Translations under genes and position numbers: made by a program
In this document: piece after piece, positions 1 to 64,000 of the stretch
Position numbering within the stretch: the stretch's first letter is position 1
Layout: each line of letters starts with the position of its first letter
From: Acutalibacteraceae bacterium
GTDB lineage: Bacteria > Bacillota > Clostridia > Oscillospirales > Acutalibacteraceae
Length of the DNA stretch: 64,000 bases
Reading direction: 5' to 3'
Assembly (NCBI GenBank): GCA_045592625.1
Contig: JAZNVC010000001.1
Coordinates: 136,825 to 200,824, forward strand
Notes under the pieces: model-generated
Seen by the model: only the letters and a program-made list of their open reading frames with translations
Told to the model about the DNA's origin: nothing
Database searches by the model: none

Positions 1-471
1 ATAGATATTCCCGCAGGTATTAATGACGGTCAGGGCATTACACTTCGCGGCGGCGGAGATATGGGTGTTAACGGCGGTCCTTCCGGAGATCTTACCATAA
101 CCGTATCGGTACGTCCCCATCCCATTTTTGAGCGTGAAGGCTTTGACATTTTCTGCGAGGTTCCCATTACTTATGCACAGGCGGTTATGGGCGGAGAAAT
201 TACCGTTCCCACCCTTGACGGCAAGGCAAAGTTTAATATTCACGAGGGCACACAGCCCGGTGATGAATTTAAGTTAAGGGGTAAGGGTATAAAACGCCTT
301 AACTATTCGGGCTATGGCGATGAATATGTAAAAATTATCGTTGAGGTTCCAAAGGATTTAAATAAAGAACAAAAAGAAAAACTTTCGGCCTTTGACAGCA
401 GTCTTAGTGATAAAAACTATAAAAAACGCAGGTCGTTTTTTGACAAGGTCAAAGACCTGTTTGGTGATTAA
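1..471 (+). CDS. dnaJ: Molecular chaperone DnaJ, C-terminal part (5' end lies outside the window)
   Basis: The frame is open from nt 1 (IDIPAGINDGQGITLRGGGD...). The GGPSGDL..V..HP.F.R.G.D and ITVPTLDGK..F.I..GTQPG..F.L.GKG motifs are typical of DnaJ C-terminal domains I and II. Confidence 0.9.
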   Translation: MDIPAGINDGQGITLRGGGDMGVNGGPSGDLTITVSVRPHPIFEREGFDIFCEVPITYAQAVMGGEITVPTLDGKAKFNIHEGTQPGDEFKLRGKGIKRLNYSGYGDEYVKIIVEVPKDLNKEQKEKLSAFDSSLSDKNYKKRRSFFDKVKDLFGD

Positions 472-475
472 AAGC

Positions 476-508
476 AAAACCGACTCAACTTTTGTTGAGT
501 CGGTTTTT
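476..508. terminator. Bidirectional rho-independent terminator between convergent dnaJ and htpG
   Basis: Hairpin accgactcaac-tttt-gttgagtcggt, flanked by an A-run and a T-run. Confidence 0.75.
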
Positions 509-512
509 AAGT

Positions 513-2402
513 TTATAGTAATGAGCAAAGCTTTTCGGTAAAATCGGCAGGATTTTCTATAGACATCCCTGCAATAAGCAGAGCACTCTGATAAAGAACC
601 TGAGCAATTATCTTTGCCTTTTCTTTATCCTGACTGTAGGCTTTGCTTAAAGTATCAAAAGCGGGATGGTCGGGGTTTAATTCAAGCACCCTTTCTGCCT
701 TAACCTTTTCTTTGTCTTCCCCCGGAAGTGAGGCAAAGTATTTTTCCATTTCAAGGGTTACACCTCCCTTACTGGACAGACAAACGGGATGAGATTTAAG
801 TTTTTTCGAAATAATAACGTCACAAATGTTAAGTTCTTCCTTAAGGAATTTAAGCATTTCTGCATTTTCCTCACTTGCCTTTTCGGTCTTTTTCTGGTCT
901 TCTTCATCTATAAGGTCAGCCTTATCGGAGTTTATAGAGCAGAAGTCCTTGCCGTTTTCCTCTCTTAATACATTTACTAAGAATTCGTCAACCTCGTCGG
1001 TAAGGCAGAGCATATCGTAGCCTTTTGCTTTAAGTAGTTCTGTTTGTGGCAGACAGTTGATTTTAGAAACAGATTCTCCGCAGGCATAGTAAATATGTTT
1101 CTGGTCTTGGGGCATGGTTTTAAGATATTCGTCAATGGTGATAAGTTTTTCCTGATTGCTGGACCAGAAAAGAAGCAGGTCTTTAAGTTTATCCTTATAA
1201 ATGCCGTACTGTGCCACAGCACCGTATTTAAGCTGAATTCCAAATGCTTTCCAGAAGATTTCATATTTTTCTCTGTCATTATCAAGAGAACGTTTAAGTT
1301 CGGAATGTATCTTCTTTTCAATGTTCTTTGCAATGGTTTTAAGTCCTGCATCCTGCTGAAGCATTTCACGGGAAATGTTAAGGGATAAATCTTCGGTGTC
1401 AACAACACCCTTTACAAAACGGAAGTGTTCGGGAACAAGGTCAGAACATTTTTCCATAATCATAACGCCGCTTTGATAAAGCTTGAGTCCCTTTTCATAT
1501 TCCTTTGTAAAGTAATCGTATGGAGTTTTAGCAGGAATATAAAGAAGTGCTTTATAGGAAACTATACCTTCTGCAGAAACGCTGACAGTAAAAAGAGGGT
1601 CTTCAAAGTCAAAGAAGGCATCCTTATAATAGCGGTTAAGTTCTTCTTCGGTTTGTTCAGCCTTGCTCTTTTTCCAAACTGGTACCATACTGTTAAGGGT
1701 TTCTTCCTCTATGTAGGTAACGGTGGTTTTTGCTTCACCCTCGCCCTTGTCTTTGGTCTTTTCGATATCCATAACTATAGGATAGCGGATATAATCGGAA
1801 TAGGTTTTAATAAGACTTCTGAGTTTATATGTTTCTAAAAAGTCGGAATATTTAAAGTCTTCGGTATCTTCCTTTAAGGAAAGTATGATTTCGGTACCTA
1901 CGCTGTCTTTTTCACATTCCTTAATAGAATATCCGTCAACACCGTTGCTTGTCCACTGGTAAGCTGTGTCGCTTTTATAAGAGCGGCTCTTTACGGTAAG
2001 GGTATCACATACCATAAAAGCAGAATAGAAGCCTACACCGAATTGACCGATTATATTAACGGCTTCTTTTTCTTCGGTTTCGGTCATTTCCTCTTTAAAC
2101 TGAAGAGAACCGCTTTTACAAATTGTACCTAAGTTTTCTTCAAGTTCCTTTTCGTCCATACCGATACCGTTATCCTTTATGGTAAGTATGCGGTTTTCTT
2201 TATCGGCAATGATTTTTATCTTTTGCTCTTTAAAACAGTTTCTTGCTGTTTGGTCGGTTAAGGAAAGATAATGGAGCTTATCTATGGCATCACTTGCGTT
2301 TGAAATAAGTTCCCTTAAAAAAATTTCCTTGTTTGTGTAAATAGAGTTGATCATAAGGTCTAAAAGACGCTTAGACTGTGCTTTAAACTGCTTTTTTGCC
2401 AT
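513..2402 (-). CDS. htpG: Hsp90-family chaperone HtpG
   Basis: 629 aa. The N-terminal GHKL ATPase motifs are present (ELISNASDAIDK, DNGIGM, GQFGVGFYSAF), and the whole protein has Hsp90 architecture. Confidence 0.95.
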   Translation of the reverse strand: MAKKQFKAQSKRLLDLMINSIYTNKEIFLRELISNASDAIDKLHYLSLTDQTARNCFKEQKIKIIADKENRILTIKDNGIGMDEKELEENLGTICKSGSLQFKEEMTETEEKEAVNIIGQFGVGFYSAFMVCDTLTVKSRSYKSDTAYQWTSNGVDGYSIKECEKDSVGTEIILSLKEDTEDFKYSDFLETYKLRSLIKTYSDYIRYPIVMDIEKTKDKGEGEAKTTVTYIEEETLNSMVPVWKKSKAEQTEEELNRYYKDAFFDFEDPLFTVSVSAEGIVSYKALLYIPAKTPYDYFTKEYEKGLKLYQSGVMIMEKCSDLVPEHFRFVKGVVDTEDLSLNISREMLQQDAGLKTIAKNIEKKIHSELKRSLDNDREKYEIFWKAFGIQLKYGAVAQYGIYKDKLKDLLLFWSSNQEKLITIDEYLKTMPQDQKHIYYACGESVSKINCLPQTELLKAKGYDMLCLTDEVDEFLVNVLREENGKDFCSINSDKADLIDEEDQKKTEKASEENAEMLKFLKEELNICDVIISKKLKSHPVCLSSKGGVTLEMEKYFASLPGEDKEKVKAERVLELNPDHPAFDTLSKAYSQDKEKAKIIAQVLYQSALLIAGMSIENPADFTEKLCSLL

Positions 2403-2482
2403 AAAATTACCTTCTTTTTAAATAGTTATTTATATTGTAACACATAAAAAATTTTTTTTAAAGTCTTTTGTGGCTTTTTCTA

Positions 2483-2511
2483 TTGACAAATTGTTAACAA
2501 TGCTGTATTAT
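2483..2511 (+). promoter_or_regulatory. Sigma-70-type promoter for the Crp/Fnr-ABC transporter operon
   Basis: TTGACA, 17 nt, TATTAT. The spacer contains the perfect 10-bp palindrome TTGTTAACAA (2491-2500). Confidence 0.45.
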
Positions 2512-2548
2512 AAATAAAAAGTGTTCCAAATGGTACAGCTTGAGGTGA

Positions 2549-3154
2549 ATGATGAAGGATTACAAAGAAATTCTTAAAAACACTTATCTCTTTAAAAATA
2601 CAAATGCGGTAGACCAAATAAATCTGTTCCCACCGGTTATGTTTAATAAGGGAGATACTGTGTACGATAAAAAGGATTTTAAAAGAAGCATAGGCATAGT
2701 ACTGTCGGGCAAACTTAAGGCGTTGCCGCTTGAAGCAGAGGGTACCCTTACCTGTTTTGGAGAGGGAGATATTTTTGGGGCAGCGGTGATTTTTTCAGAC
2801 AGCGAAAACTATGTAAGCCGAATTGAAGCCGCAACCGATAGCCGAGTTTTGTTTATTAACGAACAAAACCTTCGCGAAATTTTTAAAAAATATCCCGATG
2901 TGGCAGTAAACTTTATGTCCTTCTTAACCGACCGTATCCGTTTTTTAAATGGGCGTCTGGCACTAATGATGCACGGCGGAGCAGAGGGAAAACTTTATGA
3001 TTTTCTTTGTCAAAACGGCGGGTACAACGGTAAAATGACCGACCTTGCTTCTCTGCTTTGTATGGGCAGAACTTCACTTTACAGAGCCCTAAGTAATTTA
3101 GAACACAAAAAATTAATTATCCGACAGGATAACAAGATAAAGGTTATAGCGTAA
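2549..3154 (+). CDS. Crp/Fnr-family transcriptional regulator
   Basis: 201 aa. It has an N-terminal cNMP-binding-like beta-roll (GD.FG....F) and a C-terminal HTH (TDLASLLCMGRTSLYRALSNLE). A GAGGTG RBS lies upstream. Confidence 0.8.
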   Translation: MMKDYKEILKNTYLFKNTNAVDQINLFPPVMFNKGDTVYDKKDFKRSIGIVLSGKLKALPLEAEGTLTCFGEGDIFGAAVIFSDSENYVSRIEAATDSRVLFINEQNLREIFKKYPDVAVNFMSFLTDRIRFLNGRLALMMHGGAEGKLYDFLCQNGGYNGKMTDLASLLCMGRTSLYRALSNLEHKKLIIRQDNKIKVIA

Positions 3155-3175
3155 AACGCGGGAAAGGTGATTAAA

Positions 3176-4159
3176 ATGAAAAAAATATTAAGTTTATTAT
3201 TGGTGCTTTTATTGGTTTTGGGCTTTACAGGTTGTACTGCTAAAATAAAGGAACCCCAAACGGCAGAAATAAATGTTTACGTGCTGTCAGGACCTACAGG
3301 TATAGGTGCTGTTAATCTTCGTGCAAAAAGCGAAGAAGGCAAAACTCTTAATAAATATAACTTTAAAATGGTTTCGGCAAACGACGAAATTGTTGCAGCC
3401 GTTTCAAACTCAGATGCTGACATTGCCGCAGTTGCCACAAACCTTGCCTCTACTCTTTATAACAAAACAAACGGCGGTGTAACGGTTTTGGCTGTCAACA
3501 CCACAAGTGTTTTGTCCATACTTACAAACTCAACTCAAATAAACAGTGTAGCCGACCTTAAGGGCAAAACAATTTATTCCCCCGGGCAGAACGCAAACCC
3601 CGAATATATTCTCCGTTACGTTCTTAAAGAAAATAACATTGACCCCGACAAAGACGTTACAATTAAATTTGTTGCCGACGGAAGCGAACTTCCTGCCGTT
3701 TGGGCAAAAGAGGAAAATAAAGATGCCGTTATTATGGCTCCCCAGCCTGTTGCTACAAGCATTCTTTTAAACTATCAGACGGCACAAAAAGCCTTGGATA
3801 TGGGCGAAGAATGGGCAAAGGTGTCTAATGACAGCAGTCTTTATATGGGTTGCGTAATTGTCAGAAATGATTTCCTAAAGGAAAATGAAGGCGCAGTAAA
3901 AACCTTCCTAAAGGAATATGAGGAATCTATAAATATGGCAACTTCCGACGTTAATACTACAGGTACTCTCTGTGAGAAATACGGTATAATTCCCAAGGCA
4001 GCCCTTGCAACAAAGGCGATTTCTTCTTGCGGAATTACCTATATTGCAGGAGAGGAAATGAAGAAAGGACTTTCGGGTTATTTAAAGGTTATGTATGACG
4101 CTAATAATAAATCTGTTGGCGGAAAACTTCCCGAAGACAACTTCTACTATGCAGGCTAA
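3176..4159 (+). CDS. ABC transporter substrate-binding lipoprotein (NMT1/NitT/TauT-like)
   Basis: Signal peptide with lipobox LGFTGC. I prefer the ATG at 3176 (RBS GGAAAGG 8 nt upstream) over the GTG at 3167. The gene sits directly before its permease and ATPase. Confidence 0.75.
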   Translation: MKKILSLLLVLLLVLGFTGCTAKIKEPQTAEINVYVLSGPTGIGAVNLRAKSEEGKTLNKYNFKMVSANDEIVAAVSNSDADIAAVATNLASTLYNKTNGGVTVLAVNTTSVLSILTNSTQINSVADLKGKTIYSPGQNANPEYILRYVLKENNIDPDKDVTIKFVADGSELPAVWAKEENKDAVIMAPQPVATSILLNYQTAQKALDMGEEWAKVSNDSSLYMGCVIVRNDFLKENEGAVKTFLKEYEESINMATSDVNTTGTLCEKYGIIPKAALATKAISSCGITYIAGEEMKKGLSGYLKVMYDANNKSVGGKLPEDNFYYAG

Positions 4160-4895
4160 AAAAATTATAAAAAATTTTTTAATATTAGTTTTTTTCCTAT
4201 TGCTGTGGCAAACGGTTGCTTTTTTTGTAAATAAAAATCTGCTTATAGCTATACCCACGCCGCTAACCGTTGCACAGGCTTTTTCTCGCTTATCTAAAAA
4301 TATTTCATTTTGGCTTTCGGCAGCCTATTCTTTATACAGAGTGCTTATAGGCTTTCTTCTTGCAGTGTTTACAGCAACCCTGCTTGCTACTGTTTCGGTT
4401 AAAATAAAAATAATCAGAGAATTTATTTCTCCCCTGCTTCGCCTTATGAGAGCAGTTCCCGTTGCCGCATTTATTATTCTTGTTTTTTTATGGGTACGGG
4501 GAAAAAATATTCCTACCCTTATAGCTTTTCTGACGGTATTGCCAATAGTATGGGATGCCACCTATAACGCACTTTGCTCGGTGGATAAAAGTCTTGTTGA
4601 AATGGCAGAGGTTATGGGTTTAAAGAAAGGAAAGATTTTCAGATTTATTACCTTTCCTTCCATAAGACCTGCCTATTCCGCCGCCTTGGTGACAGGACTC
4701 GGTTTTGCCTGGAAATCTGGGGTAGCAGCAGAGGTAATAAGCCGTACCGAAATGTCACTGGGTAATCTTTTGTGGATAGGTAAAAACGCCATAGATTATG
4801 ATGAGGTTTTTGCAGTAACGGCAGTTATAGTCTTTTTCAGCGTGATTTTTGAGTATCTTTTAAAGCTTACTCTCAGCAAAGGGGTGGCGAAATGA
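4149..4895 (+). CDS. ABC transporter permease (NitT/TauT-type)
   Basis: Multi-span membrane protein with an EAA-like loop. I prefer the start MQAKKIIKNF at 4149, which overlaps the upstream stop, over the 4095 start in the ORF track. Confidence 0.8.
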   Translation: MQAKKIIKNFLILVFFLLLWQTVAFFVNKNLLIAIPTPLTVAQAFSRLSKNISFWLSAAYSLYRVLIGFLLAVFTATLLATVSVKIKIIREFISPLLRLMRAVPVAAFIILVFLWVRGKNIPTLIAFLTVLPIVWDATYNALCSVDKSLVEMAEVMGLKKGKIFRFITFPSIRPAYSAALVTGLGFAWKSGVAAEVISRTEMSLGNLLWIGKNAIDYDEVFAVTAVIVFFSVIFEYLLKLTLSKGVAK

Positions 4896-5458
4896 TAGAA
4901 CTCAGTAATGTTACCTTTTCCTATAAAGGAAGCAAAGAAAAGGTATTAAAGGATTTTTCTCTTAAAATAAAGAAAGGTCAAAGAATATGGCTCAGCGGTG
5001 CTTCGGGCAGAGGCAAAACCACCGTACTTCGTCTTATAATGGGACTGGAAAAGGCAAAAAAAGGCAAAGTAAAAATAAATGAAGAGGCTGAAATTTCCGC
5101 CGTATTTCAAGAGGACAGACTGATTCCTTTTGTATCGGTAGAAAAAAACATTTCTCTTTTTTCAAATGAAGAAAAAGCACGAGAACTCCTTTTTGAACTT
5201 GGTCTAAAGGACACCGCCCAAATGTCTGTCAACTCTCTTTCGGGCGGTATGAAGCGAAGGGTTGCTTTGGCCAGGGCACTTTCAAAGGATTTTGATATAC
5301 TTCTTCTTGATGAAGCCTTAAACGGACTGGATGAAGAAACCAAAAACAAAACGGCTCAGGTAATAAATAAATATACCCAAAACAAAACAGTTATATTTGT
5401 TTCCCACAGCAAGACGGAAGCAGAACTTTTAAATGCACAAGAATTTAAACTTATATAA
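4892..5458 (+). CDS. ABC transporter ATP-binding protein (compact, 188 aa)
   Basis: Walker A GASGRGKTT, signature LSGGMKRR, Walker B ILLLDEA and an H-loop (VSHS). The start overlaps the permease stop (ATGA). Confidence 0.85.
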   Translation: MIELSNVTFSYKGSKEKVLKDFSLKIKKGQRIWLSGASGRGKTTVLRLIMGLEKAKKGKVKINEEAEISAVFQEDRLIPFVSVEKNISLFSNEEKARELLFELGLKDTAQMSVNSLSGGMKRRVALARALSKDFDILLLDEALNGLDEETKNKTAQVINKYTQNKTVIFVSHSKTEAELLNAQEFKLI

Positions 5459-5460
5459 AA

Positions 5461-5494
5461 ATAATCGCATCGAATTTTCGATGCGATTATTTTT
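5461..5494. terminator. Bidirectional terminator between the ABC operon and immA
   Basis: Hairpin aatcgcatcga-attt-tcgatgcgatt followed by a T-run. Confidence 0.7.
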
Positions 5495-5915
5495 CACAGT
5501 AATATTTTAAAACCTTTTCCATATAATGAACAGGTACCGAAAAATACTCGGCAAGGTCGCTTGTTGTGTAAACACCGTTTTTTATGGCTTCCTTTAATAG
5601 TTTAATGGGAACAAGAAAGTGAATAGCCCATTTTTCCGCTTTGTGCTCGATTTTTTGTCTTTCAAAATCAGAGCAGTCGCCGTCATAAAAGCCGCCGGTG
5701 GCAATATGCCCCATTTCGTGAGCAAGTACTACCCGTTCTTCACATTCTCTGCCGAAAACGGCAGGGTCAATACCAATATAACAGTCGTCACCAATATTAA
5801 CGGTGACGGCTTTATTTTTAGGAAGATTAAAGCTCATTACCTTTATACCTTCCTCCTCAGCAAGACGGTAAAGTTCACTAAGGGTTTTGCTCTTTATCGT
5901 AAATGAATTTTGCAT
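5487..5915 (-). CDS. ImmA/IrrE-family zinc metallopeptidase
   Basis: 142 aa with an HEMGH (HExxH) motif. It lies immediately downstream of, and overlaps, an XRE repressor gene, which is the classic ImmR/ImmA layout. Confidence 0.8.
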   Translation of the reverse strand: MQNSFTIKSKTLSELYRLAEEEGIKVMSFNLPKNKAVTVNIGDDCYIGIDPAVFGRECEERVVLAHEMGHIATGGFYDGDCSDFERQKIEHKAEKWAIHFLVPIKLLKEAIKNGVYTTSDLAEYFSVPVHYMEKVLKYYCEK

Positions 5916-6207
5916 AGCGTTTCACTTCTTCCCACATTTCGTCGGTTACGTCTTGGCTTCCTCCGAAAAGAGCAACCTTTAACTGATTTTCAATAATTTT
6001 TGAGTTTTTGCCTTCTAAAAGAAATTCTACACTAACCGAAAAAAATGAGGCAATTTTAGATAAAACTGAAGCGGAAAGGGCTTTGCTTCTGCCCATCTTA
6101 TAGTCTGAAAGGGTAGCACGGGGAATGGCACAATCTCTGCAAAGGTCGGTAACCGTTACTCCTTTATCCTTGCAAAGCGTTTCGATTCTTTCGTAAACCG
6201 TATCCAT
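5878..6207 (-). CDS. XRE-family helix-turn-helix transcriptional repressor
   Basis: I chose the start MDTVYERIETLCKDKGVTVTDLCRD at 6207 (RBS AGGTGGA). The 6327 start in the ORF track would run through the promoter region. HTH_3-type motif is present (TDLCRDCAIPRATLSDYKMG). Confidence 0.85.
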   Translation of the reverse strand: MDTVYERIETLCKDKGVTVTDLCRDCAIPRATLSDYKMGRSKALSASVLSKIASFFSVSVEFLLEGKNSKIIENQLKVALFGGSQDVTDEMWEEVKRYAKFIYDKEQNP

Positions 6208-6244
6208 AAATTTTCCACCTTTAGTAAAAATTTTTTGTAGGCAC

Positions 6245-6273
6245 TTGACAATTACGGATTTCCGTAATATAAT
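6245..6273 (+). promoter_or_regulatory. Consensus sigma-70 promoter of the Zn-ribbon/sigma-like/dinB operon, with a candidate operator in its spacer
   Basis: TTGACA (6245-6250), 17 nt, TATAAT (6268-6273). The palindrome ATTACGGA-TT-TCCGTAAT (6251-6268, 16 of 18 positions symmetric) fills the spacer and overlaps the first base of the -10 box. Confidence 0.7.
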
Positions 6274-6298
6274 AGAACATACGTTCGAGGACAAAAAC

Positions 6299-6327
6299 AT
6301 TATATAACCTTTTGTACTTGAAGTCAA
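6299..6327 (-). promoter_or_regulatory. Divergent promoter of the XRE-ImmA operon
   Basis: On the minus strand: TTGACT (6322-6327), 17 nt, TATAAT (6299-6304). Its transcript passes through the 6251-6268 palindrome before the XRE start. Confidence 0.6.
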
Positions 6328-6354
6328 GAAAAATTTTTACGGAGGTAAACAGCA

Positions 6355-6720
6355 TTGTATTATTGTTCGGATTGTCGGATGGAGTTTCAGTTCGCAAAGG
6401 TTTATTTTGAACCGACACCGAAGGGGAGTGAAAGACTTTTGCTCTGTCCATACTGTTCAGGGATGAATTACAGTGAAAAGCGGGGCAATTACTGCAGTTA
6501 TTGCGGACGTCCTACAGGACTGAGTGTCAGAAGATACTGTAGCGAGAGCTGTAAATCACAGGGCGAAAAAATGTTTGCAAAGCAAAAGGAGCAAGAAGAA
6601 AACAGAAGAAACAGCCCTTTATATAAAGCGGTTAATGAGGTGGACACCTACAATAAATACCACGGCTGTAATTTGAGCTACGGACAGTATTACGCATTAA
6701 AAGGAGCAGGGATTATATGA
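6355..6720 (+). CDS. Cysteine-rich zinc-ribbon protein, function unknown
   Basis: TTG start 9 nt after a GGAGG RBS. Four CxxC-type pairs are present (CSDC, CPYC, CSYC, CSESC). It is the first gene of the dinB operon. Confidence 0.6.
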   Translation: MYYCSDCRMEFQFAKVYFEPTPKGSERLLLCPYCSGMNYSEKRGNYCSYCGRPTGLSVRRYCSESCKSQGEKMFAKQKEQEENRRNSPLYKAVNEVDTYNKYHGCNLSYGQYYALKGAGII

Positions 6721-7052
6721 GGGAAATGTCGGTGGATGAAAAAAGAATTTATCTTGAACAGTATCCTCTCACATTGGCTGTTATTAACCGTTGCTATTTA
6801 CTGTCGGCTAAAAATGCCGATAAAAGCGAAAATTACAAAAGAAAAATGAATGAAGCGGTACTTCTTAGGGATTTTATTGAAAACGATATAGAAAAAATCG
6901 TCGATAAAGTAGAAAGCGAGGTATTGGCTCAAAAATATCTTTGCGGAAAAACCTTGGAAGAAACAGCCGTACTGCTTAACTACAGCAAACGGCAGGTGGA
7001 AAGAATTCATTTAAACGCACTGGAACATTTGGCACCGTCATACATTTGTTAA
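6717..7052 (+). CDS. Small sigma-70 region-4-like HTH protein (phage/ICE-type transcriptional regulator)
   Basis: 111 aa. The C-terminal KTLEETAVLLNYSKRQVERIHLNALEHL resembles a sigma region 4.2 HTH. The start overlaps the upstream stop (ATGA). Confidence 0.6.
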   Translation: MREMSVDEKRIYLEQYPLTLAVINRCYLLSAKNADKSENYKRKMNEAVLLRDFIENDIEKIVDKVESEVLAQKYLCGKTLEETAVLLNYSKRQVERIHLNALEHLAPSYIC

Positions 7053-7064
7053 AGGAGAATAAAA

Positions 7065-8282
7065 ATGGAACGTACAATACTTCATTGTGACCTTAATAAC
7101 TTTTTTGCATCGGTAAGTCTTCTTTATAATCAGACCTTTTACGGACAACCTGTTGCAGTTGCAGGAAGTGTGGAACAACGTCACGGAATAATACTTGCAA
7201 AAAATGAAATAGCTAAAAAATTCGGAGTAAAAACAGCAGAACCTATATGGAAGGCAAAGCAAAAATGTGCGGGACTGATTATTTTACCGCCTATTTACGA
7301 TAAGTACGAAGAATTTTCCATAAAGGCAAGAGAAATTTATCACCGCTATACCGATATGGTAGAGCCCTTTGGAATGGACGAATGTTGGCTCGACGTTACG
7401 GGAAGTAATCTTCTTTTCGGTGACGGTAAAACCATAGCCCAAAAAATAATGCGTGATATAAAAGAAGAACTGGGCATAACCGCCTCAGTTGGAGTAAGTT
7501 TTAATAAGGTTTTTGCAAAGCTTGGAAGCGATATGAAAAAGCCTGAAGGACTAACGGTCATAAGCAAAGAAAATTTTAAAGAAAAAATATATTCTCTGCC
7601 TGTAAGCGATCTTCTTTTTGTGGGAAACAGCACAGCGTCAAAACTTATGAGCAGAGGAATATTTACCATAGGCGATATAACCCTTGCGGGAGATGAAATG
7701 CTGAGCAAAATCCTTGGTAAAAACGGCATAATGCTTAAAAAATGTGCTATGGGACTGGACGACAGTGCGGTGATTACTCCAAAGAAGACAGACCACCCCA
7801 AAAGCGTGGGACGTTCACGCACCCTATCGGAAGATTTTGAGGATTTGGATGAGGTTTTCAGAGAACTGCTCTTTTACGGAGAAGAAATCGCCGAAAATTT
7901 GAGGGAAAAAGAGGTTTATGCAACAGGAGTCACCCTTATTATAAGAGATACCGATTTAAAAACCAACGAATATGCAATAAGGATAGATTCGGGAACACAA
8001 ACGGGAATTACTCTGGCACGAACGGCAATGAATCTTTTTAAAGAGCACGGGAAACTGCCCTGCCGAAGTGTAGGACTAAGGGCAACAAGACTTAAAGAGG
8101 GAGACGCAAATATACAGCTTGATATGTTTAGTTCTTGCGATGATGAGGATAAACTTTTAAAAATAGAACAGCAAATAAGCAGTATTTGTGCCCGTTTCGG
8201 AAAAAATGCCGTAGTAAGAGGCTCTCTGCTTTTTAAAAACAAAAACCTCTCTCCCGGCTTTAAGCCACCCTATTGCAAATAA
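7065..8282 (+). CDS. dinB: Y-family DNA polymerase IV
   Basis: 405 aa. N-terminal ILHCDLNNFFASV, plus the SIDE-like MDECWLDVTG and GVS.NK..AK.GSD motifs. Confidence 0.93.
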   Translation: MERTILHCDLNNFFASVSLLYNQTFYGQPVAVAGSVEQRHGIILAKNEIAKKFGVKTAEPIWKAKQKCAGLIILPPIYDKYEEFSIKAREIYHRYTDMVEPFGMDECWLDVTGSNLLFGDGKTIAQKIMRDIKEELGITASVGVSFNKVFAKLGSDMKKPEGLTVISKENFKEKIYSLPVSDLLFVGNSTASKLMSRGIFTIGDITLAGDEMLSKILGKNGIMLKKCAMGLDDSAVITPKKTDHPKSVGRSRTLSEDFEDLDEVFRELLFYGEEIAENLREKEVYATGVTLIIRDTDLKTNEYAIRIDSGTQTGITLARTAMNLFKEHGKLPCRSVGLRATRLKEGDANIQLDMFSSCDDEDKLLKIEQQISSICARFGKNAVVRGSLLFKNKNLSPGFKPPYCK

Positions 8283-8314
8283 GAGATTTTTATTTATTAT
8301 TCATATTAAAAAAA

Positions 8315-8338
8315 CCTCTGTGCATACCGGCACAGAGG
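8315..8338. terminator. Hairpin 1: terminator for dinB, and a stronger one on the minus strand
   Basis: cctctgtgc-ataccg-gcacagagg. An A7 run lies upstream, which reads as T7 on the minus strand. tcaaatttt follows downstream. Confidence 0.7.
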
Positions 8339-8344
8339 TCAAAT

Positions 8345-8366
8345 TTTCGTTTATTACCCACATAAA
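8345..8366. repeat. Left inverted repeat, copy 1 (IRL1)
   Basis: tttcgtttattacccacataaa is a perfect 22-nt reverse complement of 9802-9823. Weaker similarity extends outward (ggtca...). Confidence 0.9.
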
Positions 8367-8380
8367 TGAAGCACAAAAAC

Positions 8381-8404
8381 CCTCCGTGCATATCGGCACA
8401 GAGG
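8381..8404. terminator. Hairpin 2: duplicated copy of hairpin 1
   Basis: cctccgtgc-atatcg-gcacagagg with one mismatch. aaaaa lies upstream, which reads as a T-run on the minus strand. Confidence 0.55.
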
Positions 8405-8410
8405 TAAAAG

Positions 8411-8435
8411 TTTCATTTATTACCCACATAAACGA
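8411..8435. repeat. Left inverted repeat, copy 2 (IRL2)
   Basis: tttcatttattacccacataaacga matches the reverse complement of 9799-9823 at 24 of 25 positions. Confidence 0.9.
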
Positions 8436-8482
8436 CAGCGAAAACAGATGCATTGGTAAAATATTCCGTAGTCGCGGGTAAC

Positions 8483-8511
8483 ATTATGACACAATAATGC
8501 CGATTTGTCAA
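8483..8511 (-). promoter_or_regulatory. Near-consensus extended -10 promoter inside the IR-bracketed segment, pointing outward to the left
   Basis: The minus strand reads TTGACA (8506-8511), 17 nt, TGtCATAAT (-10 at 8483-8488). No gene lies downstream in this orientation; the transcript meets only IRL2, hairpin 2, IRL1 and hairpin 1. Confidence 0.6.
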
Positions 8512-8633
8512 TACAAAATGCATAATTTTGCAGATTTTTTTCAGTATTGACACAAATTTTAATACATTTGGGATTATTTATGGTCAATTTTGCCGTCAAA
8601 ATATACTTATAGCACGAAGGGATGTAAAGAACA

Positions 8634-9734
8634 GTGTCACGAAGAGGAGAATGTATCTACAAAAGGAAAGATGGTAGATGGGAGGCTCGGTATGTTAAGG
8701 AATTAGGTATCGACGGAAGGAAAAAATATGCCTCAATTTATGCTCCGACATATAAAGAAGCTAAAGAAAAACAAATGTACGCTATGCATAATATTGCTAA
8801 AAAATTAACAATATCGGCAAAATTATGCATAAAAGATATTACTTATGAGTGGCTTTTAAGTATTAAAAGTCGAATTAAGCCGTCCAGTTATATTAAATAC
8901 GAAAATATGTGCAAAAATCATATAATTAAGAATTTGGGAAATATTCCTCTTAATGATATAAACTCGGTGACAGTGCAAAAGTTCACAATGTTTCTTAAAG
9001 AAAACGGACGAATAGACGGAGGTAAACTATCTGATAAAACAATAAACGACATACTTATTATATTAAGCCTTATATTCAGATATGCCGAAGAACATCATTC
9101 TGCAAATCTTCCTCATATAAAAGGGGTAAGGCAAGAGAAAAAAGAGGCAAGAGTGCTTTCAAACGAAGAACAGAAGCGGCTTTGTGCCTATTGTATTAAT
9201 GACACCGATAGTTATAAATTTTCGATTTTACTTGCACTTTATACAGGAATCAGAATAGGAGAATTATGTGCTCTTAAATGGCAGGACATAACCGACACCT
9301 ATATAATAATAGATAAAACTATGCAGCGTCTTAAAACCGATAACGGAGAGACAGACATTTTTGTCACCAGTCCTAAAAGCGATTGTTCTAAGCGAATAAT
9401 ACCGTTGCCTGAATTTTTAAAAGAAACCATAAATAAAAGGCGAAAGGATGACGGATATGTACTTGCAACCGCCAGAAGTCCTTACTGTGAACCTAGGACA
9501 ATGCAACATCGATTTAAAGAAACGGCAGAACTCCTAAACTTGGAGGGGGTTACCTTTCATACCTTAAGGCATACATTTGCTACTCGTTGTGTAGAAGCAG
9601 GTTTTGATATTAAAACTCTTTCGGAAATACTTGGGCATTCTGACGTTAAAGTAACCTTAAACAGATATGTTCATTCTTCCTTTGAATTAAAGCAAAAAAA
9701 TATGCAAAAGCTGATGTTTATAGATTTTGTTTAA
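8634..9734 (+). CDS. Tyrosine site-specific recombinase (phage-integrase family)
   Basis: 366 aa with a GTG start. N-terminal arm-type motif YKRKDGRWEARY. C-terminal catalytic region has R..GE..AL.W, HTLRHTFAT and LGHSDVKVTLNRYVH (the R-H-R-Y set). Confidence 0.9.
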   Translation: MSRRGECIYKRKDGRWEARYVKELGIDGRKKYASIYAPTYKEAKEKQMYAMHNIAKKLTISAKLCIKDITYEWLLSIKSRIKPSSYIKYENMCKNHIIKNLGNIPLNDINSVTVQKFTMFLKENGRIDGGKLSDKTINDILIILSLIFRYAEEHHSANLPHIKGVRQEKKEARVLSNEEQKRLCAYCINDTDSYKFSILLALYTGIRIGELCALKWQDITDTYIIIDKTMQRLKTDNGETDIFVTSPKSDCSKRIIPLPEFLKETINKRRKDDGYVLATARSPYCEPRTMQHRFKETAELLNLEGVTFHTLRHTFATRCVEAGFDIKTLSEILGHSDVKVTLNRYVHSSFELKQKNMQKLMFIDFV

Positions 9735-9746
9735 ATGGTCAAAAAA

Positions 9747-9792
9747 ATGGTAAGAACAGAGAGAAGCTCTCTTGTTTTCTTACCATTTTTTA
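9747..9792 (+). terminator. Terminator after the recombinase gene
   Basis: ggtaagaacagagag..ctctcttgttttcttacc hairpin followed by a long T-run. Confidence 0.7.
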
Positions 9793-9798
9793 TTTTTT

Positions 9799-9823
9799 TC
9801 GTTTATGTGGGTAATAAACGAAA
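9799..9823. repeat. Right inverted repeat (IRR)
   Basis: tcgtttatgtgggtaataaacgaaa is the reverse complement of IRL1 and IRL2 (see those entries). Confidence 0.9.
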
Positions 9824-9917
9824 TGACCGATTATTCAATTTGTTATTTATTTTTCCCTTAAAATGAAAATTTAAACAATATAAAAATATCTGCTGCATAC
9901 AGGAGTGAACTTCAGAA

Positions 9918-10448
9918 TTGAATAAAAAACCTAAAATTATTCTGAAAAGTATATCTGCAACTATAGTTTCCCTTGTTGTAATCTTTGCAGTGCTTATTGC
10001 AGGAGTGCAAATCTTCGGCATAAAGGTTTATACCGTTTTATCGCCTTCAATGGAACCTGAATATAAAACAGGTGCCGTTATATATGTTAAAAAGGTTGAC
10101 CCAAAGGAACTTGAGGTTGGAGACGTTATAACCTTTTCGTCGTTAAATCAAACAACGGTAACACATAGAATTGTGGGCGTAGAAGAAAAAAACGGAGTTC
10201 TTTATTTTGAAACCAAGGGCGACGCCAATAAAAGTGCCGATAGCGGCAGGGTGCATATGAATAACGTGCTGGGCAAACCCATATTTAAAATTTCCTATTT
10301 AGGTTATGCTGCAAGTTTTATTACAAAAAAACCCGGAATCTATTTAGGTATTGCTATAGGAATTATTCTTACAGTACTTGTATTTGTGATTGACTTTATT
10401 ACGGGTGATGAACCCGATAAAAATAAAAAAAGGAGAAAAACAAAATGA
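9918..10448 (+). CDS. sipW: Signal peptidase I, archaeal/ER type (SipW-like)
   Basis: 176 aa with a TTG start after an AGGAG RBS. N-terminal TM segment, catalytic-Ser box LSPSMEP, His box VTHRIV, a GDAN box, and a C-terminal TM segment with a basic tail. Confidence 0.85.
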   Translation: MNKKPKIILKSISATIVSLVVIFAVLIAGVQIFGIKVYTVLSPSMEPEYKTGAVIYVKKVDPKELEVGDVITFSSLNQTTVTHRIVGVEEKNGVLYFETKGDANKSADSGRVHMNNVLGKPIFKISYLGYAASFITKKPGIYLGIAIGIILTVLVFVIDFITGDEPDKNKKRRKTK

Positions 10449-11086
10449 AAAAAATGAAGACAGTACTGCTGTGCATTGGTTTGAGTTTATTGGTTTTTGC
10501 TTCGGTAATGGGGACACTTTCCTATCTTACAGATACAGAAGAAGTTGTTAACACCTTTACCGTAGGTAATGTCGATATAACTCTTGATGAAGCAGATGTA
10601 GATGAACTTGGTGCAGTAGTGGGCACAGAAAGAGTTAAGGAGAATGAATATCACTTAATTCCCGGCGGGGTTTATGTAAAAGACCCAACCGTAACCGTTA
10701 AAAAGGGCAGTGAGGCTTCATATATCCGTATGCTTGTTACCATAAGCGATATGGCTGATATCAAATCGGTTTTCGGAAATGATTTTCTTCCTGAAAATTA
10801 CGTAGAAGGCTATGACAAGGCTGTTTGGAAGTGTGTAAAAATTACCGATAACGGCAATGATACCGCCACCTATGAATTCCGCTATAAAGAATCTGTAGAT
10901 AAGGTTAGTGCAGATAAGGTTTTGGAACCTCTTTTCAAAAAAATAAAGGTTCCCGGTGAAATAAACGGCGAAGAACTTGCCAAAATAAGCGAAATGAAAA
11001 TTTCTGTAGTAGGTAACGCTATACAGAAGGCAGGCTTTGAAAACGAGGATGCTGCTTGGGCAGCTTTTGACCTTCAGATGAATTAA
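10445..11086 (+). CDS. TasA/camelysin-like secreted protein with a SipW-cognate signal peptide (P1)
   Basis: 213 aa. N-terminus ..FASVMGTLSYLTDTEEVVNTFTVGNVDITLDE. The start overlaps the sipW stop (ATGA). Confidence 0.75.
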   Translation: MKKMKTVLLCIGLSLLVFASVMGTLSYLTDTEEVVNTFTVGNVDITLDEADVDELGAVVGTERVKENEYHLIPGGVYVKDPTVTVKKGSEASYIRMLVTISDMADIKSVFGNDFLPENYVEGYDKAVWKCVKITDNGNDTATYEFRYKESVDKVSADKVLEPLFKKIKVPGEINGEELAKISEMKISVVGNAIQKAGFENEDAAWAAFDLQMN

Positions 11087-11102
11087 GAAAGGCGGCAAAA
11101 AT

Positions 11103-11711
11103 ATGAAAAGAAAGCTTTTTACAAAACAGGGTATCTTTAAAACCGTACTGTTAATGCTCAGCGTAATAACACTTGTGTTCAGTATTGTTAGCGGTACTTT
11201 AGCATGGCTTGTTGCCGAAACAAAACCCGTTGTAAATACCTTTACATATGGCGATATCAATATCAATTTAGAGGAAAGCGATACAAACGACGGTGACGGA
11301 GACCCTTATACCAATACCTATCGTATGGTACCGGGAAATCAAATAGAAAAGGACCCAACCGTAACGGTAAAAAAAGACAGCGAAGACTGTTGGCTTTTTG
11401 TGAAAATTGAAAAATCGGTTGACCCCGCTAAATTTGATGATTTTATGGAGTTTACCATTGCTGACGGCTGGACACCCTTAAAGGATGTTGACGGCGTTTA
11501 CTATAGAGCAGTTGACAGTAGTAAGGAGGATATAAAATTCCCCGTACTTAAAGATAACAAAGTAAAGGTTAAAGAAGATGTTACAAAGGAAATGTTTAAT
11601 ACACTTTCCGAAATGCCTACCCTTTCCTTTACCGCTTATGCAGTTCAGCGTGACAGCGAAATAACCGAAATAGATTCAGCCGAAAAGGCTTGGACTATAA
11701 CACAAAAATAA
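11103..11711 (+). CDS. TasA/camelysin-like secreted protein with a SipW-cognate signal peptide (P2)
   Basis: 202 aa. N-terminus ..SGTLAWLVAETKPVVNTFTYGDININLEE. It shares KDPTVTVKK.SE with P1. Confidence 0.75.
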   Translation: MKRKLFTKQGIFKTVLLMLSVITLVFSIVSGTLAWLVAETKPVVNTFTYGDININLEESDTNDGDGDPYTNTYRMVPGNQIEKDPTVTVKKDSEDCWLFVKIEKSVDPAKFDDFMEFTIADGWTPLKDVDGVYYRAVDSSKEDIKFPVLKDNKVKVKEDVTKEMFNTLSEMPTLSFTAYAVQRDSEITEIDSAEKAWTITQK

Positions 11712-11733
11712 TATTTTAAAGGAGTAAAAGAAA

Positions 11734-13293
11734 ATGAAAAACATTAAAAAATCACTTTTAATGGGACTTAGTTTTGTGCTTGTGGCTGCTCTTGCCATGG
11801 GCGGAACTTTGGCTTACCTCACCTCTACCGATGATGACGTTAACGTTATGACACTTGGCAAAGTATCTATTACTCAGCACGAGTATCAGCGCGTTGTAAA
11901 CGCAGACGGTACTTACGCTACTGCAACTATCGACAATCAAACAAGCTATGTGCTTGAGAAATTCGTTCAGGCTAAGCCCTTGCTTCCCATTGTTGGCGAC
12001 CCAAGTCAACCCGGTGACAGTGCAGCCTACGCAGGTTATGATACCATCCCTGTTCGTATGTCTCAGGTAGGTTCATACGGCGGTATGGACGTATTTGCAG
12101 GCAAAAACGCTCAGGATAAGTTCGTTACCTTAGAAAACACCGGCAAGACTGATGCCTTTGTTCGCACCCTTGTTGCAATCGAAATCGGCAACGGTAATGC
12201 ATCCTTGATCGGTACTTCTTATCACAAAACTTGGACTAAGAATTCTATTGGTACCATCGTAATCGACGGCAACAACTATGCTTTGACCGAGTATGTTTAT
12301 GCTGGTGCGAACGGTGTGCGTCACGAAAATGGTATCCTCCCTGCAGGCGATACCTCTTATCCCAACCTTTCTCAGGTTTACATCAAACACAACGCTACCA
12401 ATGAGGACTGCGAAGCACTTGACGGCAACGGCAACGGCACCCTCGATATCCTCGTTCTTTCTCAGGCTGTTCAGGTTGCAGGCTTTGCTGATGCTGAAAC
12501 CGCTCTTGACACCGCATTTGGTGACATTACTACCACCAATCATCCTTGGAGTGTAAACGCTCCGGCTATTCCCACGGTTGTTTCTACAGCTGATGAATTA
12601 GCTACAGCACTTGCAAACGGCGGCGAGGTTATTTTAACTAAAGATATTGATGCCGATGCTGATACTACTATCACCATTCCCGCAGGTGTTTCTACCACAT
12701 TGAACCTCAACGGCAAGACCCTTGATTTTGTTACCGATAATGCTGACAAGAATAATGACGGAGGAGTAACAAGCGCAGACAATGAGGTTGCAATTGACGT
12801 TAGAGGTACTTTAAATGTTAAGAACGGTACTATCACAACCAAGCACACTGCTGAAAACTTTGCTTGGAACGCTTGTACCGAGGTGTTTTATGTAGCATTT
12901 AACGGCACTTTGAATATTGAAAATGCAACTATTGAAAACCTTGGCGGTTCTGATATGGCCTTTGCAATTGACCTTGTGAACGCAACCAATGTAACCCTTA
13001 ACATTAGCAACTCTACCATCAAGTCTTCTTACATTCCTGTTCGTGTATTTAACAATGGTTCCGGTATGAACAATGTTACTATCAAAGATAGCACACTTGA
13101 CGGTGTAAGTCGTGCATTCTGGGTACATATCTATTCGAACAAAGATAATGGTGGCAGAGGCGTAAAAGATGCAACCCTCAACCTCGATATCTTTGGTAAC
13201 GGCAACACATTCAATGCATCAAATCCGAATAGAATTATTGAGTTCGGCTTTGAAGATGAAATCAATTTTGATGCCAACGGCAATCAACTTTAA
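11734..13293 (+). CDS. Fusion protein P3: SipW-cognate signal, TasA-like N-module and a parallel beta-helix-like C-module
   Basis: 519 aa. N-terminus GGTLAYLTSTDDDVNVMTLGKVSI. C-terminal repeats of the NGT(I/L)..xN.T(I/L) type (NVKNGTITT, FNGTLNIENATIEN, VTLNISNSTIKS, NNVTIKDSTLDG). Confidence 0.75.
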   Translation: MKNIKKSLLMGLSFVLVAALAMGGTLAYLTSTDDDVNVMTLGKVSITQHEYQRVVNADGTYATATIDNQTSYVLEKFVQAKPLLPIVGDPSQPGDSAAYAGYDTIPVRMSQVGSYGGMDVFAGKNAQDKFVTLENTGKTDAFVRTLVAIEIGNGNASLIGTSYHKTWTKNSIGTIVIDGNNYALTEYVYAGANGVRHENGILPAGDTSYPNLSQVYIKHNATNEDCEALDGNGNGTLDILVLSQAVQVAGFADAETALDTAFGDITTTNHPWSVNAPAIPTVVSTADELATALANGGEVILTKDIDADADTTITIPAGVSTTLNLNGKTLDFVTDNADKNNDGGVTSADNEVAIDVRGTLNVKNGTITTKHTAENFAWNACTEVFYVAFNGTLNIENATIENLGGSDMAFAIDLVNATNVTLNISNSTIKSSYIPVRVFNNGSGMNNVTIKDSTLDGVSRAFWVHIYSNKDNGGRGVKDATLNLDIFGNGNTFNASNPNRIIEFGFEDEINFDANGNQL

Positions 13294-13336
13294 TTCATAA
13301 AAATTTACCCATTCCGGAAAGGAGAACATACATATA

Positions 13337-14896
13337 ATGTCTAAACTTAAAAAGGTACTCTTAATGTGTACCGCATATGTTCTGGTAGCCGCACTGGCTA
13401 TCGGCGGAACCTTAGCTTACCTCACAAGCACTGATGATGACGTGAACGTAATGACACTTGGTAATGTATCAATTAAGCAGCATGAGTATGAGCGTGTTGT
13501 GAACGCTGACGGCACCTTTGCTACCGACACCATTGACAATGTAACCAGCTATGTATTAAAAGACTTTACACAAGCAAAACCACTACTTCCTTCTGCTATA
13601 GACACAACTACCTGGGAAGGCTGGGATTGGGATTCCACCGTTGTACGTATGACTCAGGTAGATTCTTACGGTTATATGCAGGTATTTAAGGCCGCTTCCA
13701 ATGCGCAGGATAAATTTGTTACCGTAGAGAACACTGGCGATACCGATGCTTACATCCGTACTCTCGTTGCTATTGAAATCGGTTCTACTGACGGTAGTTT
13801 GATTGGTACTTCTTATCACTCTACATGGACTAAGAACGAGGTAGGTACTATCGTGGTCGACGGTAACACCTATTTTGTATTTGAATATGTGTACAACGGG
13901 GCTAACGGTACTCTCCATGATAATGGTATCCTTCCCGCTGGCGACACCGCTTACCCCAACCTTTCTCAGGTTTACATCAAGTCTGCGGCCACCAACGAGG
14001 ACATGGTTGCCCTCGACGGTAACGGCAACGGCACCCTCGATATCCTCGTTCTTTCTCAGGCTGTTCAGGTTGCAGGTTTTGACAATGCACAGACTGCTCT
14101 GGACACCGCTTTTGGTAAGTCCTCTGAAAAGGCTGTTGAGTGGTTCGGTGGCATTGCGATCCCCGATGTTGTTGCATCTGCAGACGAAGCTTATGATGCC
14201 TTTAGTGCATTTGACCAGTCCGGAAAAAGCGGTTCGGTTATTTTAAACTCGGATATTAATACCGCTGATGCAGATAGCCGCTGGTCCTCGAACAGAGAGT
14301 ATGCTCTTAGAGCGGCAGGCACTGACGTTACGTTCGACCTCAACGGACATACGGTAAACCACGATACCGCTTACCAAAATGGTAAAAATACCGGTTATAC
14401 CTACCTCTTTACAACGGCTTATAACGGAAAATTGACCGTTAATGGTGAAGGCGGCTCCATCTACTCCGAAAACGCTGATGGTTTTACCTGTATCTTCTAT
14501 GCACAGGGTCCCAGCGAGATCGTGATCAATGGTGGTGAATATCACGCTGTTGCCGGTGTCCCTGTATGGGCGGGAAATGGCGCCAAGGTAACAATAAACG
14601 GCGGTTCGTTCACTTCGAGCAAGAGTGGTAACGATCAGGAGATGATCTATTCCAGCGGTGGTGTAATTGATATCTACGGCGGATTTTTCCATAGTGATTG
14701 GGAGAATCGTCCCGTTAATGTTGCGGACGCTAACCGTAGCACAGGTTTTATCAATATTTACGGCGGAACCTTCGTAAACTTTGATCCTTCCACCGGCGGT
14801 AACGATCCTGGCAATATCAGAGTTATGGAAGGCTACAAGGTCGTTTCCGAAGCTCAGGCAAACGGTGATGTCTGGTACACCGTGGTTGCTGAATAA
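13337..14896 (+). CDS. Fusion protein P4: paralog of P3 with a different beta-helix-like C-module
   Basis: 519 aa. The first ~270 aa align with P3. The C-terminal module has INGG.F-type repeats (VINGGEYH, TINGGSFT, DIYGGFFH, NIYGGTFV). Confidence 0.75.
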   Translation: MSKLKKVLLMCTAYVLVAALAIGGTLAYLTSTDDDVNVMTLGNVSIKQHEYERVVNADGTFATDTIDNVTSYVLKDFTQAKPLLPSAIDTTTWEGWDWDSTVVRMTQVDSYGYMQVFKAASNAQDKFVTVENTGDTDAYIRTLVAIEIGSTDGSLIGTSYHSTWTKNEVGTIVVDGNTYFVFEYVYNGANGTLHDNGILPAGDTAYPNLSQVYIKSAATNEDMVALDGNGNGTLDILVLSQAVQVAGFDNAQTALDTAFGKSSEKAVEWFGGIAIPDVVASADEAYDAFSAFDQSGKSGSVILNSDINTADADSRWSSNREYALRAAGTDVTFDLNGHTVNHDTAYQNGKNTGYTYLFTTAYNGKLTVNGEGGSIYSENADGFTCIFYAQGPSEIVINGGEYHAVAGVPVWAGNGAKVTINGGSFTSSKSGNDQEMIYSSGGVIDIYGGFFHSDWENRPVNVADANRSTGFINIYGGTFVNFDPSTGGNDPGNIRVMEGYKVVSEAQANGDVWYTVVAE

Positions 14897-14923
14897 CTTG
14901 ATTTAGTCTTGTCTTCATAAAGT

Positions 14924-14984
14924 CCACCCACTCCTCTCCGTGGGGAGTGGGCGGCAATCAAAGTTCCTTTTGACTCTTTGATTG
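14924..14984 (+). promoter_or_regulatory. Two adjacent stem-loops between P4 and P5 without a T-tract (candidate processing, stability or attenuation element)
   Basis: Hairpin A: cccactcc-tctccgtg-ggagtggg (14927-14951). Hairpin B: caatcaaag-12 nt-ctttgattg (14955-14984). Confidence 0.4.
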
Positions 14985-15025
14985 CTATATACAAAAAACA
15001 AATATAAAAGGAGAAGATACATATA

Positions 15026-25400: not shown

Positions 25401-25781
25401 ATTGACGTCAAGGAAAACGATAAGGACGGTAAGATAGTATTTAAAACCCTTACCTTTAAGGAAGCGGGAACCTATAATTACACCGTTAAGGAAAAAATAG
25501 ACCAAACCGAAAACGGAATGGAATATGATACCAGAGAATATAGTGTAATCATTGAAGTTGCCGATAACGAAAAGGGTAGTTTAGTGGCTACGGCTCAGTT
25601 CAAAGTAGGCGATGAAGAACAAAGAAGTGTTGAATTCGTCAATAAATATAAAGAGCCTCTACCCACTCCTGACACATCAGATACAAATCACATTGCAGTG
25701 CTCAGTGTTATTGCAGGTGTTTTGGCTCTGGCAATTATAATTCTTCTTATTTACAAAAATAAAAGAAATAAAACTGATTAA
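19407..25781 (+). CDS. Giant surface protein: signal peptide, vWA domain, seven pilin isopeptide-type repeats and a C-terminal TM anchor
   Basis: I prefer the ATG at 19407 (RBS AGAGG), giving 2124 aa. Signal peptide ..MNVGAAA. MIDAS motif ILVLDLSGSM. Seven repeats of the type (Y/H).Y.(I/V/L).E....G..YD...Y.V.V.V. C-terminus is PLPTPDTSDT, a TM segment, then KNKRNKTD. No LPXTG motif is present. Confidence 0.85.
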   Translation: MKNTKNLTFKKLLSVFLAVVMVFSMIPMLVMNVGAAADFTKVTDPSTVNDWKAFFGPKTENTTWAGGVWSDKSVFSTVADYIAATDEVEGNDFNLSIDNKNFLVALSTIASSKSVEGYSTLPTDTILVLDLSGSMDVDQGTDPYVTMVNSANSAIEELLSLNANNRVGVIAYSGNTNQNDAATSSTATVILPLGRWEKGIDSSNNRVYLVSSWRQNNSTRNGVKVASGVTGTIAEGVKSTFSTNNSKQVTGGTYTQNGIYKAQQMFSEVTYTTVQEGIQAGAKRKPVMVIMSDGCPTIASTNYTNIGTSNSGDGTETNYGSNGIAFMTQLTAAWARDKIEEKYDSEPLVYTLGLNVGNKAPALSLLDPSNNTSTDSYWTTFKGLKDKTNKTMTVQIRVNGTENKTITYTAPVNEERGWSEDYVTKYFGANSVSSLNKAFEDIVEQIVIQSLYYPTLVSDGNSIDHDGFLEFDDYIGKNMEVKAVKGIQLGSKLYDGSTLAKMIYQGGMGTVDAPTEAGNNMVWAVKSRMGIEDTSVARELIGKAYASGQLYYHINEDDGTVEYSNYIGWYADKDGKYVAFWDGEDASLNAVPENIKEKVVYANKSYGYYDAVGEGHRKTDMMYATILVRTTVNGEAQGIADATETGDTRVIGKIPASLIPLVEYDIQLNGTDPLDPASLTIKGATAPSRLLYEVGLSSKIDLLDIENTAPDKLVKDADGNYVFYTNQWDDIESDGYQYKYSENHNTISFFEPSKENERYYYNIDTPIYTDTNGTLYNSSSAPTYNVNKPLYHRTVIYKVEGNKTVAEWQYEQISEHVLTHEGDIAKKQDNTWYVTAGTIHHYFGDYVMEKAKNETGTIKCSDMPFVHDLEVGVNHNEYHVDSFLGNNGKLTFDAYEGIKISKTSDATITDKTLDFEFNVTADLNGELTLIKENALGERTESEINFNGAYTVTLKHGESFWLLGEALIGKTVTVKENTQGKDYKVLSVNSDKNLEEAVINVASGVIASAQFINTIPQEGDVVIAKTVVSSIDGHFDDSFSFEIALEGAQAQKSYDLVFSNGTTDTITDAGKVITLKHGENVAIRKLEENVVVKVKEINIPKGFAVDETEKSVTVEAGELHYISFTNTYSASPTLPADINITINKNLLDDNGNAADWNGKFAFKVQYFDGNDYVDIKDAEITYSKNSANSVGVDILENKTYDAVGDYYYRIVEVVDEDNVKAGIVYDTTYCRFVVRVADDGEGKLYISEVANISDTQISGKNVTAEFNNNYKVNGAAEVIIDINKTVKNIHNQTANLLPAGYSFSLYPADEDFNITGSAVAVSPETAAAGTARISLVFDKIDLAGTHNYVLKENGGNIQGVGYTDKEYHVTVVVGHSNGYYNISVKLMDENEKVIKETSASAREGNIVAVAEIDGADFENTFTPGEVILTTDLTANKFLVGRDIVNNDNFRFGLFKADSSFNAGDMLKEATADMNGLISFGKISYNDEGKRYYVVREIIPSEAVNNKHNGITYDTKEYHISVDVTGDSTTGKLSCAYEITLNGQPVNVITFNNVYETEPVNATINGTKTLLGGIRKLQSRAFSFELLKDGQVIDTVHNGLPTDDYIAPFSFNLSYTEAGVYTYTVREKLPKNIDANGKYAGVKWDQNVYPVTVTVTDNGTGALTAEVDYNNSSNAVAFSNTYSVEAVKETISLTKKLLGDKIEKYVGEKAFSFQLYSATLDDNAVTPVNLIDTASNDANGNVTFGEITYNTIGGYYYIIKEAVPEEKDELMVYDSAYFIVEIDVTDNLSGQLVTTKKITKVLNSEKTEETQIIFNNEIKPEKQSVNITGEKQYNKNLKDGMFTFELYQALKDADGNVNAVGEAVLTVSNIGKNFKFEDVNLTDDEGNMAKTEYLTYSNEGEYYYVVKEVLPEGAEDGKKDGIKYDTKEHVVKVTVRKVLDDTGRDVLSVQVESDDNGLIVVNEYSTLDAQYTIEAKKVLEGRELEKGEFEFALYDKNGAEIDVKENDKDGKIVFKTLTFKEAGTYNYTVKEKIDQTENGMEYDTREYSVIIEVADNEKGSLVATAQFKVGDEEQRSVEFVNKYKEPLPTPDTSDTNHIAVLSVIAGVLALAIIILLIYKNKRNKTD

Positions 25782-25785
25782 TTAA

Positions 25786-25822
25786 AAATACGGCTGTGTT
25801 AACCGACACAGCCGTATTTATT
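25786..25822 (+). terminator. Terminator after the adhesin gene
   Basis: aatacggctgtgt..acacagccgtatt hairpin followed by a T-run. Confidence 0.75.
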
Positions 25823-25894
25823 TCTGATTTGTTAATATTTTTTACTTCTCTTGACTATTTAACTTTAAAGATATAAAATAATGGTAGTATTTTT

Positions 25895-27457
25895 TTGAAG
25901 AGAGGGAAAAACTTGACAAAGAATAAAAAGGTGAACAAAAAACTTGTTGCTTCGCTTATAATATTATTTTTAGGAAATTTGCTTTTCTTCTTTACGGTAT
26001 GGCTTTTAAGAAAATATGACCACATCTATCTTGATCAGGTGCTTTTTCAGTTAAAATCTCCCGCAAACGGTGCTAATCGCAGCTTGGCGGGAAGTGTTGT
26101 TATGCAGGTGGGAGTATATCCAGTTTTATTTACCGCCCTTGAAACTTTTTTATATCTTTTTTTGGGCGGCTTTATTAAAAAATTCAAAAAAAATGAAAGA
26201 TATGCCAAATACTGTCTTGGTAAATTTTGTAATTTTATAAAAAGGGTTGCTATGCCTGTTGCACTTTCTACCCTTCTTGTTTCGGTAACCTTTTTTTCGG
26301 CAAAGCTTGAAGTGGTAAGTTATATAAGCGTTGCTTCTACCGAGTCGGATTTTATTATTCAAAACTATAAAAACCCAAGTGAAGCAAAAATCACCTTCCC
26401 TGAAAATAAACGCAATCTTATATATATAATGCTTGAATCTATGGAATGTACCTATGCCGATACTGCGGCAGGGGGCAATATAACCGATAATTTTATTCCC
26501 GAACTTAAAAAACTGGCTGATGATAACGTGAATTTTTCCAATACCCAGGAATTCGGCGGTGCTCTTTCTTATTCGGGAACAACCTGGACGTCAGCAGCTA
26601 TGGTGGCACAGACTTCAGGTATGCTTATAAAGGTGCCCATTGCAAGTGAAACCTACGGCGGAGAAAATTCCTTTATGCCGGGTGTAACCACTCTGGCGGA
26701 AATTCTTAAAAAAGAGGGGTACAGTCAAACCCTTTTAGTAGGAAGTGATGCCGATTTCGGCGGCAGAAAGACCTATTTTTGTGAGCATGGCGATATGAAT
26801 ATCGTTGATATAAATTCTCTTAAAGAGGAAAAAAGATTGCCTAAGGATTATAGGCAATGGTGGGGCTTTGAGGACGATAAGCTGTTTGATTTTGCAAAGG
26901 AAGAAATAGAAAAACTGTATCAAAGCGGTAAACCCTTTAATTTCACGATGCTTACTGCCGACACCCATTTTCCCGACGGATATGAATGTAAAGACTGCAA
27001 AAACAAGTGGGATAATCAGTACGCAAACGTGCTTTCCTGTTCTTCAAAAAGGGTTTTGGAATTCGTCCAATGGATTAAAGAACAGCCTTTTTATGAGAAC
27101 ACAACCATAGTAATATGCGGAGACCATTTGACTATGGACCCCGAATTTTTAAAGAGTATAGATAAGAATTATACCCGCACGGTTTATAACTGCTTTATAA
27201 ATGCATCTGTAGTGCCGGTTAAGGAAAAGAGCCGCAAATTCGGCACCTTTGATTTATTCCCCACAACAGTTGCCGCTTTGGGTGCAACTATCGAGGGAGA
27301 AAGGTTGGGACTTGGAACAAATCTTTTCTCAAATCTGCCCACCTTAACCGAGGAGTACGGGTTTGAAACCCTTGACAGCGAGTTGCAGAAAAAATCACAG
27401 TTCTATAACGAGCAGATACTTGAAATGGAAAGCCCTGCAATATTTTTAAAGGAGTAA
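25895..27457 (+). CDS. LTA-synthase / sulfatase-family membrane protein
   Basis: 520 aa. N-terminal TM segments precede an extracellular sulfatase-like domain (MLESMECTY, SGTTWTS, TADTHFPDGY, GDH). The exact start is uncertain: TTG at 25895, with alternatives at 25913 and 25931. Confidence 0.7.
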   Translation: MKRGKNLTKNKKVNKKLVASLIILFLGNLLFFFTVWLLRKYDHIYLDQVLFQLKSPANGANRSLAGSVVMQVGVYPVLFTALETFLYLFLGGFIKKFKKNERYAKYCLGKFCNFIKRVAMPVALSTLLVSVTFFSAKLEVVSYISVASTESDFIIQNYKNPSEAKITFPENKRNLIYIMLESMECTYADTAAGGNITDNFIPELKKLADDNVNFSNTQEFGGALSYSGTTWTSAAMVAQTSGMLIKVPIASETYGGENSFMPGVTTLAEILKKEGYSQTLLVGSDADFGGRKTYFCEHGDMNIVDINSLKEEKRLPKDYRQWWGFEDDKLFDFAKEEIEKLYQSGKPFNFTMLTADTHFPDGYECKDCKNKWDNQYANVLSCSSKRVLEFVQWIKEQPFYENTTIVICGDHLTMDPEFLKSIDKNYTRTVYNCFINASVVPVKEKSRKFGTFDLFPTTVAALGATIEGERLGLGTNLFSNLPTLTEEYGFETLDSELQKKSQFYNEQILEMESPAIFLKE

Positions 27458-27460
27458 TAT

Positions 27461-28189
27461 ATGAGCCAAAATAAAAAAAGCGAAACCCTTGCACAACGGG
27501 ACAAAGCCAGAAAAGATTTTCTTGAGCTTAAGGCAATGCAGGCGAAAGCACTAACCGAAGAAGCAACCGAGCATAAGCCTTATGAGAACGAAATAAAGCC
27601 TAAAACCTTTGGTGAAAAAATAAGTCACTTTTTTTACTATAATTGGAGAGCTGTTTTGATTACGGCATTGTGCCTTAGCGTTATAATAGTTGCTACCGTT
27701 AGCTGTATGAATAAGAAAAAAGCAGACTTAAAAATTGTTGTTTATGATAACAGAATTCTTGCAGATATGTACGTTCCCGAAATTGAGGACTATTTTGCTC
27801 AGTTTTGCGAAGATTATAACTCAGACGGCGAGGTTTACGTTCAGGTTATAAACTGTACATATCAGACAGGGGTTTCAACGGCACAGTATCAAAACACTAT
27901 GATGCAACGCCTTCAGAGTGTTATTGTAACAGATGCTGAATGTATGCTTATAATAACCGGCGATTTAGGTAAACAGTATTTTGATAATTACCTTACGGGA
28001 GTGCTTAATGAAGAGGGAACACCCCTTCAGGAAGATTATTATAACTGTGCCTTTGAAAAAGAAATTAAAATTCCCGATAACGTTAAAATTTACTTAAGAA
28101 ATACAAAAGGTACGCTTATAGAAGATAACGAAAAATCTCAGAAAACTATTGAAAACAGTAAAAAATTTATCGAAAAGATGTCAAAATAA
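27461..28189 (+). CDS. Hypothetical single-pass membrane protein
   Basis: 242 aa with an AAGGAG RBS and one TM segment (AVLITALCLSVIIVATV). I recognise no family. Confidence 0.6.
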   Translation: MSQNKKSETLAQRDKARKDFLELKAMQAKALTEEATEHKPYENEIKPKTFGEKISHFFYYNWRAVLITALCLSVIIVATVSCMNKKKADLKIVVYDNRILADMYVPEIEDYFAQFCEDYNSDGEVYVQVINCTYQTGVSTAQYQNTMMQRLQSVIVTDAECMLIITGDLGKQYFDNYLTGVLNEEGTPLQEDYYNCAFEKEIKIPDNVKIYLRNTKGTLIEDNEKSQKTIENSKKFIEKMSK

Positions 28190-28204
28190 CAGGGGATATA
28201 AAAA

Positions 28205-29536
28205 ATGGGGAAGTTGACAAGAAAACAGAAAATTTTAAGACGTAATTTGTTTTTGTGCCTTTGTGCAAGTGTACTTTGCCTTATAATTTCTATTGCGGGT
28301 TGGGGTATAAGTAAACTTATCGGTTCTGGCGGAGAGGATTTATCCTTAGATAAGGACAGCGTAGCAAGTCAGCCTGAAGAACCTTATGTAGTATCATCTG
28401 CAAAGGTGCTTAATACGGGGGATATACTTATACATTCTCCCTTGCTGACCGCCGCAAAGGAAAGCGACGGTTATGACTTTTCACCCCTTTACAGAGAGGT
28501 TTCCTCTTATTTTAACGAGGCTGACCTTACTATAGCAAATCTTGAAGTTACTCTTGGCGGCAGTGAATCGGGCAGTTTTAAGGGCTATCCCGCATTTAAT
28601 ACGCCCGATGACCTTATTGATGATATAAAGGCAGCAGGGGTGGATATGCTTCTTACCTCCAATAACCATTGCTATGATACGGGATTATACGGGCTAAAAC
28701 GTACGGCAAGGGTGCTAAAGGAAAAAAATATGCCCTTTATCGGCACAAGGGAAGCATCAAATGAGGCTCTTTATACAATAAAGGACGTTAATGACATTAA
28801 AATCGGTATGGCTTGCTATACATATGAAAATGTTTATCAAGGAGGAGGAACAAAATCTATAAACGGCAGAATTGTCAGTAGCGATGCGGCTGACTTGCTT
28901 TCTTCCTTCTGCTATGAAAAAATTGATGAGTTCTATGTTGAAGCCGAGAATGTTATTAGTGATATGAAGCAAAACGGTGCCGAGGCAATAGTTTTTTATA
29001 TGCATTGGGGCAACGAATATCAGCTTAAACAAAATACTTGGCAAACTAAAATTGCCCAAAAACTTTGCGACCTTGGAGTTGACGTAATCGTAGGGGGACA
29101 TCCCCACGTTATTCAGCCTATTGAGCTTATTACCTCTACCGACGGCCAAAGAAAAACGGTCTGTCTTTATTCTATGGGAAATTCCGTTTCTAATCAGCGG
29201 CTTAGCCTTCTTTATACCGACTGCCCCACAGGACACACCGAGGACGGTATGCTTTTCTACTATACCTTTGATAAATACAGCGATGGTAAAGTGGTTTTAA
29301 GCGGAGTTGATATTATTCCTGCTTGGGTGGAAAAGACAGGAAGCGGCAGTAATGCAGAATATATTCTTCACGCCTTGACTGATGAAAATGCCTTTTATAA
29401 TAAGGGACTGTCTTCTTCAACAGGAAAAAATTCCTATAACCGCACAAAAGCAATCGTTTCAAAAGGTCTTACCGAATGTCAGCAGTATTTAGGCTGTGAG
29501 ATACGTTTTAAAGAAAATACAGGTTTAAATCCATAA
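28205..29536 (+). CDS. CapA-family (PGA_cap) metallophosphatase-like envelope protein
   Basis: 443 aa. N-terminal TM segment, then NLE....G, SNNHCYD and GGHPHVIQP motifs. Confidence 0.75.
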   Translation: MGKLTRKQKILRRNLFLCLCASVLCLIISIAGWGISKLIGSGGEDLSLDKDSVASQPEEPYVVSSAKVLNTGDILIHSPLLTAAKESDGYDFSPLYREVSSYFNEADLTIANLEVTLGGSESGSFKGYPAFNTPDDLIDDIKAAGVDMLLTSNNHCYDTGLYGLKRTARVLKEKNMPFIGTREASNEALYTIKDVNDIKIGMACYTYENVYQGGGTKSINGRIVSSDAADLLSSFCYEKIDEFYVEAENVISDMKQNGAEAIVFYMHWGNEYQLKQNTWQTKIAQKLCDLGVDVIVGGHPHVIQPIELITSTDGQRKTVCLYSMGNSVSNQRLSLLYTDCPTGHTEDGMLFYYTFDKYSDGKVVLSGVDIIPAWVEKTGSGSNAEYILHALTDENAFYNKGLSSSTGKNSYNRTKAIVSKGLTECQQYLGCEIRFKENTGLNP

Positions 29537-29580
29537 AATAGAATGTCGATAAGAGTCGTACTCTAAAGGACAGTAATTAA

Positions 29581-29612
29581 AAAAGCAGAAACGAAATTCG
29601 TTTCTGCTTTTG
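29581..29612 (+). terminator. Terminator after the capA-like gene
   Basis: agcagaaacg-aaat-tcgtttctgct followed by tttg. Confidence 0.75.
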
Positions 29613-29634
29613 TTATATAAGGTTTTAGGATATC

Positions 29635-29783
29635 CTAAAGAAATGGAATATGTTGTTCTTTGATAATCAGTTCTTTTAGTTTGAATCCTGCATCTTCAAA
29701 TAGTTTCATAACATCTTACCGCTCCATTTTGCATCGTGAGTTGCCCAATCTCCACGTTTTGGGAAAGACCAATGGGTAGTCAT
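29635..29783 (-). pseudogene. Remnant of an N4/N6 DNA methyltransferase with its core deleted
   Basis: The minus strand encodes MTTHWSFPKRGDWATHDAKWSGKML* (29783-29706). In another frame it encodes ..FEDAGFKLKELIIKEQHIPFL* (29699-29635). From memory, these resemble the extreme N- and C-termini of COG0863-type methylases. The SAM-binding and catalytic core is absent. Confidence 0.35.
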
Positions 29784-29805
29784 TTCTAATTCAAAATCAT
29801 CAAAA

Positions 29806-29838
29806 TGCGGGGATGTCTTATCGACATTCCCGCATTTT
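29806..29838 (-). terminator. tyrS terminator
   Basis: The minus strand reads atgcggg-aatgtcgataagacat-ccccgcat followed by tttt. Confidence 0.6.
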
Positions 29839-29858
29839 TATAAAACTATACTTTTAAT

Positions 29859-31079
29859 TTAGATATTAACCTTAATAAATTTCTTTTTGCCCTTTTGAAT
29901 AAGGAGTCCTGCTTCTAACTGCTCTTTTGTATAAAAGGTTGCGGGAACGGTAAGTTTTTCTTGGTTTACGCTTACTCCGCCTTGGGTAACTAAGGTTCTT
30001 GCCTCGCTTTTAGAACCGCAAAGACCGCTTTTTACCATAATGTCAAGAATGCCAATACCGTTTTCCCCTAAATCATCTTGGCTAAGGGTAAAGGTAGGCA
30101 TATCGGCAGAATCTTTACCGCCTGCAAAAATATTTTTAGCAGCAGCCAAAGCCTTTTCTGCTTCTTCCTTGCCGTGAACAAGTTTGGTAAGCTCATAGGC
30201 GAGAATTTCTTTTGCCTTATTAAGTTCACTGCCTTCCCACTTGTCCATTTCATCAATCTGTTCAAGAGGTAAGAAGGTAAGCATACGAATGCACTTAAGT
30301 ACGTCGCTGTCTGCCACGTTTCTCCAGTACTGGAAGAACTCATAAGGAGAGGTCTTGTTTGCGTCAAGCCAAACGGCATTTCCTGCTGTTTTGCCCATTT
30401 TCTTGCCCTGAGAGTCGGTAAGAAGGGTAATGGTCATTGCATGAGCATCCTTGCCAAGCTTTCTTCTGATAAGCTCGGTACCGCCAAGCATATTACTCCA
30501 TTGGTCGTCACCGCCGAACTGCATATTACAGCCGTAGTGCTGATAGAGGTAATAAAAGTCGTAGCTTTGCATAATCATATAGTTGAACTCTAGGAAGGAA
30601 AGACCCTTTTCCATTCTTTGTTTATAACATTCTGCTCTGAGCATATTGTTTACCGAGAAACAGGCGCCAACCTCACGGAGTAAATCAACGTAATTAAGAT
30701 TTAAAAGCCAATCGGCATTGTTAACCATTTTTGCTTTGCCTTCGCCAAACTCAATAAAACGTTCCATCTGACGCTTAAAACATTCAGCGTTATGGTCAAT
30801 ATCTTCTTTTGTCAGCATTTTTCTCATATCGGTTCTGCCGGAGGGGTCGCCTATCATAGTAGTGCCGCCGCCGATAAGAGCAACAGGCTTGTTACCTGCC
30901 ATCTGTAAACGCTTCATAAGGGTTAGAGCCATAAAGTGACCTGCAGTAAGGCTGTCAGCGGTACAGTCAAAACCAATATAAAAGGTTGCCTTTCCGCTGT
31001 TTATCATTTCTCTGATTTCGCTTTCATTTGTTACCTGTGCAATAAGACCGCGGGCAACAAGTTCTTCATAAATTCCCAT
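29859..31079 (-). CDS. tyrS: Tyrosine--tRNA ligase
   Basis: I chose the start MGIYEELVARGLI at 31079 (RBS GGAGG). HIGH-like motif (LTAGH), KMGKT (KMSKS) motif and a C-terminal S4 domain. The ORF-track extension to 31145 runs into the T-box terminator. Confidence 0.93.
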   Translation of the reverse strand: MGIYEELVARGLIAQVTNESEIREMINSGKATFYIGFDCTADSLTAGHFMALTLMKRLQMAGNKPVALIGGGTTMIGDPSGRTDMRKMLTKEDIDHNAECFKRQMERFIEFGEGKAKMVNNADWLLNLNYVDLLREVGACFSVNNMLRAECYKQRMEKGLSFLEFNYMIMQSYDFYYLYQHYGCNMQFGGDDQWSNMLGGTELIRRKLGKDAHAMTITLLTDSQGKKMGKTAGNAVWLDANKTSPYEFFQYWRNVADSDVLKCIRMLTFLPLEQIDEMDKWEGSELNKAKEILAYELTKLVHGKEEAEKALAAAKNIFAGGKDSADMPTFTLSQDDLGENGIGILDIMVKSGLCGSKSEARTLVTQGGVSVNQEKLTVPATFYTKEQLEAGLLIQKGKKKFIKVNI

Positions 31080-31084
31080 AATTT

Positions 31085-31328
31085 TTTCCTCCAAAAAATA
31101 AAAATCCCCTGTCAAAAGACAGAGGGCGAAAGTTCGCGGTACCACCTCTATTTATATGCAAAAGCATACCTCGGTGTGTTAAAACACTATGCTTTAACGG
31201 GCATAACTCGGTTTTCACAGCTCAAAAAGTGTATTTGCAAAGGTTTTTTACAGCCCCTTTCACCAAACGGAGCCTCTCTGGGTAAAAATAAATTTGCTAC
31301 TTTTCTTTTATCAAAGCCTTTAAATATC
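31085..31328 (-). promoter_or_regulatory. T-box riboswitch leader (Tyr specifier)
   Basis: The minus strand has AGAGAGG...GGTGAAA stem I elements and a candidate specifier AAA-TAC-A. The T-box sequence AATAGAGGTGGTACCGCG is present, followed by the terminator ccctctgtc-tttt-gacagggg and a T-run. Confidence 0.85.
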
Positions 31329-31334
31329 ACAATG

Positions 31335-31363
31335 ATTATATATCATTACAGCATTTTTGTCAA
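31335..31363 (-). promoter_or_regulatory. tyrS promoter
   Basis: The minus strand reads TTGACA, 17 nt, TATAAT. Confidence 0.65.
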
Positions 31364-31371
31364 CCGAATTG

Positions 31372-31400
31372 TTGAATAAAGCGTCTTTTTATGTTATAAT
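31372..31400 (+). promoter_or_regulatory. Promoter of the citrate synthase operon
   Basis: TTGAAT, 17 nt, TGtTATAAT (extended -10). Confidence 0.55.
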
Positions 31401-31476
31401 CAATTTGAATAAGAAGGCGTTGATTAATTATAAATGCCTTAATACTCTCTAACTCAGATAAGAAAGGATATTTTTA

Positions 31477-32853
31477 ATGTCGTATAATAAAAAGATTAAT
31501 TATTCCGAAATAACCGATAACATAGTTAAGTATGCGAATCTTTGCGTTAAGGACTGCCATATTCAGCCCGAAATGTATATAAAGCACAAGGTAATGCGAG
31601 GACTTCGCGACCTTGACGGAAAGGGAGTACTTACAGGACTTACTGAGGTTTCCGAAATAAATTCACGAAAAATTATTGATGGGAAAGAGGTTTTAATTCC
31701 GGGCGAACTCTTTTACAGAGGTTATAAAATTGAAGATTTGGTTGAGGGTTTTGTAAAGGATAACCGTTTTGGTTTTGAAGAAATAACCTACCTTTTACTT
31801 TTCGGTATGCTGCCAAACGGAGAAGAGCTATCCGATTTTAAAGATGTTTTGAATTCATACAGAAGTCTGCCAAACTCCTTTGTAAGAGACATAATAATGA
31901 AGGCGCCTTCTCACGATATGATGAACTCCCTTGCCCGAAGTGTTTTAACACTTTATTCCTACGACAGTAACCCTGACGATACCTCGGTCGAAAATGTTTT
32001 AAGACAGTGTTTACAGCTAATTGCCGTTTTCCCAATGCTCAGCGTTTACGGATACCATTCTTATAACTATTATATTCGTAATAATAACAGCTTTTTTATC
32101 CACAACCCCGAGCCTCATTTATCTGCGGCAGAAAATATTTTGCATATGCTGCGAATTGATAGTAAATATACTCCTCTTGAAGCTAAACTTCTTGATATGG
32201 CACTTGTGCTGCACGCAGAGCACGGAGGAGGTAATAACTCTACCTTTACCACCCACGTTGTCTCCTCGTCGGGAACCGATACCTATTCCGCTATTGCGGC
32301 TGCACTGGGTTCATTAAAGGGTCCCCGTCACGGCGGTGCAAACATAAAGGTTTGCACAATGTTTGAGGATATTAAGGAAAACGTTAAAGACTGGGAGGAC
32401 GAGGCTGAAATTTCAGAGTATCTTACCAAGCTTTTAAGAAAAGAAGCAGGAGACTGTTCGGGGCTCATTTACGGTATGGGACACGCGGTTTATTCGGTAA
32501 GTGACCCCAGAGCCACTATTTTAAAGCATTATGTTAAAACCCTTTCGGATGAAAAAGGACTTGGAAAAGAATATAACCTTTATGCCCTTGTAGAACGTCT
32601 TGCACCCAAGGTTATAGCAAAGGAACGAAAAATTTATAAGGGCGTTTCGGCAAACATTGACTTCTATTCGGGCTTTGTTTACGATATGTTGGGGCTTCCT
32701 CATGAGCTGTATACTCCGCTTTTTGCTATTGCAAGAATTGTGGGATGGAGTGCGCATAGACTTGAAGAACTTATAAATGCAGGTAAAATTATACGTCCTG
32801 CTTATATGGCTGTTCAGCCCAGAAGAGATTATATTGATATAGAAAAAAGATAA
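31477..32853 (+). CDS. Citrate (Si)-synthase family protein
   Basis: 458 aa. It has LHAEHGGGNNSTF, GPRHGGAN and GMGHAVY motifs. Confidence 0.88.
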   Translation: MSYNKKINYSEITDNIVKYANLCVKDCHIQPEMYIKHKVMRGLRDLDGKGVLTGLTEVSEINSRKIIDGKEVLIPGELFYRGYKIEDLVEGFVKDNRFGFEEITYLLLFGMLPNGEELSDFKDVLNSYRSLPNSFVRDIIMKAPSHDMMNSLARSVLTLYSYDSNPDDTSVENVLRQCLQLIAVFPMLSVYGYHSYNYYIRNNNSFFIHNPEPHLSAAENILHMLRIDSKYTPLEAKLLDMALVLHAEHGGGNNSTFTTHVVSSSGTDTYSAIAAALGSLKGPRHGGANIKVCTMFEDIKENVKDWEDEAEISEYLTKLLRKEAGDCSGLIYGMGHAVYSVSDPRATILKHYVKTLSDEKGLGKEYNLYALVERLAPKVIAKERKIYKGVSANIDFYSGFVYDMLGLPHELYTPLFAIARIVGWSAHRLEELINAGKIIRPAYMAVQPRRDYIDIEKR

Positions 32854-32897
32854 ATCCTTACCGTCACTTAACGGGCGGTGAAAAACAGGGTGAGAAA

Positions 32898-33776
32898 ATG
32901 AAGATTATTGATATTATTACAGCAGACAAACCGTCTCTGTCCTTTGAGGTTTTTCCTCCAAAAACTCAGACCAGTTTTGAAAACGTAAAAGCGGCAACCG
33001 AGGAAATAGCAAAACTTCGTCCGTCTTTTATGAGTGTTACCTATGGAGCGGGCGGGGGAACAAGCAATTATACCCTTGATATTGCAAAAAATATAAAGTC
33101 TATTTACGGTGTTCCTACTTTAGAGCACCTTACCTGTGTGTCCTCATCTAAGGATACGGTTAAGCAAAAAATTAAGGAAATAAAATCAGCAGGAATCCAG
33201 AATGTTATGGCGCTTAGGGGAGATATTCCCGAATCCTTACAAAATAGTGACAGAAATTCGTGGGATTATAAATATGCTATCGACCTTGTTTATGAATTAA
33301 AATCGGCTAATCCCGATTTTTGCATAGGCGGTGCCTGTTATCCCGAAATTCACCCCGAAAGCAGTAATCAAAGTGAAGATATAAAATATCTTAAAGAAAA
33401 GGTCGATGCAGGCTGTGATTTCTTAACTACTCAAATGTTTTTCGATAACAATCTGTTTTATAACTTTCTTTATAAAATTAGGGAAGCGGGGATAACCGTT
33501 CCCGTTATTGCGGGTATTATGCCCATTACAAATTCGCTTCAGGTGGATAGAGCCATATCACTTTCCGGTTCCTTTATGCCTCAGCGTTTTAAAAGTATTG
33601 TTGACAAATTCGGTGAAAACCCTGCGGCTATGATGCAGGCAGGTATTGCCTATGCCACCGACCAGATAATCGATTTGTATGCAAACTCAGTAAATGCGGT
33701 GCACGTTTATTCTATGAATAAGCCGTTGGTTGCTAAACAAATTCAGAGCAATCTGAGCGATATATTGGCGTTATGA
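32898..33776 (+). CDS. metF: Methylenetetrahydrofolate reductase
   Basis: 292 aa. It has SFEVFPPKT, SVTYGAGG, ALRGD and FDN..F motifs. Confidence 0.9.
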   Translation: MKIIDIITADKPSLSFEVFPPKTQTSFENVKAATEEIAKLRPSFMSVTYGAGGGTSNYTLDIAKNIKSIYGVPTLEHLTCVSSSKDTVKQKIKEIKSAGIQNVMALRGDIPESLQNSDRNSWDYKYAIDLVYELKSANPDFCIGGACYPEIHPESSNQSEDIKYLKEKVDAGCDFLTTQMFFDNNLFYNFLYKIREAGITVPVIAGIMPITNSLQVDRAISLSGSFMPQRFKSIVDKFGENPAAMMQAGIAYATDQIIDLYANSVNAVHVYSMNKPLVAKQIQSNLSDILAL

Positions 33777-34345
33777 GCAAAATAATTGTAAAAACCTTCT
33801 CTGCACCGCCAATAAGTAAAAAAGAAATACTCAGATACGCAAAAACCCAGACCCCCACAGCCGAAATTTTAAGGCTTTTGGACGAGTCTTTAAAGGAATG
33901 TGAAAGGGTAGCAGAATATAAGGTTTGTTATACTGTTTTTCCTACTGAAAATTGCCAATTTTTGTCAGAAAGCAAGGATTTAAGCAAAAATCTTTGTTCC
34001 TGCAAGTCGGTATGTATTTTTGCTGCTACGCTGGGGGTTGGCGTTGACCGCCTTATAAACAAATACAGCCGTATTTCTCCTGCAAAGGCGGTAATGATTG
34101 ATGCAATTTTCAGCGAAAGAATCGAAGGGCTTTGTGATGAATTTGCAAAGAGTTTTGGTGTTAAAACCACACCTCGTTTCAGTGCAGGTTACGGCGATTT
34201 AAAACTGGAAAAACAAAAAGAAATATTTGATTTGCTCAGTCCTCAAAAAAATATAGGGCTGACTTTAAATGAGAGCCTTACTATGTCACCTTCAAAATCA
34301 GTGACGGCATTTATGGGCTTAAAGGATGTGCAGTATGAATTTTAG
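33773..34345 (+). CDS. Stand-alone methionine-synthase activation (AdoMet-binding)-like domain protein
   Basis: 190 aa. It has ..PRFSAGYGDL....Q..IF.LL and LNES..M.P.KSVTA motifs. The start overlaps the metF stop. Confidence 0.7.
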   Translation: MSKIIVKTFSAPPISKKEILRYAKTQTPTAEILRLLDESLKECERVAEYKVCYTVFPTENCQFLSESKDLSKNLCSCKSVCIFAATLGVGVDRLINKYSRISPAKAVMIDAIFSERIEGLCDEFAKSFGVKTTPRFSAGYGDLKLEKQKEIFDLLSPQKNIGLTLNESLTMSPSKSVTAFMGLKDVQYEF

Positions 34346-36701
34346 GGAGTTTATAAAGGAAAAAGTAGTGCTGTTTGACGGCTCTATGGGTACTCTTTTA
34401 CAGCAAAAGGGATTAAAGGCAGGTTGTTTGCCTGAAGAATGGAACCTTACCAAAAGTGAAGAAATAATAGAAATACATACTGCCTATTTTAATGCGGGAA
34501 GTAATGTTGTTACCACTAATACCTTTGGTGCGAACTGTCTTAAGTTTGATGAAGAGAAACTTGAAAAGATTATAAAAAGTGCCATAGAAAATGCCAAAAA
34601 AGCCGCACTTTTAAGCCAAAATAAAGGCGAAAAATTTGTCGCTCTTGATATAGGCCCTACCGGTAGGCTTTTAAAACCTCTCGGCGACCTTGATTTTGAA
34701 AAAGCAATAGAGATTTTCGCTAAAACCGTAAAACTGGGTGATAAATACGGTGCCGACCTTATATTAATAGAAACTATGAATGATAGTTTTGAAACCAAAG
34801 CGGCGGTAATTGCCTGTAAAGAAAACAGTTCTTTGCCTATTGTTGTTACCAATGCTTACGGTGAGGATTCAAAGCTTATGACGGGTGCCTCGGCAGAAAC
34901 CATGGCGGTAATGCTGTCCTCCCTTGGTGTTGATATGCTGGGTGCAAACTGTTCGCTGGGTCCAAAGGAACTTGCCGGTGTAGTTGAAAAACTTTTGGAA
35001 TATTCAGGTGTTCCGGTTGTTTTTCAGCCTAATGCAGGGCTTCCCGTAATTAAGGACTCAAAAACAGTTTTTAACATAGAAAGCGAAGAATTTGCCGAGA
35101 ATGTAACGGCTCTTATAGATAAAGGCGTTCGAGGAATCGGCGGTTGCTGCGGAACTACCCCTGAATATATCTGTAAGTTAAAAGAAAAAAGCAAAAATAA
35201 AAAACCCTTACCTGTAACAAATAAAAATTATACTGCCGTAACGTCATATACTAGTACTGTATTTTTCGGCAAAAGCCCTGTGCTTATAGGGGAGAGAATT
35301 AACCCTACAGGCAAAAAAAGATTCAAGGAAGCCCTTAAAAGCGGTGATATAGATTATATTTTAAACGAGGGTGTGCTACAGCAGGAAAAGGGAGTGCATA
35401 TCCTTGACGTAAATGTGGGGCTTCCCGAAATTGACGAGGAAAAAATGCTGTCCTTAGCCGTTAAGGAACTTCAGGCGGTAACCGATTTGCCCTTGCAGAT
35501 TGATACATCCCACCCCAAAGCCTTAGAATCGGCGCTTAGAATTTATAACGGAAAACCCCTTATAAATTCTGTTAACGGCAAAAAAGAAAGTATGGATACA
35601 GTCTTTCCTCTTGTAAAAAAATACGGCGGCACGGTTATTGCCCTTACTCTTGATGAAAACGGCATACCCAAAACTGCTGAGGAAAGGGTAAAAATTGCCC
35701 AAAAAATATTAAAAGAAGCAAAAAAATACGGTATTGATAAATCGGATATAGTTTTTGACACACTTGCTCTGACGGTAAGTGCGGAAAATGATGCCGCTAT
35801 AGAGACCCTAAAGGCATTAAAAACCATAAAGGAAAATCTGGGCTGTCATACCTGCCTCGGTGTTTCAAACATTTCATTCGGACTGCCTAACCGTGATATA
35901 ATTAACAGTGCATTTTTTGCTCTTGCACTTGAAAACGGGCTGAGTGCGGCAATAATGAATCCTTTTTCCGAAATGATGATGAACACATATTATGCCGTAA
36001 GCGTTCTTAAAGGACAGGATGAAAACTGCACGGATTATATTAAAAACTGCGGGGGAATCGGTGAATTAAATTCAAAAACCGAAAGCAGTGAAATAACCCT
36101 TGAAAATGCGATAATCAAGGGTTTTAAAGATAAAGCGGGAGAAATCACAAAGGAACTTTTAAAAAGCGAAAATCCCCTTGATATAGTAAACCTGAAAATT
36201 ATTCCTGCCCTTAACCAAGTGGGCAAGGCGTATGAAGAAAAACGCACATATCTACCCTCGCTTTTAATAAGTGCCGAAGCCGCTAAATCGGCTTTCGAGG
36301 TAATAAAATCCTGCTTTTCGGGCGAAAACACCGCTAAAAAAGGCAAAATAGTTATTGCTACGGTTAAGGGAGACATACATGATATAGGCAAAAATATTTT
36401 AAAATTGCTTCTTGAAAACTATGGCTTTACCGTAATAGATTTAGGAAAAGACGTTGCACCCGAAACGGTCCTTGAAGCAGTTATAAGGGAAGACGCTAAA
36501 ATCGTTGGACTTTCTGCTCTAATGACTACAACAGTACCCTTTATGGAGCAAACGGTAAATATTATTCACCAAAATGTAAAGGACTGTGTTGTTATGGTGG
36601 GCGGTGCAGTGCTGACACAGGAATATGCCGATAAAATCGGTGCCGACAAATATGCTAAAGACGCCTTAGAGGGCGTCCGCTATGCAGAAAGTATATTATA
36701 A
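34335..36701 (+). CDS. metH: Cobalamin-dependent methionine synthase core (Hcy-binding, pterin-binding and B12-binding modules; no activation domain)
   Basis: I prefer the ATG at 34335 (RBS AAAGGA). Motifs: FDGSMGT, GGCCGTTP, a pterin-binding barrel (INPTGKK, NISFGLP) and the B12 motif GDIHDIGKN. Confidence 0.9.
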   Translation: MNFREFIKEKVVLFDGSMGTLLQQKGLKAGCLPEEWNLTKSEEIIEIHTAYFNAGSNVVTTNTFGANCLKFDEEKLEKIIKSAIENAKKAALLSQNKGEKFVALDIGPTGRLLKPLGDLDFEKAIEIFAKTVKLGDKYGADLILIETMNDSFETKAAVIACKENSSLPIVVTNAYGEDSKLMTGASAETMAVMLSSLGVDMLGANCSLGPKELAGVVEKLLEYSGVPVVFQPNAGLPVIKDSKTVFNIESEEFAENVTALIDKGVRGIGGCCGTTPEYICKLKEKSKNKKPLPVTNKNYTAVTSYTSTVFFGKSPVLIGERINPTGKKRFKEALKSGDIDYILNEGVLQQEKGVHILDVNVGLPEIDEEKMLSLAVKELQAVTDLPLQIDTSHPKALESALRIYNGKPLINSVNGKKESMDTVFPLVKKYGGTVIALTLDENGIPKTAEERVKIAQKILKEAKKYGIDKSDIVFDTLALTVSAENDAAIETLKALKTIKENLGCHTCLGVSNISFGLPNRDIINSAFFALALENGLSAAIMNPFSEMMMNTYYAVSVLKGQDENCTDYIKNCGGIGELNSKTESSEITLENAIIKGFKDKAGEITKELLKSENPLDIVNLKIIPALNQVGKAYEEKRTYLPSLLISAEAAKSAFEVIKSCFSGENTAKKGKIVIATVKGDIHDIGKNILKLLLENYGFTVIDLGKDVAPETVLEAVIREDAKIVGLSALMTTTVPFMEQTVNIIHQNVKDCVVMVGGAVLTQEYADKIGADKYAKDALEGVRYAESIL

Positions 36702-36729
36702 AAAACAGGAGTCAACGACTCCTGTTTTT
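36701..36729. terminator. Bidirectional terminator
   Basis: aaaaaacaggagtc-aac-gactcctgttttt. Confidence 0.8.
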
Positions 36730-38167
36730 AGCATTTATTTATAAGTCTTATATAAAATTCCACCGATTTATGAATTGTCTCGATTCTTATTCTTTCATTA
36801 TTGCCGTGAATGGTGGCACGTTCTTCACTTGTTAAATCCATAGCGGAAAAGCGGTAAACGTGACTAGAAAATCCGTTATAGTGACGGCTGTCGGAACACT
36901 GAACCATCAGATAGGGAGATACTATACAGCCCTTCCAGGTAGATGCAACGGCAGAAGAAATTCTATCCCATTGTTCACAGTCTGTTTCGGAAATGGTGCT
37001 TGGCTCTGTTCCCGAAAGCATATTAACCTCAACATTTTCTTTCTTGGTAATATTTTTTAAATAATCGAGAACCGAGGCAGTACTGTCCTCAGGATTAAGA
37101 CGCATATTAGAAACAATTTCTGCATACGGCGGGATAACGTTTGGGGCACTGCTGCCCGTACTTTGAGTAAAGGCGGTAGTAGTACGAAGAAGTGCGTTCA
37201 TTTCTCCGCCGCCTTTTTTTGCAATAGAGTTAAGCACTCCCGCAAAAAGCCATAAATTAGCAAAAATCATTCTGTAAAGGAAATTGCTGTGTCTGCCTAA
37301 AGTATCGAACATTTCTTTTACAGGCTTGGTGATATGCATTTTAAGGGGATTTTTTTCCACCTTTAGTATAGCACGGCTAAGTCTTATAAGAGGGGTGTTG
37401 GGTTTTGGAGCAGATGCGTGACCGCCCATAGAAATTGCTTTGTAACTAACGTTCATCATGCCCTTTTCGGCAATGCCGATAAGACCGCAGCTTCCTTTAA
37501 CGCCGGGGAAAACGTTTGTTACCACTGCACCGCCCTCGTCAACTACCATATTAGGCTGAATGTTATGTTCCTTGAAGTAGTTAACTATATTTACAGCACC
37601 GTTGCCATTTATCTCCTCACCGCCCGAAAAGGCAAAATAAATATCGTTTTCGGGAACAAATCCCTTTTCTATAAGGGTGTCTGCGGCAAAAAGCGAAGCG
37701 TTTAAGGTTACCTTTGTGTCAAGTGTACCTCTGCCCCACAGTACGCCGTCTTCAATAATACCTTCAAAGGCGGGTTTTTCCCAATGGCATTCATCGGCAT
37801 CTACAACGTCGTAGTGTGACATTAAAACGGTAGGAAGTTTTGAACTTATGCCCTTCCAATGAATTAAAATTCCCCTGTCGTTAAGCTCTGTTACCGAACA
37901 AACCGAAAAAACGTTTTTATAAAGTGAAGGCAGACTACTAAGTAACCCTTCAAATTGGCTTTCATCTTCTTTTTCCCTTTCGGAAAAGGAAACGGTTTTG
38001 AATTTTACAAGAGCTTTTAAATCTTCTACCGCTTTTTCTTTATCAAAGTCAACCTGAGTATTTTCTGCCGAAATGTTGTTTTTGGGGGTAAATAGCAGAG
38101 TGCGGATAATGATAACACCCAGAAAAATTATAACTAAAGCCAATAAAGCGTAAAGAACAATATCCAA
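36728..38167 (-). CDS. M20-family metallopeptidase/deacylase with an N-terminal membrane anchor
   Basis: 479 aa. N-terminal TM segment, then LMSHYDVV, RGTLD.K, GGEE and DEGG motifs. Confidence 0.8.
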   Translation of the reverse strand: MDIVLYALLALVIIFLGVIIIRTLLFTPKNNISAENTQVDFDKEKAVEDLKALVKFKTVSFSEREKEDESQFEGLLSSLPSLYKNVFSVCSVTELNDRGILIHWKGISSKLPTVLMSHYDVVDADECHWEKPAFEGIIEDGVLWGRGTLDTKVTLNASLFAADTLIEKGFVPENDIYFAFSGGEEINGNGAVNIVNYFKEHNIQPNMVVDEGGAVVTNVFPGVKGSCGLIGIAEKGMMNVSYKAISMGGHASAPKPNTPLIRLSRAILKVEKNPLKMHITKPVKEMFDTLGRHSNFLYRMIFANLWLFAGVLNSIAKKGGGEMNALLRTTTAFTQSTGSSAPNVIPPYAEIVSNMRLNPEDSTASVLDYLKNITKKENVEVNMLSGTEPSTISETDCEQWDRISSAVASTWKGCIVSPYLMVQCSDSRHYNGFSSHVYRFSAMDLTSEERATIHGNNERIRIETIHKSVEFYIRLINKC

Positions 38168-38848
38168 TTAAATCATTCCTTTTTTATACATTATTCTGGA
38201 AACGATTACCGTAAAGATAACTCCTACGGGTACCATAATTCCTACCGTTCCTTCGTTAAGGGCGGGAACGAATATGAAAAGTCCTAACATAAGGATAATG
38301 GGAGCAATGCTGAGTTTGAAATTTTTAGAAATAAATACAACAGCAAGACCGCCAAACAGGGCAGGAAGTATCTGGTCAAAGGCAGGTTGTAAAATGGGAG
38401 AACTTAAAAATGCCCCTATCGGTTCTACTGTAATAAGAAGTATTACGCCAATAATAATTATAAGGGTGGTAACAATGCTTGAAACTGCAATAGAAATGGT
38501 GGAAATGATTTCACCCTCCTCGCTGGTTGCCTTAACATCAGCCTTTTCCATAGCATCAACGGCAACAGGAAGTTTCAGGTTTGAAATATTTCCCGTAACA
38601 AAGGAAAGATAAGCACCTCCTGCTCCCAGCATGGGAACGTAGGTGAATATTTCAACAATTCCCACAGCCCAGTACATAGGAAGGACTGCCAGTAATGCTT
38701 TAAAAAAGGAATCCCACTTGGGAAGAACGCCGTAAATAAGACAGAGGGCGGTGGGGAAAAGAAATATAAGCACCAAAAGTGTGAATCCCCAAATTTTACC
38801 GTCACGATGAACGCTTTCAAGATAGGTTAACTTAGTTTTTTCTTTCAT
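38168..38848 (-). CDS. Hypothetical polytopic membrane protein
   Basis: 226 aa with at least 5 predicted TM segments. It abuts the M20 gene with no gap. Confidence 0.6.
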   Translation of the reverse strand: MKEKTKLTYLESVHRDGKIWGFTLLVLIFLFPTALCLIYGVLPKWDSFFKALLAVLPMYWAVGIVEIFTYVPMLGAGGAYLSFVTGNISNLKLPVAVDAMEKADVKATSEEGEIISTISIAVSSIVTTLIIIIGVILLITVEPIGAFLSSPILQPAFDQILPALFGGLAVVFISKNFKLSIAPIILMLGLFIFVPALNEGTVGIMVPVGVIFTVIVSRIMYKKGMI

Positions 38849-38861
38849 TTTTCAGCCCTCC

Positions 38862-39668
38862 TTAAGATAACCAAGCGGTAAAGGGTATAGCCGATGCCAT
38901 TCCACCGATAAGGGAAATGGGCAGAGCATAGTCATTCATCCAACGCTGATGAAATACCTTTGCTACTGCACCGCAAACAGCCATAATAACTGCCGAGGTC
39001 AGCATTACGAAAACGGGAATAAGACCCGAAGTGGCGGAATATTCGGTTATATTTTCAAGATAGGTGCCGTCGTCTTGCAAGATTTTTTCGGTGACGATAC
39101 GGGCTCCACCATCCCAAAGACGTGAAACGTGAGAAAATACAAACCCTAAAAATGCAGAAATCATACCTAAAAACATTGCGTTATTAAAGATTTCTGCCCA
39201 TTTCTTATCCTTCATACCGATTTTATTCATACCGCTCTGTATTCTTTTGGTAAGAAGGGGAGCCAGAATAAGACCGATTAAAATTCCAAGAGTCATAACC
39301 CAGACAACCGTAACAAATGCAGAGGGATTATTTATTTCCTGTCCAAGACCCTGTCCCAGTTCGCTGACTGCTCTTTCAGCGGCAATGGTTTCATAGGAAA
39401 GTGAACCTATTACCGACAGTCTGAGCCAGGGAAGAGCAATACCAAGACTTTTGGAAAGGGTAACTATACCTACGAGAATGGAGACCGCAGGGGCAATAGT
39501 GGAAATTGCCGAGCCGGTTATAGTCTTTTTGATTCGGGTCATATCCATACCCTTTTCTTTAGCACGTTTAAGGGCTCTTATAAGGAAAAATGCCGATTGA
39601 CCGAGTACTGCTAAAATAATAACGCCAACAAGAATAAAAATGATGGGATTGTTAACATTAAAGCTCAT
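38862..39668 (-). CDS. Hypothetical polytopic membrane protein
   Basis: I chose the start MSFNVNNPIIF at 39668 (RBS GAGAGG), which overlaps the upstream stop (ATGA). Multi-span protein. Confidence 0.6.
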   Translation of the reverse strand: MSFNVNNPIIFILVGVIILAVLGQSAFFLIRALKRAKEKGMDMTRIKKTITGSAISTIAPAVSILVGIVTLSKSLGIALPWLRLSVIGSLSYETIAAERAVSELGQGLGQEINNPSAFVTVVWVMTLGILIGLILAPLLTKRIQSGMNKIGMKDKKWAEIFNNAMFLGMISAFLGFVFSHVSRLWDGGARIVTEKILQDDGTYLENITEYSATSGLIPVFVMLTSAVIMAVCGAVAKVFHQRWMNDYALPISLIGGMASAIPFTAWLS

Positions 39669-40456
39669 TTTTTCGTTTCCTCTCTTTTTTCTTTTAAAAT
39701 ATTGTAGGTTATCGGTAGTATAAAAAGGCATAGGGCTATGCCATCATAGTCAATGGGAATGTCACCGTGGACAAAGGTATTGCCAAGAGAAAAATATACT
39801 ATAAGTCTGCTTACTACACTTGTAAAGGTGAGTATAAAGGTTATAATGCTTACGGGTAAAAAGAACTTTAATGTGCGGTTTGTGGGATATCCTGCACAAA
39901 TTCTTAAAAACATCAGCATAAATACAAGAAGTATGCAACGGTAAGCAAGGGAAAAAACGTGTTCGGATACAAGAGCCGAAGCACTGAATGACGTGAAAAC
40001 AAGAACAAGTCTCATTAAATAGTAAAACATTGGAATAACGTTTGCTATGGATGGGATTTTCAAATCAGTAAATGCAGAAAGACCAAAGAAGGTAAACCAA
40101 ATTCCCGTAAGAAACGAGAAAAACAGGGTTAAGTTATTTTGCCAAGCAATAATAGCAGAGGTATTAAAGAGTGCGGGATAAAGCAGTGTTACTATACCGC
40201 AGATAACCGAAAGTACGCCCGAAATCTTATTCAATTTGAAGTCGGCAGATGCTTTTTTATCTGCAAAAAATGCAAAAACGAAAGCAATTACAGTCAAAAT
40301 AAAAATAGTTACACTTAAAAATACGCCAAAAAAAGCAAGACGGGCAATAAAAAATCCTGTGGTGTCTTGGGTGGTATAAAATACGGTTGCTATTCTTATG
40401 GCGGTGCATATTATCGCTATGCAAACCGAAAAAATAAATAGGTTCTTAGTTTTCAT
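39665..40456 (-). CDS. Hypothetical polytopic membrane protein
   Basis: 263 aa with about 8 TM segments. It is the first gene of a four-gene minus-strand operon. Confidence 0.6.
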   Translation of the reverse strand: MKTKNLFIFSVCIAIICTAIRIATVFYTTQDTTGFFIARLAFFGVFLSVTIFILTVIAFVFAFFADKKASADFKLNKISGVLSVICGIVTLLYPALFNTSAIIAWQNNLTLFFSFLTGIWFTFFGLSAFTDLKIPSIANVIPMFYYLMRLVLVFTSFSASALVSEHVFSLAYRCILLVFMLMFLRICAGYPTNRTLKFFLPVSIITFILTFTSVVSRLIVYFSLGNTFVHGDIPIDYDGIALCLFILPITYNILKEKREETKK

Positions 40457-40516
40457 AATAATTTACTCCCGTGGTTCATATATTGTATAGTAAACTATGT
40501 TTAAAGGATGAAGTAT

Positions 40517-41449
40517 ATGAAAAGTATTTACGGATGGATAAGCCTTTTTCTTGCGGTTGTTTTCCTGATATTCCCTTTAATTTCATTAAAAAGCGAAAGC
40601 ACGGCAGTCAGCGTATCGGGGGATACTACAGGTGAAGAAATTACCTTTCGCCTTAAGGACAAGGATTCGGGAGCAATAACCACCATATCGGCAAGAGATT
40701 ATATTTTAGGGGTGGTATCGGCAGAAATGCCTGCTTCCTATCATATTGAAGCCCTTAAAGCACAAACAGTAGCCGCCTATACCTTTGCTTTGTGGCGTAA
40801 AAACGAAAACAAAAAAGAGGATTTCGACATAACAAGCGATTCTAATTTAGACCAAGCCTATATTGACAAAGACGGCAGGGCTAAAAAATGGGGTGAAAAT
40901 GAGGCGGAATATACCGAAAAAATACTTTCTGCCATAGACTCGGTTCTTGGCCAGACGGTAAATTATGACGGCAAAATTGCCTTAACACTTTATACGGCTA
41001 TTTCCGGGGGTAAGACCGAAAATGTTAAAAATCTTTGGGGAAAAGAATATTCTTATCTTACTCCCGTTGAAAGCGTGGGGGATTTGCTCAGCCCAAACTA
41101 TTTAACCACCGCTGATTTCACAAAAGAACAGTTAGAGGAAAAAATCGAAGGAATAAGCGATGTTAATGTTTCTAAATGGTTTTCTTCTCCCGTTTACAGC
41201 GACAGCGGAACCCTGCTTACCGTTAAATTCGGGGATAAAACCTTTACGGGCAAACAAATACGAAGTGCCCTTAATCTTCGCAGTGCAAATTTTGACGTAA
41301 CCGTAAAGGATAACCTATTTACCTTTACGGTAAGGGGTTATGGTCATCTTGTGGGTATGAGTCAATACGGTGCTAACTATATGGCACAGCAGGGAAGCGA
41401 CTATAAAGAAATACTCAAATGGTATTATAAAGGAACAGAGGTAGTTTAA
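40517..41449 (+). CDS. spoIID: Stage II sporulation protein D (SpoIID/LytB-domain lytic transglycosylase)
   Basis: Motifs YI.GVV.AEMP....EALKAQ.VAA.TFA and GHLVGMSQYGAN.MA. I prefer the ATG at 40517 (RBS AAGGA). Confidence 0.85.
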   Translation: MKSIYGWISLFLAVVFLIFPLISLKSESTAVSVSGDTTGEEITFRLKDKDSGAITTISARDYILGVVSAEMPASYHIEALKAQTVAAYTFALWRKNENKKEDFDITSDSNLDQAYIDKDGRAKKWGENEAEYTEKILSAIDSVLGQTVNYDGKIALTLYTAISGGKTENVKNLWGKEYSYLTPVESVGDLLSPNYLTTADFTKEQLEEKIEGISDVNVSKWFSSPVYSDSGTLLTVKFGDKTFTGKQIRSALNLRSANFDVTVKDNLFTFTVRGYGHLVGMSQYGANYMAQQGSDYKEILKWYYKGTEVV

Positions 41450-41514
41450 CTATGCTTCTTATAAAAATAATAAGAGTATTTTTCCCTATTAAACCAATTT
41501 TATTTAACAGACAG

Positions 41515-42351
41515 TTATTCAAGTACCTTAAACAGTTCGGGTAAAGCCGACTCAAAGTTTACGCCGTACTCTCTTTCGGGGTTTTCTTCCAGGGTTTTTT
41601 CTATGGATTCACGGGTGAAGTTAACCGCTATCTGCACCGCCGCCTGTAATGAACGGTCGTTTAAAATGGCACCTATCATAGCACTTGCAAAAACATCGCC
41701 TGTTCCGTGATAAATAGCGTCAATCTTTCTTGTTAAAGCGTAGCGGATTTCGCCGTTTTCACAAATGGCGGCACCAATACGTCTGTCGTCAAAGCATACA
41801 CCGGTCAGCACAACATCTGCACCAGTAAGGTCATAGGTGCGTTTAATTAATTTTTCTATATATTCCTCGGTGTAAGGCGGTTCAAGATATTCCATACCAG
41901 TAAGCAGAGCAGCCTCGGTTATGTTAGGAACTATAATATCTGCAGTCTGACAAAGGGAAAGCATGGCAAGAGGAAAATCGTCATCAAAGCCTTTATAAAG
42001 TTTTCCGAAATCTGCCATAGCAGGATCAACAACAATCATACTTTGCTGGGTACGAAGCATTTCAATGGTGCGTTTAACAATATCCGCCTGATCCTTAGAG
42101 CCTAAATAACCGCTGTAGAAAATGTCTGAGGTAATACCTTCCTTTCTCCAGTGGGCTGCTACAGGCAAAATATCTTCCGTAAGGTCGCGGAAGGTATAAC
42201 CCGAAAAGCCGCCTGTGTGGGTAGAAAGCACGGCGGTAGGAATTACGGCACATTCAGCACCGCAGGCAGATAGAATGGGCAGAGCCACTGTAAGTGAACA
42301 TTTTCCGAAACAGGAAATATCGTGAATGGCTACTACTCTTTTTTGGGACAT
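41515..42351 (-). CDS. pdxK: Pyridoxal/pyridoxamine kinase
   Basis: I chose the start MSQKRVVAIHDIS (RBS AAGGTG). Ribokinase-like fold with the C-terminal GTGD.F anion hole. Confidence 0.8.
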   Translation of the reverse strand: MSQKRVVAIHDISCFGKCSLTVALPILSACGAECAVIPTAVLSTHTGGFSGYTFRDLTEDILPVAAHWRKEGITSDIFYSGYLGSKDQADIVKRTIEMLRTQQSMIVVDPAMADFGKLYKGFDDDFPLAMLSLCQTADIIVPNITEAALLTGMEYLEPPYTEEYIEKLIKRTYDLTGADVVLTGVCFDDRRIGAAICENGEIRYALTRKIDAIYHGTGDVFASAMIGAILNDRSLQAAVQIAVNFTRESIEKTLEENPEREYGVNFESALPELFKVLE

Positions 42352-42356
42352 ATTTT

Positions 42357-42989
42357 TTACACCTTCTTGGGACAAAATTCGTTTAATACACAGTTTTCAC
42401 AAAAAGCACGACGGGCTGTGCAGACCTTTCTGCCGTGAAGTACACACCTGTGACAAAAATCATTTGATTTATCACTTGGCAGGATTTTTTGCATATTAAT
42501 TTCTGCTTTATATGGGTCTTTTGTGTCTATAAAACCCAGTCTGTTGCAAAGTCTTATAAAATGAGTGTCTGCAACCACTGCGGGTTTTTTATAAATATCT
42601 CCGCAAATAAGATTTGCAGTTTTTCTTCCCACTCCGGGAAGTTTTGTCAGTTCTTCGATGCTGTCAGGAATTTCACCGCCGAATTCTTCACATAGCATTT
42701 TGCCTATTCCTATAAGGCTTTTAGCCTTGCTCTTATATAGACCGCAGGTTTTAATAAGTTCTTCAACCTGGCTTAAAGATGCATTTGCTAAAGCGAAACA
42801 GTCGGGGAAACGCTTGAAAAGGGCAGGGGTTACAATATTTACCCTTGCATCTGTGCACTGAGCCGAAAGCCGTGTGGCAATTAAAAGTTCAAAGGCGTTT
42901 TTATAGTTCAGCGAACAAATGGCATCGGGATATTCCTTTTCAAAGGCTTCAATGCATAAAGCAGCACGTTCTTTTTTAGTCATTGGCAT
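42357..42989 (-). CDS. nth: Endonuclease III
   Basis: 210 aa. HhH-GPD motif LPGVGRKTAN, and the 4Fe-4S cluster loop C-x6-C-x2-C-x5-C at the C-terminus. Confidence 0.92.
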   Translation of the reverse strand: MPMTKKERAALCIEAFEKEYPDAICSLNYKNAFELLIATRLSAQCTDARVNIVTPALFKRFPDCFALANASLSQVEELIKTCGLYKSKAKSLIGIGKMLCEEFGGEIPDSIEELTKLPGVGRKTANLICGDIYKKPAVVADTHFIRLCNRLGFIDTKDPYKAEINMQKILPSDKSNDFCHRCVLHGRKVCTARRAFCENCVLNEFCPKKV

Positions 42990-44028
42990 TAAGTTTTAGG
43001 TAACCGTTTTTAATAATTCCCATTTTTCGCATACCTTCGCTAAAGGCAAGAGAAACTACTGCAGGGAGTATAAAGTGCATTAAAGCAATTAAAAGCAAAG
43101 CCTTAAGGGACGAGGTTCCGCTTTCTACCATAGCGCCAAAGGCGGCGAACTGACCCACTAAACCTGCACTTCCCATACCTGAGCCGATGGGGGTGCTTAC
43201 CATTTTGAATAGGGCGGCAGAAACAGGACCTAAAATTGCACTTGAAAAAATTGAAGGCAACCATATTTGAGGATGGCGGACAATGTTGGGCATCTGAAGC
43301 ATAGATGTACCTACACCCTGTGCAATAAGACCGCCGAATTTGTTTTCTCTATAGCTTATAACGGCAAAGCCTACCATATTACAGCAACAGCCTATGGTGG
43401 CGGCACCGGCGGCAAGACCGCTTAGTCCCATAGAAACACCTATGGCGGCACTTGAAATGGGAAGGGTTAAGAAAATACCCATAACTACCGAAACTATCAT
43501 ACCGCCGATTACGGGGTATTTATCAACGTTAACGTTTACAAGATTACCAAGCCACTTCATAGCATAAGAAATGTAGGGGCCGATAAGGAAAGCGGCAAGG
43601 CTTCCTGCAACTATACAGCAAAGAGGAGTAAGTATAATATCAACCTTTGTTTTTCCTGAAACAAGAGCACCTATTTCAACGGCTATATAAGCGGCTATAA
43701 ATGCACCCAAGGGTTCACCGGGAGAACCAAAAGCAAATTTACCTGCCTCTATAATAGGGAAGGCACCCACCATACCGCAAACAGCAGCAGAAACGGCGGT
43801 TAAGGGAGAAGACTTCAATTTAGCAGCTACACCAACGCCTATACCTGCACCTGTAATGGTTTTTGCAAAGCTGGCGACATAGGTAAGGTATGTACCGATA
43901 ACACCCGGAATAAATGAGGCTATCTGTCCTAAAATAGTGCCAATAATAAGGGTGGCGAAAAGACCGAGAGCCATACCCGAAAGTCCGTCAATAAATATAC
44001 GATTAAATATTTTTTTCATTTCCTTCAC
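42976..44028 (-). CDS. PTS EIIC-like membrane protein (PfoR/COG3641-like)
   Basis: 350 aa, Gly-rich and polytopic. The N-terminus IDGLSGMALGLFATLIIGTILGQI matches that family from memory. Confidence 0.55.
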   Translation of the reverse strand: MKEMKKIFNRIFIDGLSGMALGLFATLIIGTILGQIASFIPGVIGTYLTYVASFAKTITGAGIGVGVAAKLKSSPLTAVSAAVCGMVGAFPIIEAGKFAFGSPGEPLGAFIAAYIAVEIGALVSGKTKVDIILTPLCCIVAGSLAAFLIGPYISYAMKWLGNLVNVNVDKYPVIGGMIVSVVMGIFLTLPISSAAIGVSMGLSGLAAGAATIGCCCNMVGFAVISYRENKFGGLIAQGVGTSMLQMPNIVRHPQIWLPSIFSSAILGPVSAALFKMVSTPIGSGMGSAGLVGQFAAFGAMVESGTSSLKALLLIALMHFILPAVVSLAFSEGMRKMGIIKNGYLKLNAND

Positions 44029-44113
44029 TCCTGTGAGACTTTAAATTTCTAAAAAATGGAATTATTCCATTATATACCTTTCTATTATACTACTATTATA
44101 CATAAATAGTCAA

Positions 44114-44143
44114 TATAAAAAGCACAGAGTGTCTCTGTGCTTT
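44114..44143 (-). terminator. spoIIE terminator
   Basis: agcacagag-tgt-ctctgtgct, with a T-run on the minus strand. Confidence 0.7.
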
Positions 44144-44182
44144 AATAAATTTATATTTCGCCAATGTGCCAAATAAAAATTT

Positions 44183-46510
44183 TCAGGCAGTTTTTAAAAT
44201 GGCGGCAATTACGGTTATATCATCCTCTTTTTTGTCTGTGCGTCTGCGTCTTGCACACTTGGAAATTCTTTCAGCCAGAGCTTGTGCACTTCCGTCATCC
44301 CAGCTCTCTATTTCGGCACTTATCCAATCGGTGCCCTCACTTGCCGCACCGTCGGACATCATAAGAACAATATCGCCTTTTTTTATGGTTATTACGGCTT
44401 TGTCAAAGGTTACTCCACGCAAAATTCCGGCAGGAAGCGAGGTGCTTTGAGCCTTTCCTGCTCTGCCCGAACGACGAATTATTGTAGGAGCTGCACCTGC
44501 CTTTAAAAGCTTGGTTTTTCCTGTGAAAAGGTCAATTTCTGCTATATCGAGTGTAGCAAGAGATTCGTCGGTTGATTTAAAGAGCATTGAAGAATTAAGA
44601 ATTTTAAGGGCTGCATCAAAATCAAATCCTGCCTTTAAAAGTCGGCTCATAAGACCGCTTGCCATAGCACCGTCAACCGCTGCTCTGCCTCCTGTTCCCA
44701 TACCGTCAGACAGAATTATAATAAGTTTGCCTTTTCCGTCAAAAAAATATTCATAGGAATCTCCGCAAAGGACATTGCCACCGCTGCCTATCTGATTTAC
44801 GCCTATGTCGGCAGTAAGGAAGGCGTGTTCACTTGCAGTAATGTAAGCATTCCCTGCTGAAAATGTAATAAGAGGCGGGTCAAAATCACGGTCACAGGCT
44901 ATGCATAATGCCTTCATAATGTCGGCACGGTTAAGCACTATATCCTTCGCATTTTTTATACATATATCTACCGTCAGGTGTTCATCCTTGTCAACTCGCA
45001 CACCGCACTCATCTACTACAATATCTATATTTTTAAGTGTTGATGCTATGCGGGATGCTATTGCAGTATCATATTTTTGGTCATTATCAAATTCTTTTGA
45101 AAGGGAAGAAAGCATTTCGGATATGCCTAAAAACTGGTCGGTAACAACGCTTCTGACCTCTTCAATACGCTTTTCGGCAGAAATAGCAAGAGCATATTCG
45201 CTGTAGTGTTTATAAACAGCACTGCCCATTCGGGAACATCTCATACATCTGCCCTTAAATTCTTCGTCGCAAAATCTTTCAACACCGCTTTCTCCGTTTT
45301 TTACCGCCTTGGTCATAGCCATTATGGCGGCAAGAGTCTGGTCATATTTGGTTTCCCAACAAAATATCTGCATCGAACAACCCTTACAGGCATCTCCTTC
45401 AATTTTTGTCAGCACCTTTTTAAAGTCCGGACAGTTTATTTTTGAAAGCTGACTTGATACGTTTTCAACCGTTGCAGATACGTCTTTTAGTGCATTCCCT
45501 GCAAGATTAAGCCTCATTGTAAGGGCTTTTTTCAGTCCTTCGGGACGTATCACCGTAACCGAGCGGGCAAAATACTTTGAAAAGCGTCGAAGAACGGTTT
45601 TAGGGGTTAGAATATAAATTCCGCAGCCGATAACCGCTTCAATAATCACTGCAAAACTCTCGGCGGTAAATCCGCCCGTAAGAGCACCTATAACAGAGGC
45701 ACTGATAAAGGAACAGCAAATTGCAAATTTTCCCATATCGGCAAAAATCCCTGCCATAAGACCGCCAAAGCTTAGCATTACTGTAACACAGGTGGGTGCC
45801 CCTGCCAAAGCAGATGAAAGTGCCGCCGCAACACCGAATATTGCACCGGTTCCTGCTCCTGCCTGACGGGATGCAAGCAGTATCAGAAAAATGAAAACAA
45901 TTCTACCTACAGATAAATCGCCTATAGTAAATCCCGTAAGCCCCGTAAGCACTACCGATATACATATTACCGCACTGGCGGACTGCTCGGAGGAAAGTCC
46001 GGATTTGCATTTTAAAAGGGCAGAGGTACCGCTGTGTAAAAAGTATGCAACACCACCTGCTAAGAGGGATTCTATAAGGGCAAAGGGAACACCGCCGCTA
46101 AGACCTTTAAGAGTGGAGACTCCTGTAAAAAATGAAGAAAGAAAGGCAATGAAACCGCAAAAAATCGGTTTTTCTCGTGTAAATTTGATTTTAGAGGTTA
46201 AAAGTATTATGGCGGCAACGGTAAGGACAGCGGCAATGTACCTGAAACCGCCCTCCTCGGTGGCGGGAAATATGTAACCTATTATAGCTCCTAACGCTGC
46301 TGACGGCATATAGCTTATGGGACTTGCCGCGGCGGCAGAAACACCAAAGGGTAAATATTTGCCTAAAATGTCGGCTCGGCTGCACAAAAAGGATGAAACA
46401 AAAAATATTAAATGTATTAAAACTTCGTTTAACAGTTCTCTGCCAGTTAGTTTTGTCCGTTCCTTTATGGCGGCAATTTTTCTCTTTATTAATGCTGTGT
46501 TTTCCTTCAT
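44183..46510 (-). CDS. spoIIE: Stage II sporulation protein E (membrane PP2C phosphatase)
   Basis: I chose the start MKENTALIKRK (RBS AAGGAG). About 10 N-terminal TM segments, then a C-terminal PP2C domain (GD.Y, LSDGMGTG, SDG). Confidence 0.88.
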   Translation of the reverse strand: MKENTALIKRKIAAIKERTKLTGRELLNEVLIHLIFFVSSFLCSRADILGKYLPFGVSAAAASPISYMPSAALGAIIGYIFPATEEGGFRYIAAVLTVAAIILLTSKIKFTREKPIFCGFIAFLSSFFTGVSTLKGLSGGVPFALIESLLAGGVAYFLHSGTSALLKCKSGLSSEQSASAVICISVVLTGLTGFTIGDLSVGRIVFIFLILLASRQAGAGTGAIFGVAAALSSALAGAPTCVTVMLSFGGLMAGIFADMGKFAICCSFISASVIGALTGGFTAESFAVIIEAVIGCGIYILTPKTVLRRFSKYFARSVTVIRPEGLKKALTMRLNLAGNALKDVSATVENVSSQLSKINCPDFKKVLTKIEGDACKGCSMQIFCWETKYDQTLAAIMAMTKAVKNGESGVERFCDEEFKGRCMRCSRMGSAVYKHYSEYALAISAEKRIEEVRSVVTDQFLGISEMLSSLSKEFDNDQKYDTAIASRIASTLKNIDIVVDECGVRVDKDEHLTVDICIKNAKDIVLNRADIMKALCIACDRDFDPPLITFSAGNAYITASEHAFLTADIGVNQIGSGGNVLCGDSYEYFFDGKGKLIIILSDGMGTGGRAAVDGAMASGLMSRLLKAGFDFDAALKILNSSMLFKSTDESLATLDIAEIDLFTGKTKLLKAGAAPTIIRRSGRAGKAQSTSLPAGILRGVTFDKAVITIKKGDIVLMMSDGAASEGTDWISAEIESWDDGSAQALAERISKCARRRRTDKKEDDITVIAAILKTA

Positions 46511-46753
46511 CTTTAAGACTCCTTGACTATTTTTTTCCACAAGATATTATATCGCAATGTTTTTAAAAAAATTGTCACAATAGAAAGGGCGGAAATTAAC
46601 AATTTTTGGGTTTCTTGAAGGAATTAAACGGAAATAAAAGGGAAATGGTAAAAAGAAGTGTTTATTAAACCGCCCCCCGCATTAAATTGTTGCATTTAAA
46701 AATATTATATGTTAAAATAAAATGTAATTTTATGTAGCAAAGGGCGTGAAAAG

Positions 46754-48115
46754 TTGGCGGAGAGAACCATAGCGGCAATAGCAACCCCTCTGGGTGAGGG
46801 CGGAATAGGAATTGTTCGTATTTCGGGCGAAAAATCAAGCGAAATTGCCGATAAAATATTTTTTAGTGCTTCGGGCAAAAAAATAAGTGAAATAAAAGGC
46901 TATACCGCCCTTTTCGGAGAAATAAGAAAAGACGGAGCAAGACTTGACGAGGCGGTTGCTTTGCGTTTTGTTGCACCTAAAAGCTATACGGGTGAGGATG
47001 TTGTTGAACTTTCGGTTCACGGCGGATCCCTTATGGTTAAAGAGGTGCTTCGTGCTGTGCTTGAGGCAGGTGCCGTTCTTGCGGGTCCGGGTGAATTTAC
47101 AAAACGTGCCTTTTTAAACGGAAAACTGGACCTTGTAAAAGCGGAAAGCGTTATGAGTCTTATTTCGGCTCAAAATATGAGTGAATTAAAACTCGCAAGA
47201 AGCGTTCACGCAGGTGGGGTGGCAACCAAACTCTCCTTAATAGAAAAAGAACTGGTGAGCAGTGCTGCAACAATAGCCGCATATTGTGACTATCCCGAAG
47301 AGGATATAGGTGAAATAGATACCAATACATTTAAAAAGGAACTTCAAAGGGTTAGGTCGGCTCTTGAAAAAATGCTCAGCGAATATGACGTGGGCAGAAT
47401 TTTAAGGGAAGGTATCCAAACGGTAATAGTGGGCAGCCCCAACGTTGGTAAATCAACCCTTATGAATCTGCTGACAGGTATTAACCGTTCTATAGTGACT
47501 TCGGTTGCAGGAACAACACGAGACGTTATTGAAGATACCGTAATGCTTGGCGAAATTCCTCTAAGACTTGCTGATACGGCAGGAATAAGAGAAAGCAGTG
47601 ACGAGGTTGAAGCTCAGGGCATTGCCCTTGCAAGAGAAAGACTGAGCAGCAGTCAGCTTGTTCTGGCGGTATTTGACTCTTCTAAGGAAATTACCAAAGA
47701 GGATATAAATCTTCTTGATGAGTGTAAAGATAAACCCCTTATAGTAATTCTTAATCAATGTGATAAAGGCTGTAAATTCAGCCAAGATTTTGCAAAAGGG
47801 ATTGAAACTGTACGAATGTCGGCAAAAAACGGTGAGGGGTACGAGGATTTGGCTTCTGCTGTTGCACGTGTTACAAAAACAGAAAATTTAAGTCCCGACA
47901 GTGCGGTACTCATAAGCGAAAGACAGCGTGATTTAGCAAACAGAGCCTATATTTCGGTTAACGAGGCTTTGTCGGCTATAGAAAACGGTGTCACACCCGA
48001 TGCAATAGGCGTTTTGGTGGACGATGCTTTAACTGCTCTTTATGAAATGACAGGAAAAAGGGTTACAGAATCGGTTACCGAAGAAATATTTAAAAAATTC
48101 TGTGTAGGCAAATAG
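46754..48115 (+). CDS. mnmE: tRNA modification GTPase MnmE
   Basis: Motifs TIAAIATP.GEGGIGIVRISG, G1 GSPNVGKST, DTAG and the C-terminal FCVGK. TTG start. Confidence 0.93.
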   Translation: MAERTIAAIATPLGEGGIGIVRISGEKSSEIADKIFFSASGKKISEIKGYTALFGEIRKDGARLDEAVALRFVAPKSYTGEDVVELSVHGGSLMVKEVLRAVLEAGAVLAGPGEFTKRAFLNGKLDLVKAESVMSLISAQNMSELKLARSVHAGGVATKLSLIEKELVSSAATIAAYCDYPEEDIGEIDTNTFKKELQRVRSALEKMLSEYDVGRILREGIQTVIVGSPNVGKSTLMNLLTGINRSIVTSVAGTTRDVIEDTVMLGEIPLRLADTAGIRESSDEVEAQGIALARERLSSSQLVLAVFDSSKEITKEDINLLDECKDKPLIVILNQCDKGCKFSQDFAKGIETVRMSAKNGEGYEDLASAVARVTKTENLSPDSAVLISERQRDLANRAYISVNEALSAIENGVTPDAIGVLVDDALTALYEMTGKRVTESVTEEIFKKFCVGK

Positions 48116-48243
48116 GATTAATAAAAACCCATTTGCACCTACTTTAATCAATAAAGAATATTAACCCAAAAGGTTAAAAATTCAGACTGCTTTTTTATAA
48201 GTATGAGTATAAAACAGAAAAGGATTTTTAAAAGTAAGAAACG

Positions 48244-50130
48244 ATGATAACATATAATGCAGAAAATTATGACGTTGCTGTTATAGGCGGAGGTCATGCA
48301 GGTGTTGAAGCCGCTCTTAGTAGTGCAAGATTAGGGGTTAAAACGGTTATGTTTTCGGTTACTCTTGACTGGATAGGCAATTTGCCCTGCAATCCTTCAA
48401 TCGGCGGAACGGCTAAAGGACATCTTGTCAGAGAGTTAGACGCTTTGGGCGGCGAAATGGGTAAAGCGGCAGATAAAAACACCATTCAAAGCCGTATGCT
48501 TAACAGGGGAAAGGGCCCCGCTGTCCACTCACTGAGGGTGCAAATAGACAGAAGAAATTATTCTGCCTATATGAAACACGCTATCGAAAAACAGGAAAAT
48601 CTTGACGTAAAACAGGCTGAGATTATTGACCTTTGCCGAAATGGTGAAAACTGGGAAGTTACCACAAAACTTGGTGCAAAATATACCGTAAAGGCGGTTA
48701 TTCTTGCAACGGGAACCTTTCTGGGCGGTAAAATATATGTAGGCGAAGTAAATTACAGCAGCGGTCCCGACGGACTTGCCCCCTCTCTGCCCTTAGCAGA
48801 GTCGCTTAAAAGGTTAGGACTTCCTCTGCGACGCTTTAAAACGGGTACTCCTGCAAGGGTTGACAGAGCAAGTATTGACTTCAGTCAGCTTGAAATACAG
48901 TACGGTGACAGCGAAATTACCCCCTTTAGTTTTTCTACCGACCCAAAGACAATAAATAATACGGCTGTTTGCCATATTGCTTATACAAACAGCGAAACCG
49001 AGCGTGTAATACGGGAAAATCTTGACCGTTCGCCTCTTTATGCGGGGAAAATCGAGGGTGTAGGCCCCCGTTATTGCCCAAGTATCGAGGATAAGATAGT
49101 GCGTTTTGCCGATAAAAAGCGTCATCTGTTGTTTATTGAGCCTTGCGGGCAAGAAACCGAAGAACTTTATCTTCAGGGAATGTCCTCCTCTCTTCCCGAA
49201 GAGGTGCAAATTAAGTTTTATAAGACCATAAAGGGCTTTGAAAACATTAAAATAATGAGAAACGCTTATGCTATAGAATATGACTGTATCGACCCCTTGT
49301 GCCTTTCCTATACCCTTGAAATTAAAGGGCTTGAGGGACTTTACGGAGCAGGTCAGTTCAACGGTTCTTCTGGCTACGAGGAAGCGGCTGTGCAGGGCTT
49401 TGTTGCAGGGGTTAATGCGGCACTTAAAATAAAGGGAGAAGAGCCTGTTACCTTTTCCCGTACCGAAAGCTATATAGGAACGTTGATTGACGACCTTGTT
49501 ACAAAGGGCTGTTCAGACCCTTATCGAATGATGACAAGCCGCAGCGAATATAGACTGCTTCTTCGTCAGGATAATGCCGACGAAAGACTAATGCCAATAG
49601 GCAGAAAATTAGGTCTTATAAACGATACCGAATGGGAAAACTTTTTAACAAGAAAAGAGCAGAAGGAAAAGGAAATAGAGCGTCTTAAAAGCACTACTAT
49701 TGCCCCCAATGCCGCCCTTAATGAATATTTAGAGAGTGTGGGCACCGCACCTATGACAACGGGGCTTAAACTCAGTGAACTTATTAAAAGACCGCAGGTT
49801 ACTTATGACGCTCTTGCACCTTTTGACAGTGAAAGACCAAGTCTTGCCATTGCGGTTAGAGAAAAAATTGAAACCGAAATAAAGTATGAAGGCTATATTG
49901 CCCGTCAGAAATCTGCCGTAGATGAAATGTTAAGGCTGGAAAAAAAGAAAATTCCCCAGAATATTGATTACTCTCTTGTGGGCTCTCTCCGTCTTGAAGC
50001 GGTGGAAAAGCTTAATAAGGTGCGTCCCAAAAGCATTGGACAGGCATCCCGTATTTCAGGGGTAAGTCCTGCCGATTTATCGGTGCTTATAGTATATCTT
50101 GAAAAAAATAAAAGCGGAGAAAATTTATGA
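48244..50130 (+). CDS. mnmG: tRNA uridine-5-carboxymethylaminomethyl synthesis enzyme MnmG
   Basis: 628 aa. FAD motif YDVAVIGGGHAG, plus the GPRYCPSIEDK motif. Confidence 0.95.
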   Translation: MITYNAENYDVAVIGGGHAGVEAALSSARLGVKTVMFSVTLDWIGNLPCNPSIGGTAKGHLVRELDALGGEMGKAADKNTIQSRMLNRGKGPAVHSLRVQIDRRNYSAYMKHAIEKQENLDVKQAEIIDLCRNGENWEVTTKLGAKYTVKAVILATGTFLGGKIYVGEVNYSSGPDGLAPSLPLAESLKRLGLPLRRFKTGTPARVDRASIDFSQLEIQYGDSEITPFSFSTDPKTINNTAVCHIAYTNSETERVIRENLDRSPLYAGKIEGVGPRYCPSIEDKIVRFADKKRHLLFIEPCGQETEELYLQGMSSSLPEEVQIKFYKTIKGFENIKIMRNAYAIEYDCIDPLCLSYTLEIKGLEGLYGAGQFNGSSGYEEAAVQGFVAGVNAALKIKGEEPVTFSRTESYIGTLIDDLVTKGCSDPYRMMTSRSEYRLLLRQDNADERLMPIGRKLGLINDTEWENFLTRKEQKEKEIERLKSTTIAPNAALNEYLESVGTAPMTTGLKLSELIKRPQVTYDALAPFDSERPSLAIAVREKIETEIKYEGYIARQKSAVDEMLRLEKKKIPQNIDYSLVGSLRLEAVEKLNKVRPKSIGQASRISGVSPADLSVLIVYLEKNKSGENL

Positions 50131-50843
50131 TAGATTTTCCTATTGAAACGATTTTGCCCGAAGCTGAAAAATTCGGCATAAATCTTACCGAAAAACAGAT
50201 AACAAATCTTAATACCTACGCAAATCTGCTGGTTAACTGGAATGAAAAGATGAACCTTACTGCCATAACAGAGCCTGAAGAGGTGGTGTGGAAACATTTT
50301 TACGACTGTATGCTGTTTTTTAAATACGTTAATCTTCCCCGTAATGCAAAAATAATCGACGTGGGAACAGGTGCGGGTTTTCCGGGTATGGTACTGAAAA
50401 TAGTTCGCGAGGATATTGATTTAACCCTGCTTGACGGACTTAATAAACGCCTTGTATTTTTAAAGGAAGTGCTTGACAGTTTAGGACTTAGTGCAAATAT
50501 AGTCCATTTAAGAGCAGAAGAAGGCGGAAAAAAAGAGGAACTCAGAGAGCAGTATGACTTTGCGGTAGCAAGGGCTGTTGCAAATATGAATTTGCTTAGT
50601 GAATATTGTCTGCCTTATGTAAAAAAAGGCGGCAGCTTTGTGGCACTTAAGGGTCCCACAGGGAAGGAAGAAGCAAAGAAAGCCCAAAAAGCAATAGGCA
50701 TTTTAGGCGGCGGAGCAGCTCAGGTTATAGATTTCTCCCACGAAAAACTTGGCGGAAGAAGTATTGTAAAGGTTGAAAAAAAGACGGATACTCCGCCAAA
50801 ATACCCACGCCCCAGTGCAAAAATTTCAAAACAACCATTATAA
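50127..50843 (+). CDS. rsmG: 16S rRNA (guanine527-N7)-methyltransferase
   Basis: 238 aa. SAM motif DVGTGAGFPG. It follows mnmG with an overlapping stop and start. Confidence 0.9.
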   Translation: MIDFPIETILPEAEKFGINLTEKQITNLNTYANLLVNWNEKMNLTAITEPEEVVWKHFYDCMLFFKYVNLPRNAKIIDVGTGAGFPGMVLKIVREDIDLTLLDGLNKRLVFLKEVLDSLGLSANIVHLRAEEGGKKEELREQYDFAVARAVANMNLLSEYCLPYVKKGGSFVALKGPTGKEEAKKAQKAIGILGGGAAQVIDFSHEKLGGRSIVKVEKKTDTPPKYPRPSAKISKQPL

Positions 50844-50869
50844 AAGATGCCTCGACGGCATCTTTTTTT
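50843..50869 (+). terminator. Terminator after rsmG
   Basis: aagatgcc-tcga-cggcatctt followed by a T-run. Confidence 0.75.
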
Positions 50870-50987
50870 ATGAAAAATATCGCAAAGTTTTTCAGGGTTT
50901 TGCTTATTGTGACAAATGTTACGTCGGCTTATAAAAAAAGGACTAAAAAGGGGAGAAAACAGGGCTTTTTTTGTCGATGTGTTTTTC

Positions 50988-51016
50988 TTGAAAAGATAAA
51001 AAATATATGGTACTAT
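50988..51016 (+). promoter_or_regulatory. Promoter of the parB/noc-like gene
   Basis: TTGAAA, 17 nt, TACTAT. Confidence 0.45.
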
Positions 51017-51052
51017 CTTTTTGCCGAAGGGGTTTCGGCAGGAGGTATAAAA

Positions 51053-51760
51053 GTGAGTAAGGCTTCGTTTAAACGGCTAATTTTTTTAAATCCGTCTGAA
51101 ATAATACCCCCAAGAGAAGCAAGAAAAGATTATGACCGTTATAAACTCTTTCTTTTATCGGAAAGTATAAGAGAAAACGGATTGCTGATACCTGTGGCGG
51201 TACGGGAAACCTATGACGGATATGAGGTAATAAGCGGTGAAAAGCGAATAAAAGCCTGCATTATTGCGGGAATTCCCAAAATTCCTTGTATCGTGACCGA
51301 TTTTTTCGATGCTCAGCTTTACAGAGCGACCGAAGAAAATTTAGGACAGGAAATTTCTTTAACAGAAGAAGCAGACAGGCTTAATGAACTGTGTAAAAAA
51401 CATTCCATTTCCACAGTAGCACGTACCCTATCCTTTACTACGGGAGAACTGGAGAAAATCGTAAAGTCTGCTGCAAAACTTAATGAGGCAAAACCCGAAA
51501 GGGAAGAAAACACCGATTTAAGTGAAAAGGTGGAAATGGCGGACAGGCTGCCTATAAAACCATCTGTTAAAGAGAGCGAAAAACGGCTTCCGCCCATAAA
51601 GGATACCCGATTTTTTCTCAACAGCGTAAAGCAGCTTACCGAAAGTGTAAGAGATGCAGGAATCCGCATTAATTACCGCCAAAAAGATACCGAAAACAGC
51701 CTTGAAATCCGCATAAAAATAGATAAGGATTCGGTTTTTAGCCAAATGTCGCTTTTATAA
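51053..51760 (+). CDS. ParB/Noc-family DNA-binding protein
   Basis: I prefer the GTG at 51053 (RBS AGGAGG 8 nt upstream). The 50870 start in the ORF track would overlap the rsmG terminator. ParB boxes are GLLIPVAVRE and GEKRIKA. Confidence 0.75.
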   Translation: MSKASFKRLIFLNPSEIIPPREARKDYDRYKLFLLSESIRENGLLIPVAVRETYDGYEVISGEKRIKACIIAGIPKIPCIVTDFFDAQLYRATEENLGQEISLTEEADRLNELCKKHSISTVARTLSFTTGELEKIVKSAAKLNEAKPEREENTDLSEKVEMADRLPIKPSVKESEKRLPPIKDTRFFLNSVKQLTESVRDAGIRINYRQKDTENSLEIRIKIDKDSVFSQMSLL

Positions 51761-51802
51761 ACTCTACATTTATTTTGCCCCTATTCATCCCTATCCCCTT
51801 TT

Positions 51803-51842
51803 TAAACAGACAACGCCGCAGAAATGCGGCGTTGTCTGTTTA
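51803..51842. terminator. Bidirectional terminator between parB-like and hpt
   Basis: aaacagacaacgccgca-gaaa-tgcggcgttgtctgttt. Confidence 0.85.
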
Positions 51843-51864
51843 TATAACTTTTATGTTTTTTGTA

Positions 51865-52419
51865 CTATTCTTGGCTATACTCTGCTATGTAGGGGAGGTT
51901 TCTGTAATACTCACCGCAGTCAAGACCATAACCAATAACGAAGCGGTCTTCTATAGTGAAAAGAGAAAGGTCGGCAGTAAAATCCACCACACGTCTGCTG
52001 GGCTTATCCAGCAATGTCACAACCCTTAGAGAAATGGGATTTCTCGCCTTTAAGAGCTTGTAAATATCCTTAAGGGTTCTTCCGGTATCAATAATATCTT
52101 CAACAATAATAACATTATAGTTGCTAACATCTTGCTCAAGGTCCATTGTTATTTGAACAACACCGGAGGAGGAGATACCTGCATAATAACTTTTAGCACA
52201 CATAAATCCTATCTCACAGGGTACGCTTACAGCACGGCAAAGGTCTGCCATAAATACAAATGCGCCCTTGAGTACGCTGACTAGAAGAATAGGTCTGCCG
52301 TCATAGAAAGAATCAATAACCTTTCCCGCTTTTTTGATAGCCTCTTTTATTTGGTTTTCGGTTATAAGTATGCCTTTAATTCTGCTTTCATAATCCTTGA
52401 TATCATTTAATTCTTTCAT
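51865..52419 (-). CDS. hpt: Hypoxanthine phosphoribosyltransferase
   Basis: 184 aa. PRPP motif VIIVEDIIDTGRT. Confidence 0.92.
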   Translation of the reverse strand: MKELNDIKDYESRIKGILITENQIKEAIKKAGKVIDSFYDGRPILLVSVLKGAFVFMADLCRAVSVPCEIGFMCAKSYYAGISSSGVVQITMDLEQDVSNYNVIIVEDIIDTGRTLKDIYKLLKARNPISLRVVTLLDKPSRRVVDFTADLSLFTIEDRFVIGYGLDCGEYYRNLPYIAEYSQE

Positions 52420-52431
52420 AGTTTTTCTCCT

Positions 52432-53439
52432 CTATAAAAGTTCTATGCCGTGGCTAAGACACTCTTTAATCATATCTTCACTCCAGAAGGAAGATTGCAC
52501 CTCTCCGATGTGTGCTTTTTTAAGGAAGAACATACACATTCTTGACTGACCGATACCTCCGCCGATTGTGTAGGGGAGTTTGCCCTCCAAAAGTGCTTTA
52601 TGGAAGGGAAGTTCTTTTCTTTCAAGCACTCCTCTTATCTGAAGCTGTCTTAAAAGGGCTTCTTCGTCAACCCGTATGCCCATAGAGGAAAGCTCAAGAG
52701 CTATATCCAAAACAGGATAATAAACGATAATGTCGCCGTTTAAGTTCCAGTCGTCATAGTCGGGGGCTCTGCCGTCGTGCTTTTCACCGTTTTTAAGTGC
52801 ACCGCCTATTTGCATAATAAATACTGCACCGTACTCCTTTGCAATAGCCTTTTCACGCTCTTTTGCAGTAAGGGTGGGGTATTTATCATAAAGCTCCTGT
52901 GTGGTTATAAAGAAAATTTCGTCGGGTAAAAAGCGGTTTATAAAATCATATTCCTCTGCAATATAGGTTTCGGTATGCTTAAGTGCCGCATATACCGCAC
53001 GAACGTTTTCCTTTAGTACCTCAATGTTTCGGTCGCTTTTATCAATAACCTTTTCCCAGTCCCATTGGTCAACAAAAACCGAGTGAATATTGTCAAGGTC
53101 CTCGTCACGACGTATAGCATTCATATCGGTGTAAAGACCTTCACCCCGTTCAAAACCGTAACGGGAAAGAGCGTCACGCTTCCACTTTGCAAGGGAGTGG
53201 ACAATTTCCATTGTGTGTCCGGTATCCTTTATGTCAAAGGATACAGCCCTTTCGGTGCCGTTAAGGGTATCGTTCATACCGCTGTCCTTATCAACAAAAA
53301 GGGGGGCGGAAACGCGAATAAGACCAAGCTCAATAGCAAGGTCGCGTTCAAAAAAATCTTTAACCTTTTTAATTGCCACTTCTGTTTGTCGAAGGGTAAG
53401 CAGTGATTTATAATCTTTAGGAATAATCAAATTGTGCAC
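52432..53439 (-). CDS. asnA: Aspartate--ammonia ligase
   Basis: I prefer the GTG start at 53439 (RBS GAGGT). AsnA motifs include [25 protein letters not shown] and GGGIGQSR. Confidence 0.88.
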
Positions 53440-53470
53440 AAAGATTACCTCATTCTTTAAAATATGTATT

Positions 53471-53499
53471 ATTATCCCACAAAACAATGGGTTTTTCAA
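53471..53499 (-). promoter_or_regulatory. asnA promoter
   Basis: The minus strand reads TTGAAA, 17 nt, TGgGATAAT. Confidence 0.5.
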
Positions 53500-53549
53500 C
53501 TGTTTTTTCCATTAAATTGAACAAATATTAATTTTTTGTAAATTTATAG

Positions 53550-53578
53550 TTGCAAATTGCCGCTTCCTGTAATATAAT
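53550..53578 (+). promoter_or_regulatory. Promoter of the glycine-riboswitch/symporter transcript
   Basis: TTGCAA, 17 nt, TATAAT. Confidence 0.6.
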
Positions 53579-53599
53579 GTGTAGGTAAAATTTAATGTC

Positions 53600-53816
53600 A
53601 GTAGAAACTTGCAGGAAAAGCTCTGCTGCCGAAGGAGTAACACTCTCAGGCTCGGGAAACCGAAAAGACTGTAAGCGGATGACACTCTGGAGAAGTCCAT
53701 TAAATTGGATGCCGAAGGTGAAAGTGCGAAAGTGCAAATCTCTCAGGCAAAAGGACAGAGCAACTTAAAATCTTTCCTAAGGGATAGATTTTGCTCCGGA
53801 GACTGTCTTTATTAAA
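53600..53816 (+). promoter_or_regulatory. Tandem glycine riboswitch with its expression platform
   Basis: Aptamer 1: ..GCAGGAAAAGC..CTGCCGAAGGAGTAA..CTCTCAGGC..AAAAGACTG. Aptamer 2: CTCTGGAGAAG..GATGCCGAAGGTGAAAG..CTCTCAGGCAAAAGGACAGAG. A terminator-like helix GGACAGAGCAA..TTGCTC-cggaga-CTGTC plus tttatt reuses the 3' strand of aptamer 2. Confidence 0.85.
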
Positions 53817-53850
53817 TAAAGGCGGTTTTAATTTTTTAGGAGGAAATTTT

Positions 53851-55392
53851 ATGTTAGACAAAATCGCAAACATAAACGGCGAAATCAACGGCGTCGTTTG
53901 GGGACCTATAGGACTTGCTCTCCTTATAGGTACCGGTATCCTTATGACCTTGGTGACCAAAGTGTTCCAGGTTTCTCATCTTCGCCTTTGGTGGAAGAGC
54001 ACCATTGGCAGTATGTTCCATAAGGATGTAATCAGACACAGTAAGGAAAAGGGCTCTATTTCACCTTTCCAGGCTCTTTGTACTGCTCTTGCCGCAACGG
54101 TAGGTACAGGTAATATTGCAGGTGTTGCCGCTGCTATTTGTATCGGTGGTGCAGGTGCTGTATTTTGGATGTGGGTTGCCGCATTCCTTGGTATGATGAC
54201 CAACTATTCCGAAAACGTGCTGGGTATGTACTTCCGCAGAAAGAATTCTAATGACGAATGGTCCGGCGGTGCTATGTACTATCTTAGAGACGGTCTTGGC
54301 AGCAAAAAGGGTTGTAAATGGATAGGCAGCGTTCTTGCTGTTCTTTTCTGTATCTTTACAATGCTTGCTTCCTTTGGTATCGGTAGTATGGGACAGGTTA
54401 ACAAAATTGTTGCTAACGTAGCAGCGGCATTTAATGTGGAGTCCCTTTCTTCTAAAATGGTATTCGGAGACATTTCCCTTTATAACCTTATTATAGGTAT
54501 TGTTATTATGGTTCTTACCGCTCTTATTACTCTTGGCGGTCTTAAGCGTATTGCAGGCGTTGCAGAAAAAATTGTTCCTTTTATGGTGATTCTTTTCGTA
54601 GCAGGTTCACTTGTTATTATTGGTGTTAACTATCAGGCGATTTTACCTGCATTTAAGGCTATATTTGTAAACGCATTTAAAACCGAATCCTTTGTAGGTG
54701 GCGGTATCGGCGGTGTTATTGTAGCAATGACCAACGGCTTTAAGCGTGGTGTTTTCTCCAACGAAGCAGGTCTTGGTTCTTCCGTTATGGTGCACGCTAA
54801 CTCCAATGTTAAAGAACCTGTTAAGCAAGGTATGTGGGGTATCTTTGAAGTATTTGCAGATACAATGGTTGTATGTACCATGACAGCTCTTGTTGTTCTT
54901 ACTTCAGGCGGTCTTGAAGGCGGTGCATTTAACGTAGCAACAGGCGAAATTGCTGAAGGTCTTACCGATGCTACCCTTGTTGGCGGTGCATTTAACTACA
55001 TATTCCATTGGGGTAATATCGGACAGAGATTTATTGCTATTGCAATGTTCCTCTTTGCTTTCACTACCGTACTCGGTTGGTCCCATTACGGTTCTAAGGC
55101 TTGGGAATATCTCTTCGGTGCTAAAACCACCATTATCTTCAGAATCATTCACGTTTGCACAGTTATCTTCGGTGCAATCCTTTCTTCTTCACTTGCTTGG
55201 GATATCTCCGATACCTTCAACGGACTTATGATGATACCCAACCTTATCGGTGTAGTTGTTCTCTTCCCGCTTGTAATAAAGATTACAAAGAACTTTATCG
55301 ACAGAAGAATTAAGAAAAAGGACGTTGCTCCCGTGCTTTCTTATGACGCAAATATTCAGGCTGCAGCAGTTTCCGCTTTAGATGAAGAATAA
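53851..55392 (+). CDS. Sodium:alanine/glycine symporter (AGCS family)
   Basis: I chose the start MLDKIANINGEINGVVWGP (RBS AGGAGG). Motifs SPFQALCTALAATVGTGNIAGVA and NEAGLGS are present. Confidence 0.88.
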   Translation: MLDKIANINGEINGVVWGPIGLALLIGTGILMTLVTKVFQVSHLRLWWKSTIGSMFHKDVIRHSKEKGSISPFQALCTALAATVGTGNIAGVAAAICIGGAGAVFWMWVAAFLGMMTNYSENVLGMYFRRKNSNDEWSGGAMYYLRDGLGSKKGCKWIGSVLAVLFCIFTMLASFGIGSMGQVNKIVANVAAAFNVESLSSKMVFGDISLYNLIIGIVIMVLTALITLGGLKRIAGVAEKIVPFMVILFVAGSLVIIGVNYQAILPAFKAIFVNAFKTESFVGGGIGGVIVAMTNGFKRGVFSNEAGLGSSVMVHANSNVKEPVKQGMWGIFEVFADTMVVCTMTALVVLTSGGLEGGAFNVATGEIAEGLTDATLVGGAFNYIFHWGNIGQRFIAIAMFLFAFTTVLGWSHYGSKAWEYLFGAKTTIIFRIIHVCTVIFGAILSSSLAWDISDTFNGLMMIPNLIGVVVLFPLVIKITKNFIDRRIKKKDVAPVLSYDANIQAAAVSALDEE

Positions 55393-55401
55393 TTAAAGTT
55401 T

Positions 55402-55441
55402 AAAACAGCCAAGTGTTCAAACGAACACTTGGCTGTTTTTT
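55402..55441. terminator. Bidirectional terminator
   Basis: aaaacagccaagtgttc-aaac-gaacacttggctgtttttt. Confidence 0.85.
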
Positions 55442-55471
55442 GTTGCAAGAATATTGCCTAAGCAATTTTAA

Positions 55472-56920
55472 TTAATATTTTTTACTCCATGTTTTAAAAG
55501 ACGATGCCAGTAACAGAGGATAAATTTCAAGTCTGCCCAGCAGCATTGCAAAGGCAAGAACGACTTTAGAAAAAGCGTTAAAGCAATTATAATCAGCAAA
55601 AGCCGAATCGAATGCAGGACCAATGTTGTTAAAACAGGAAACTGCTGCAGTTAGGTTTGTTTCAAAGGAAAGTCCGTTTAAGGATACAAGCAAAAATATA
55701 AATAATATACAAATCATATAAATTGCAAGATATGCCGTTACACCGTGACGAGTTGTGTTGTCAAGGGCTTTTCCTTCAAATTTAATAGTACGTATTGAAC
55801 GGGGATGAATAAGGCGTTGAAATTCTTTTTTTATGGTTTTAAAAATAATTATCACACGGGATAGCTTTAAACCGCCTGCTGTAGAACCTGCACAGGCCCC
55901 CGTAAACATAAGCATAAACATTATGGATTTTGCAAAGGTTGGCCATAGATTAAGGTCACTTAAAGTAAATCCTGTAGTGGTGACAAAAGAGGCTACGTGG
56001 AAAGAAACCTGCCGTATAGTTTCGCTAACACTACTGAATTCGGGCAAGGCATTAAAAACACTTGCCGAAATAGCACCGATGCAACCCGCTACCATTAAAA
56101 TATAAAACCACAATTCTTCGCTCTTTATTGCCTGACGCACACGTCTCATTAAGATAAGATAATAAAGATTAAAGTTTACGCCGAAAATCAGCATAAATAC
56201 GGTTATTACCCATTGTGCATAGGGGGAGGTAATACCGGTGCTGTTTATGACAAAACCGCCCGTTCCTGCTGTGCCAAAGGAATAAAGACAGCTATCAAAA
56301 AGACTCATTCCCGAAAAAAGAAGAAATACAATTTGCATAAGTGTCAGAACAATATATATAAGATAAAGAACTCTTGAGGTATCCTTAACTTTAGGCACCA
56401 GTTTTCCGACAATAGGGCCGGGCATTTCTGCTTTTATAATATGAATTGAGCGGTCGGACATATTTGGGATAACAGCCGTTACGAAAACAAGCACACCCAT
56501 ACCGCCTATCCAGTGTGTAAAACTTCTCCAAAAGAGATTGCCCCTTGACATAGCGTCTAATTGTACTCCACTTAAAATTGATGCTCCCGTTGTGGTAAAA
56601 CCGCTTACTGTTTCAAAAAAAGCGTTGAAAAAGTTAGGGATTTCGTTGCTTATAATAAAGGGAAGGCAACCGAAAAGAGACATAAAAACCCAACAAAGAG
56701 CAACTATAACCAGACCTTCTCTTGCATAAATAAGTGTGCTTTTGGGTTTAAATACAATTCTTAAAAGTGTTCCGAAAAGTGCCGAAAGACCTGCCGAGAT
56801 AAGATAAGCCCATACAGCAGATTCTTTATAAATTAAAGAAACAATAGCCGGAAGAAGCAGTAATAGAGACTGGATTTGCAAAATAATTCCGGTTATTTTA
56901 AAAACCATTGATTTATTCAT
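55472..56920 (-). CDS. trkH: Potassium uptake membrane subunit TrkH/KtrB family
   Basis: 482 aa and polytopic, with repeated selectivity-filter-like TGF/TGG motifs (SGFTTTGA, GTAGTGGF, TTTGFT, STAGGLK). Confidence 0.88.
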   Translation of the reverse strand: MNKSMVFKITGIILQIQSLLLLLPAIVSLIYKESAVWAYLISAGLSALFGTLLRIVFKPKSTLIYAREGLVIVALCWVFMSLFGCLPFIISNEIPNFFNAFFETVSGFTTTGASILSGVQLDAMSRGNLFWRSFTHWIGGMGVLVFVTAVIPNMSDRSIHIIKAEMPGPIVGKLVPKVKDTSRVLYLIYIVLTLMQIVFLLFSGMSLFDSCLYSFGTAGTGGFVINSTGITSPYAQWVITVFMLIFGVNFNLYYLILMRRVRQAIKSEELWFYILMVAGCIGAISASVFNALPEFSSVSETIRQVSFHVASFVTTTGFTLSDLNLWPTFAKSIMFMLMFTGACAGSTAGGLKLSRVIIIFKTIKKEFQRLIHPRSIRTIKFEGKALDNTTRHGVTAYLAIYMICILFIFLLVSLNGLSFETNLTAAVSCFNNIGPAFDSAFADYNCFNAFSKVVLAFAMLLGRLEIYPLLLASSFKTWSKKY

Positions 56921-56930
56921 ATTTCGCCTC

Positions 56931-58289
56931 TTATTCCGCTATATCGTTAAGGTCGCCGAGACCATTTATAGCCGTAACCACAATAACCTTGTCTGAGCTT
57001 AGCATACAGTCCTCGCCTGTGGGGATAATAATTTTTCTGCCTCGGATAATTCCTGCAATACGGGTGGATTCTTTGATTTTAAGGTCCTTAAAGGCGATTC
57101 CGTTAAGGGCACAGTCGCTTTGAACAATAAATTCAAGAAGCTCTGCTCTGCCGTCCATAATTTTATAAAGGGTTTCAATTTTACTGCCTAAGGAGTTATG
57201 AACACCTCTTGCATAGCGTACCAAAACGTCAGAAATAAGCTTTTTGGGAGTAACAATACAGTCAAGTCCCAGTTTTTCAGCCATAGTAACAAATTCTTCT
57301 CGGTTGGCCTTTGTGATTACGTGAGGCACACCCTGGGAAGCGGCATAGTAAGAAATAAGTATGTTTTCCTCGTCCATACCCGTAAGGCTGATAAATGCAT
57401 CGGTGTTTTTAATACCCTCTTCAAGTAAAAGCTCCTGTCGTGCACCGTCGCCGTTTATAATTACGGCACCGGGCAGAGCCTCGCTGAACTGAACACATTT
57501 ATCGGGATTAAGGTCAATAATTTTAACGTTACTTCCTCCGTCAAGAAGCATTTTAGCAAGATAAAATGCAGTTTTACTGGCACCCAGTATCATAACGTTT
57601 TTGCTCTTTTTACGGGGAGTGCCTAAAATTTTAAAGAAATTCATTATTTCTGCGGGACGTGCCGTAACACATATTCTGTCACCGCTTTTAAGCACAAAAT
57701 TACCGTCAGGAATATATACTTCATCATCACGCTTAACAACGCAGATAAGAAGGTTTATCTGATACTTTTTGCGGAATTCAATAAGGGAGAGCCCGTCGAG
57801 CACCGAATCAGCTTTAAGTTTTATTTCAACCATTTCAAAGTTTCTGCCCGAAAAGGTTTCGATTTTTGCGGCGGAGGGAAGTTTAAGCAGTCTATAAAGC
57901 TCTCTTGCGGCATTAAGTTCAGGGTTTATTGCCATAGAAAGATTAAGCTGTTCCTTCATAAAGCCTAGGCTTTTATCGTTATATTCGGGATTTCTTATTC
58001 GGGCTATGGTATGAGAGGCCCCCATTTTTCCTGCGAGAAAACAGGAGAGCATATTCATCTCGTCGCTGTCGGTAACCGAAATTAAAAGCTCGGTTTCATC
58101 AACCCCTGCTTCCTCTAGCGTTTCACAGTCTGTACCGTTACCCACAACACCCATTACGTCATATATAGTAGTTATTTCGTCTAAAATTGCAGGGTCTTTG
58201 TCGATAGCCACAACGTCGTGATTTTCTTTAACAAGGTCGCTAATAATATTAGTGCCGATTTTTCCACAACCAACAACAATAATTTTCAT
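56931..58289 (-). CDS. trkA: Potassium uptake NAD-binding subunit TrkA
   Basis: 452 aa. It has two RCK_N Rossmann motifs (VVGCGKIG and ILGASKTA), each followed by an RCK_C domain. Confidence 0.9.
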   Translation of the reverse strand: MKIIVVGCGKIGTNIISDLVKENHDVVAIDKDPAILDEITTIYDVMGVVGNGTDCETLEEAGVDETELLISVTDSDEMNMLSCFLAGKMGASHTIARIRNPEYNDKSLGFMKEQLNLSMAINPELNAARELYRLLKLPSAAKIETFSGRNFEMVEIKLKADSVLDGLSLIEFRKKYQINLLICVVKRDDEVYIPDGNFVLKSGDRICVTARPAEIMNFFKILGTPRKKSKNVMILGASKTAFYLAKMLLDGGSNVKIIDLNPDKCVQFSEALPGAVIINGDGARQELLLEEGIKNTDAFISLTGMDEENILISYYAASQGVPHVITKANREEFVTMAEKLGLDCIVTPKKLISDVLVRYARGVHNSLGSKIETLYKIMDGRAELLEFIVQSDCALNGIAFKDLKIKESTRIAGIIRGRKIIIPTGEDCMLSSDKVIVVTAINGLGDLNDIAE

Positions 58290-58359
58290 TTTACGCCTCC
58301 GAAAAGATAAATATAGAAATATTATACTACACCTAGCAAAAAATTTCCATATAAATTTT

Positions 58360-58388
58360 AAAGCCCCGACCGTGAAGCCGAGGCTTTA
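58360..58388 (-). terminator. Probable terminator of the OPT-pqqD-like operon
   Basis: Imperfect GC-rich hairpin aaagcc(t)cgg..ccg(g)ggcttt on the minus strand, followed by ttaaaattt. Confidence 0.4.
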
Positions 58389-58391
58389 GAG

Positions 58392-58745
58392 TTATTTTTC
58401 TATAAATGTTATAAAGTGATAACTTTCAAGTATCTGAAAGTATCGGGCAAGTCGTTCATAAAGAGGCTCGGCTTTTTCACCGAAATGTTCTTTAACAAGA
58501 ACGCCCAGCTCTATTATATTTTTTTCACCGTTTAAAAGGGGCCATAAAAAGCTTCCCATTTCATCAAGGTGAACAAAACTTGTTTTGGGTTTGCCAAAGA
58601 GCCTTTGAGCAAGACGGTTTGCCCAACCTTTATTTTCTATCTCTAAGGTGATAATTCCGTCTTTTTCTTTCCAGTCAATAAGATGGCTCCTCAGTGGCAC
58701 CTTTTCGAGATAGTTTTTACCTATTACCTTTTTGTTTTTTGCCAT
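58392..58745 (-). CDS. PqqD-family (RRE-like) small protein
   Basis: 117 aa. The segment FVHLDEMGSFLWPLLNGEKNIIELGVLVKEHFGEKAEPLYERLARYFQILESYHFI has a PqqD-like winged-helix pattern. Its ATG shares one nt with the OPT stop (TAATG). Confidence 0.6.
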   Translation of the reverse strand: MAKNKKVIGKNYLEKVPLRSHLIDWKEKDGIITLEIENKGWANRLAQRLFGKPKTSFVHLDEMGSFLWPLLNGEKNIIELGVLVKEHFGEKAEPLYERLARYFQILESYHFITFIEK

Positions 58746-60667
58746 TAGTCTTTTTTATCAGCCTTGTTTTCTGCAAAGCAGAAAATGAGAAATACAGCAA
58801 TTATTACAGCAAAGAGGGCAATGCCGGAAAGTCCTGAAGCAAGAGGAGAAAGGTTGCTGACAAGACGGGATATGTCAATTTTTTCGGAAACACCCGCAAC
58901 GGCAAGAATAGCAAGAATGATACCTACAAGACCTTCACCTGCTATCATACCTGAACTAAAGAGAATTCCTTTGTTTACTGCCACATCTCTGCGTTTTTCG
59001 TTCTTAATCTTATCCATAAAGAAGCGAATGATACCGCCTACCATAATACAAGCGTTAAGCTGTACGGGCAGATAAATACCGATAGCAACGGGAAGAACGG
59101 GCAAACGGAGTATTTCAACAATAATTGCAATAAATACGCCTATAAGGATAAGACCCCAGGGAAGCTTACCGCCCATAATTCCTTCAATAACCATCTTCAT
59201 AAGGGTTGCCTGAGGAGCGGCAATTTCTTCACCGCCAAAGCCCCATGCAGTGTCAAGAAGATTAAGGGTAGCACCAATAGCGAATGCAGCGGCAATTACA
59301 CCGATAATTTCGCCTACCTGCTGTCTCCATGGAGTAGCACCTAAAAGATAACCTGTCTTAAGGTCCTGACTTGTATCACCTGCAATAGCGGCAACAATAC
59401 AAATTATAGAGCCTATAGCAATAGCTGCCTTCATACCGGGTGCACCTGTGGTACCGGTAAACTTAAGAATAAGTGTAGAAACAAGAAGGGTTGCGATTGC
59501 CATACCTGAAACAGGGTTGTTACTGCTTCCTACAATACCAACCATACGGGAAGAAACGGTTGCGAAGAAGAAGCCGAACACAACAACGATAACTGCTCCG
59601 ATAGGAGATACGGGAACTGCAGGAACAAGCCATACGATAAAGGTGAGAAGTACTATCATACCAATAACGACAGCCATATTGATATCTTTTTCGGTTCGAA
59701 GCGTAGAGGCTTCGCCCTTAATAGACATAGCTTTTACAGCGTCTCTGAATGTGCGTACAATAAGGGGTAAAGATTTAATAAGGCTTATAATACCGCCTGC
59801 GGCAAGTGCACCTGCACCAATATAACGAATGTAAGTGGACCAGATACCTGCGGCACCGCTTTGGGCAAAAATTTCACCGATAGAGTCTGTAGTGTTTGGG
59901 TACATAACAATGTTTGCACCAAAAAGCACAATTATAGGAATAAGCACCATCCAGCTTAAAACACCGCCGGCAAACATATAAGAAGAAATACGAGGACCGC
60001 AGATGTAACCAACGCTCATAACAGCGGGATAAATCTGAGTTCCTATTGCCGAAGGATAAAGTTTTTTGATGTTAAGGGTGATTTCGCCGGGAATAACCTT
60101 AAGTCCGTCAATGATAAACTTAAAGAGTGCGGCAAAGCCCATACCTGCAAATACTGTAGAAGCGTTAGAACCGCCTTCTTCACCTGCAAGCATAACCTCG
60201 GCACAGGCTTGTCCTTCGGGATAGGGAAGGGTGTTGTGCTCACGAACTATCAGGGCGTTTCTAAGGGGTATCATAAAAAATACGCCTAAAAGACCGCCGA
60301 TAAGGGCAATAATGGTGATTGTTACAAGGCTGGGCTTTTCCATAATGCCTTCTTTTGCCCAGAGATAAAGGGCGGGCATTGTGAAGATAGCACCTGCTGC
60401 AAGAGATTCACCGGCACTGCCGATGGTCTGTACCATATTGCTTTCAAGAATTGAGTTTTTACGCATAATCACTCTGATTACGCCCATCGCTATAACCGCT
60501 GCGGGAATAGATGCCGAAACGGTCATACCTACTCTGAGTCCTAAGTAGGCATTGGCTGCACCGAATATTACCGACAGAAGAATACCCATAATAATAGATG
60601 TAACTGTTATTTCGGTGGTTACTCTTTCTGCAGGGACATACGGCTTGAAACTATTTTTGTTATCCAT
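58745..60667 (-). CDS. OPT-family oligopeptide transporter
   Basis: I chose the start MDNKNSFKPYVP (RBS AGGGAG). About 16 TM segments, plus ELTVTSIIMG-like N-terminal and SASIPAAV motifs. Confidence 0.85.
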   Translation of the reverse strand: MDNKNSFKPYVPAERVTTEITVTSIIMGILLSVIFGAANAYLGLRVGMTVSASIPAAVIAMGVIRVIMRKNSILESNMVQTIGSAGESLAAGAIFTMPALYLWAKEGIMEKPSLVTITIIALIGGLLGVFFMIPLRNALIVREHNTLPYPEGQACAEVMLAGEEGGSNASTVFAGMGFAALFKFIIDGLKVIPGEITLNIKKLYPSAIGTQIYPAVMSVGYICGPRISSYMFAGGVLSWMVLIPIIVLFGANIVMYPNTTDSIGEIFAQSGAAGIWSTYIRYIGAGALAAGGIISLIKSLPLIVRTFRDAVKAMSIKGEASTLRTEKDINMAVVIGMIVLLTFIVWLVPAVPVSPIGAVIVVVFGFFFATVSSRMVGIVGSSNNPVSGMAIATLLVSTLILKFTGTTGAPGMKAAIAIGSIICIVAAIAGDTSQDLKTGYLLGATPWRQQVGEIIGVIAAAFAIGATLNLLDTAWGFGGEEIAAPQATLMKMVIEGIMGGKLPWGLILIGVFIAIIVEILRLPVLPVAIGIYLPVQLNACIMVGGIIRFFMDKIKNEKRRDVAVNKGILFSSGMIAGEGLVGIILAILAVAGVSEKIDISRLVSNLSPLASGLSGIALFAVIIAVFLIFCFAENKADKKD

Positions 60668-60776
60668 AATTTTCTCCCTTTTTGGTTTTTGTATGAAGTT
60701 ACACATTGCTAATTATATCAAATAGTTAAAAATAAATCAATCTTTATTTTTTGGGGGATAATTTAATGTTTTTTGA

Positions 60777-60804
60777 TTGAAAAGTAACACAGTAGTGGTA
60801 TAAT
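60777..60804 (+). promoter_or_regulatory. Promoter of the alpha/beta hydrolase gene
   Basis: TTGAAA, 16 nt, TGgTATAAT (extended -10). Confidence 0.5.
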
Positions 60805-60826
60805 ATGGTTATAAGGAGCGAGAAAA

Positions 60827-61789
60827 ATGAAGTTTTTATATATAACTCTTGCAGTAACATTTTTTATTGTCCTTTTTATTTTGCTTATTTCCTTTATTTG
60901 CTTTAAAATTGCGTTTTTCAGTAAACGTGAAAAGGAAGTAAGCGATGAATTTTCTCTGCCCGACGGAGAAATCTATAAGGCATACAAGGACGTTATGCAA
61001 AAATGGGCTGACGAGGTTTACGGCACCGAAACCGAGTGTGTTGAAATAACCTCTTTTGACGGACTAAAGCTTAGAGGGAAATATTACGAATATAAAAAAG
61101 GGGCTCCCATTGAACTTATGCTTCACGGTTATAGGGGCAGGGCGGAGAGAGACCTTTGCGGCGGTGTTCAGCGCTGTTTTGCTCTGGGCAGAAATGCACT
61201 GCTGGTTGACCAGCGAGGTTGCGGTCACAGTGAGGGTAAAATAATTTCTTTCGGCATAAAGGAAAAGCGGGACTGTCTTGACTGGATTGACTTTATGATA
61301 AACCACTTTGGAAAGGAAATAAAAATAATTCTTACGGGAATTTCTATGGGTGCTTCCACCGTACTTATGACGGCGGGAGAGAATCTTCCCGAAAATGTGG
61401 TGGGTGTACTTGCGGACTGCGGATTTACTTCGGCTAAAGATATTATGAAAAAGGTAATAAAGGATATGAAATTACCGCCCAATTTAAGCTATCCCTTTGT
61501 AAAACTTGGGGCAAGACTGTACGGCGGTTTTAATATCGAAGAAACAAGTGCAAAAGAGGCGGTTAAAAAAATAAAGGTTCCCGTTATTTTTTTCCACGGA
61601 GAAAGTGACGATTTTGTGCCCGTTGATATGAGCAAGGAAAATTATGCGGTGTGCAATGCACCTAAAAAATTGGTCACCGTAGCAGGTGCAGGTCACGGAC
61701 TAAGCTTTCCCGTTGATGAAAAAAACTATCTTTTGGAAGTAGCAAACTTTTTTGATAGCAACGGTGTACCCACAAAGGTTATAGAGTAA
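60827..61789 (+). CDS. Membrane-anchored alpha/beta hydrolase
   Basis: 320 aa. N-terminal TM segment, HGY oxyanion region, nucleophile elbow GISMGAS, and the C-terminal D/H pair (ESDDFV and GAGHG). Confidence 0.8.
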   Translation: MKFLYITLAVTFFIVLFILLISFICFKIAFFSKREKEVSDEFSLPDGEIYKAYKDVMQKWADEVYGTETECVEITSFDGLKLRGKYYEYKKGAPIELMLHGYRGRAERDLCGGVQRCFALGRNALLVDQRGCGHSEGKIISFGIKEKRDCLDWIDFMINHFGKEIKIILTGISMGASTVLMTAGENLPENVVGVLADCGFTSAKDIMKKVIKDMKLPPNLSYPFVKLGARLYGGFNIEETSAKEAVKKIKVPVIFFHGESDDFVPVDMSKENYAVCNAPKKLVTVAGAGHGLSFPVDEKNYLLEVANFFDSNGVPTKVIE

Positions 61790-61820
61790 CAAAATACACG
61801 GCAAAAACCGTGTATTTTGT
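61790..61820. terminator. Bidirectional terminator
   Basis: aaaatacacgg-caaaaa-ccgtgtatttt. Confidence 0.75.
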
Positions 61821-61833
61821 AATGGAGGATATA

Positions 61834-62478
61834 TTAATCTTTTTTCTTTTTAAGACTTATTAAACAGGTGAGTGCGGATAAAATAAATATAGAAATACCT
61901 ATAATAACGGCACAGTTTAAGAAGAAACTTTCGGGCATGTAATTTATAATTTCATCGGTTGCTGCGTCAAAATACCAATTTGTTTTGCCCATAAAAAATA
62001 TTTTATGAAAGATTATAAAGGCAAAACTAAAGCCGTCTATGGAAAGTAAACCGACTAAAGCCAGTAACAAAAAGCCTAAAACCGACGAATAAAAAGGTGC
62101 GGGAAGACGCTTTAAGTAAAGGTTGCATCTTTTTCTTAAAAGCAGTAACACAGTGGTGATAACACCTGAAATTAAAAGTACTGCAAAGTCAAGGGCGATA
62201 AGCCTTCGGCAGTCTTTAAAATGGTCTGCGCCCGACTCTGAAAATTTAAGCTGTCCGCAGGAAAAATCCTTTTTTCTAAATGTGACATAATCGAGAACGT
62301 CATCATACGCTTCTTTTATTTCCTCTTTGGAATAGGGCCCCAATTTTTCCATATCGGTATTTTTTAAATGGCTATAATAAATAGGACGCACAACAATGGG
62401 AATAGCTACCGAAAAGGAAATAATCAGAAAAAATACTGATAAAAATAGAAGGATGGCGAAAAGTGGTAATTTTTTCAT
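61834..62478 (-). CDS. TIGR01906/DUF1461-family integral membrane protein
   Basis: I chose the start MKKLPLFAILLF. The layout is N-terminal TM, a soluble loop (..YDDVLDYV..FSESGADHFKDCRRL), then three TM segments. The family call is from memory. Confidence 0.6.
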   Translation of the reverse strand: MKKLPLFAILLFLSVFFLIISFSVAIPIVVRPIYYSHLKNTDMEKLGPYSKEEIKEAYDDVLDYVTFRKKDFSCGQLKFSESGADHFKDCRRLIALDFAVLLISGVITTVLLLLRKRCNLYLKRLPAPFYSSVLGFLLLALVGLLSIDGFSFAFIIFHKIFFMGKTNWYFDAATDEIINYMPESFFLNCAVIIGISIFILSALTCLISLKKKKD

Positions 62479-62619
62479 AAAAGCAACTCCTGATGTTTTC
62501 AGTATAGTGTGAAAAAACAACCTTGTCAAATAGATTTTGCAATTTGTTCATAATTGTGTTAAAATTTAGAAAAATTTATATTATTAAATACTTATATAAT
62601 CGATTTAAGGAGAAATCTT

Positions 62620-63939
62620 ATGTACGACGATAACAGATTTGAAACAGGAAAAAGTCCTTATGAAGCGGATAACGAGGTTCAAAACACCTACGTCACTCCC
62701 GTTTACACTAAACCGTCCGAGCCTGAGGTTAAGCCTAAAAATAAAGAAAATAAGGGTATTGGTAAAATTGTAGTAATCGCCCTTTGCTGTTCTCTTGTGG
62801 GTGCTATTATTGGTTCGGTTATCACTATGGCACTGTGGTCGGGCTTTGGACTTTCTATGGGTTCTACTATAGTTAATGAAGGCCAGCGAAACGAAGTAGA
62901 GATTAAGGTTAATGAGATAGAAACAGGAAAGTTACTTACCGCTGCACAAATATATGCCGCTAACGTAAACGCTACGGTTGGTATTACATCTACTTCGGTA
63001 ACCACTAACTTCTTCGGTTATCCTACTACATCCGCCGCATCGGGTTCGGGATTTATTCTGTCTTCTGACGGCTATGTTGTAACCAACTATCACGTAATAG
63101 AAGATGCTACCAGCGTTAAGGTTGCAACCTATTCTGGCGAAAGCTATGAAGCTACTATTGTCGGTTATGATGAAAGCAACGATTTGGCTGTGCTTAAAAT
63201 AGATGCCAAGGGACTTTCGACAGTTACTGTTGGCGACTCTGATAAAATGAACGTTGGAGACAGCGTAGTAGCCATAGGAAATCCTCTCGGCGAACTTACC
63301 TTCTCGCTCACTTCAGGCTCCGTAAGTGCATTAAGCCGTGAAGTAACAATGTCTAACGGCATTTCTATGGACCTTATTCAAACCGACTGTGCAATAAATT
63401 CAGGAAACTCCGGCGGTGCACTCTTTAATATGTATGGTGAGGTTATAGGTATAACCAACGCTAAATATTCCACAAGCAGCAGTTCGGGTGCTTCCATTGA
63501 TAATATCGGTTTTGCCATTCCTATGAATAACGTTATTGATTTAATTAAGAGCCTTATGGAAAATGGTTATATTTCCAAGGCATATATCGGTGTTTCGGTA
63601 GAAGACGTAAGTGAAAAGAATCAGGAATATGGACTTCCCGCAGGTGCTGCAGTTTCTGCTGTTTCCGAAAACGGCCCTTGTGAGAAAGCTGGAGTAAAGG
63701 CTAAAGATATTATAACAAAGGTAAACGGACAGGAAATAAAAGGTTCTTCCGACCTTAAGAAAATTGTTTCTTCCAGCAAAGGCGGAGATAAGCTAAACCT
63801 TACAATTTATAGACAAGGACAGATATTGGAAATAACCGTAACGGTTGAGGAACAAAGACAAACCGCTGCTGCACAGCAACAGCAAGAGGATAGCACAACT
63901 ATTAATCCCTTTAATCCATTTGAACATTTCTTCGGATAA
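62620..63939 (+). CDS. htrA: HtrA/DegP-family serine protease (trypsin-like domain plus PDZ)
   Basis: 439 aa. TM anchor, catalytic triad context TNYHV, DLAVLK and GNSGGAL, and a C-terminal PDZ domain. Confidence 0.9.
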   Translation: MYDDNRFETGKSPYEADNEVQNTYVTPVYTKPSEPEVKPKNKENKGIGKIVVIALCCSLVGAIIGSVITMALWSGFGLSMGSTIVNEGQRNEVEIKVNEIETGKLLTAAQIYAANVNATVGITSTSVTTNFFGYPTTSAASGSGFILSSDGYVVTNYHVIEDATSVKVATYSGESYEATIVGYDESNDLAVLKIDAKGLSTVTVGDSDKMNVGDSVVAIGNPLGELTFSLTSGSVSALSREVTMSNGISMDLIQTDCAINSGNSGGALFNMYGEVIGITNAKYSTSSSSGASIDNIGFAIPMNNVIDLIKSLMENGYISKAYIGVSVEDVSEKNQEYGLPAGAAVSAVSENGPCEKAGVKAKDIITKVNGQEIKGSSDLKKIVSSSKGGDKLNLTIYRQGQILEITVTVEEQRQTAAAQQQQEDSTTINPFNPFEHFFG

Positions 63940-63942
63940 AAT

Positions 63943-63974
63943 AAAACCGACCAAGTTTTTCTTGGTCGGTTTTA
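63943..63974 (+). terminator. htrA terminator
   Basis: aaaaccgaccaag-ttttt-cttggtcggtttt. Confidence 0.8.
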
Positions 63975-64000
63975 TTATAGCTTTGCTATTCTTTCTAAAT

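Follow-up and report, generated by a model that had tools for sequence, protein, structure and literature searches.

A gut Clostridia chromosome (Acutalibacteraceae bacterium) carries a Y-family DNA polymerase operon that diverges from an xre–immA gene pair. The best explanation of this locus is a chromosomal switch of the ImmR/ImmA (CapH/CapP, DdrO/IrrE) kind acting on the polymerase operon, with a predicted LexA box on the same promoter, and comparison of related loci makes this fairly probable. Control of the polymerase by XRE via a predicted operator is well supported by these comparisons, because the operator fills the spacer of a perfect promoter and because an uncoupled polymerase gene carries its own copy of the operator and promoter. 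The polymerase is probably double-locked by XRE and LexA, and not LexA-independent. Below, the window is the whole 64,000-nucleotide stretch of DNA that was analysed.

Genes of the proposed switch and of the polymerase operon

The genes and their flanking elements are as follows.

5457..5494, no strand: perfect 18-nt inverted repeat (100% complementary, 2-nt gap) between the ABC-transporter ATPase gene and immA
5487-5915, minus strand: immA, 142-aa M78/COG2856 zinc metallopeptidase with HEMGH and, downstream, an AEKWA motif
5878-6207, minus strand: xre, 109-aa protein with a Cro/C1-type HTH; start ATG at 6207 behind GGTGGA; overlaps immA by 38 nt
6355-6720, plus strand: znr, 121 aa, double zinc ribbon with 8 invariant Cys plus a C-terminal domain of three helices (LSYGQYYALK); TTG start behind GGAGG
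6717-7052, plus strand: sigl, 111-aa protein with a helical hairpin and a sigma-70 region-4 HTH; start overlaps the znr stop (ATGA)
7065-8282, plus strand: polY ('dinB'), 405-aa Y-family polymerase (IMS 1.2e-40, IMS_C 9.4e-19)
8313..8404, no strand: two G+C-rich hairpins 3' of polY

Open reading frames and profile matches place all of these genes where a sequence-only reading of the same DNA had put them, and the overlapping XRE–ImmA operon with a HEMGH metalloprotease that it described is confirmed by the 38-nt overlap and a match to PF06114. Its account of the divergent operon as zinc-ribbon protein, sigma-region-4-like protein and Y-family polymerase also stands, while the name dinB is approximate only. 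The inverted repeat is probably a bidirectional terminator closing the xre–immA operon, and the hairpins probably terminate the polY operon and at the same time form part of a neighbouring invertible cassette. No Rfam family was found in 5300-8700, and the folding of the leaders is not unusually stable (z-scores of -0.9 and -1.5). The sequencing runs that hold the locus sequence are all gut-metagenome DNA runs.

ImmA matches Peptidase_M78 (PF06114) with 42.5 bits (cut-off 22, E 6.7e-11) and the phrog_87 metallo-protease family with 3e-26. The PADLOC capP profile is matched with 3.9e-7 over positions 23-140 of 242, which is its peptidase domain part. The HE[ML]GH and AExWA motifs are invariant across 22 ImmA orthologues. 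With 142 aa and this profile coverage, ImmA consists of the peptidase domain only and lacks the GAF-like C-terminal sensor domain that forms the ssDNA groove in the IrrE/CapP subtype; its size is similar to that of the ICEBs1 ImmA, which is also GAF-less. XRE matches HTH_26 (5.7e-11) and HTH_3, as well as the PADLOC capH profile over about its full length (1.3e-8, positions 9-100 of 103), and DdrO and SinR weakly. Only HTH families were matched, and no S24 self-cleavage domain is found. The C-terminal tail of XRE (LKVALFGG...VTDEMWEEV) is conserved, with LKxA[LF]FGG...T..M invariant in 22 orthologues. The pair thus combines an HTH_XRE protein bearing a C-terminal oligomerisation tail with an adjoining, co-oriented M78 peptidase bearing HEXXH and a downstream Glu, as in other XRE/COG2856 switches, and sequence comparison adds predicted operators of the repressor within the promoter that it would control.

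The zinc-ribbon protein Znr was assigned to no family by profile search, and a fold search gave no informative match (all PDB matches have E > 1); in BFVD it finds only weak matches to uncharacterised gut-phage zinc-ribbon proteins. About 50 representative protein clusters match it over roughly its full length, and P0041 is a natural znr–sigl fusion. Sigl scores 23.7 bits against Sigma70_r4, just below the cut-off, and its predicted structure (pLDDT 94) superimposes on region 4 of SigD, SigE and SigL with an rmsd of 1.4-2 Å. Region 4 is the only part matched; region 2, for core binding and -10 recognition, is not found in Sigl, which is therefore not a full sigma-70 factor. Neither znr nor sigl matches YolD (PF08863), so in this respect the operon differs from the Gram-positive Pol V-like mutasome (YqjW/UvrX plus YolD).

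PolY has the catalytic core and little finger of the Y family, with catalytic residues D9 and D104-E105, FF at positions 13-14 and a clamp-binding motif QLDMF. Its best solved relative is a Pol IV (7yll, 1e-49). It stays below the individual cut-offs of all ten NCBIfam Pol IV models (best PRK03103, 319 bits against a cut-off of 381), and its C-terminal tail is UmuC/YqjW-like when set against the description in PMC6511836; the name dinB is approximate for these two reasons.

Predicted promoters, operators and LexA box

The intergenic region contains the following elements.

6245..6273, plus strand: P_znr, sigma-A promoter TTGACA-17-TATAAT (12/12 consensus positions) ahead of znr-sigl-polY
6251..6268, no strand: O1, predicted XRE operator, the palindrome ATTACGGATTTCCGTAAT (ATTACGGA-TT-TCCGTAAT); fills the P_znr spacer and lies within the xre transcript leader
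6274-6287, no strand: predicted LexA (Cheo) box AGAACATACGTTCG (AGAAC-ATAC-GTTCG), over the predicted start of P_znr and at ~+5 to +18 of the xre transcript
6299..6327, minus strand: P_xre, TTGACT-17-TATAAT (11/12 positions), facing P_znr

P_znr is conserved in all related loci and the P_xre hexamers are kept in relatives. The predicted start sites are ~12 nt apart, so that the two promoters overlap face to face. The palindrome at 6251-6268, singled out earlier as a candidate site for XRE binding, is present as described. ATTACGGATTTCCGTAAT is found at this one place in the window, where chance would give 0.25 occurrences (up to three mismatches). Across genomes, the O1 18-mer has at least 118 matches, about the number expected by chance for the 596-Gb collection, and these are mostly chance or unrelated matches such as a conserved Chryseobacterium locus. 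Operator sequences vary by lineage, while the generic form ATTAC-N8-GTAAT and the positions are retained. Up to four copies of this form occur in relatives, including the outgroups, where one copy lies in the P_xre spacer.

Operator and promoters are conserved in the divergent-operon promoter of 26 genomes, with the operator in the P_znr spacer. At two loci (L142 and L143) the polymerase gene is uncoupled from the operon and has its own TTGACA-ATTACGAAAAACCGCAAT-ATAAT promoter with an upstream operator. At L146 a separate promoter stands ahead of the polymerase gene and is followed by GAACATTTGTTT. The operator within a 12/12 promoter, its conservation in 26 genomes and its duplicate at L142/L143 all support the earlier proposal that an ImmR/ImmA-type pair is wired to the polymerase operon.

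The sequence-only reading had also held that no LexA box is evident, and this is contradicted by AGAACATACGTTCG at 6274-6287, which follows directly after the -10 box of P_znr. In Bacillus and Clostridia, GAAC-N4-GTTC is established as the operator for LexA (PMC4234289), and a Cheo box of this form overlapping a promoter marks the Firmicutes LexA regulon. Within the 64-kb window AGAACATACGTTCG is the one exact GAAC-N4-GTTC; taken alone, the number of such boxes does not exceed what chance would give (1.18 expected for the 14-mer with one mismatch). The motif does not recur in ~220 kb of clade loci; both arms are unchanged throughout 11 related genomes, and all six centre variants fit RNRY. On the tree, all loci that carry the box group together in one well-supported clade, within which it was lost once. 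With LexA of B. subtilis as probe, nothing was matched in the window or in the related loci searched, and a large protein search with it matched only Bacillus. LexA itself is assumed to be present in the Acutalibacteraceae lineage.

GTTCG, which forms the right arm of the box, overlaps with the former left half of an older, downstream XRE operator, and three close relatives (L030/L135, L136 and L107/L137) retain GTTCGG without GAAC, so that part of the conservation of the box could be inherited from that operator. Together with the polymerase operons of the outgroups L141-L144, which have XRE operators alone, this would fit control by XRE and ImmA only, in which case GAAC-N4-GTTC would be a relic of the old operator joined to a conserved initial transcribed sequence, and LexA would play no part in the module. 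We consider this unlikely, since in the window's subclade AGAAC-N4-GTTCG is intact although the remainder of the old operator has decayed, and since the centre variants obey the Cheo-box rule, the motif is unique in the window and the clade loci, and a Y-family polymerase is a classic SOS gene. The deeper relatives do indicate that the ancestral module may have been LexA-independent and that the window's clade appears to have gained its predicted LexA control later. The LexA independence proposed earlier is thus not supported for the window and its closest relatives, and possibly holds for the ancestral form represented by L141-L144.

A second copy of the operator sequence, a candidate operator, is observed inside the gyrA coding sequence of 13/13 close relatives (ATT ACG GAW TTC CGT AAT, GyrA residues ~637-642). 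This copy is unusually conserved at synonymous sites, as equal conservation is seen in only 3 of the 596 in-frame windows that 1.8 kb of gyrA contains, and invariant third positions make up only 13.5% in this gene.

Distribution and history of the module

The survey of synteny suggested by the earlier reading finds the immA-xre/znr-sigl core on the chromosome in 26 species-level Acutalibacteraceae/Oscillospirales genomes, namely the window and 25 further loci with the four-gene core, and the polymerase follows in 20 of them. The module together with the flanking crp–ABC genes is present in eight of nine loci, the ninth being on a contig that ends upstream. Housekeeping genes flank the module in the four different contexts in which it occurs on the chromosome, and mobile-element genes are absent from its vicinity. 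The chromosomal switch is probably inherited vertically.

Because XRE/ImmA pairs are typical of phages and ICEs, and a tyrosine recombinase gene is located 350 nt 3' of the polymerase gene, the stretch from immA to this integrase (5487-9823) could be read as a decayed integrative element or prophage remnant, with XRE/ImmA as its immunity module and the polymerase as cargo. The recombinase gene, however, is bracketed by its own inverted repeats and occurs in either orientation in relatives, which identifies it as part of an invertible switch for the sipW operon, and it is absent beside the module in L006-L009. Searches of phage records, plasmid records and viral contigs matched neither znr nor sigl. 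With the integrase in a separate invertible cassette and the module among housekeeping genes, the mobile-element reading is very improbable and was rejected.

It is hardly credible that the pair is a toxin–antitoxin-like or defence-regulator module (compare CapH/CapP of CBASS) unrelated to repair, next to the polymerase gene by coincidence. The matches to the capH and capP profiles agree with such a role, and Makarova et al. 2009 (PMC2701414) counted Xre–COG2856 among predicted TA-like modules, but no defence genes adjoin the pair, and its operators are found in the divergent-operon promoter in 26/26 genomes and again on the uncoupled polymerase gene.

Five genomes have the immA-xre/znr-sigl core without a polymerase gene and form their own clade on the tree. 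This, the fusion in P0041 and the modelled fold of Sigl, which corresponds to the DNA- and RNAP-binding region 4 of sigma factors, would be expected if the switch mainly served to express the zinc-ribbon/sigma-4-like pair as a transcription factor of other genes, and the polymerase were a late passenger whose regulation is incidental. This is possible but doubtful. The polymerase is still attached in most genomes, and in L142/L143 the uncoupled gene has kept or regained an XRE-operated promoter, which points to selection for XRE control of the polymerase. A role for the pair complements the switch on the polymerase operon more than it competes with it.

Proposed mechanism and relation to known systems

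In the mechanism that we propose, an XRE dimer on the 18-bp operator in the P_znr spacer would block transcription of znr-sigl-polY. In the window genome and its closest relatives, LexA on the box after the -10 element, over the predicted start, would add a second block. Full expression would then follow an AND logic in which DNA damage is the presumed trigger and both RecA-stimulated self-cleavage of LexA and removal of XRE, through cleavage by the co-transcribed ImmA, are needed. These two requirements would constitute a double lock on a mutagenic enzyme. As transcription from the xre–immA promoter, which points towards the operon promoter, crosses both operators, xre–immA is expected to be weakly autoregulated and the two promoters to be mutually exclusive, which would favour switch-like firing. 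The zinc-ribbon and sigma-4-like proteins may act together as the older cargo of the switch, the polymerase being a later arrival in the operon.

ImmR/ImmA of ICEBs1 (Bacillus subtilis) and c-phi105/ImmA of phage phi105 resemble the pair in that a repressor of XRE type and a small COG2856 HEXXH protease without a GAF domain are co-transcribed, divergent from the genes that are repressed or, here, predicted to be. In those known pairs the repressor is proteolysed following DNA damage. The present pair is chromosomal and not mobile, its predicted target is a polymerase operon and not excision or transfer genes, and the target promoter also has a predicted LexA box. CapH/CapP of CBASS and other defence operons resembles the pair over the full length of XRE and in the peptidase domain of ImmA. 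CapH is cleaved in its C-terminal dimerisation helix and its operon is induced by DNA damage, while CapP is a metallopeptidase with a C-terminal GAF domain that senses ssDNA in an interdomain groove. Unlike CapP, the present ImmA has no GAF domain, and the cargo is a polymerase operon and not an immune system. DdrO/IrrE (PprI) of Deinococcus is likewise a chromosomal XRE repressor and M78 protease tied to DNA-repair genes, although the damage response is here a prediction. It controls repair genes upon damage, in some species beside the LexA system (PMC8072749). IrrE has a GAF-like domain and the DdrO regulon contains ~20 genes with the RDRM motif, whereas the present switch would act on one operon (perhaps also on gyrA) through another operator, with predicted LexA and XRE sites on the same promoter.

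The streptococcal hdiR-umuC cassette, earlier put forward as the closest analogue, is analogous in function but not in mechanism: HdiR is a self-cleaving S24 repressor. This cassette and the LexA-regulated yqjW/uvrX-yolD of Bacillus share with the present locus a dedicated repressor or SOS box directly 5' of a Gram-positive UmuC-like polymerase operon with small accessory proteins (PMC6511836). The small proteins here are zinc-ribbon and sigma-4-like and not YolD/UmuD-like, and XRE, ImmA and sigma-like neighbours go unmentioned in that paper on Y-family polymerase diversity. Neighbourhoods of DUF955 (M78) peptidases and DinB/ImuB-C were noted computationally and predicted to be SOS-linked by Aravind, Anand and Iyer in 2013 (PMC3765255), and the general link between a zincin-like metallopeptidase and translesion polymerase genes is common to both studies. 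The 2013 study is confined to the neighbourhood; operators, a LexA/XRE hybrid promoter, a znr–sigl pair and a clade-level history do not feature in it.

A wider and more tentative view, which we regard as rather doubtful, makes XRE/ImmA the master of a small damage regulon beside LexA, with outputs beyond the polymerase that include the zinc-ribbon/sigma-4-like proteins, as a two-protein transcription factor and original cargo, and possibly gyrA, through the candidate operator within it. If true, the switch could tie gyrase expression to translesion synthesis, and a two-key promoter would have arisen when LexA was added in the window's clade.

Mutation under stress and the evolution of resistance to antibiotics are driven by error-prone polymerases, whose licensing in anaerobic gut Firmicutes is, to our knowledge, almost unstudied. 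The locus yields a small zinc-ribbon/sigma-4-like pair and a candidate operator in gyrA. It also suggests that the chromosome has kept a phage-style repressor/protease switch, now connected to a translesion polymerase, with a predicted LexA box gained in one clade. The related loci would then offer a natural series for the combination of two damage-sensing systems: XRE only, XRE plus LexA on one promoter, and an uncoupled polymerase gene with a duplicate of the XRE-operated promoter.

Genes and predicted proteins of the module

The immA–xre pair and the znr–sigl–polymerase operon are laid out as the sequence-only reading had described them, with open reading frames that fit its descriptions.

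5487–5915, minus strand: immA, 142 aa; Peptidase_M78 (PF06114, 42.5 bits against a cut-off of 22) with the motif HEMGH; matches phrog_87 'metallo-protease' (3e-26)
5878–6207, minus strand: xre; HTH_26 (5.7e-11) and HTH_3; overlaps immA by 38 nt
6355–6720, plus strand: znr; no family at threshold
6717–7052, plus strand: sigl; Sigma70_r4 at 23.7 bits, slightly below the cut-off of 24.1; its start overlaps the znr stop
7065–8282, plus strand: Y-family polymerase; IMS (1.2e-40) and IMS_C (9.4e-19)

The true start of xre is the ATG at 6207, which is preceded by GGTGGA, and not the upstream TTG. The polymerase had been named DinB. Its IMS and IMS_C domains place it in the Y family, but 'dinB' is only an approximate name since the protein stays below the cut-off of every NCBIfam Pol IV model (top score 319 bits versus 381) and ends in a tail, KIEQQISSICARFGKNAVVRGSLL, like those reported for UmuC, YqjW and YqjH (PMC6511836). 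Direct reading of the sequence gives the catalytic residues Asp9 and Asp104–Glu105 and the clamp motif QLDMF.

The model of sigl (pLDDT 94) consists of a helical hairpin and a domain that fits onto sigma region 4 with an rmsd of 1.4–2 Å. As region 2 is absent, sigl is not a sigma factor. In the znr protein eight cysteines are invariant, which would suffice for two zinc ribbons; they are followed by a three-helix C-terminal domain for which, as for the rest of znr, structure searches returned no informative match. An exhaustive profile search retrieved about 50 representative clusters matching znr over roughly its full length, together with many proteins of about 80 aa whose similarity to znr is confined to its second ribbon and C-terminal domain. 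In many proteins of this size, such as P0071, P0073, P0084, P0089 and P0097, a treble-clef/NinG-like zinc finger is joined to the znr C-terminal domain (...EYNKxHGTxLSYGQY...). They look like a wider family that lies outside Pfam coverage. Neither znr nor sigl has a match in the phage, plasmid or viral-contig collections.

Promoters, a predicted XRE operator and a probable LexA box

The palindrome ATTACGGATTTCCGTAAT noticed earlier at 6251–6268 is present and occurs once in the window. A promoter scan places it in the spacer of the plus-strand promoter P_znr, TTGACA (6245)–17–TATAAT (6273), which agrees with the consensus at 12 of 12 positions; the minus-strand promoter P_xre, TTGACT (6327)–17–TATAAT (6299), does so at 11 of 12. 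With predicted starts at about 6280 (plus) and 6292 (minus), the two promoters stand face to face with overlapping RNA polymerase footprints, rather than back to back.

The sequence of the operator differs by lineage, while its form, ATTAC-N8-GTAAT, and its positions are kept. Outgroups carry up to four copies: 5' of the −35 box, in the P_znr spacer, just 3' of the −10 box and in the P_xre spacer. In the clade of the window the copy in the P_znr spacer is the sole survivor, and a LexA box now occupies the downstream position. In two loci the polymerase gene is cut off from the operon, by an inserted gene (L142) or by a terminator (L143), and in both it has its own promoter, TTGACA-ATTACGAAAAACCGCAAT-ATAAT, plus a further operator upstream. 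This duplication of the whole operator–promoter design on an uncoupled gene is the strongest sign, at the level of sequence, that XRE control of the polymerase would be under selection. Control of the operon by XRE is predicted with high confidence.

The 18-mer palindrome of the window is also found in many Chryseobacterium genomes (L010, L019, L022, L038, L044, L052 and others) in the conserved context ...tttcgggcattacaaagtagatgattttcaatca...ATTACGGATTTCCGTAAT..., probably as an unrelated conserved element. A promoter of the same design, TTGACA-ATTACGGAATTCCGTATT-ATAAT, precedes a gene for a 988-aa surface protein in a Lachnospiraceae MAG (L017, 3045–3091), with no module genes in the 5.2 kb examined.

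The earlier statement that no LexA box is evident does not hold. Immediately 3' of the plus-strand −10 box, at 6274–6287, lies AGAACATACGTTCG, a Cheo box of the form GAAC-N4-GTTC that serves as the LexA operator in Bacillus and Clostridia (PMC4234289). It is the sole exact GAAC-N4-GTTC in the 64 kb window and also the sole match to CGAAC-N4-GTTCG at one mismatch, for which 1.18 are expected by chance; the count alone is therefore not above chance, and the weight rests on position and conservation. The arms AGAAC and GTTCG are unchanged in 11 genomes, over which the centres vary (ATAC, AAGT, ATGT, ATGC, AAAT and GAAT) and all obey the RNRY rule of Cheo boxes. The loci of the clade, about 220 kb in all, contain no further GAAC-RNRY-GTTC. 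Probes for lexA itself gave no match in the window or in those loci of relatives that they covered. In L146 a different internal promoter, TAGACA-17-TATAAT, is followed by a LexA-like box, GAACATTTGTTT, so that LexA and XRE inputs to the polymerase are combined variously across the family. The box at 6274–6287 is likely to be a real LexA site.

Distribution and history

Three scans of contigs, taking one genome per species, recovered the four-gene core immA–xre/znr–sigl in 25 further genomes, 26 including the window, all of them gut or rumen MAGs of Acutalibacteraceae, Oscillospiraceae or 'Clostridia'. The polymerase gene comes after sigl in 20 of the 26; it is missing in five (L145 and L148–L151), and one contig ends too early. 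Among close relatives the left flank, crp and an ABC transporter, is likewise syntenic. Other genomes carry the core amid housekeeping genes in at least three further contexts, with no mobile-element genes nearby. Window positions 8345–9823 are an invertible cassette upstream of a sipW/TasA-like operon: a tyrosine recombinase gene (8634–9734) lies between inverted repeats (8345–8379 and 8411–8450 versus 9784–9823), and its orientation in L001, L002 and L134 is opposite to that in the window, L004 and L005.

In a tree built from ImmA, XRE and znr the polymerase-less loci form one clade. Every locus with a LexA box falls within one clade (support 99/98), inside which the box-less L135/L137 lineage is nested; this implies one gain and one loss. 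A natural single-chain znr–sigl fusion also exists (P0041, L153 2077–2781, 234 aa), with neither xre nor immA adjoining and a Y-family polymerase gene about 5 kb downstream on the opposite strand. Together with the overlap of the znr stop with the sigl start and the loci that lack a polymerase, the fusion suggests that znr and sigl act as a pair and are the older cargo of the switch.

The operator copy in gyrA and relation to known switches

A scan with the 18-mer gave a second match within gyrA in several module-bearing MAGs, and gyrA was then gathered by protein similarity without any condition on the DNA sequence. The copy, an exact one (ATTACGGAWTTCCGTAAT), occupies nt 832–849 in L156–L167 and L225, and is also present in L057, L059, L065, L069, L072, L078, L113 and L118. 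It reads ATT ACG GAW TTC CGT AAT (I-T-[D/E]-F-R-N) in 13 of 13 close relatives, the last codon being AAC in one. Only 13.5% of gyrA third positions are invariant over the 13 genomes, and just 3 of the 596 in-frame windows over 1.8 kb of gyrA reach the same degree of conservation once the centre codon is masked; at synonymous sites the copy stands far above its surroundings in conservation. In outgroups whose operators differ, GyrA reads ITDFMH at this place and the palindrome is absent. The simplest reading is a candidate second XRE site, which in one MAG (JAZRNY contig 22) is separated from the module by about 80 kb. Formally, an RNA hairpin present both in the leader of xre and in the mRNA of gyrA could account for the copy instead. 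Separately, another stretch of gyrA (nt 577–605 of the loci L156–L167 and L225), around the GyrA-box region (...REDDMIENMMTCS), is nearly invariant in nucleotide sequence over the 13 genomes.

The motifs HE[ML]GH and AExWA are kept in ImmA orthologues, as is the tail LKxA[LF]FGG...T..M in those of XRE. The PADLOC profiles give a full-length match of XRE to capH (1.3e-8) and a match of ImmA to capP (3.9e-7) that is confined to the peptidase part, positions 23–140 of 242. In the CapH/CapP system single-stranded DNA switches on the protease, which cuts the repressor in its dimerization helix, and ICEBs1 ImmA responds via RecA or RapI (bioRxiv 10.1101/2022.04.27.489752). CapP pairs its metallopeptidase domain with a GAF domain at the C terminus, and single-stranded DNA is bound in the groove that separates the two. 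Unlike CapP, the ImmA of the window has no GAF domain, and in this it resembles ICEBs1 ImmA. DNA damage has about an even chance of being its trigger. With the exception of the GAF sensor domain, the module has the sequence-level defining features of ImmR/ImmA, DdrO/IrrE and CapH/CapP, and is predicted to work alike.

An association of M78/DUF955 peptidases with DinB has previously been noted computationally (PMC3765255). The best overall explanation, which we consider somewhat probable, is a repressor/protease switch that would act, together with LexA, on a polymerase operon. Particular to this module are the hybrid XRE-plus-LexA promoter, the znr–sigl pair as core cargo, the uncoupled polymerase genes bearing a duplicated operator–promoter and the operator copy in gyrA.

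Follow-up and report, generated by a model that had tools for sequence, protein, structure and literature searches.

A candidate invertible promoter cassette encoding its own tyrosine recombinase upstream of a sipW-tasA-like fibre operon of gut Clostridia

The fimS element (FimB/FimE, type 1 fimbriae of E. coli) and the MrpI system (Proteus MR/P fimbriae) each combine an invertible promoter and a tyrosine recombinase with an adjacent surface-fibre operon. The fimS segment measures 314 bp, has 9-bp repeats and leaves the recombinase genes outside; FimB and FimE are two-domain enzymes of about 200 aa that have no arm-binding domain and depend on IHF and Lrp. In the Hin/hix system of the Salmonella flagella, the recombinase gene and an outward promoter are both included in the invertible segment; Hin is a serine recombinase requiring a Fis-bound enhancer. 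In Clostridia, the RecV switches of Clostridioides difficile (cwpV, flgB and cmrRST) are tyrosine-recombinase inversions upstream of surface-structure operons, and the output of cwpV is controlled by a terminator. A tyrosine recombinase gene is also found among the inverting segments of the phase-variable type I restriction-modification hsdS loci of S. pneumoniae and Listeria. For a recombinase encoded inside the DNA that it inverts, Hin has been given as the example, and RecV has been described as a single distant enzyme acting on several short switches (PMC5903667). In the gut community hCom2, the Clostridia "inverton group 139" was statistically linked to a nearby tyrosine recombinase or integrase, "group 35", and shifts of orientation occurred in culture; the examples given are of ~250 bp with the recombinase nearby (PMC11892184).

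The window analysed here (the whole stretch of 64,000 nucleotides, or 64 kb) comes from the uncultured gut Oscillospirales (Acutalibacteraceae/Ruminococcaceae-like organisms). We read its positions 8345-9823 as a self-contained invertible promoter cassette representing a phase-variation switch for the sipW-tasA-like fibre operon, with a probability of roughly 0.87 (Table 1); the cassette probably turns this TasA-like surface-fibre operon on and off. In contrast to fimS, it measures 1.4-1.5 kb, has sites of 25 bp and encloses a three-domain enzyme of 366 aa. Contrary to Hin, this enzyme is a tyrosine recombinase with the residue set R-K-H-R-H-Y. Whereas RecV acts on several switches, each cassette of the family described below comes with a dedicated enzyme gene and a particular site sequence. 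Master recombinases such as RecV and Mpi serve several switches with a shared site from a distance; within the 64-kb window, the site is confined to this locus, where the enzyme, itself in single copy in the window, is adjacent. From the examples described for "inverton group 139", the cassette differs in carrying the recombinase inside. Finally, the hsdS loci shuffle coding sequence for specificity, whereas the cassette reorients a promoter.

Table 1. Positions of the features of the cassette and of the adjacent operon in the 64-kb window.
Feature	Position	Strand	Description
t1	8313..8340	.	Hairpin abutting IRL1; on the minus strand, A-run before and T-run after
IRL1, outer left recombination site	8345..8369	-	TTTCGTTTAT-TACCCAC-ATAAATGA; exact left breakpoint of the window/L001 inversion
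t2	8381..8404	-	Terminator-like hairpin followed by GUUUUUG, between the tandem left sites
IRL2, inner left recombination site	8411..8435	-	TTTCATTTAT-TACCCAC-ATAAACGA; part of the 66-nt tandem duplication
Outward promoter P	8483..8511	-	TTGACA, 17 nt, TGT-CATAAT; directed toward dinB in the window
14-mer	8518..8531	+	ATGCATAATTTTGC; conserved, beside the -35 box of promoter P
Candidate arm-type sites	8580..8600	+	ATGGTCAA-N5-CCGTCAAA; invariant in orthologues
Tyrosine recombinase gene	8634..9734	+	366 aa, GTG start; between the left sites and IRR
Recombinase domains			N-terminal beta-sheet domain of predicted arm type; SAM-like core-binding domain; catalytic domain
Candidate arm-type site	9735..9742	+	ATGGTCAA directly after the stop codon; same orientation as 8580-8600
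Recombinase terminator	9742..9798	.	Hairpin of 15 bp plus, flanked by A-run and T-run (I11); conserved in orthologues
IRR, right recombination site	9799..9823	+	TCGTTTAT-GTGGGTA-ATAAACGA-AA; exact right breakpoint of the window/L001 inversion; core identical in all orthologues
Leader	9824..9917	+	94 nt between IRR and sipW; ends in the ribosome-binding site AGGAG
Candidate target operon	9918..18490	+	sipW, two TasA/camelysin-like genes, four larger ORFs
sipW	9918-10448	+	TTG start
TasA/camelysin-like proteins	10445-11086 and 11103-11711	+	
Larger operon ORFs	11734-13293, 13337-14896, 15026-16837, 17063-18490	+	

In the window, the right site IRR reads TCGTTTATGTGGGTAATAAACGAAA. A first-pass annotation of this DNA had reported its reverse complement twice on the other side of the recombinase gene, and both copies are present where it had placed them: IRL1 and IRL2 each match the reverse complement of IRR at 24 of 25 positions, the first 22 nt of IRL1 (8345-8366) being perfect. 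The proximity to sipW that it had described also stands, IRR ending 94 nt before the TTG at 9918. Each site is composed of 8-bp palindromic arms (TCGTTTAT and ATAAACGA) around the 7-bp spacer GTGGGTA, and because this spacer is asymmetric (TACCCAC on the left) the left and right sites are truly inverted. The 23-nt core, with up to three mismatches allowed, is found at exactly three sites in the whole window (IRL1, IRL2 and IRR) and is absent from 100 of 100 dinucleotide-preserving shuffles of the window. The same inverted pairs (I1 and I2) were recovered by a general repeat search. IRL1 and IRL2 are included in a 66-nt tandem direct duplication (8309-8369 and 8375-8435, 89% identical, family D1), each unit of which contains a minus-strand terminator hairpin and one site. 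The two left sites had been listed side by side; both exist but they are not equivalent, as an inversion at the outer site carries a terminator along with the promoter. Loss of the repeats around orthologous recombinases had been named as a possible objection to the switch: they are kept around all of them, with 0-1 mismatches in the 23-bp core in DNA that is otherwise only ~76% identical.

Comparison with related assemblies, which the first-pass annotation had suggested, reveals both orientations at the orthologous dinB|cassette|sipW locus. The orientation of the window is found in L002-L006 and L008 and the opposite one in six loci (L001, L007, L009, L010, L023 and L091). L006 and L007 are metagenome contigs from two samples of one study; their flanks and segment are 100% identical, a flip of 1423 bp is the sole difference, and the stretch shared by the overlapping alignments is exactly the 26-bp repeat. 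In L001, which displays 91% nucleotide identity to the window, positions 8345-9823 are flipped with breakpoints exactly at IRL1 and IRR (8345-9823 is co-linear in the alignment, whereas 7000-8291 and 9798-11000 are reversed). As had been expected from the site orientation, precise inversion at the repeats is the only rearrangement observed in the orthologous loci, where neither direct-repeat att sites nor empty sites were found. A scan of metagenome contigs for the 23-mer core gave a single match, L091, in flipped orientation, and exact look-ups of the recombinase, the first TasA-like protein and DinB of the window gave no identical record. These comparisons support that the cassette can invert between its inverted repeats, as is shown in the dinB|sipW orthologue group.

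The two orientations could also represent old fixed inversions or assembly errors, with a recombinase that is inactive or otherwise employed. Most of the orientation comparisons indeed span different species or strains, and three distant family members (P0076, P0100 and P0094) show a single orientation throughout, in 4-9 assemblies each, so that inversion is demonstrated only for the dinB|sipW group. We nevertheless consider this explanation very improbable, since L006 and L007, once the flip is set aside, show 100% identity across 2.4 kb, which makes their inversion recent. The names of both contigs bear the prefix k141, which we take to be the k-mer length of the assembler, as in MEGAHIT names; if so, the 26-bp repeat is far below this length and could not cause a misjoin, and an assembly artefact was rejected on this ground. 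Moreover, the invariant site core amid flanks at 76% identity and the invariant catalytic residues both indicate selection for function.

The outward-facing promoter that had been proposed within the segment corresponds to a near-consensus minus-strand promoter (8511-8483) with 11 of 12 consensus matches and an extended -10 TG, conserved base for base in the orthologues. We infer that promoter P is strong, active and of the sigma-70 type. Among 61 family cassettes, 44 have an outward promoter of at least 10/12, against 3.9% of random windows; at a threshold of at least 11/12, a promoter is found on the outward strand in 23 cassettes and on the recombinase strand in none (0/61), against 0.8% of random windows. 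The 14-mer next to the -35 box has further copies inside the recombinase gene, at 8784-8797 and, inverted, at 8817-8831 (repeats D7, I3 and I12).

Three hairpins, t1, t2 and the recombinase terminator, have folds well below those of shuffled controls, with a U-run after each. On the minus strand, the RNA fold of t1 reaches -18.6 kcal/mol and has U7 behind it; on the plus strand it reaches -18.1. A hairpin at this position abuts the left site in all orthologues; t1 could be a bidirectional terminator, ending dinB transcription and stopping the outward promoter in the OFF state. Whatever the orientation, the outward promoter and the inner site precede the hairpin t2 (-16.0 kcal/mol, z -4.7), which is retained in L001 (-17.6) and L010 (-15.6) with loop and stem changes that preserve the pairing. 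The recombinase terminator (-22.8 kcal/mol, z -5.6) would insulate sipW from recombinase transcription in the OFF state.

The operon following IRR displays domain matches to SipW and to the cognate_SipW signal peptide in NCBIfam, and to Peptidase_S26, Peptidase_M73 and FctA in Pfam. By tblastn, every ORF after sipW has an N-terminus similar to that of the first TasA-like protein, with its SipW-type signal peptide; the last ORF (17063-18490) also has an isopeptide pilin domain, and terminator-like sites are located past the operon at 18711-18730 and 18994-19014. The first-pass annotation saw no convincing promoter for sipW itself, and the consensus scan agrees, as no promoter-like site of at least 9/12 was found on the plus strand between 9824 and 9917. 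In view also of the terminators on both sides, expression of the fibre operon is predicted to depend on the cassette promoter and its orientation. In the species of L002/L006, a 219-bp AT-rich spacer separates the repeat from sipW, and sipW may have its own promoter there.

It has also been considered that the cassette flips but that its output is an antisense transcript of dinB or regulation of the recombinase itself, sipW being driven by an undetected promoter. The promoter faces dinB in the orientation of the window, promoters outside the sigma-70 class escape consensus scans, and the gene of a small sigma-70 region-4 protein lies a short way upstream (6717-7052). However, the two consecutive terminators between the promoter and dinB point to insulation rather than antisense regulation; in 47 of 57 family cassettes, inversion would turn the promoter toward a gene that reads away from the cassette, and these genes have functions typical of phase-variable surface structures; and the linkage to sipW/tasA-like genes recurs in seven other members (L035, L050, L060, L067, L077, L085 and L086). 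This output is in our estimate even slightly less probable than a fixed or artefactual inversion.

The invertible switch for the fibre operon would operate as follows. The encoded recombinase, presumably the catalyst of inversion, would recombine IRR with a left site, either IRL1 or IRL2. The outcome would be inversion and not excision, because the sites are in inverted orientation, as fixed by the asymmetric spacer, and since inversion regenerates the same substrates the reaction would be reversible. Promoter P would read outward through the left site. In the orientation of the window, it would face the 3' end of dinB and be stopped by t2 and then by t1, and the sipW operon, shielded by the recombinase terminator and without its own promoter, would be OFF. 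Inversion between IRL2 and IRR would set the promoter ~160 nt ahead of sipW and leave no terminator in the interval, which is the predicted ON configuration. Inversion between IRL1 and IRR, the configuration of L001 and L010, would also make the promoter face sipW, with t2 travelling along; a weak or OFF output is therefore predicted. In these two loci the promoter and sipW are separated by a terminator-like hairpin, so that a promoter facing sipW is not necessarily ON, and the different configurations may give graded outputs.

The observation that the recombinase travels inside the element holds, an intact tyrosine recombinase gene (8634-9734) being bracketed by the sites. The protein matches PF00589 with 101.5 bits (cut-off 27.1) and PF14659 with 52.9 bits, both above their cut-offs; Pfam gives only the Phage_integrase and SAM-like domains, and no serine recombinase (resolvase) domain was found in it. 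The catalytic residues Arg207, Lys248, His309, Arg312, His335 and Tyr345 are invariant in 35 homologues (alignment A1), and the enzyme is, as judged from its sequence, catalytically competent. No NCBIfam model reaches its cut-off with this protein, and NF007371, the model of the FimB/FimE-type tyrosine DNA invertases, gives 21.2 bits against a cut-off of 222. The AF2 model (pLDDT 84.9) has a three-stranded sheet and a helix at residues 8-57, and the N-terminal region has a weak match to the Pfam family AP2 (E 0.0011). The best matches of a structural search with this model are Tn1549 Int and full-length lambda Int, the alignments to the latter covering 355-394 columns. The recombinase is thus modelled as a three-domain integrase of the lambda/Tn916/Tn1549 type. 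The Int proteins of lambda, Tn916 and Tn1549 are its closest matches in sequence and fold; its model has an N-terminal beta-sheet domain, and a repeated motif lies near both ends of the cassette, in the manner of arm-type sites. However, these Int proteins integrate and excise mobile DNA at directly oriented att sites, whereas the cassette has inverted core sites at a syntenic chromosomal locus and only its inversion was observed.

The repeated motif of the cassette is (G/C)GTCAAA, just inside both ends, which likely represents arm-type sites; each end would then be an attL- or attR-like half. Arm-type motifs had been suggested at about 8338, 8507, 8584 and 8594. All four are present, and those at 8584 and 8594 are conserved, but the GTCAA at 8507 is the -35 box of promoter P and the one at 8338 lies in a non-conserved terminator flank; both were rejected as arm sites. 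The list was also incomplete, a fifth copy at 9735-9742 having been missed, which is included in the block AAATGGTCAAAAAAATGGTA, invariant in orthologues. In the family, the 110 nt ahead of the recombinase gene contain GTCAAA on the recombinase strand in 41 of 61 cassettes (5.6% of random windows), and the motif is found 2-28 nt past the stop codon in 39 of 61 (5.6% background); the enrichment is confined to the recombinase strand. The motifs are candidate arm-type sites for the N-terminal domain of the recombinase.

The kinship of the enzyme to the Tn1549 and phage lambda integrases would also suit a small mobile element (transposon or integrative remnant) with terminal repeats and sipW as an incidental neighbour, and homologous cassettes do lie beside many unrelated genes in different Clostridia, two of them (L038 and L045) in one MAG, so that the cassette must have spread or been duplicated at some time; but this reading is hardly credible and was rejected, as every orthologue down to 63% protein identity has the cassette between dinB and sipW, precise inversion is the only rearrangement observed and neither an empty site nor a target duplication nor a pair of direct att repeats was seen, the conserved outward promoter and flanking terminators would be superfluous in a transposon, and the window contains only one copy.

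The cassette belongs to a wider family, common in gut Clostridia. Among 80 more distant homologues, at least 50 are bracketed at the corresponding positions by a repeat pair with 20 or more matched bases, compared with 0 of 88 control windows that had been shifted. The close relatives of the recombinase came from the protein search and not from the scan of genome contigs, which gave, among the matches listed, almost all distant relatives with 41-56% identity. The neighbours of the family cassettes are surface, adhesin, S-layer, exopolysaccharide and small regulator genes. In 23 homologous loci without a flanking repeat pair, several of them cut by contig ends near the expected repeats, no convincing small inverton was found beside the gene. 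No account of such a cassette was found in the literature searched (sipW/TasA switching, Clostridia invertons and arm-type integrase inversion).

TasA-like, SipW-processed fibres build the biofilm matrix and mediate adhesion. If the switch is real, colonisation-relevant surface structures would be phase-variable in dominant, poorly studied Clostridia, as they are in Bacteroides. The cassette is compact, with sites, promoter, insulating terminators and enzyme within 1.4 kb, and would be a natural case of an integrase-type, predicted arm-binding tyrosine recombinase performing inversion. The default settings of PhaseFinder limit the repeat distance to ~750 bp. The segment is longer than the invertons usually sought by repeat-based finders and, if this limit is right, the class may be under-counted. 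The site spacers differ between cassettes, which therefore may not cross-react; as a possible set of orthogonal invertases, they could serve synthetic biology in Firmicutes.

We also put forward, tentatively and as a rather doubtful possibility, a broader joint reading: a lambda/Tn916-type integrase with arm-type sites would have been recruited as invertase in a large switch family of gut Clostridia, so far undescribed in the literature searched, and at this locus the terminator-plus-site module (8375-8435) would make a four-configuration device. With A, B and C for IRL1, IRL2 and IRR, configuration S1, A-t2-B-[P<, rec>]-C, would be the one present in the window. S2, the product of B x C, would be the only configuration with the promoter facing sipW and no terminator between, and S3, the configuration of L001 and L010, would result from A x C. 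S4 would arise from S2 through A x C, or from S3 through recombination of the left site with B. If this is true, the extra site would bias the population to OFF, or grade the output, by site geometry alone without a directionality factor. Tandem sites are found in about 10 family cassettes, and the site-terminator-site arrangement recurs in the unrelated family member L045.

Comparison of the segment orientation in related assemblies, proposed by the first-pass annotation, reveals both orientations of the cassette (positions 8345-9823, the recombinase gene and an outward promoter bracketed by inverted repeats). The close homologues of the recombinase (63-93% identity) are all encoded in the same locus, between dinB and sipW. 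The cassette is oriented as in the window, relative to its flanks, in the homologous loci L002-L006 and L008, and is flipped in six others (L001, L007, L009, L010, L023 and L091). Two comparisons are decisive for inversion. L006 and L007, from two samples of one study, encode an identical protein; a segment of 1423 bp is 100% identical in one direction, both flanks are 100% identical in the other, and the two alignments share precisely the 26-bp repeat. Both contig names start with k141; if this is the assembler k-mer length, as in MEGAHIT names, a 26-bp repeat cannot have caused a misjoin. L001 displays 91% DNA identity to the window, with 8345-9823 co-linear and 7000-8291 and 9798-11000 reversed. 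Since the alignment switches there, the inversion breakpoints are exactly IRL1 and IRR.

Conservation of the repeats around orthologous recombinases, on which the proposal had been made to depend, is borne out: every orthologue matches the 23-bp core with at most one mismatch, although the neighbouring DNA is only ~76% identical. The alternative that the recombinase simply integrates a mobile element predicts direct-repeat att sites; none is present at the orthologous loci, and the orientation varies. An invertible ON/OFF promoter switch carrying its own recombinase, as first suggested, is supported by these natural variants and their exact breakpoints, the functions of promoter and terminators and the control of the operon being predicted from sequence.

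Coordinates of the features in and around the cassette (window numbering; minus-strand promoter and hairpins in reading direction)
Feature	Position	Strand	Description
IrrE/ImmA-like M78 peptidase	5487-5915	-	
Cro/C1 HTH protein	5878-6327	-	
Zinc-ribbon-like ORF	6355-6720		121 aa
Sigma-70 region-4 protein	6717-7052		111 aa
dinB/IMS-family polymerase gene	7065-8282	+	
Hairpin t1	8340-8313	-	-18.6 kcal/mol, then U7
IRL1	8345-8369	-	reverse complement of IRR at 24/25 positions, perfect over 22 nt
Hairpin t2	8404-8381	-	-16.0 kcal/mol, then GUUUUUG
IRL2	8411-8435	-	reverse complement of IRR at 24/25 positions
Predicted outward promoter	8511-8483	-	TTGACA, 17 nt, TGT-CATAAT; 11/12, extended -10
Invariant block (orthologue alignment)	8578-8600		TTATGGTCAAnTTTnCCGTCAAA
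Tyrosine recombinase gene	8634-9734	+	366 aa
Invariant block (orthologue alignment)	9733-9752		AAATGGTCAAAAAAATGGTA, directly after stop codon
Recombinase terminator (predicted)	9742-9798		strong hairpin, -22.8 kcal/mol, immediately before IRR
IRR	9799-9823	+	TCGTTTATGTGGGTAATAAACGAAA
sipW	9918-10448	+	
Two TasA/camelysin-like proteins, then four larger ORFs	to 18490		downstream of sipW
Sulfatase-family protein	25895-27457		downstream of adhesin genes
PGA_cap capsule-synthesis protein	28205-29536		downstream of adhesin genes

The three repeats were all found where the annotation had placed them, and scanning all 64 kb for the 23-nt core (up to three mismatches) recovered these sites only; the core is absent from 100 dinucleotide-preserving shuffles. 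Each site is composed of an 8-bp palindrome, TCGTTTAT / ATAAACGA, flanking the asymmetric 7-bp spacer GTGGGTA. Palindromic arms around an asymmetric spacer are the classical core-site layout of tyrosine recombinases. A site takes its direction from the spacer alone, and the sites left and right of the recombinase gene point in opposite directions. Two tandem units of 66 nt (8309-8369 and 8375-8435, 89% identical) end in IRL1 and IRL2, respectively; each comprises a terminator hairpin on the minus strand and then a single site. Both units share the hairpin type CCTCTGTGC...GCACAGAGG (89% identical); the dinB-side hairpin of L001, L010, L009 and L006 is of a different type, CTCTTAAC...GTTAAGAG. 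A terminator-plus-site unit seems to have been replaced or duplicated in the window lineage, possibly through unequal sister-chromosome exchange between the direct-repeat sites.

The outward promoter is the best-scoring promoter-like site of the region and lies inside the bracketed segment. Reading leftward from it, IRL2, t2, IRL1 and t1 are encountered in this order. Scanning of the 94 nt between IRR and sipW detected no promoter-like site, in agreement with the earlier view that sipW has no convincing promoter of its own. We read the window as the OFF configuration, because the predicted promoter faces away through t2 and t1, the recombinase terminator precedes IRR and the sipW interval is promoterless. 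The N-termini of every ORF after sipW resemble the SipW-type signal peptide of the first TasA-like protein, and the last ORF of the operon additionally carries an isopeptide pilin (FctA) domain. The wider neighbourhood is chromosomal (htpG, ABC transporter). A 14-mer, ATGCATAAT(T/A)TTGC, occurs three times: beside the promoter -35 box (8518-8531, ~-115 from the recombinase start) and twice within the recombinase ORF, at +150 (8784-8797) and, in inverted orientation, at +183 (8817-8831). Its positions are kept in L001, L009 and L002, and in part also in L010 and L023; the motif might serve as an operator or bind an accessory protein.

L001 and L010 each have three sites, in the order promoter, inner site, t2, outer site, sipW. 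The t2 hairpin is kept in three lineages (the window, L001 and L010), with loop and stem changes that preserve pairing. With the left sites, which are direct repeats, named A and B and the right site C, the geometry permits four configurations, which we propose as a hypothesis. S1 would be the window arrangement. S2, the B x C product, would direct the promoter toward sipW with no terminator between, and S3, the A x C product, corresponding to L001 and L010, would do so with t2 between; S4 would have the promoter toward dinB and t2 on the sipW side. S2 and S4 were not seen for the window lineage among the orthologous loci compared. If t2 terminates efficiently, the switch would be fully ON in only one configuration of four, and the population would be biased to OFF, or output graded, without a directionality factor. 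In the unrelated cassette L045 (44% identity, another site sequence) the promoter side is also ordered site, strong terminator, site, and tandem sites occur in about ten cassettes among the matches listed. In L023, no hairpin separates the two sites, which lie 43 nt apart, thus the sandwiched terminator is not universal.

Concerning the enzyme, the Pfam Phage_integrase and N-terminal SAM-like domains are both over cut-off, and an alignment of 35 homologues shows no variation at R207, K248, H309, R312, H335 and Y345; in the same alignment, the N-terminal region is also rich in invariant residues. None of the curated NCBIfam models reaches its cut-off (FimB/FimE-type invertase model: 21 bits against 222). 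The best matches, by sequence and fold alike, are Tn1549 Int and lambda Int. The AF2 model (pLDDT 84.9) displays a three-stranded sheet plus helix at residues 8-57, and structural alignments to full-length lambda Int span 355-394 columns. From these matches, the N-terminal sheet domain of the model and the full-length alignment, the recombinase looks like a heterobivalent integrase employed as an invertase.

The invariant noncoding blocks of the orthologous cassettes are the core sites, the outward promoter and the two blocks listed in the table. Among hexamers on the recombinase strand, GTCAAA ranks first both before the gene and after the stop codon in a set of 61 non-redundant cassettes representing the wider family: it is found within 110 nt before the gene in 41/61 and in the spacer between stop codon and repeat in 39/61, against 5.6% for random 110-nt windows drawn from these loci, and is almost absent in reverse orientation. 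Of the four GTCAA motifs first proposed as arm-type sites, those at 8584 and 8594 are supported as candidates (invariant, with GTCAAA common in the family); 8507 belongs to the promoter -35 box and 8338 to a non-conserved terminator flank. A further candidate copy lies at 9735-9742. Each core site has candidate motifs on its inner side only, which would make each end an attL- or attR-like half; inversion would regenerate the same substrates, and the reaction would therefore be reversible.

Scanning of one genome per species detected at least 80 loci with homologues at 41-63% identity. Among the matches listed, the hosts include Oscillospiraceae, Lachnospiraceae, Ruminococcaceae, Christensenellaceae and others (with the isolates Blautia celeris, Yeguia hominis and Ruminococcus sp. 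YE282), and 50 of 80 loci have a flanking repeat pair of at least 20 matched bases, whose members lie 160-310 bp before the start of the gene and 60-150 bp beyond its end (278 bp in one locus). In control windows shifted by 3 kb, 0/88 contain even a 16-base pair of repeats. The cassettes measure ~1.35-1.7 kb and share the site layout TTTCGCAGAGT, 5-7 nt, ACTCTGCGAAA, with spacers and arms varying between cassettes. An outward promoter scoring at least 10/12, mostly 42-87 nt from the repeat, is predicted in 44/61 cassettes versus 3.9% of random windows; at 11/12 or more there are 23/61, and none on the recombinase strand. A gene departs on the side past the recombinase 3' end in 47 of 57 cassettes. 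Their products are small HTH and TetR regulators, S-layer-homology, BspA-LRR, SipW, SpaA, VWA, cohesin and dockerin proteins and sugar transferases; at least seven cassettes likewise adjoin sipW and tasA-like genes. No orientation variation was observed in three distant members (4-9 assemblies each), and outside the dinB-sipW group inversion is inferred from architecture alone.

Many homologous recombinases (P0009, P0041, P0050, P0054, P0057, P0088, P0099, P0101, P0104 and P0107) are represented solely by contigs of 1.38-1.45 kb, the cassette length, which could reflect assemblies broken at the repeats. Such contigs are expected if assemblers break at repeats that the reads contain in both orientations, and would then be an indirect sign of heterogeneity within a sample. 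L038 and L045 belong to one MAG (RGIG8567): a single genome can harbour several cassettes, with unlike site spacers and arms, and the unlike spacers may prevent recombination between cassettes. In some cassettes, one end bears two or three sites in tandem (L062, L060 and L089 among the loci noted), and L062 has a 73-nt repeat with two sites in it.

The switching logic is the same as in fimS, MR/P and the invertible promoters of C. difficile and Bacteroides. A recombinase within the invertible segment is an occasional case, for which Hin is named (PMC5903667); Hin differs from the cassette enzyme in being a serine recombinase. The nearest Clostridia finding located in the searched literature is 'inverton group 139', for which a link to a group of tyrosine recombinases was described in a defined gut community (PMC11892184); compared by description only, its examples are ~250 bp with the enzyme nearby, whereas here the enzyme is inside. 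No paper in this literature ties sipW or TasA to an invertible element. Cassettes of this kind, in which a promoter is probably flipped by an integrase-type tyrosine recombinase encoded in the same segment, are widespread in gut Clostridia; the one in the window has an extra module of terminator plus site.

Upstream of the switch, the module 5487-8282 is kept in all orthologues and looks like a damage-inducible regulator with a translesion-polymerase unit. Downstream of the fibre operon, an AT-rich gap of 900 bp with several promoter-like sites precedes an ORF of 2130 aa (19389-25781) whose product combines a VWA domain with seven Spy0128/FctA isopeptide domains; this is probably a giant adhesin gene separate from the operon. 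With the sulfatase-family and PGA_cap proteins that follow, cell-surface functions are clustered in this region.

Follow-up and report, generated by a model that had tools for sequence, protein, structure and literature searches.

The 1.4-kb module that occupies the gap between dinB and sipW on the plus strand is in all likelihood a self-contained invertible-promoter phase switch, which carries its recombinase on board and was assembled in what its sequence suggests to be the OFF orientation. In the following, the window refers to the whole 64-kb stretch of DNA that was analysed (64,000 nucleotides from an Acutalibacteraceae bacterium), and L and P numbers refer to the loci and recombinase proteins compared with it. 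The module comprises a site-to-site segment of 1413 bp, whose features and flanks are, in window coordinates:

7065..8282, plus strand: dinB (DNA polymerase IV; Pfam IMS, 1.2e-40, and IMS_C), the fixed left flank, convergent with the switch promoter.
8313..8340, both strands: hairpin 1, a predicted terminator outside the switch, with an 11-bp stem (6 GC pairs) and TTTTTTT on the minus strand.
8345..8371, plus strand: site L1, outer left, TTTCGTTTAT-TACCCAC-ATAAATGAAG, forming inverted repeat I2 with 9789-9823.
8381..8404, minus strand: hairpin 2, terminator-like, between L1 and L2, with a stem of 9 bp and then GTTTTT (minus strand).
8411..8437, plus strand: site L2, inner left, TTTCATTTAT-TACCCAC-ATAAACGACA, forming inverted repeat I1 with 9784-9823.
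8483..8511, minus strand: the putative outward-facing switch promoter (TTGACA, 17 nt, TGtCATAAT), with a predicted start at ~8476.
8575..8602, plus strand: TTATTTATGGTCAATTTTgCCGTCAAAAT, ahead of the recombinase gene, the non-coding block with the highest conservation, near-invariant in 6 species (alignment A1).
8634..9734, plus strand: gene of a tyrosine recombinase of 366 aa, GTG start, inside the segment (Pfam Phage_integrase, 5.8e-29; Phage_int_SAM_3, 4.5e-14).
9742..9791, both strands: a predicted two-way terminator at the 3' end of the recombinase gene, in the segment, with 15-bp perfect arms (inverted repeat I9).
9797..9823, minus strand: site R, right, TTTCGTTTAT-GTGGGTA-ATAAACGAAA, with a spacer in the opposite orientation to those of L1 and L2 (inverted repeats I1, I2 and I24).
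9824..9917, plus strand: sipW leader, lacking a good fixed promoter.
9918..10448, plus strand: sipW, a type I signal peptidase (SipW/archaeal type), TTG start, first gene of the operon (TIGR02228, 106.3 bits, cut-off 51.85).
10445..16837, plus strand: five co-directional genes for secreted proteins (213, 202, 519, 519 and 603 aa), the presumed cargo of the switch.

The switch promoter is defined as a match to the sigma-70-type consensus, and its conservation was judged across relatives. On the minus strand, TTGACA at 8511-8506 and TGtCATAAT (TGTCATAAT) at 8491-8483 are separated by 17 nt between the hexamers, giving 11/12 consensus positions plus the TG of an extended -10 element. The earlier note had described this motif as the best promoter-like sequence of the region. 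Indeed, it ranked first in a consensus scan of 8200-10000, and the pattern TTGACA-N14-TGNCATAAT occurs a single time in the 64 kb, where shuffles predict 0.03 occurrences. Matches at 11/12 positions number ten on both strands of the window, two of which have the TG. In relatives whose recombinases are 75-93% identical, neither the hexamers nor the TG nor the 17-nt spacing varies. The same elements are unchanged in the five closest species of alignment A1, which covers the interval between site and recombinase in 6 species; here the promoter spacer is partly variable and the stretch from the -10 element to the site is the least conserved part. The clade with 63-64% identical recombinases (L015, L025) has TTTACA-17-TGcTATAAT, i.e. 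again 11/12 plus TG, as the -35 element loses one match and the -10 element gains one. A more distant family with 56% recombinase identity shows TTGAAA-17-TATAAT, TTGAAA-17-TATACT or TTGCAA-17-TATAAT (10-11/12). In nearly all loci compared, the promoter lies within the segment, ~40-65 bp from the site that precedes the recombinase gene. In L026, the best minus-strand promoter falls outside the repeat and the internal promoter is weak; a strong promoter match is therefore not present in every family member. At the sequence level, the segment thus contains an internal promoter that faces the target in one orientation only, which we read as a strong outward promoter of the sigma-A type.

The motif ATGCATAAT(A/T)TTGC is present in three copies, at 8518-8531 (plus), 8784-8797 (plus) and 8817-8831 (minus). 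The first is positioned directly upstream of the -35 element of the switch promoter, and the other two form an inverted pair in the 5' part of the recombinase gene, where conservation is confounded by coding constraint.

The segment is bounded by inverted repeats built as recombinase sites. There are three 27-bp sites, two at the dinB side (L1, L2) and one, inverted, at the sipW side (R), and each is composed of a 10-bp arm, the 7-bp asymmetric spacer TACCCAC and a second 10-bp arm. Such an arm-spacer-arm layout is expected of the core site of a tyrosine recombinase. The exact 17-mer TTTATTACCCACATAAA is found three times in the window, each time at the dinB-sipW locus (near-matches expected: 0.65), and no further site copies were detected in the 64 kb. 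L1 and L2 are both included in a 66-bp tandem duplication of hairpin plus site, whose units are 89% identical (D1). The inner arm of L2, ATAAACGACAGCG, is the same as in the site of L001, and L2 is therefore the counterpart of the single dinB-side site present in relatives with one site per side.

Downstream of the promoter, the minus strand runs through L2, hairpin 2, L1, hairpin 1 and the 3' end of dinB. This is the path that had been proposed beforehand, and the coordinates bear it out. For hairpin 1, the folding energies of the minus and plus strands are -18.6 and -18.1 kcal/mol, respectively; with its T7 tail, this hairpin is predicted to stop minus-strand transcripts that originate at the switch promoter, and it probably also ends dinB on the plus strand. 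Owing to U-G wobbles, hairpin 2 is more stable when read with the promoter (minus strand, -16.0 kcal/mol) than on the plus strand (-12.0 kcal/mol). In promoter sense it is followed by U5 in all three species concerned (window, L006, L014). We infer that it acts as a terminator in the sense of the switch promoter only. For the two-way terminator, the folding energies are -22.8 (plus strand) and -22.3 kcal/mol (minus strand); it has U-runs on both strands and is kept in L001, L002, L003, L006, L014 and L015.

Both left hairpins of the window (8309-8435) are of the 'CCTCTGTGC' type. In L006 (4190-4215) and L014 (4188-4215) the dinB-side hairpin is of the 'CTCTTAAC' type, like that of L001 and L002. 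This pattern suggests that the tandem 66-bp units of the window have been homogenised, e.g. by gene conversion.

The recombinase belongs to the tyrosine recombinase superfamily (PF00589, 101.5 bits, cut-off 27.1). Candidate catalytic residues, assigned by motif position, are R207, K253, H309-x-x-R312, H335 and Y345. Among solved structures, XerA, Tn1549 Int and lambda Int come closest, and the catalytic region aligns to XerA (5hxy). Two classes of DNA invertase were considered and rejected. The model of FimB/FimE-type tyrosine-type DNA invertases (NF007371) gave a partial match of 21.2 bits versus a cut-off of 222, so the protein resembles this family in function without belonging to it. Hin/Gin/Cin serine invertases share the architecture alone, as domain searches returned only tyrosine-recombinase domains. 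Exact-protein searches with the recombinase, SipW and DinB of the window retrieved no record. A metagenome scan for the recombinase provided one useful relative, L003, whereas L004 and L005 proved to be unrelated integrases (21-24% identity). Many recombinase homologues (P0009, P0050, P0054, P0057, P0088, P0101, P0104, P0107) reside on contigs of ~1380-1450 bp, a size close to that of the site-to-site segment and expected of assemblers when both orientations coexist and the graph is interrupted at the repeats.

On the plus strand upstream of the recombinase gene, no convincing promoter was found: the candidates (TTGACA at 8547; block 8575-8607) have spacings off consensus and their -35 is not conserved. 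The near-invariant block at 8575..8602 is a candidate for the promoter/operator of the recombinase gene or for an accessory (arm-type) binding site. The motif ATGGTCAA occurs on the same strand just inside both segment ends, at 8580-8587 and 9735-9742 (plus), the first copy lying within the most conserved non-coding block, ATGGTCAATTTTnCCGTCAAAA. Copies containing ATGGTCA are also found near both segment ends in L017, a member of the 56%-identity family. These copies may be accessory or arm-type sites for the N-terminal domain of the recombinase, or control elements of its gene.

The dinB-switch-sipW locus was recovered in both orientations from relatives whose recombinases are 63-93% identical:

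Promoter away from sipW (window-like): L002, L007-L011, L013.
Promoter toward sipW (flipped): L001, L003, L006, L012, L014, L015, L025.

The comparison of L012 with L007, which are independent metagenome contigs from a sister species, demonstrates a clean site-specific inversion at the strain level. The two sequences are 100% identical in each of the three blocks; the middle one, of 1423 bp, is collinear, whereas the flanks on either side of it are reversed. The block overlaps are the 26-bp sites, i.e. the breakpoints fall within the sites. Thus, both orientations exist in otherwise identical DNA at an orthologous locus, and the inversion of the segment that had been postulated from the window alone is observed in its relatives. 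The recombinase protein P0004 is present with identical sequence on 12 contigs; among the matches listed, six are window-like and one (L012) is flipped. L003, which was recovered separately and is 96-99% identical to L007 at the DNA level, is flipped as well. Site R is a breakpoint in every orientation comparison. In L001, L003 and L012, the conserved promoter faces sipW and one site alone intervenes. These arrangements, together with sipW leaders that lack a good fixed promoter, fit the proposal that the promoter would drive sipW after inversion. Switching in the window's own strain appears probable from its sequence.

A nested state becomes apparent in the closest relative, L006, whose recombinase is 93% identical and whose flanks are 90-94% identical at the DNA level, for which reason it probably represents a sister species. 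Window positions 8345-9823 align in forward direction to 2713-4190 of L006 (91%), while the flanks match in reverse (90-94%), and L014 shows the same alignment pattern. Both loci have one site at dinB and two at sipW, with the homologue of hairpin 2 between the latter, so that the order is promoter, site, hairpin 2 with its U-run, site, sipW. The arms are swapped as predicted for an exchange within TACCCAC, and the inner arm of L1 in the window, ATAAATGAAG, is found in the outer sipW-side site of L006. L1 is hence the breakpoint of the inversion that relates the window to L006 and L014. An inversion through L1 that carries hairpin 2 along had been anticipated, and exactly this arrangement, window 8345-9823 inverted, is present in the two relatives. 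The earlier note had counted three states from the duplicated left site; three sites in fact give four arrangements:

State A (window, as assembled): the promoter faces dinB through hairpins 2 and 1; sipW expected OFF.
State B (L2 x R inversion of A): the promoter, at 9723-9751, faces sipW with one site between; sipW expected ON.
State C (L006, L014, L025; L1 x R inversion of A): the promoter faces sipW; output expected low or OFF.
State D (reached from C by an L2-type or from B by an L1-type inversion): the promoter faces dinB; sipW expected OFF.

According to this model, the recombinase would exchange strands in the spacer of L1 or L2 and of the oppositely oriented R, and the segment would flip. 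In state A, sipW should be OFF because the promoter runs into hairpins 2 and 1, because the internal two-way terminator at 9742-9791 would block read-through from the recombinase gene into sipW, and because the leader is promoterless. In state C, output is probably low or OFF in L006 and L014, since hairpin 2 travels with the promoter; in L025 no hairpin is located between the two sites. Only one of the four arrangements, state B, would probably be fully ON. This functional logic is a deduction from sequence and comparison. For the L2 x R inversion, the promoter had previously been placed at 9680-9710, which is ~40 bp off: the coordinates map to 9723-9751, with a start at ~9758. The L1 x R inversion would bring it to 9657-9685, near that earlier figure. 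The predicted junctions are AGAGGTAAAAGTTTCATTTATTACCCACATAAACGAAAAAAATAAAAAATGG (left) and CATCTGTTTTCGCTGTCGTTTATGTGGGTAATAAACGAAATGACCG (right) for state B, and GAGGTCAAATTTTCGTTTATTACCCACATAAACGAAAAAAATAAAAAATGG (left) and GCACGGAGGGTTTTTGTGCTTCATTTATGTGGGTAATAAACGAAATGACCG (right) for state C.

All four three-site genomes are in state A or C, and states B and D are represented by none of them (0/4). That L1 has taken part in recombination is evident from the exchange that separates states A and C. L2 matches, in its inner arm, the single site of the species with one site per side, which is demonstrably active, and therefore L1 and L2 are probably both active. Given that states B and D are absent from the four genomes, the role of L2 as a crossover site is deduced by this match, and L2 could instead be an accessory site. 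Site doubling is recurrent among the orthologous loci: L015 has two sites per side (2719-2785 and 4171-4237), which create a 67-bp long inverted repeat, and L025 has two sites on the sipW side, 46 bp apart (2215-2284). The doubled sites of these loci enclose no hairpin, hence site doubling is not always tied to a terminator.

The operon controlled by the putative switch has the composition of a SipW-type signal peptidase operon, i.e. a TIGR02228 protein with TIGR04088 neighbours. SipW scored 116.7 bits with the Bacillus SipW model, below the equivalog cut-off of 190. A signal for SipW-type signal peptides was obtained for four of the five cargo proteins, and the 202-aa protein gave no match. 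With TIGR04088 (cut-off 19), the 213-aa protein reached 29.5 bits and the second 519-aa protein 20.1, while the other two proteins with a signal remained just under the cut-off (18.3 and 17.0). There is also a weak match of the cargo to camelysin (M73; 19.3 bits versus a gathering cut-off of 22.5). Sequence searches for relatives with solved structure yielded nothing usable for two cargo proteins. The two 519-aa proteins are encoded by tandem paralogues (11734-13293 and 13337-14896, plus strand), and the relatives' versions carry a weak Pectate_lyase_5 mark; therefore the cargo may include beta-helix-like surface proteins besides TasA-like fibres.

Could sipW be transcribed from a promoter or governed by a leader regulator of its own, such that the invertible promoter modulates expression or serves the recombinase region or dinB antisense transcription? 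On the plus strand of 9824..9917 no promoter match of at least 9/12 exists (best 8/12), and in eight sipW leaders, those of the window and of seven orthologous loci, the best sigma-70-like scores amount to only 7-9/12, as compared to 11/12 plus TG for the switch promoter. A consensus scan could miss non-consensus, alternative-sigma or activator-driven promoters, and a leader block, TATTTATTTTTCCCTTAAAATGAAAATTTAAAC, is conserved in the window, L006 and L014. However, the same cassette precedes other sipW operons whose left flanks are unrelated, the switch promoter points away from the recombinase gene, and two terminators separate it from dinB; overall, we regard a fixed control of sipW as unlikely. 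The order of promoter, site and hairpin 2 with its U-run, which is common to states A and C, raises the question whether the real product is a regulatory sRNA, terminated at hairpin 2 (~100 nt) or at hairpin 1 (~165 nt), with inversion being secondary. Such an RNA would be made, since site and hairpin 2 follow the promoter in both observed three-site states, and the greater stability of hairpin 2 on the promoter-sense strand agrees with it. Against a function of this RNA, the transcribed stretch between the -10 element and the site contains indels and shows the lowest conservation in alignment A1, the flipped relatives with one site per side have no hairpin between promoter and sipW, and an Rfam scan of 8200-10000 for known riboswitches and sRNAs found nothing near any family threshold. 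The simpler reading is that such a transcript would be a by-product of insulating the OFF state, and an sRNA as the principal product seems improbable to us.

The recombinase is of the integrase type (N-terminal extension, SAM-like domain, catalytic domain), its distant homologues (up to 43% identity) are found in phage-like contigs, and related cassettes adjoin different cargo genes, as would be the case if the segment were a small mobile element or an integrase remnant with inverted repeats, and the two orientations independent insertions. Yet its position between dinB and sipW is constant across species over a range of 63-93% recombinase identity, the divergence of the L006 cassette (91%) tracks that of its flanks (90-94%), a clean inversion at the sites is the sole difference between contigs that are 100% identical, and the 64 kb contain no further site copy; we consider this explanation extremely improbable. 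A plasmid search returned no match, and all phage matches had less than 45% identity. An integrative element, i.e. a phage or ICE with direct-repeat att sites, was rejected on the grounds that the sites are inverted, the recombinase is the sole gene and the position is fixed across species.

Taking the locus as an invertible-promoter switch, the closest known system in functional terms would be, by analogy, Hin of Salmonella (hin-fljBA), where recombinase and outward promoter are likewise inside the segment and the adjacent operon is driven in one orientation. Hin is the cited example of a recombinase within the invertible segment, an occasional layout (PMC5903667). It differs in being a serine recombinase dependent on Fis and an enhancer, whereas here a tyrosine recombinase and arm-spacer-arm sites are present; moreover, the third site and the terminators insulating the OFF state are particular to the present locus, and the cargo is a sipW secretion/fibre operon rather than flagellin. 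Promoter inversion by tyrosine recombinases, which turns surface components ON and OFF as proposed here, is also the principle of E. coli fimS (FimB/FimE), Proteus MrpI and C. difficile RecV (cwpV, flgB). In these systems the recombinase is encoded outside the element, either adjacent or, for RecV, distant, and the elements measure ~150-350 bp, in contrast to the 366-aa recombinase within a 1.4-kb segment described here. Campylobacter fetus sap, in which a promoter segment inverts alone or together with neighbouring DNA to yield more than two arrangements, is RecA-dependent and swaps coding cassettes. The nested promoter inversion is a shared trait; the difference lies in the short site-specific sites and in the terminator that travels with the promoter.

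The B. subtilis tapA-sipW-tasA operon resembles the cargo operon in combining a SipW-type peptidase with proteins bearing SipW-type signal peptides, but here the camelysin/TasA-family (M73) match is sub-cut-off, sipW comes first and is followed by five substrate genes, and the cargo has no detectable relative with solved structure. Control in B. subtilis relies on the repressors SinR and AbrB rather than on DNA inversion. If our reading is correct, sipW output would be set by a DNA flip instead of a repressor circuit as in Bacillus, and a set of SipW-dependent extracellular fibre or surface proteins would be phase-variable in uncultured gut or rumen-type Oscillospirales. A literature search found no paper linking a sipW operon to an invertible promoter. 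The principle is ordinary and the build unusual, given the on-board integrase-type recombinase, the insulation of both states by terminators and the third site with its travelling terminator.

The 56%-identity family has the same layout, namely site, outward promoter, recombinase, hairpin and inverted site. Its members adjoin other sipW operons with unrelated left flanks (clear for L028; the internal promoter of L026 is weak) and also other surface or membrane genes (L016-L024, L031-L035). Tentatively, and with more doubt than confidence, we propose that these loci belong to a widespread, undescribed family of portable cassettes in Oscillospirales/Clostridia, each combining an integrase-type tyrosine recombinase, an outward promoter, a two-way terminator and sites ahead of sipW or other surface-protein genes, and that in this clade an extra site and a strand-specific terminator would make the two-state cassette a nested device of four states, only one of them ON. 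Such a device would possess a 'deep OFF' state two inversions away from ON, which would lower the ON fraction and add memory. Its three sites and travelling terminator would constitute a natural multi-state recombinase device, and the compact recombinase, the 27-bp sites and the insulating terminators might serve as reusable parts. The usual short-read searches for invertons limit the element size, so recombinase-bearing switches of ~1.4 kb may be under-counted in Firmicutes. The invertons of gut bacteria catalogued in the PhaseFinder and DeepInverton surveys are similar to the present locus in that a promoter is enclosed by inverted repeats, surface-associated genes are adjacent and an invertase is nearby. 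In the hCom2 survey, invertons were few in the Clostridia-like Firmicutes_A (median 3 per genome), and the invertases located near invertons generally lay outside the switch, which did not regulate them.

On the other side of the module, dinB matches NCBIfam DNA polymerase IV models with E-values down to 2.7e-95, although the matches do not reach the curated cut-offs of these models. The same dinB left flank is present in L001-L003, L006-L015 and L025. A consensus promoter matching at 12/12 positions, TTGACA-ATTACGGATTTCCGTAAT-ATAAT, is located at 6245-6273 on the plus strand, between a divergent pair of genes for HTH_XRE and M78 (ImmA-like) proteins and an operon that consists of a gene for a 121-aa protein, a gene for a sigma70_r4-like protein of 111 aa and dinB. 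Its spacer holds the interrupted palindrome ATTACGGA-T-TCCGTAAT. From its sequence, the dinB operon looks like a repressor-controlled, possibly damage-inducible unit. The promoter is identical in L001-L003, L006-L010 and L014, and differs by one base in L015.
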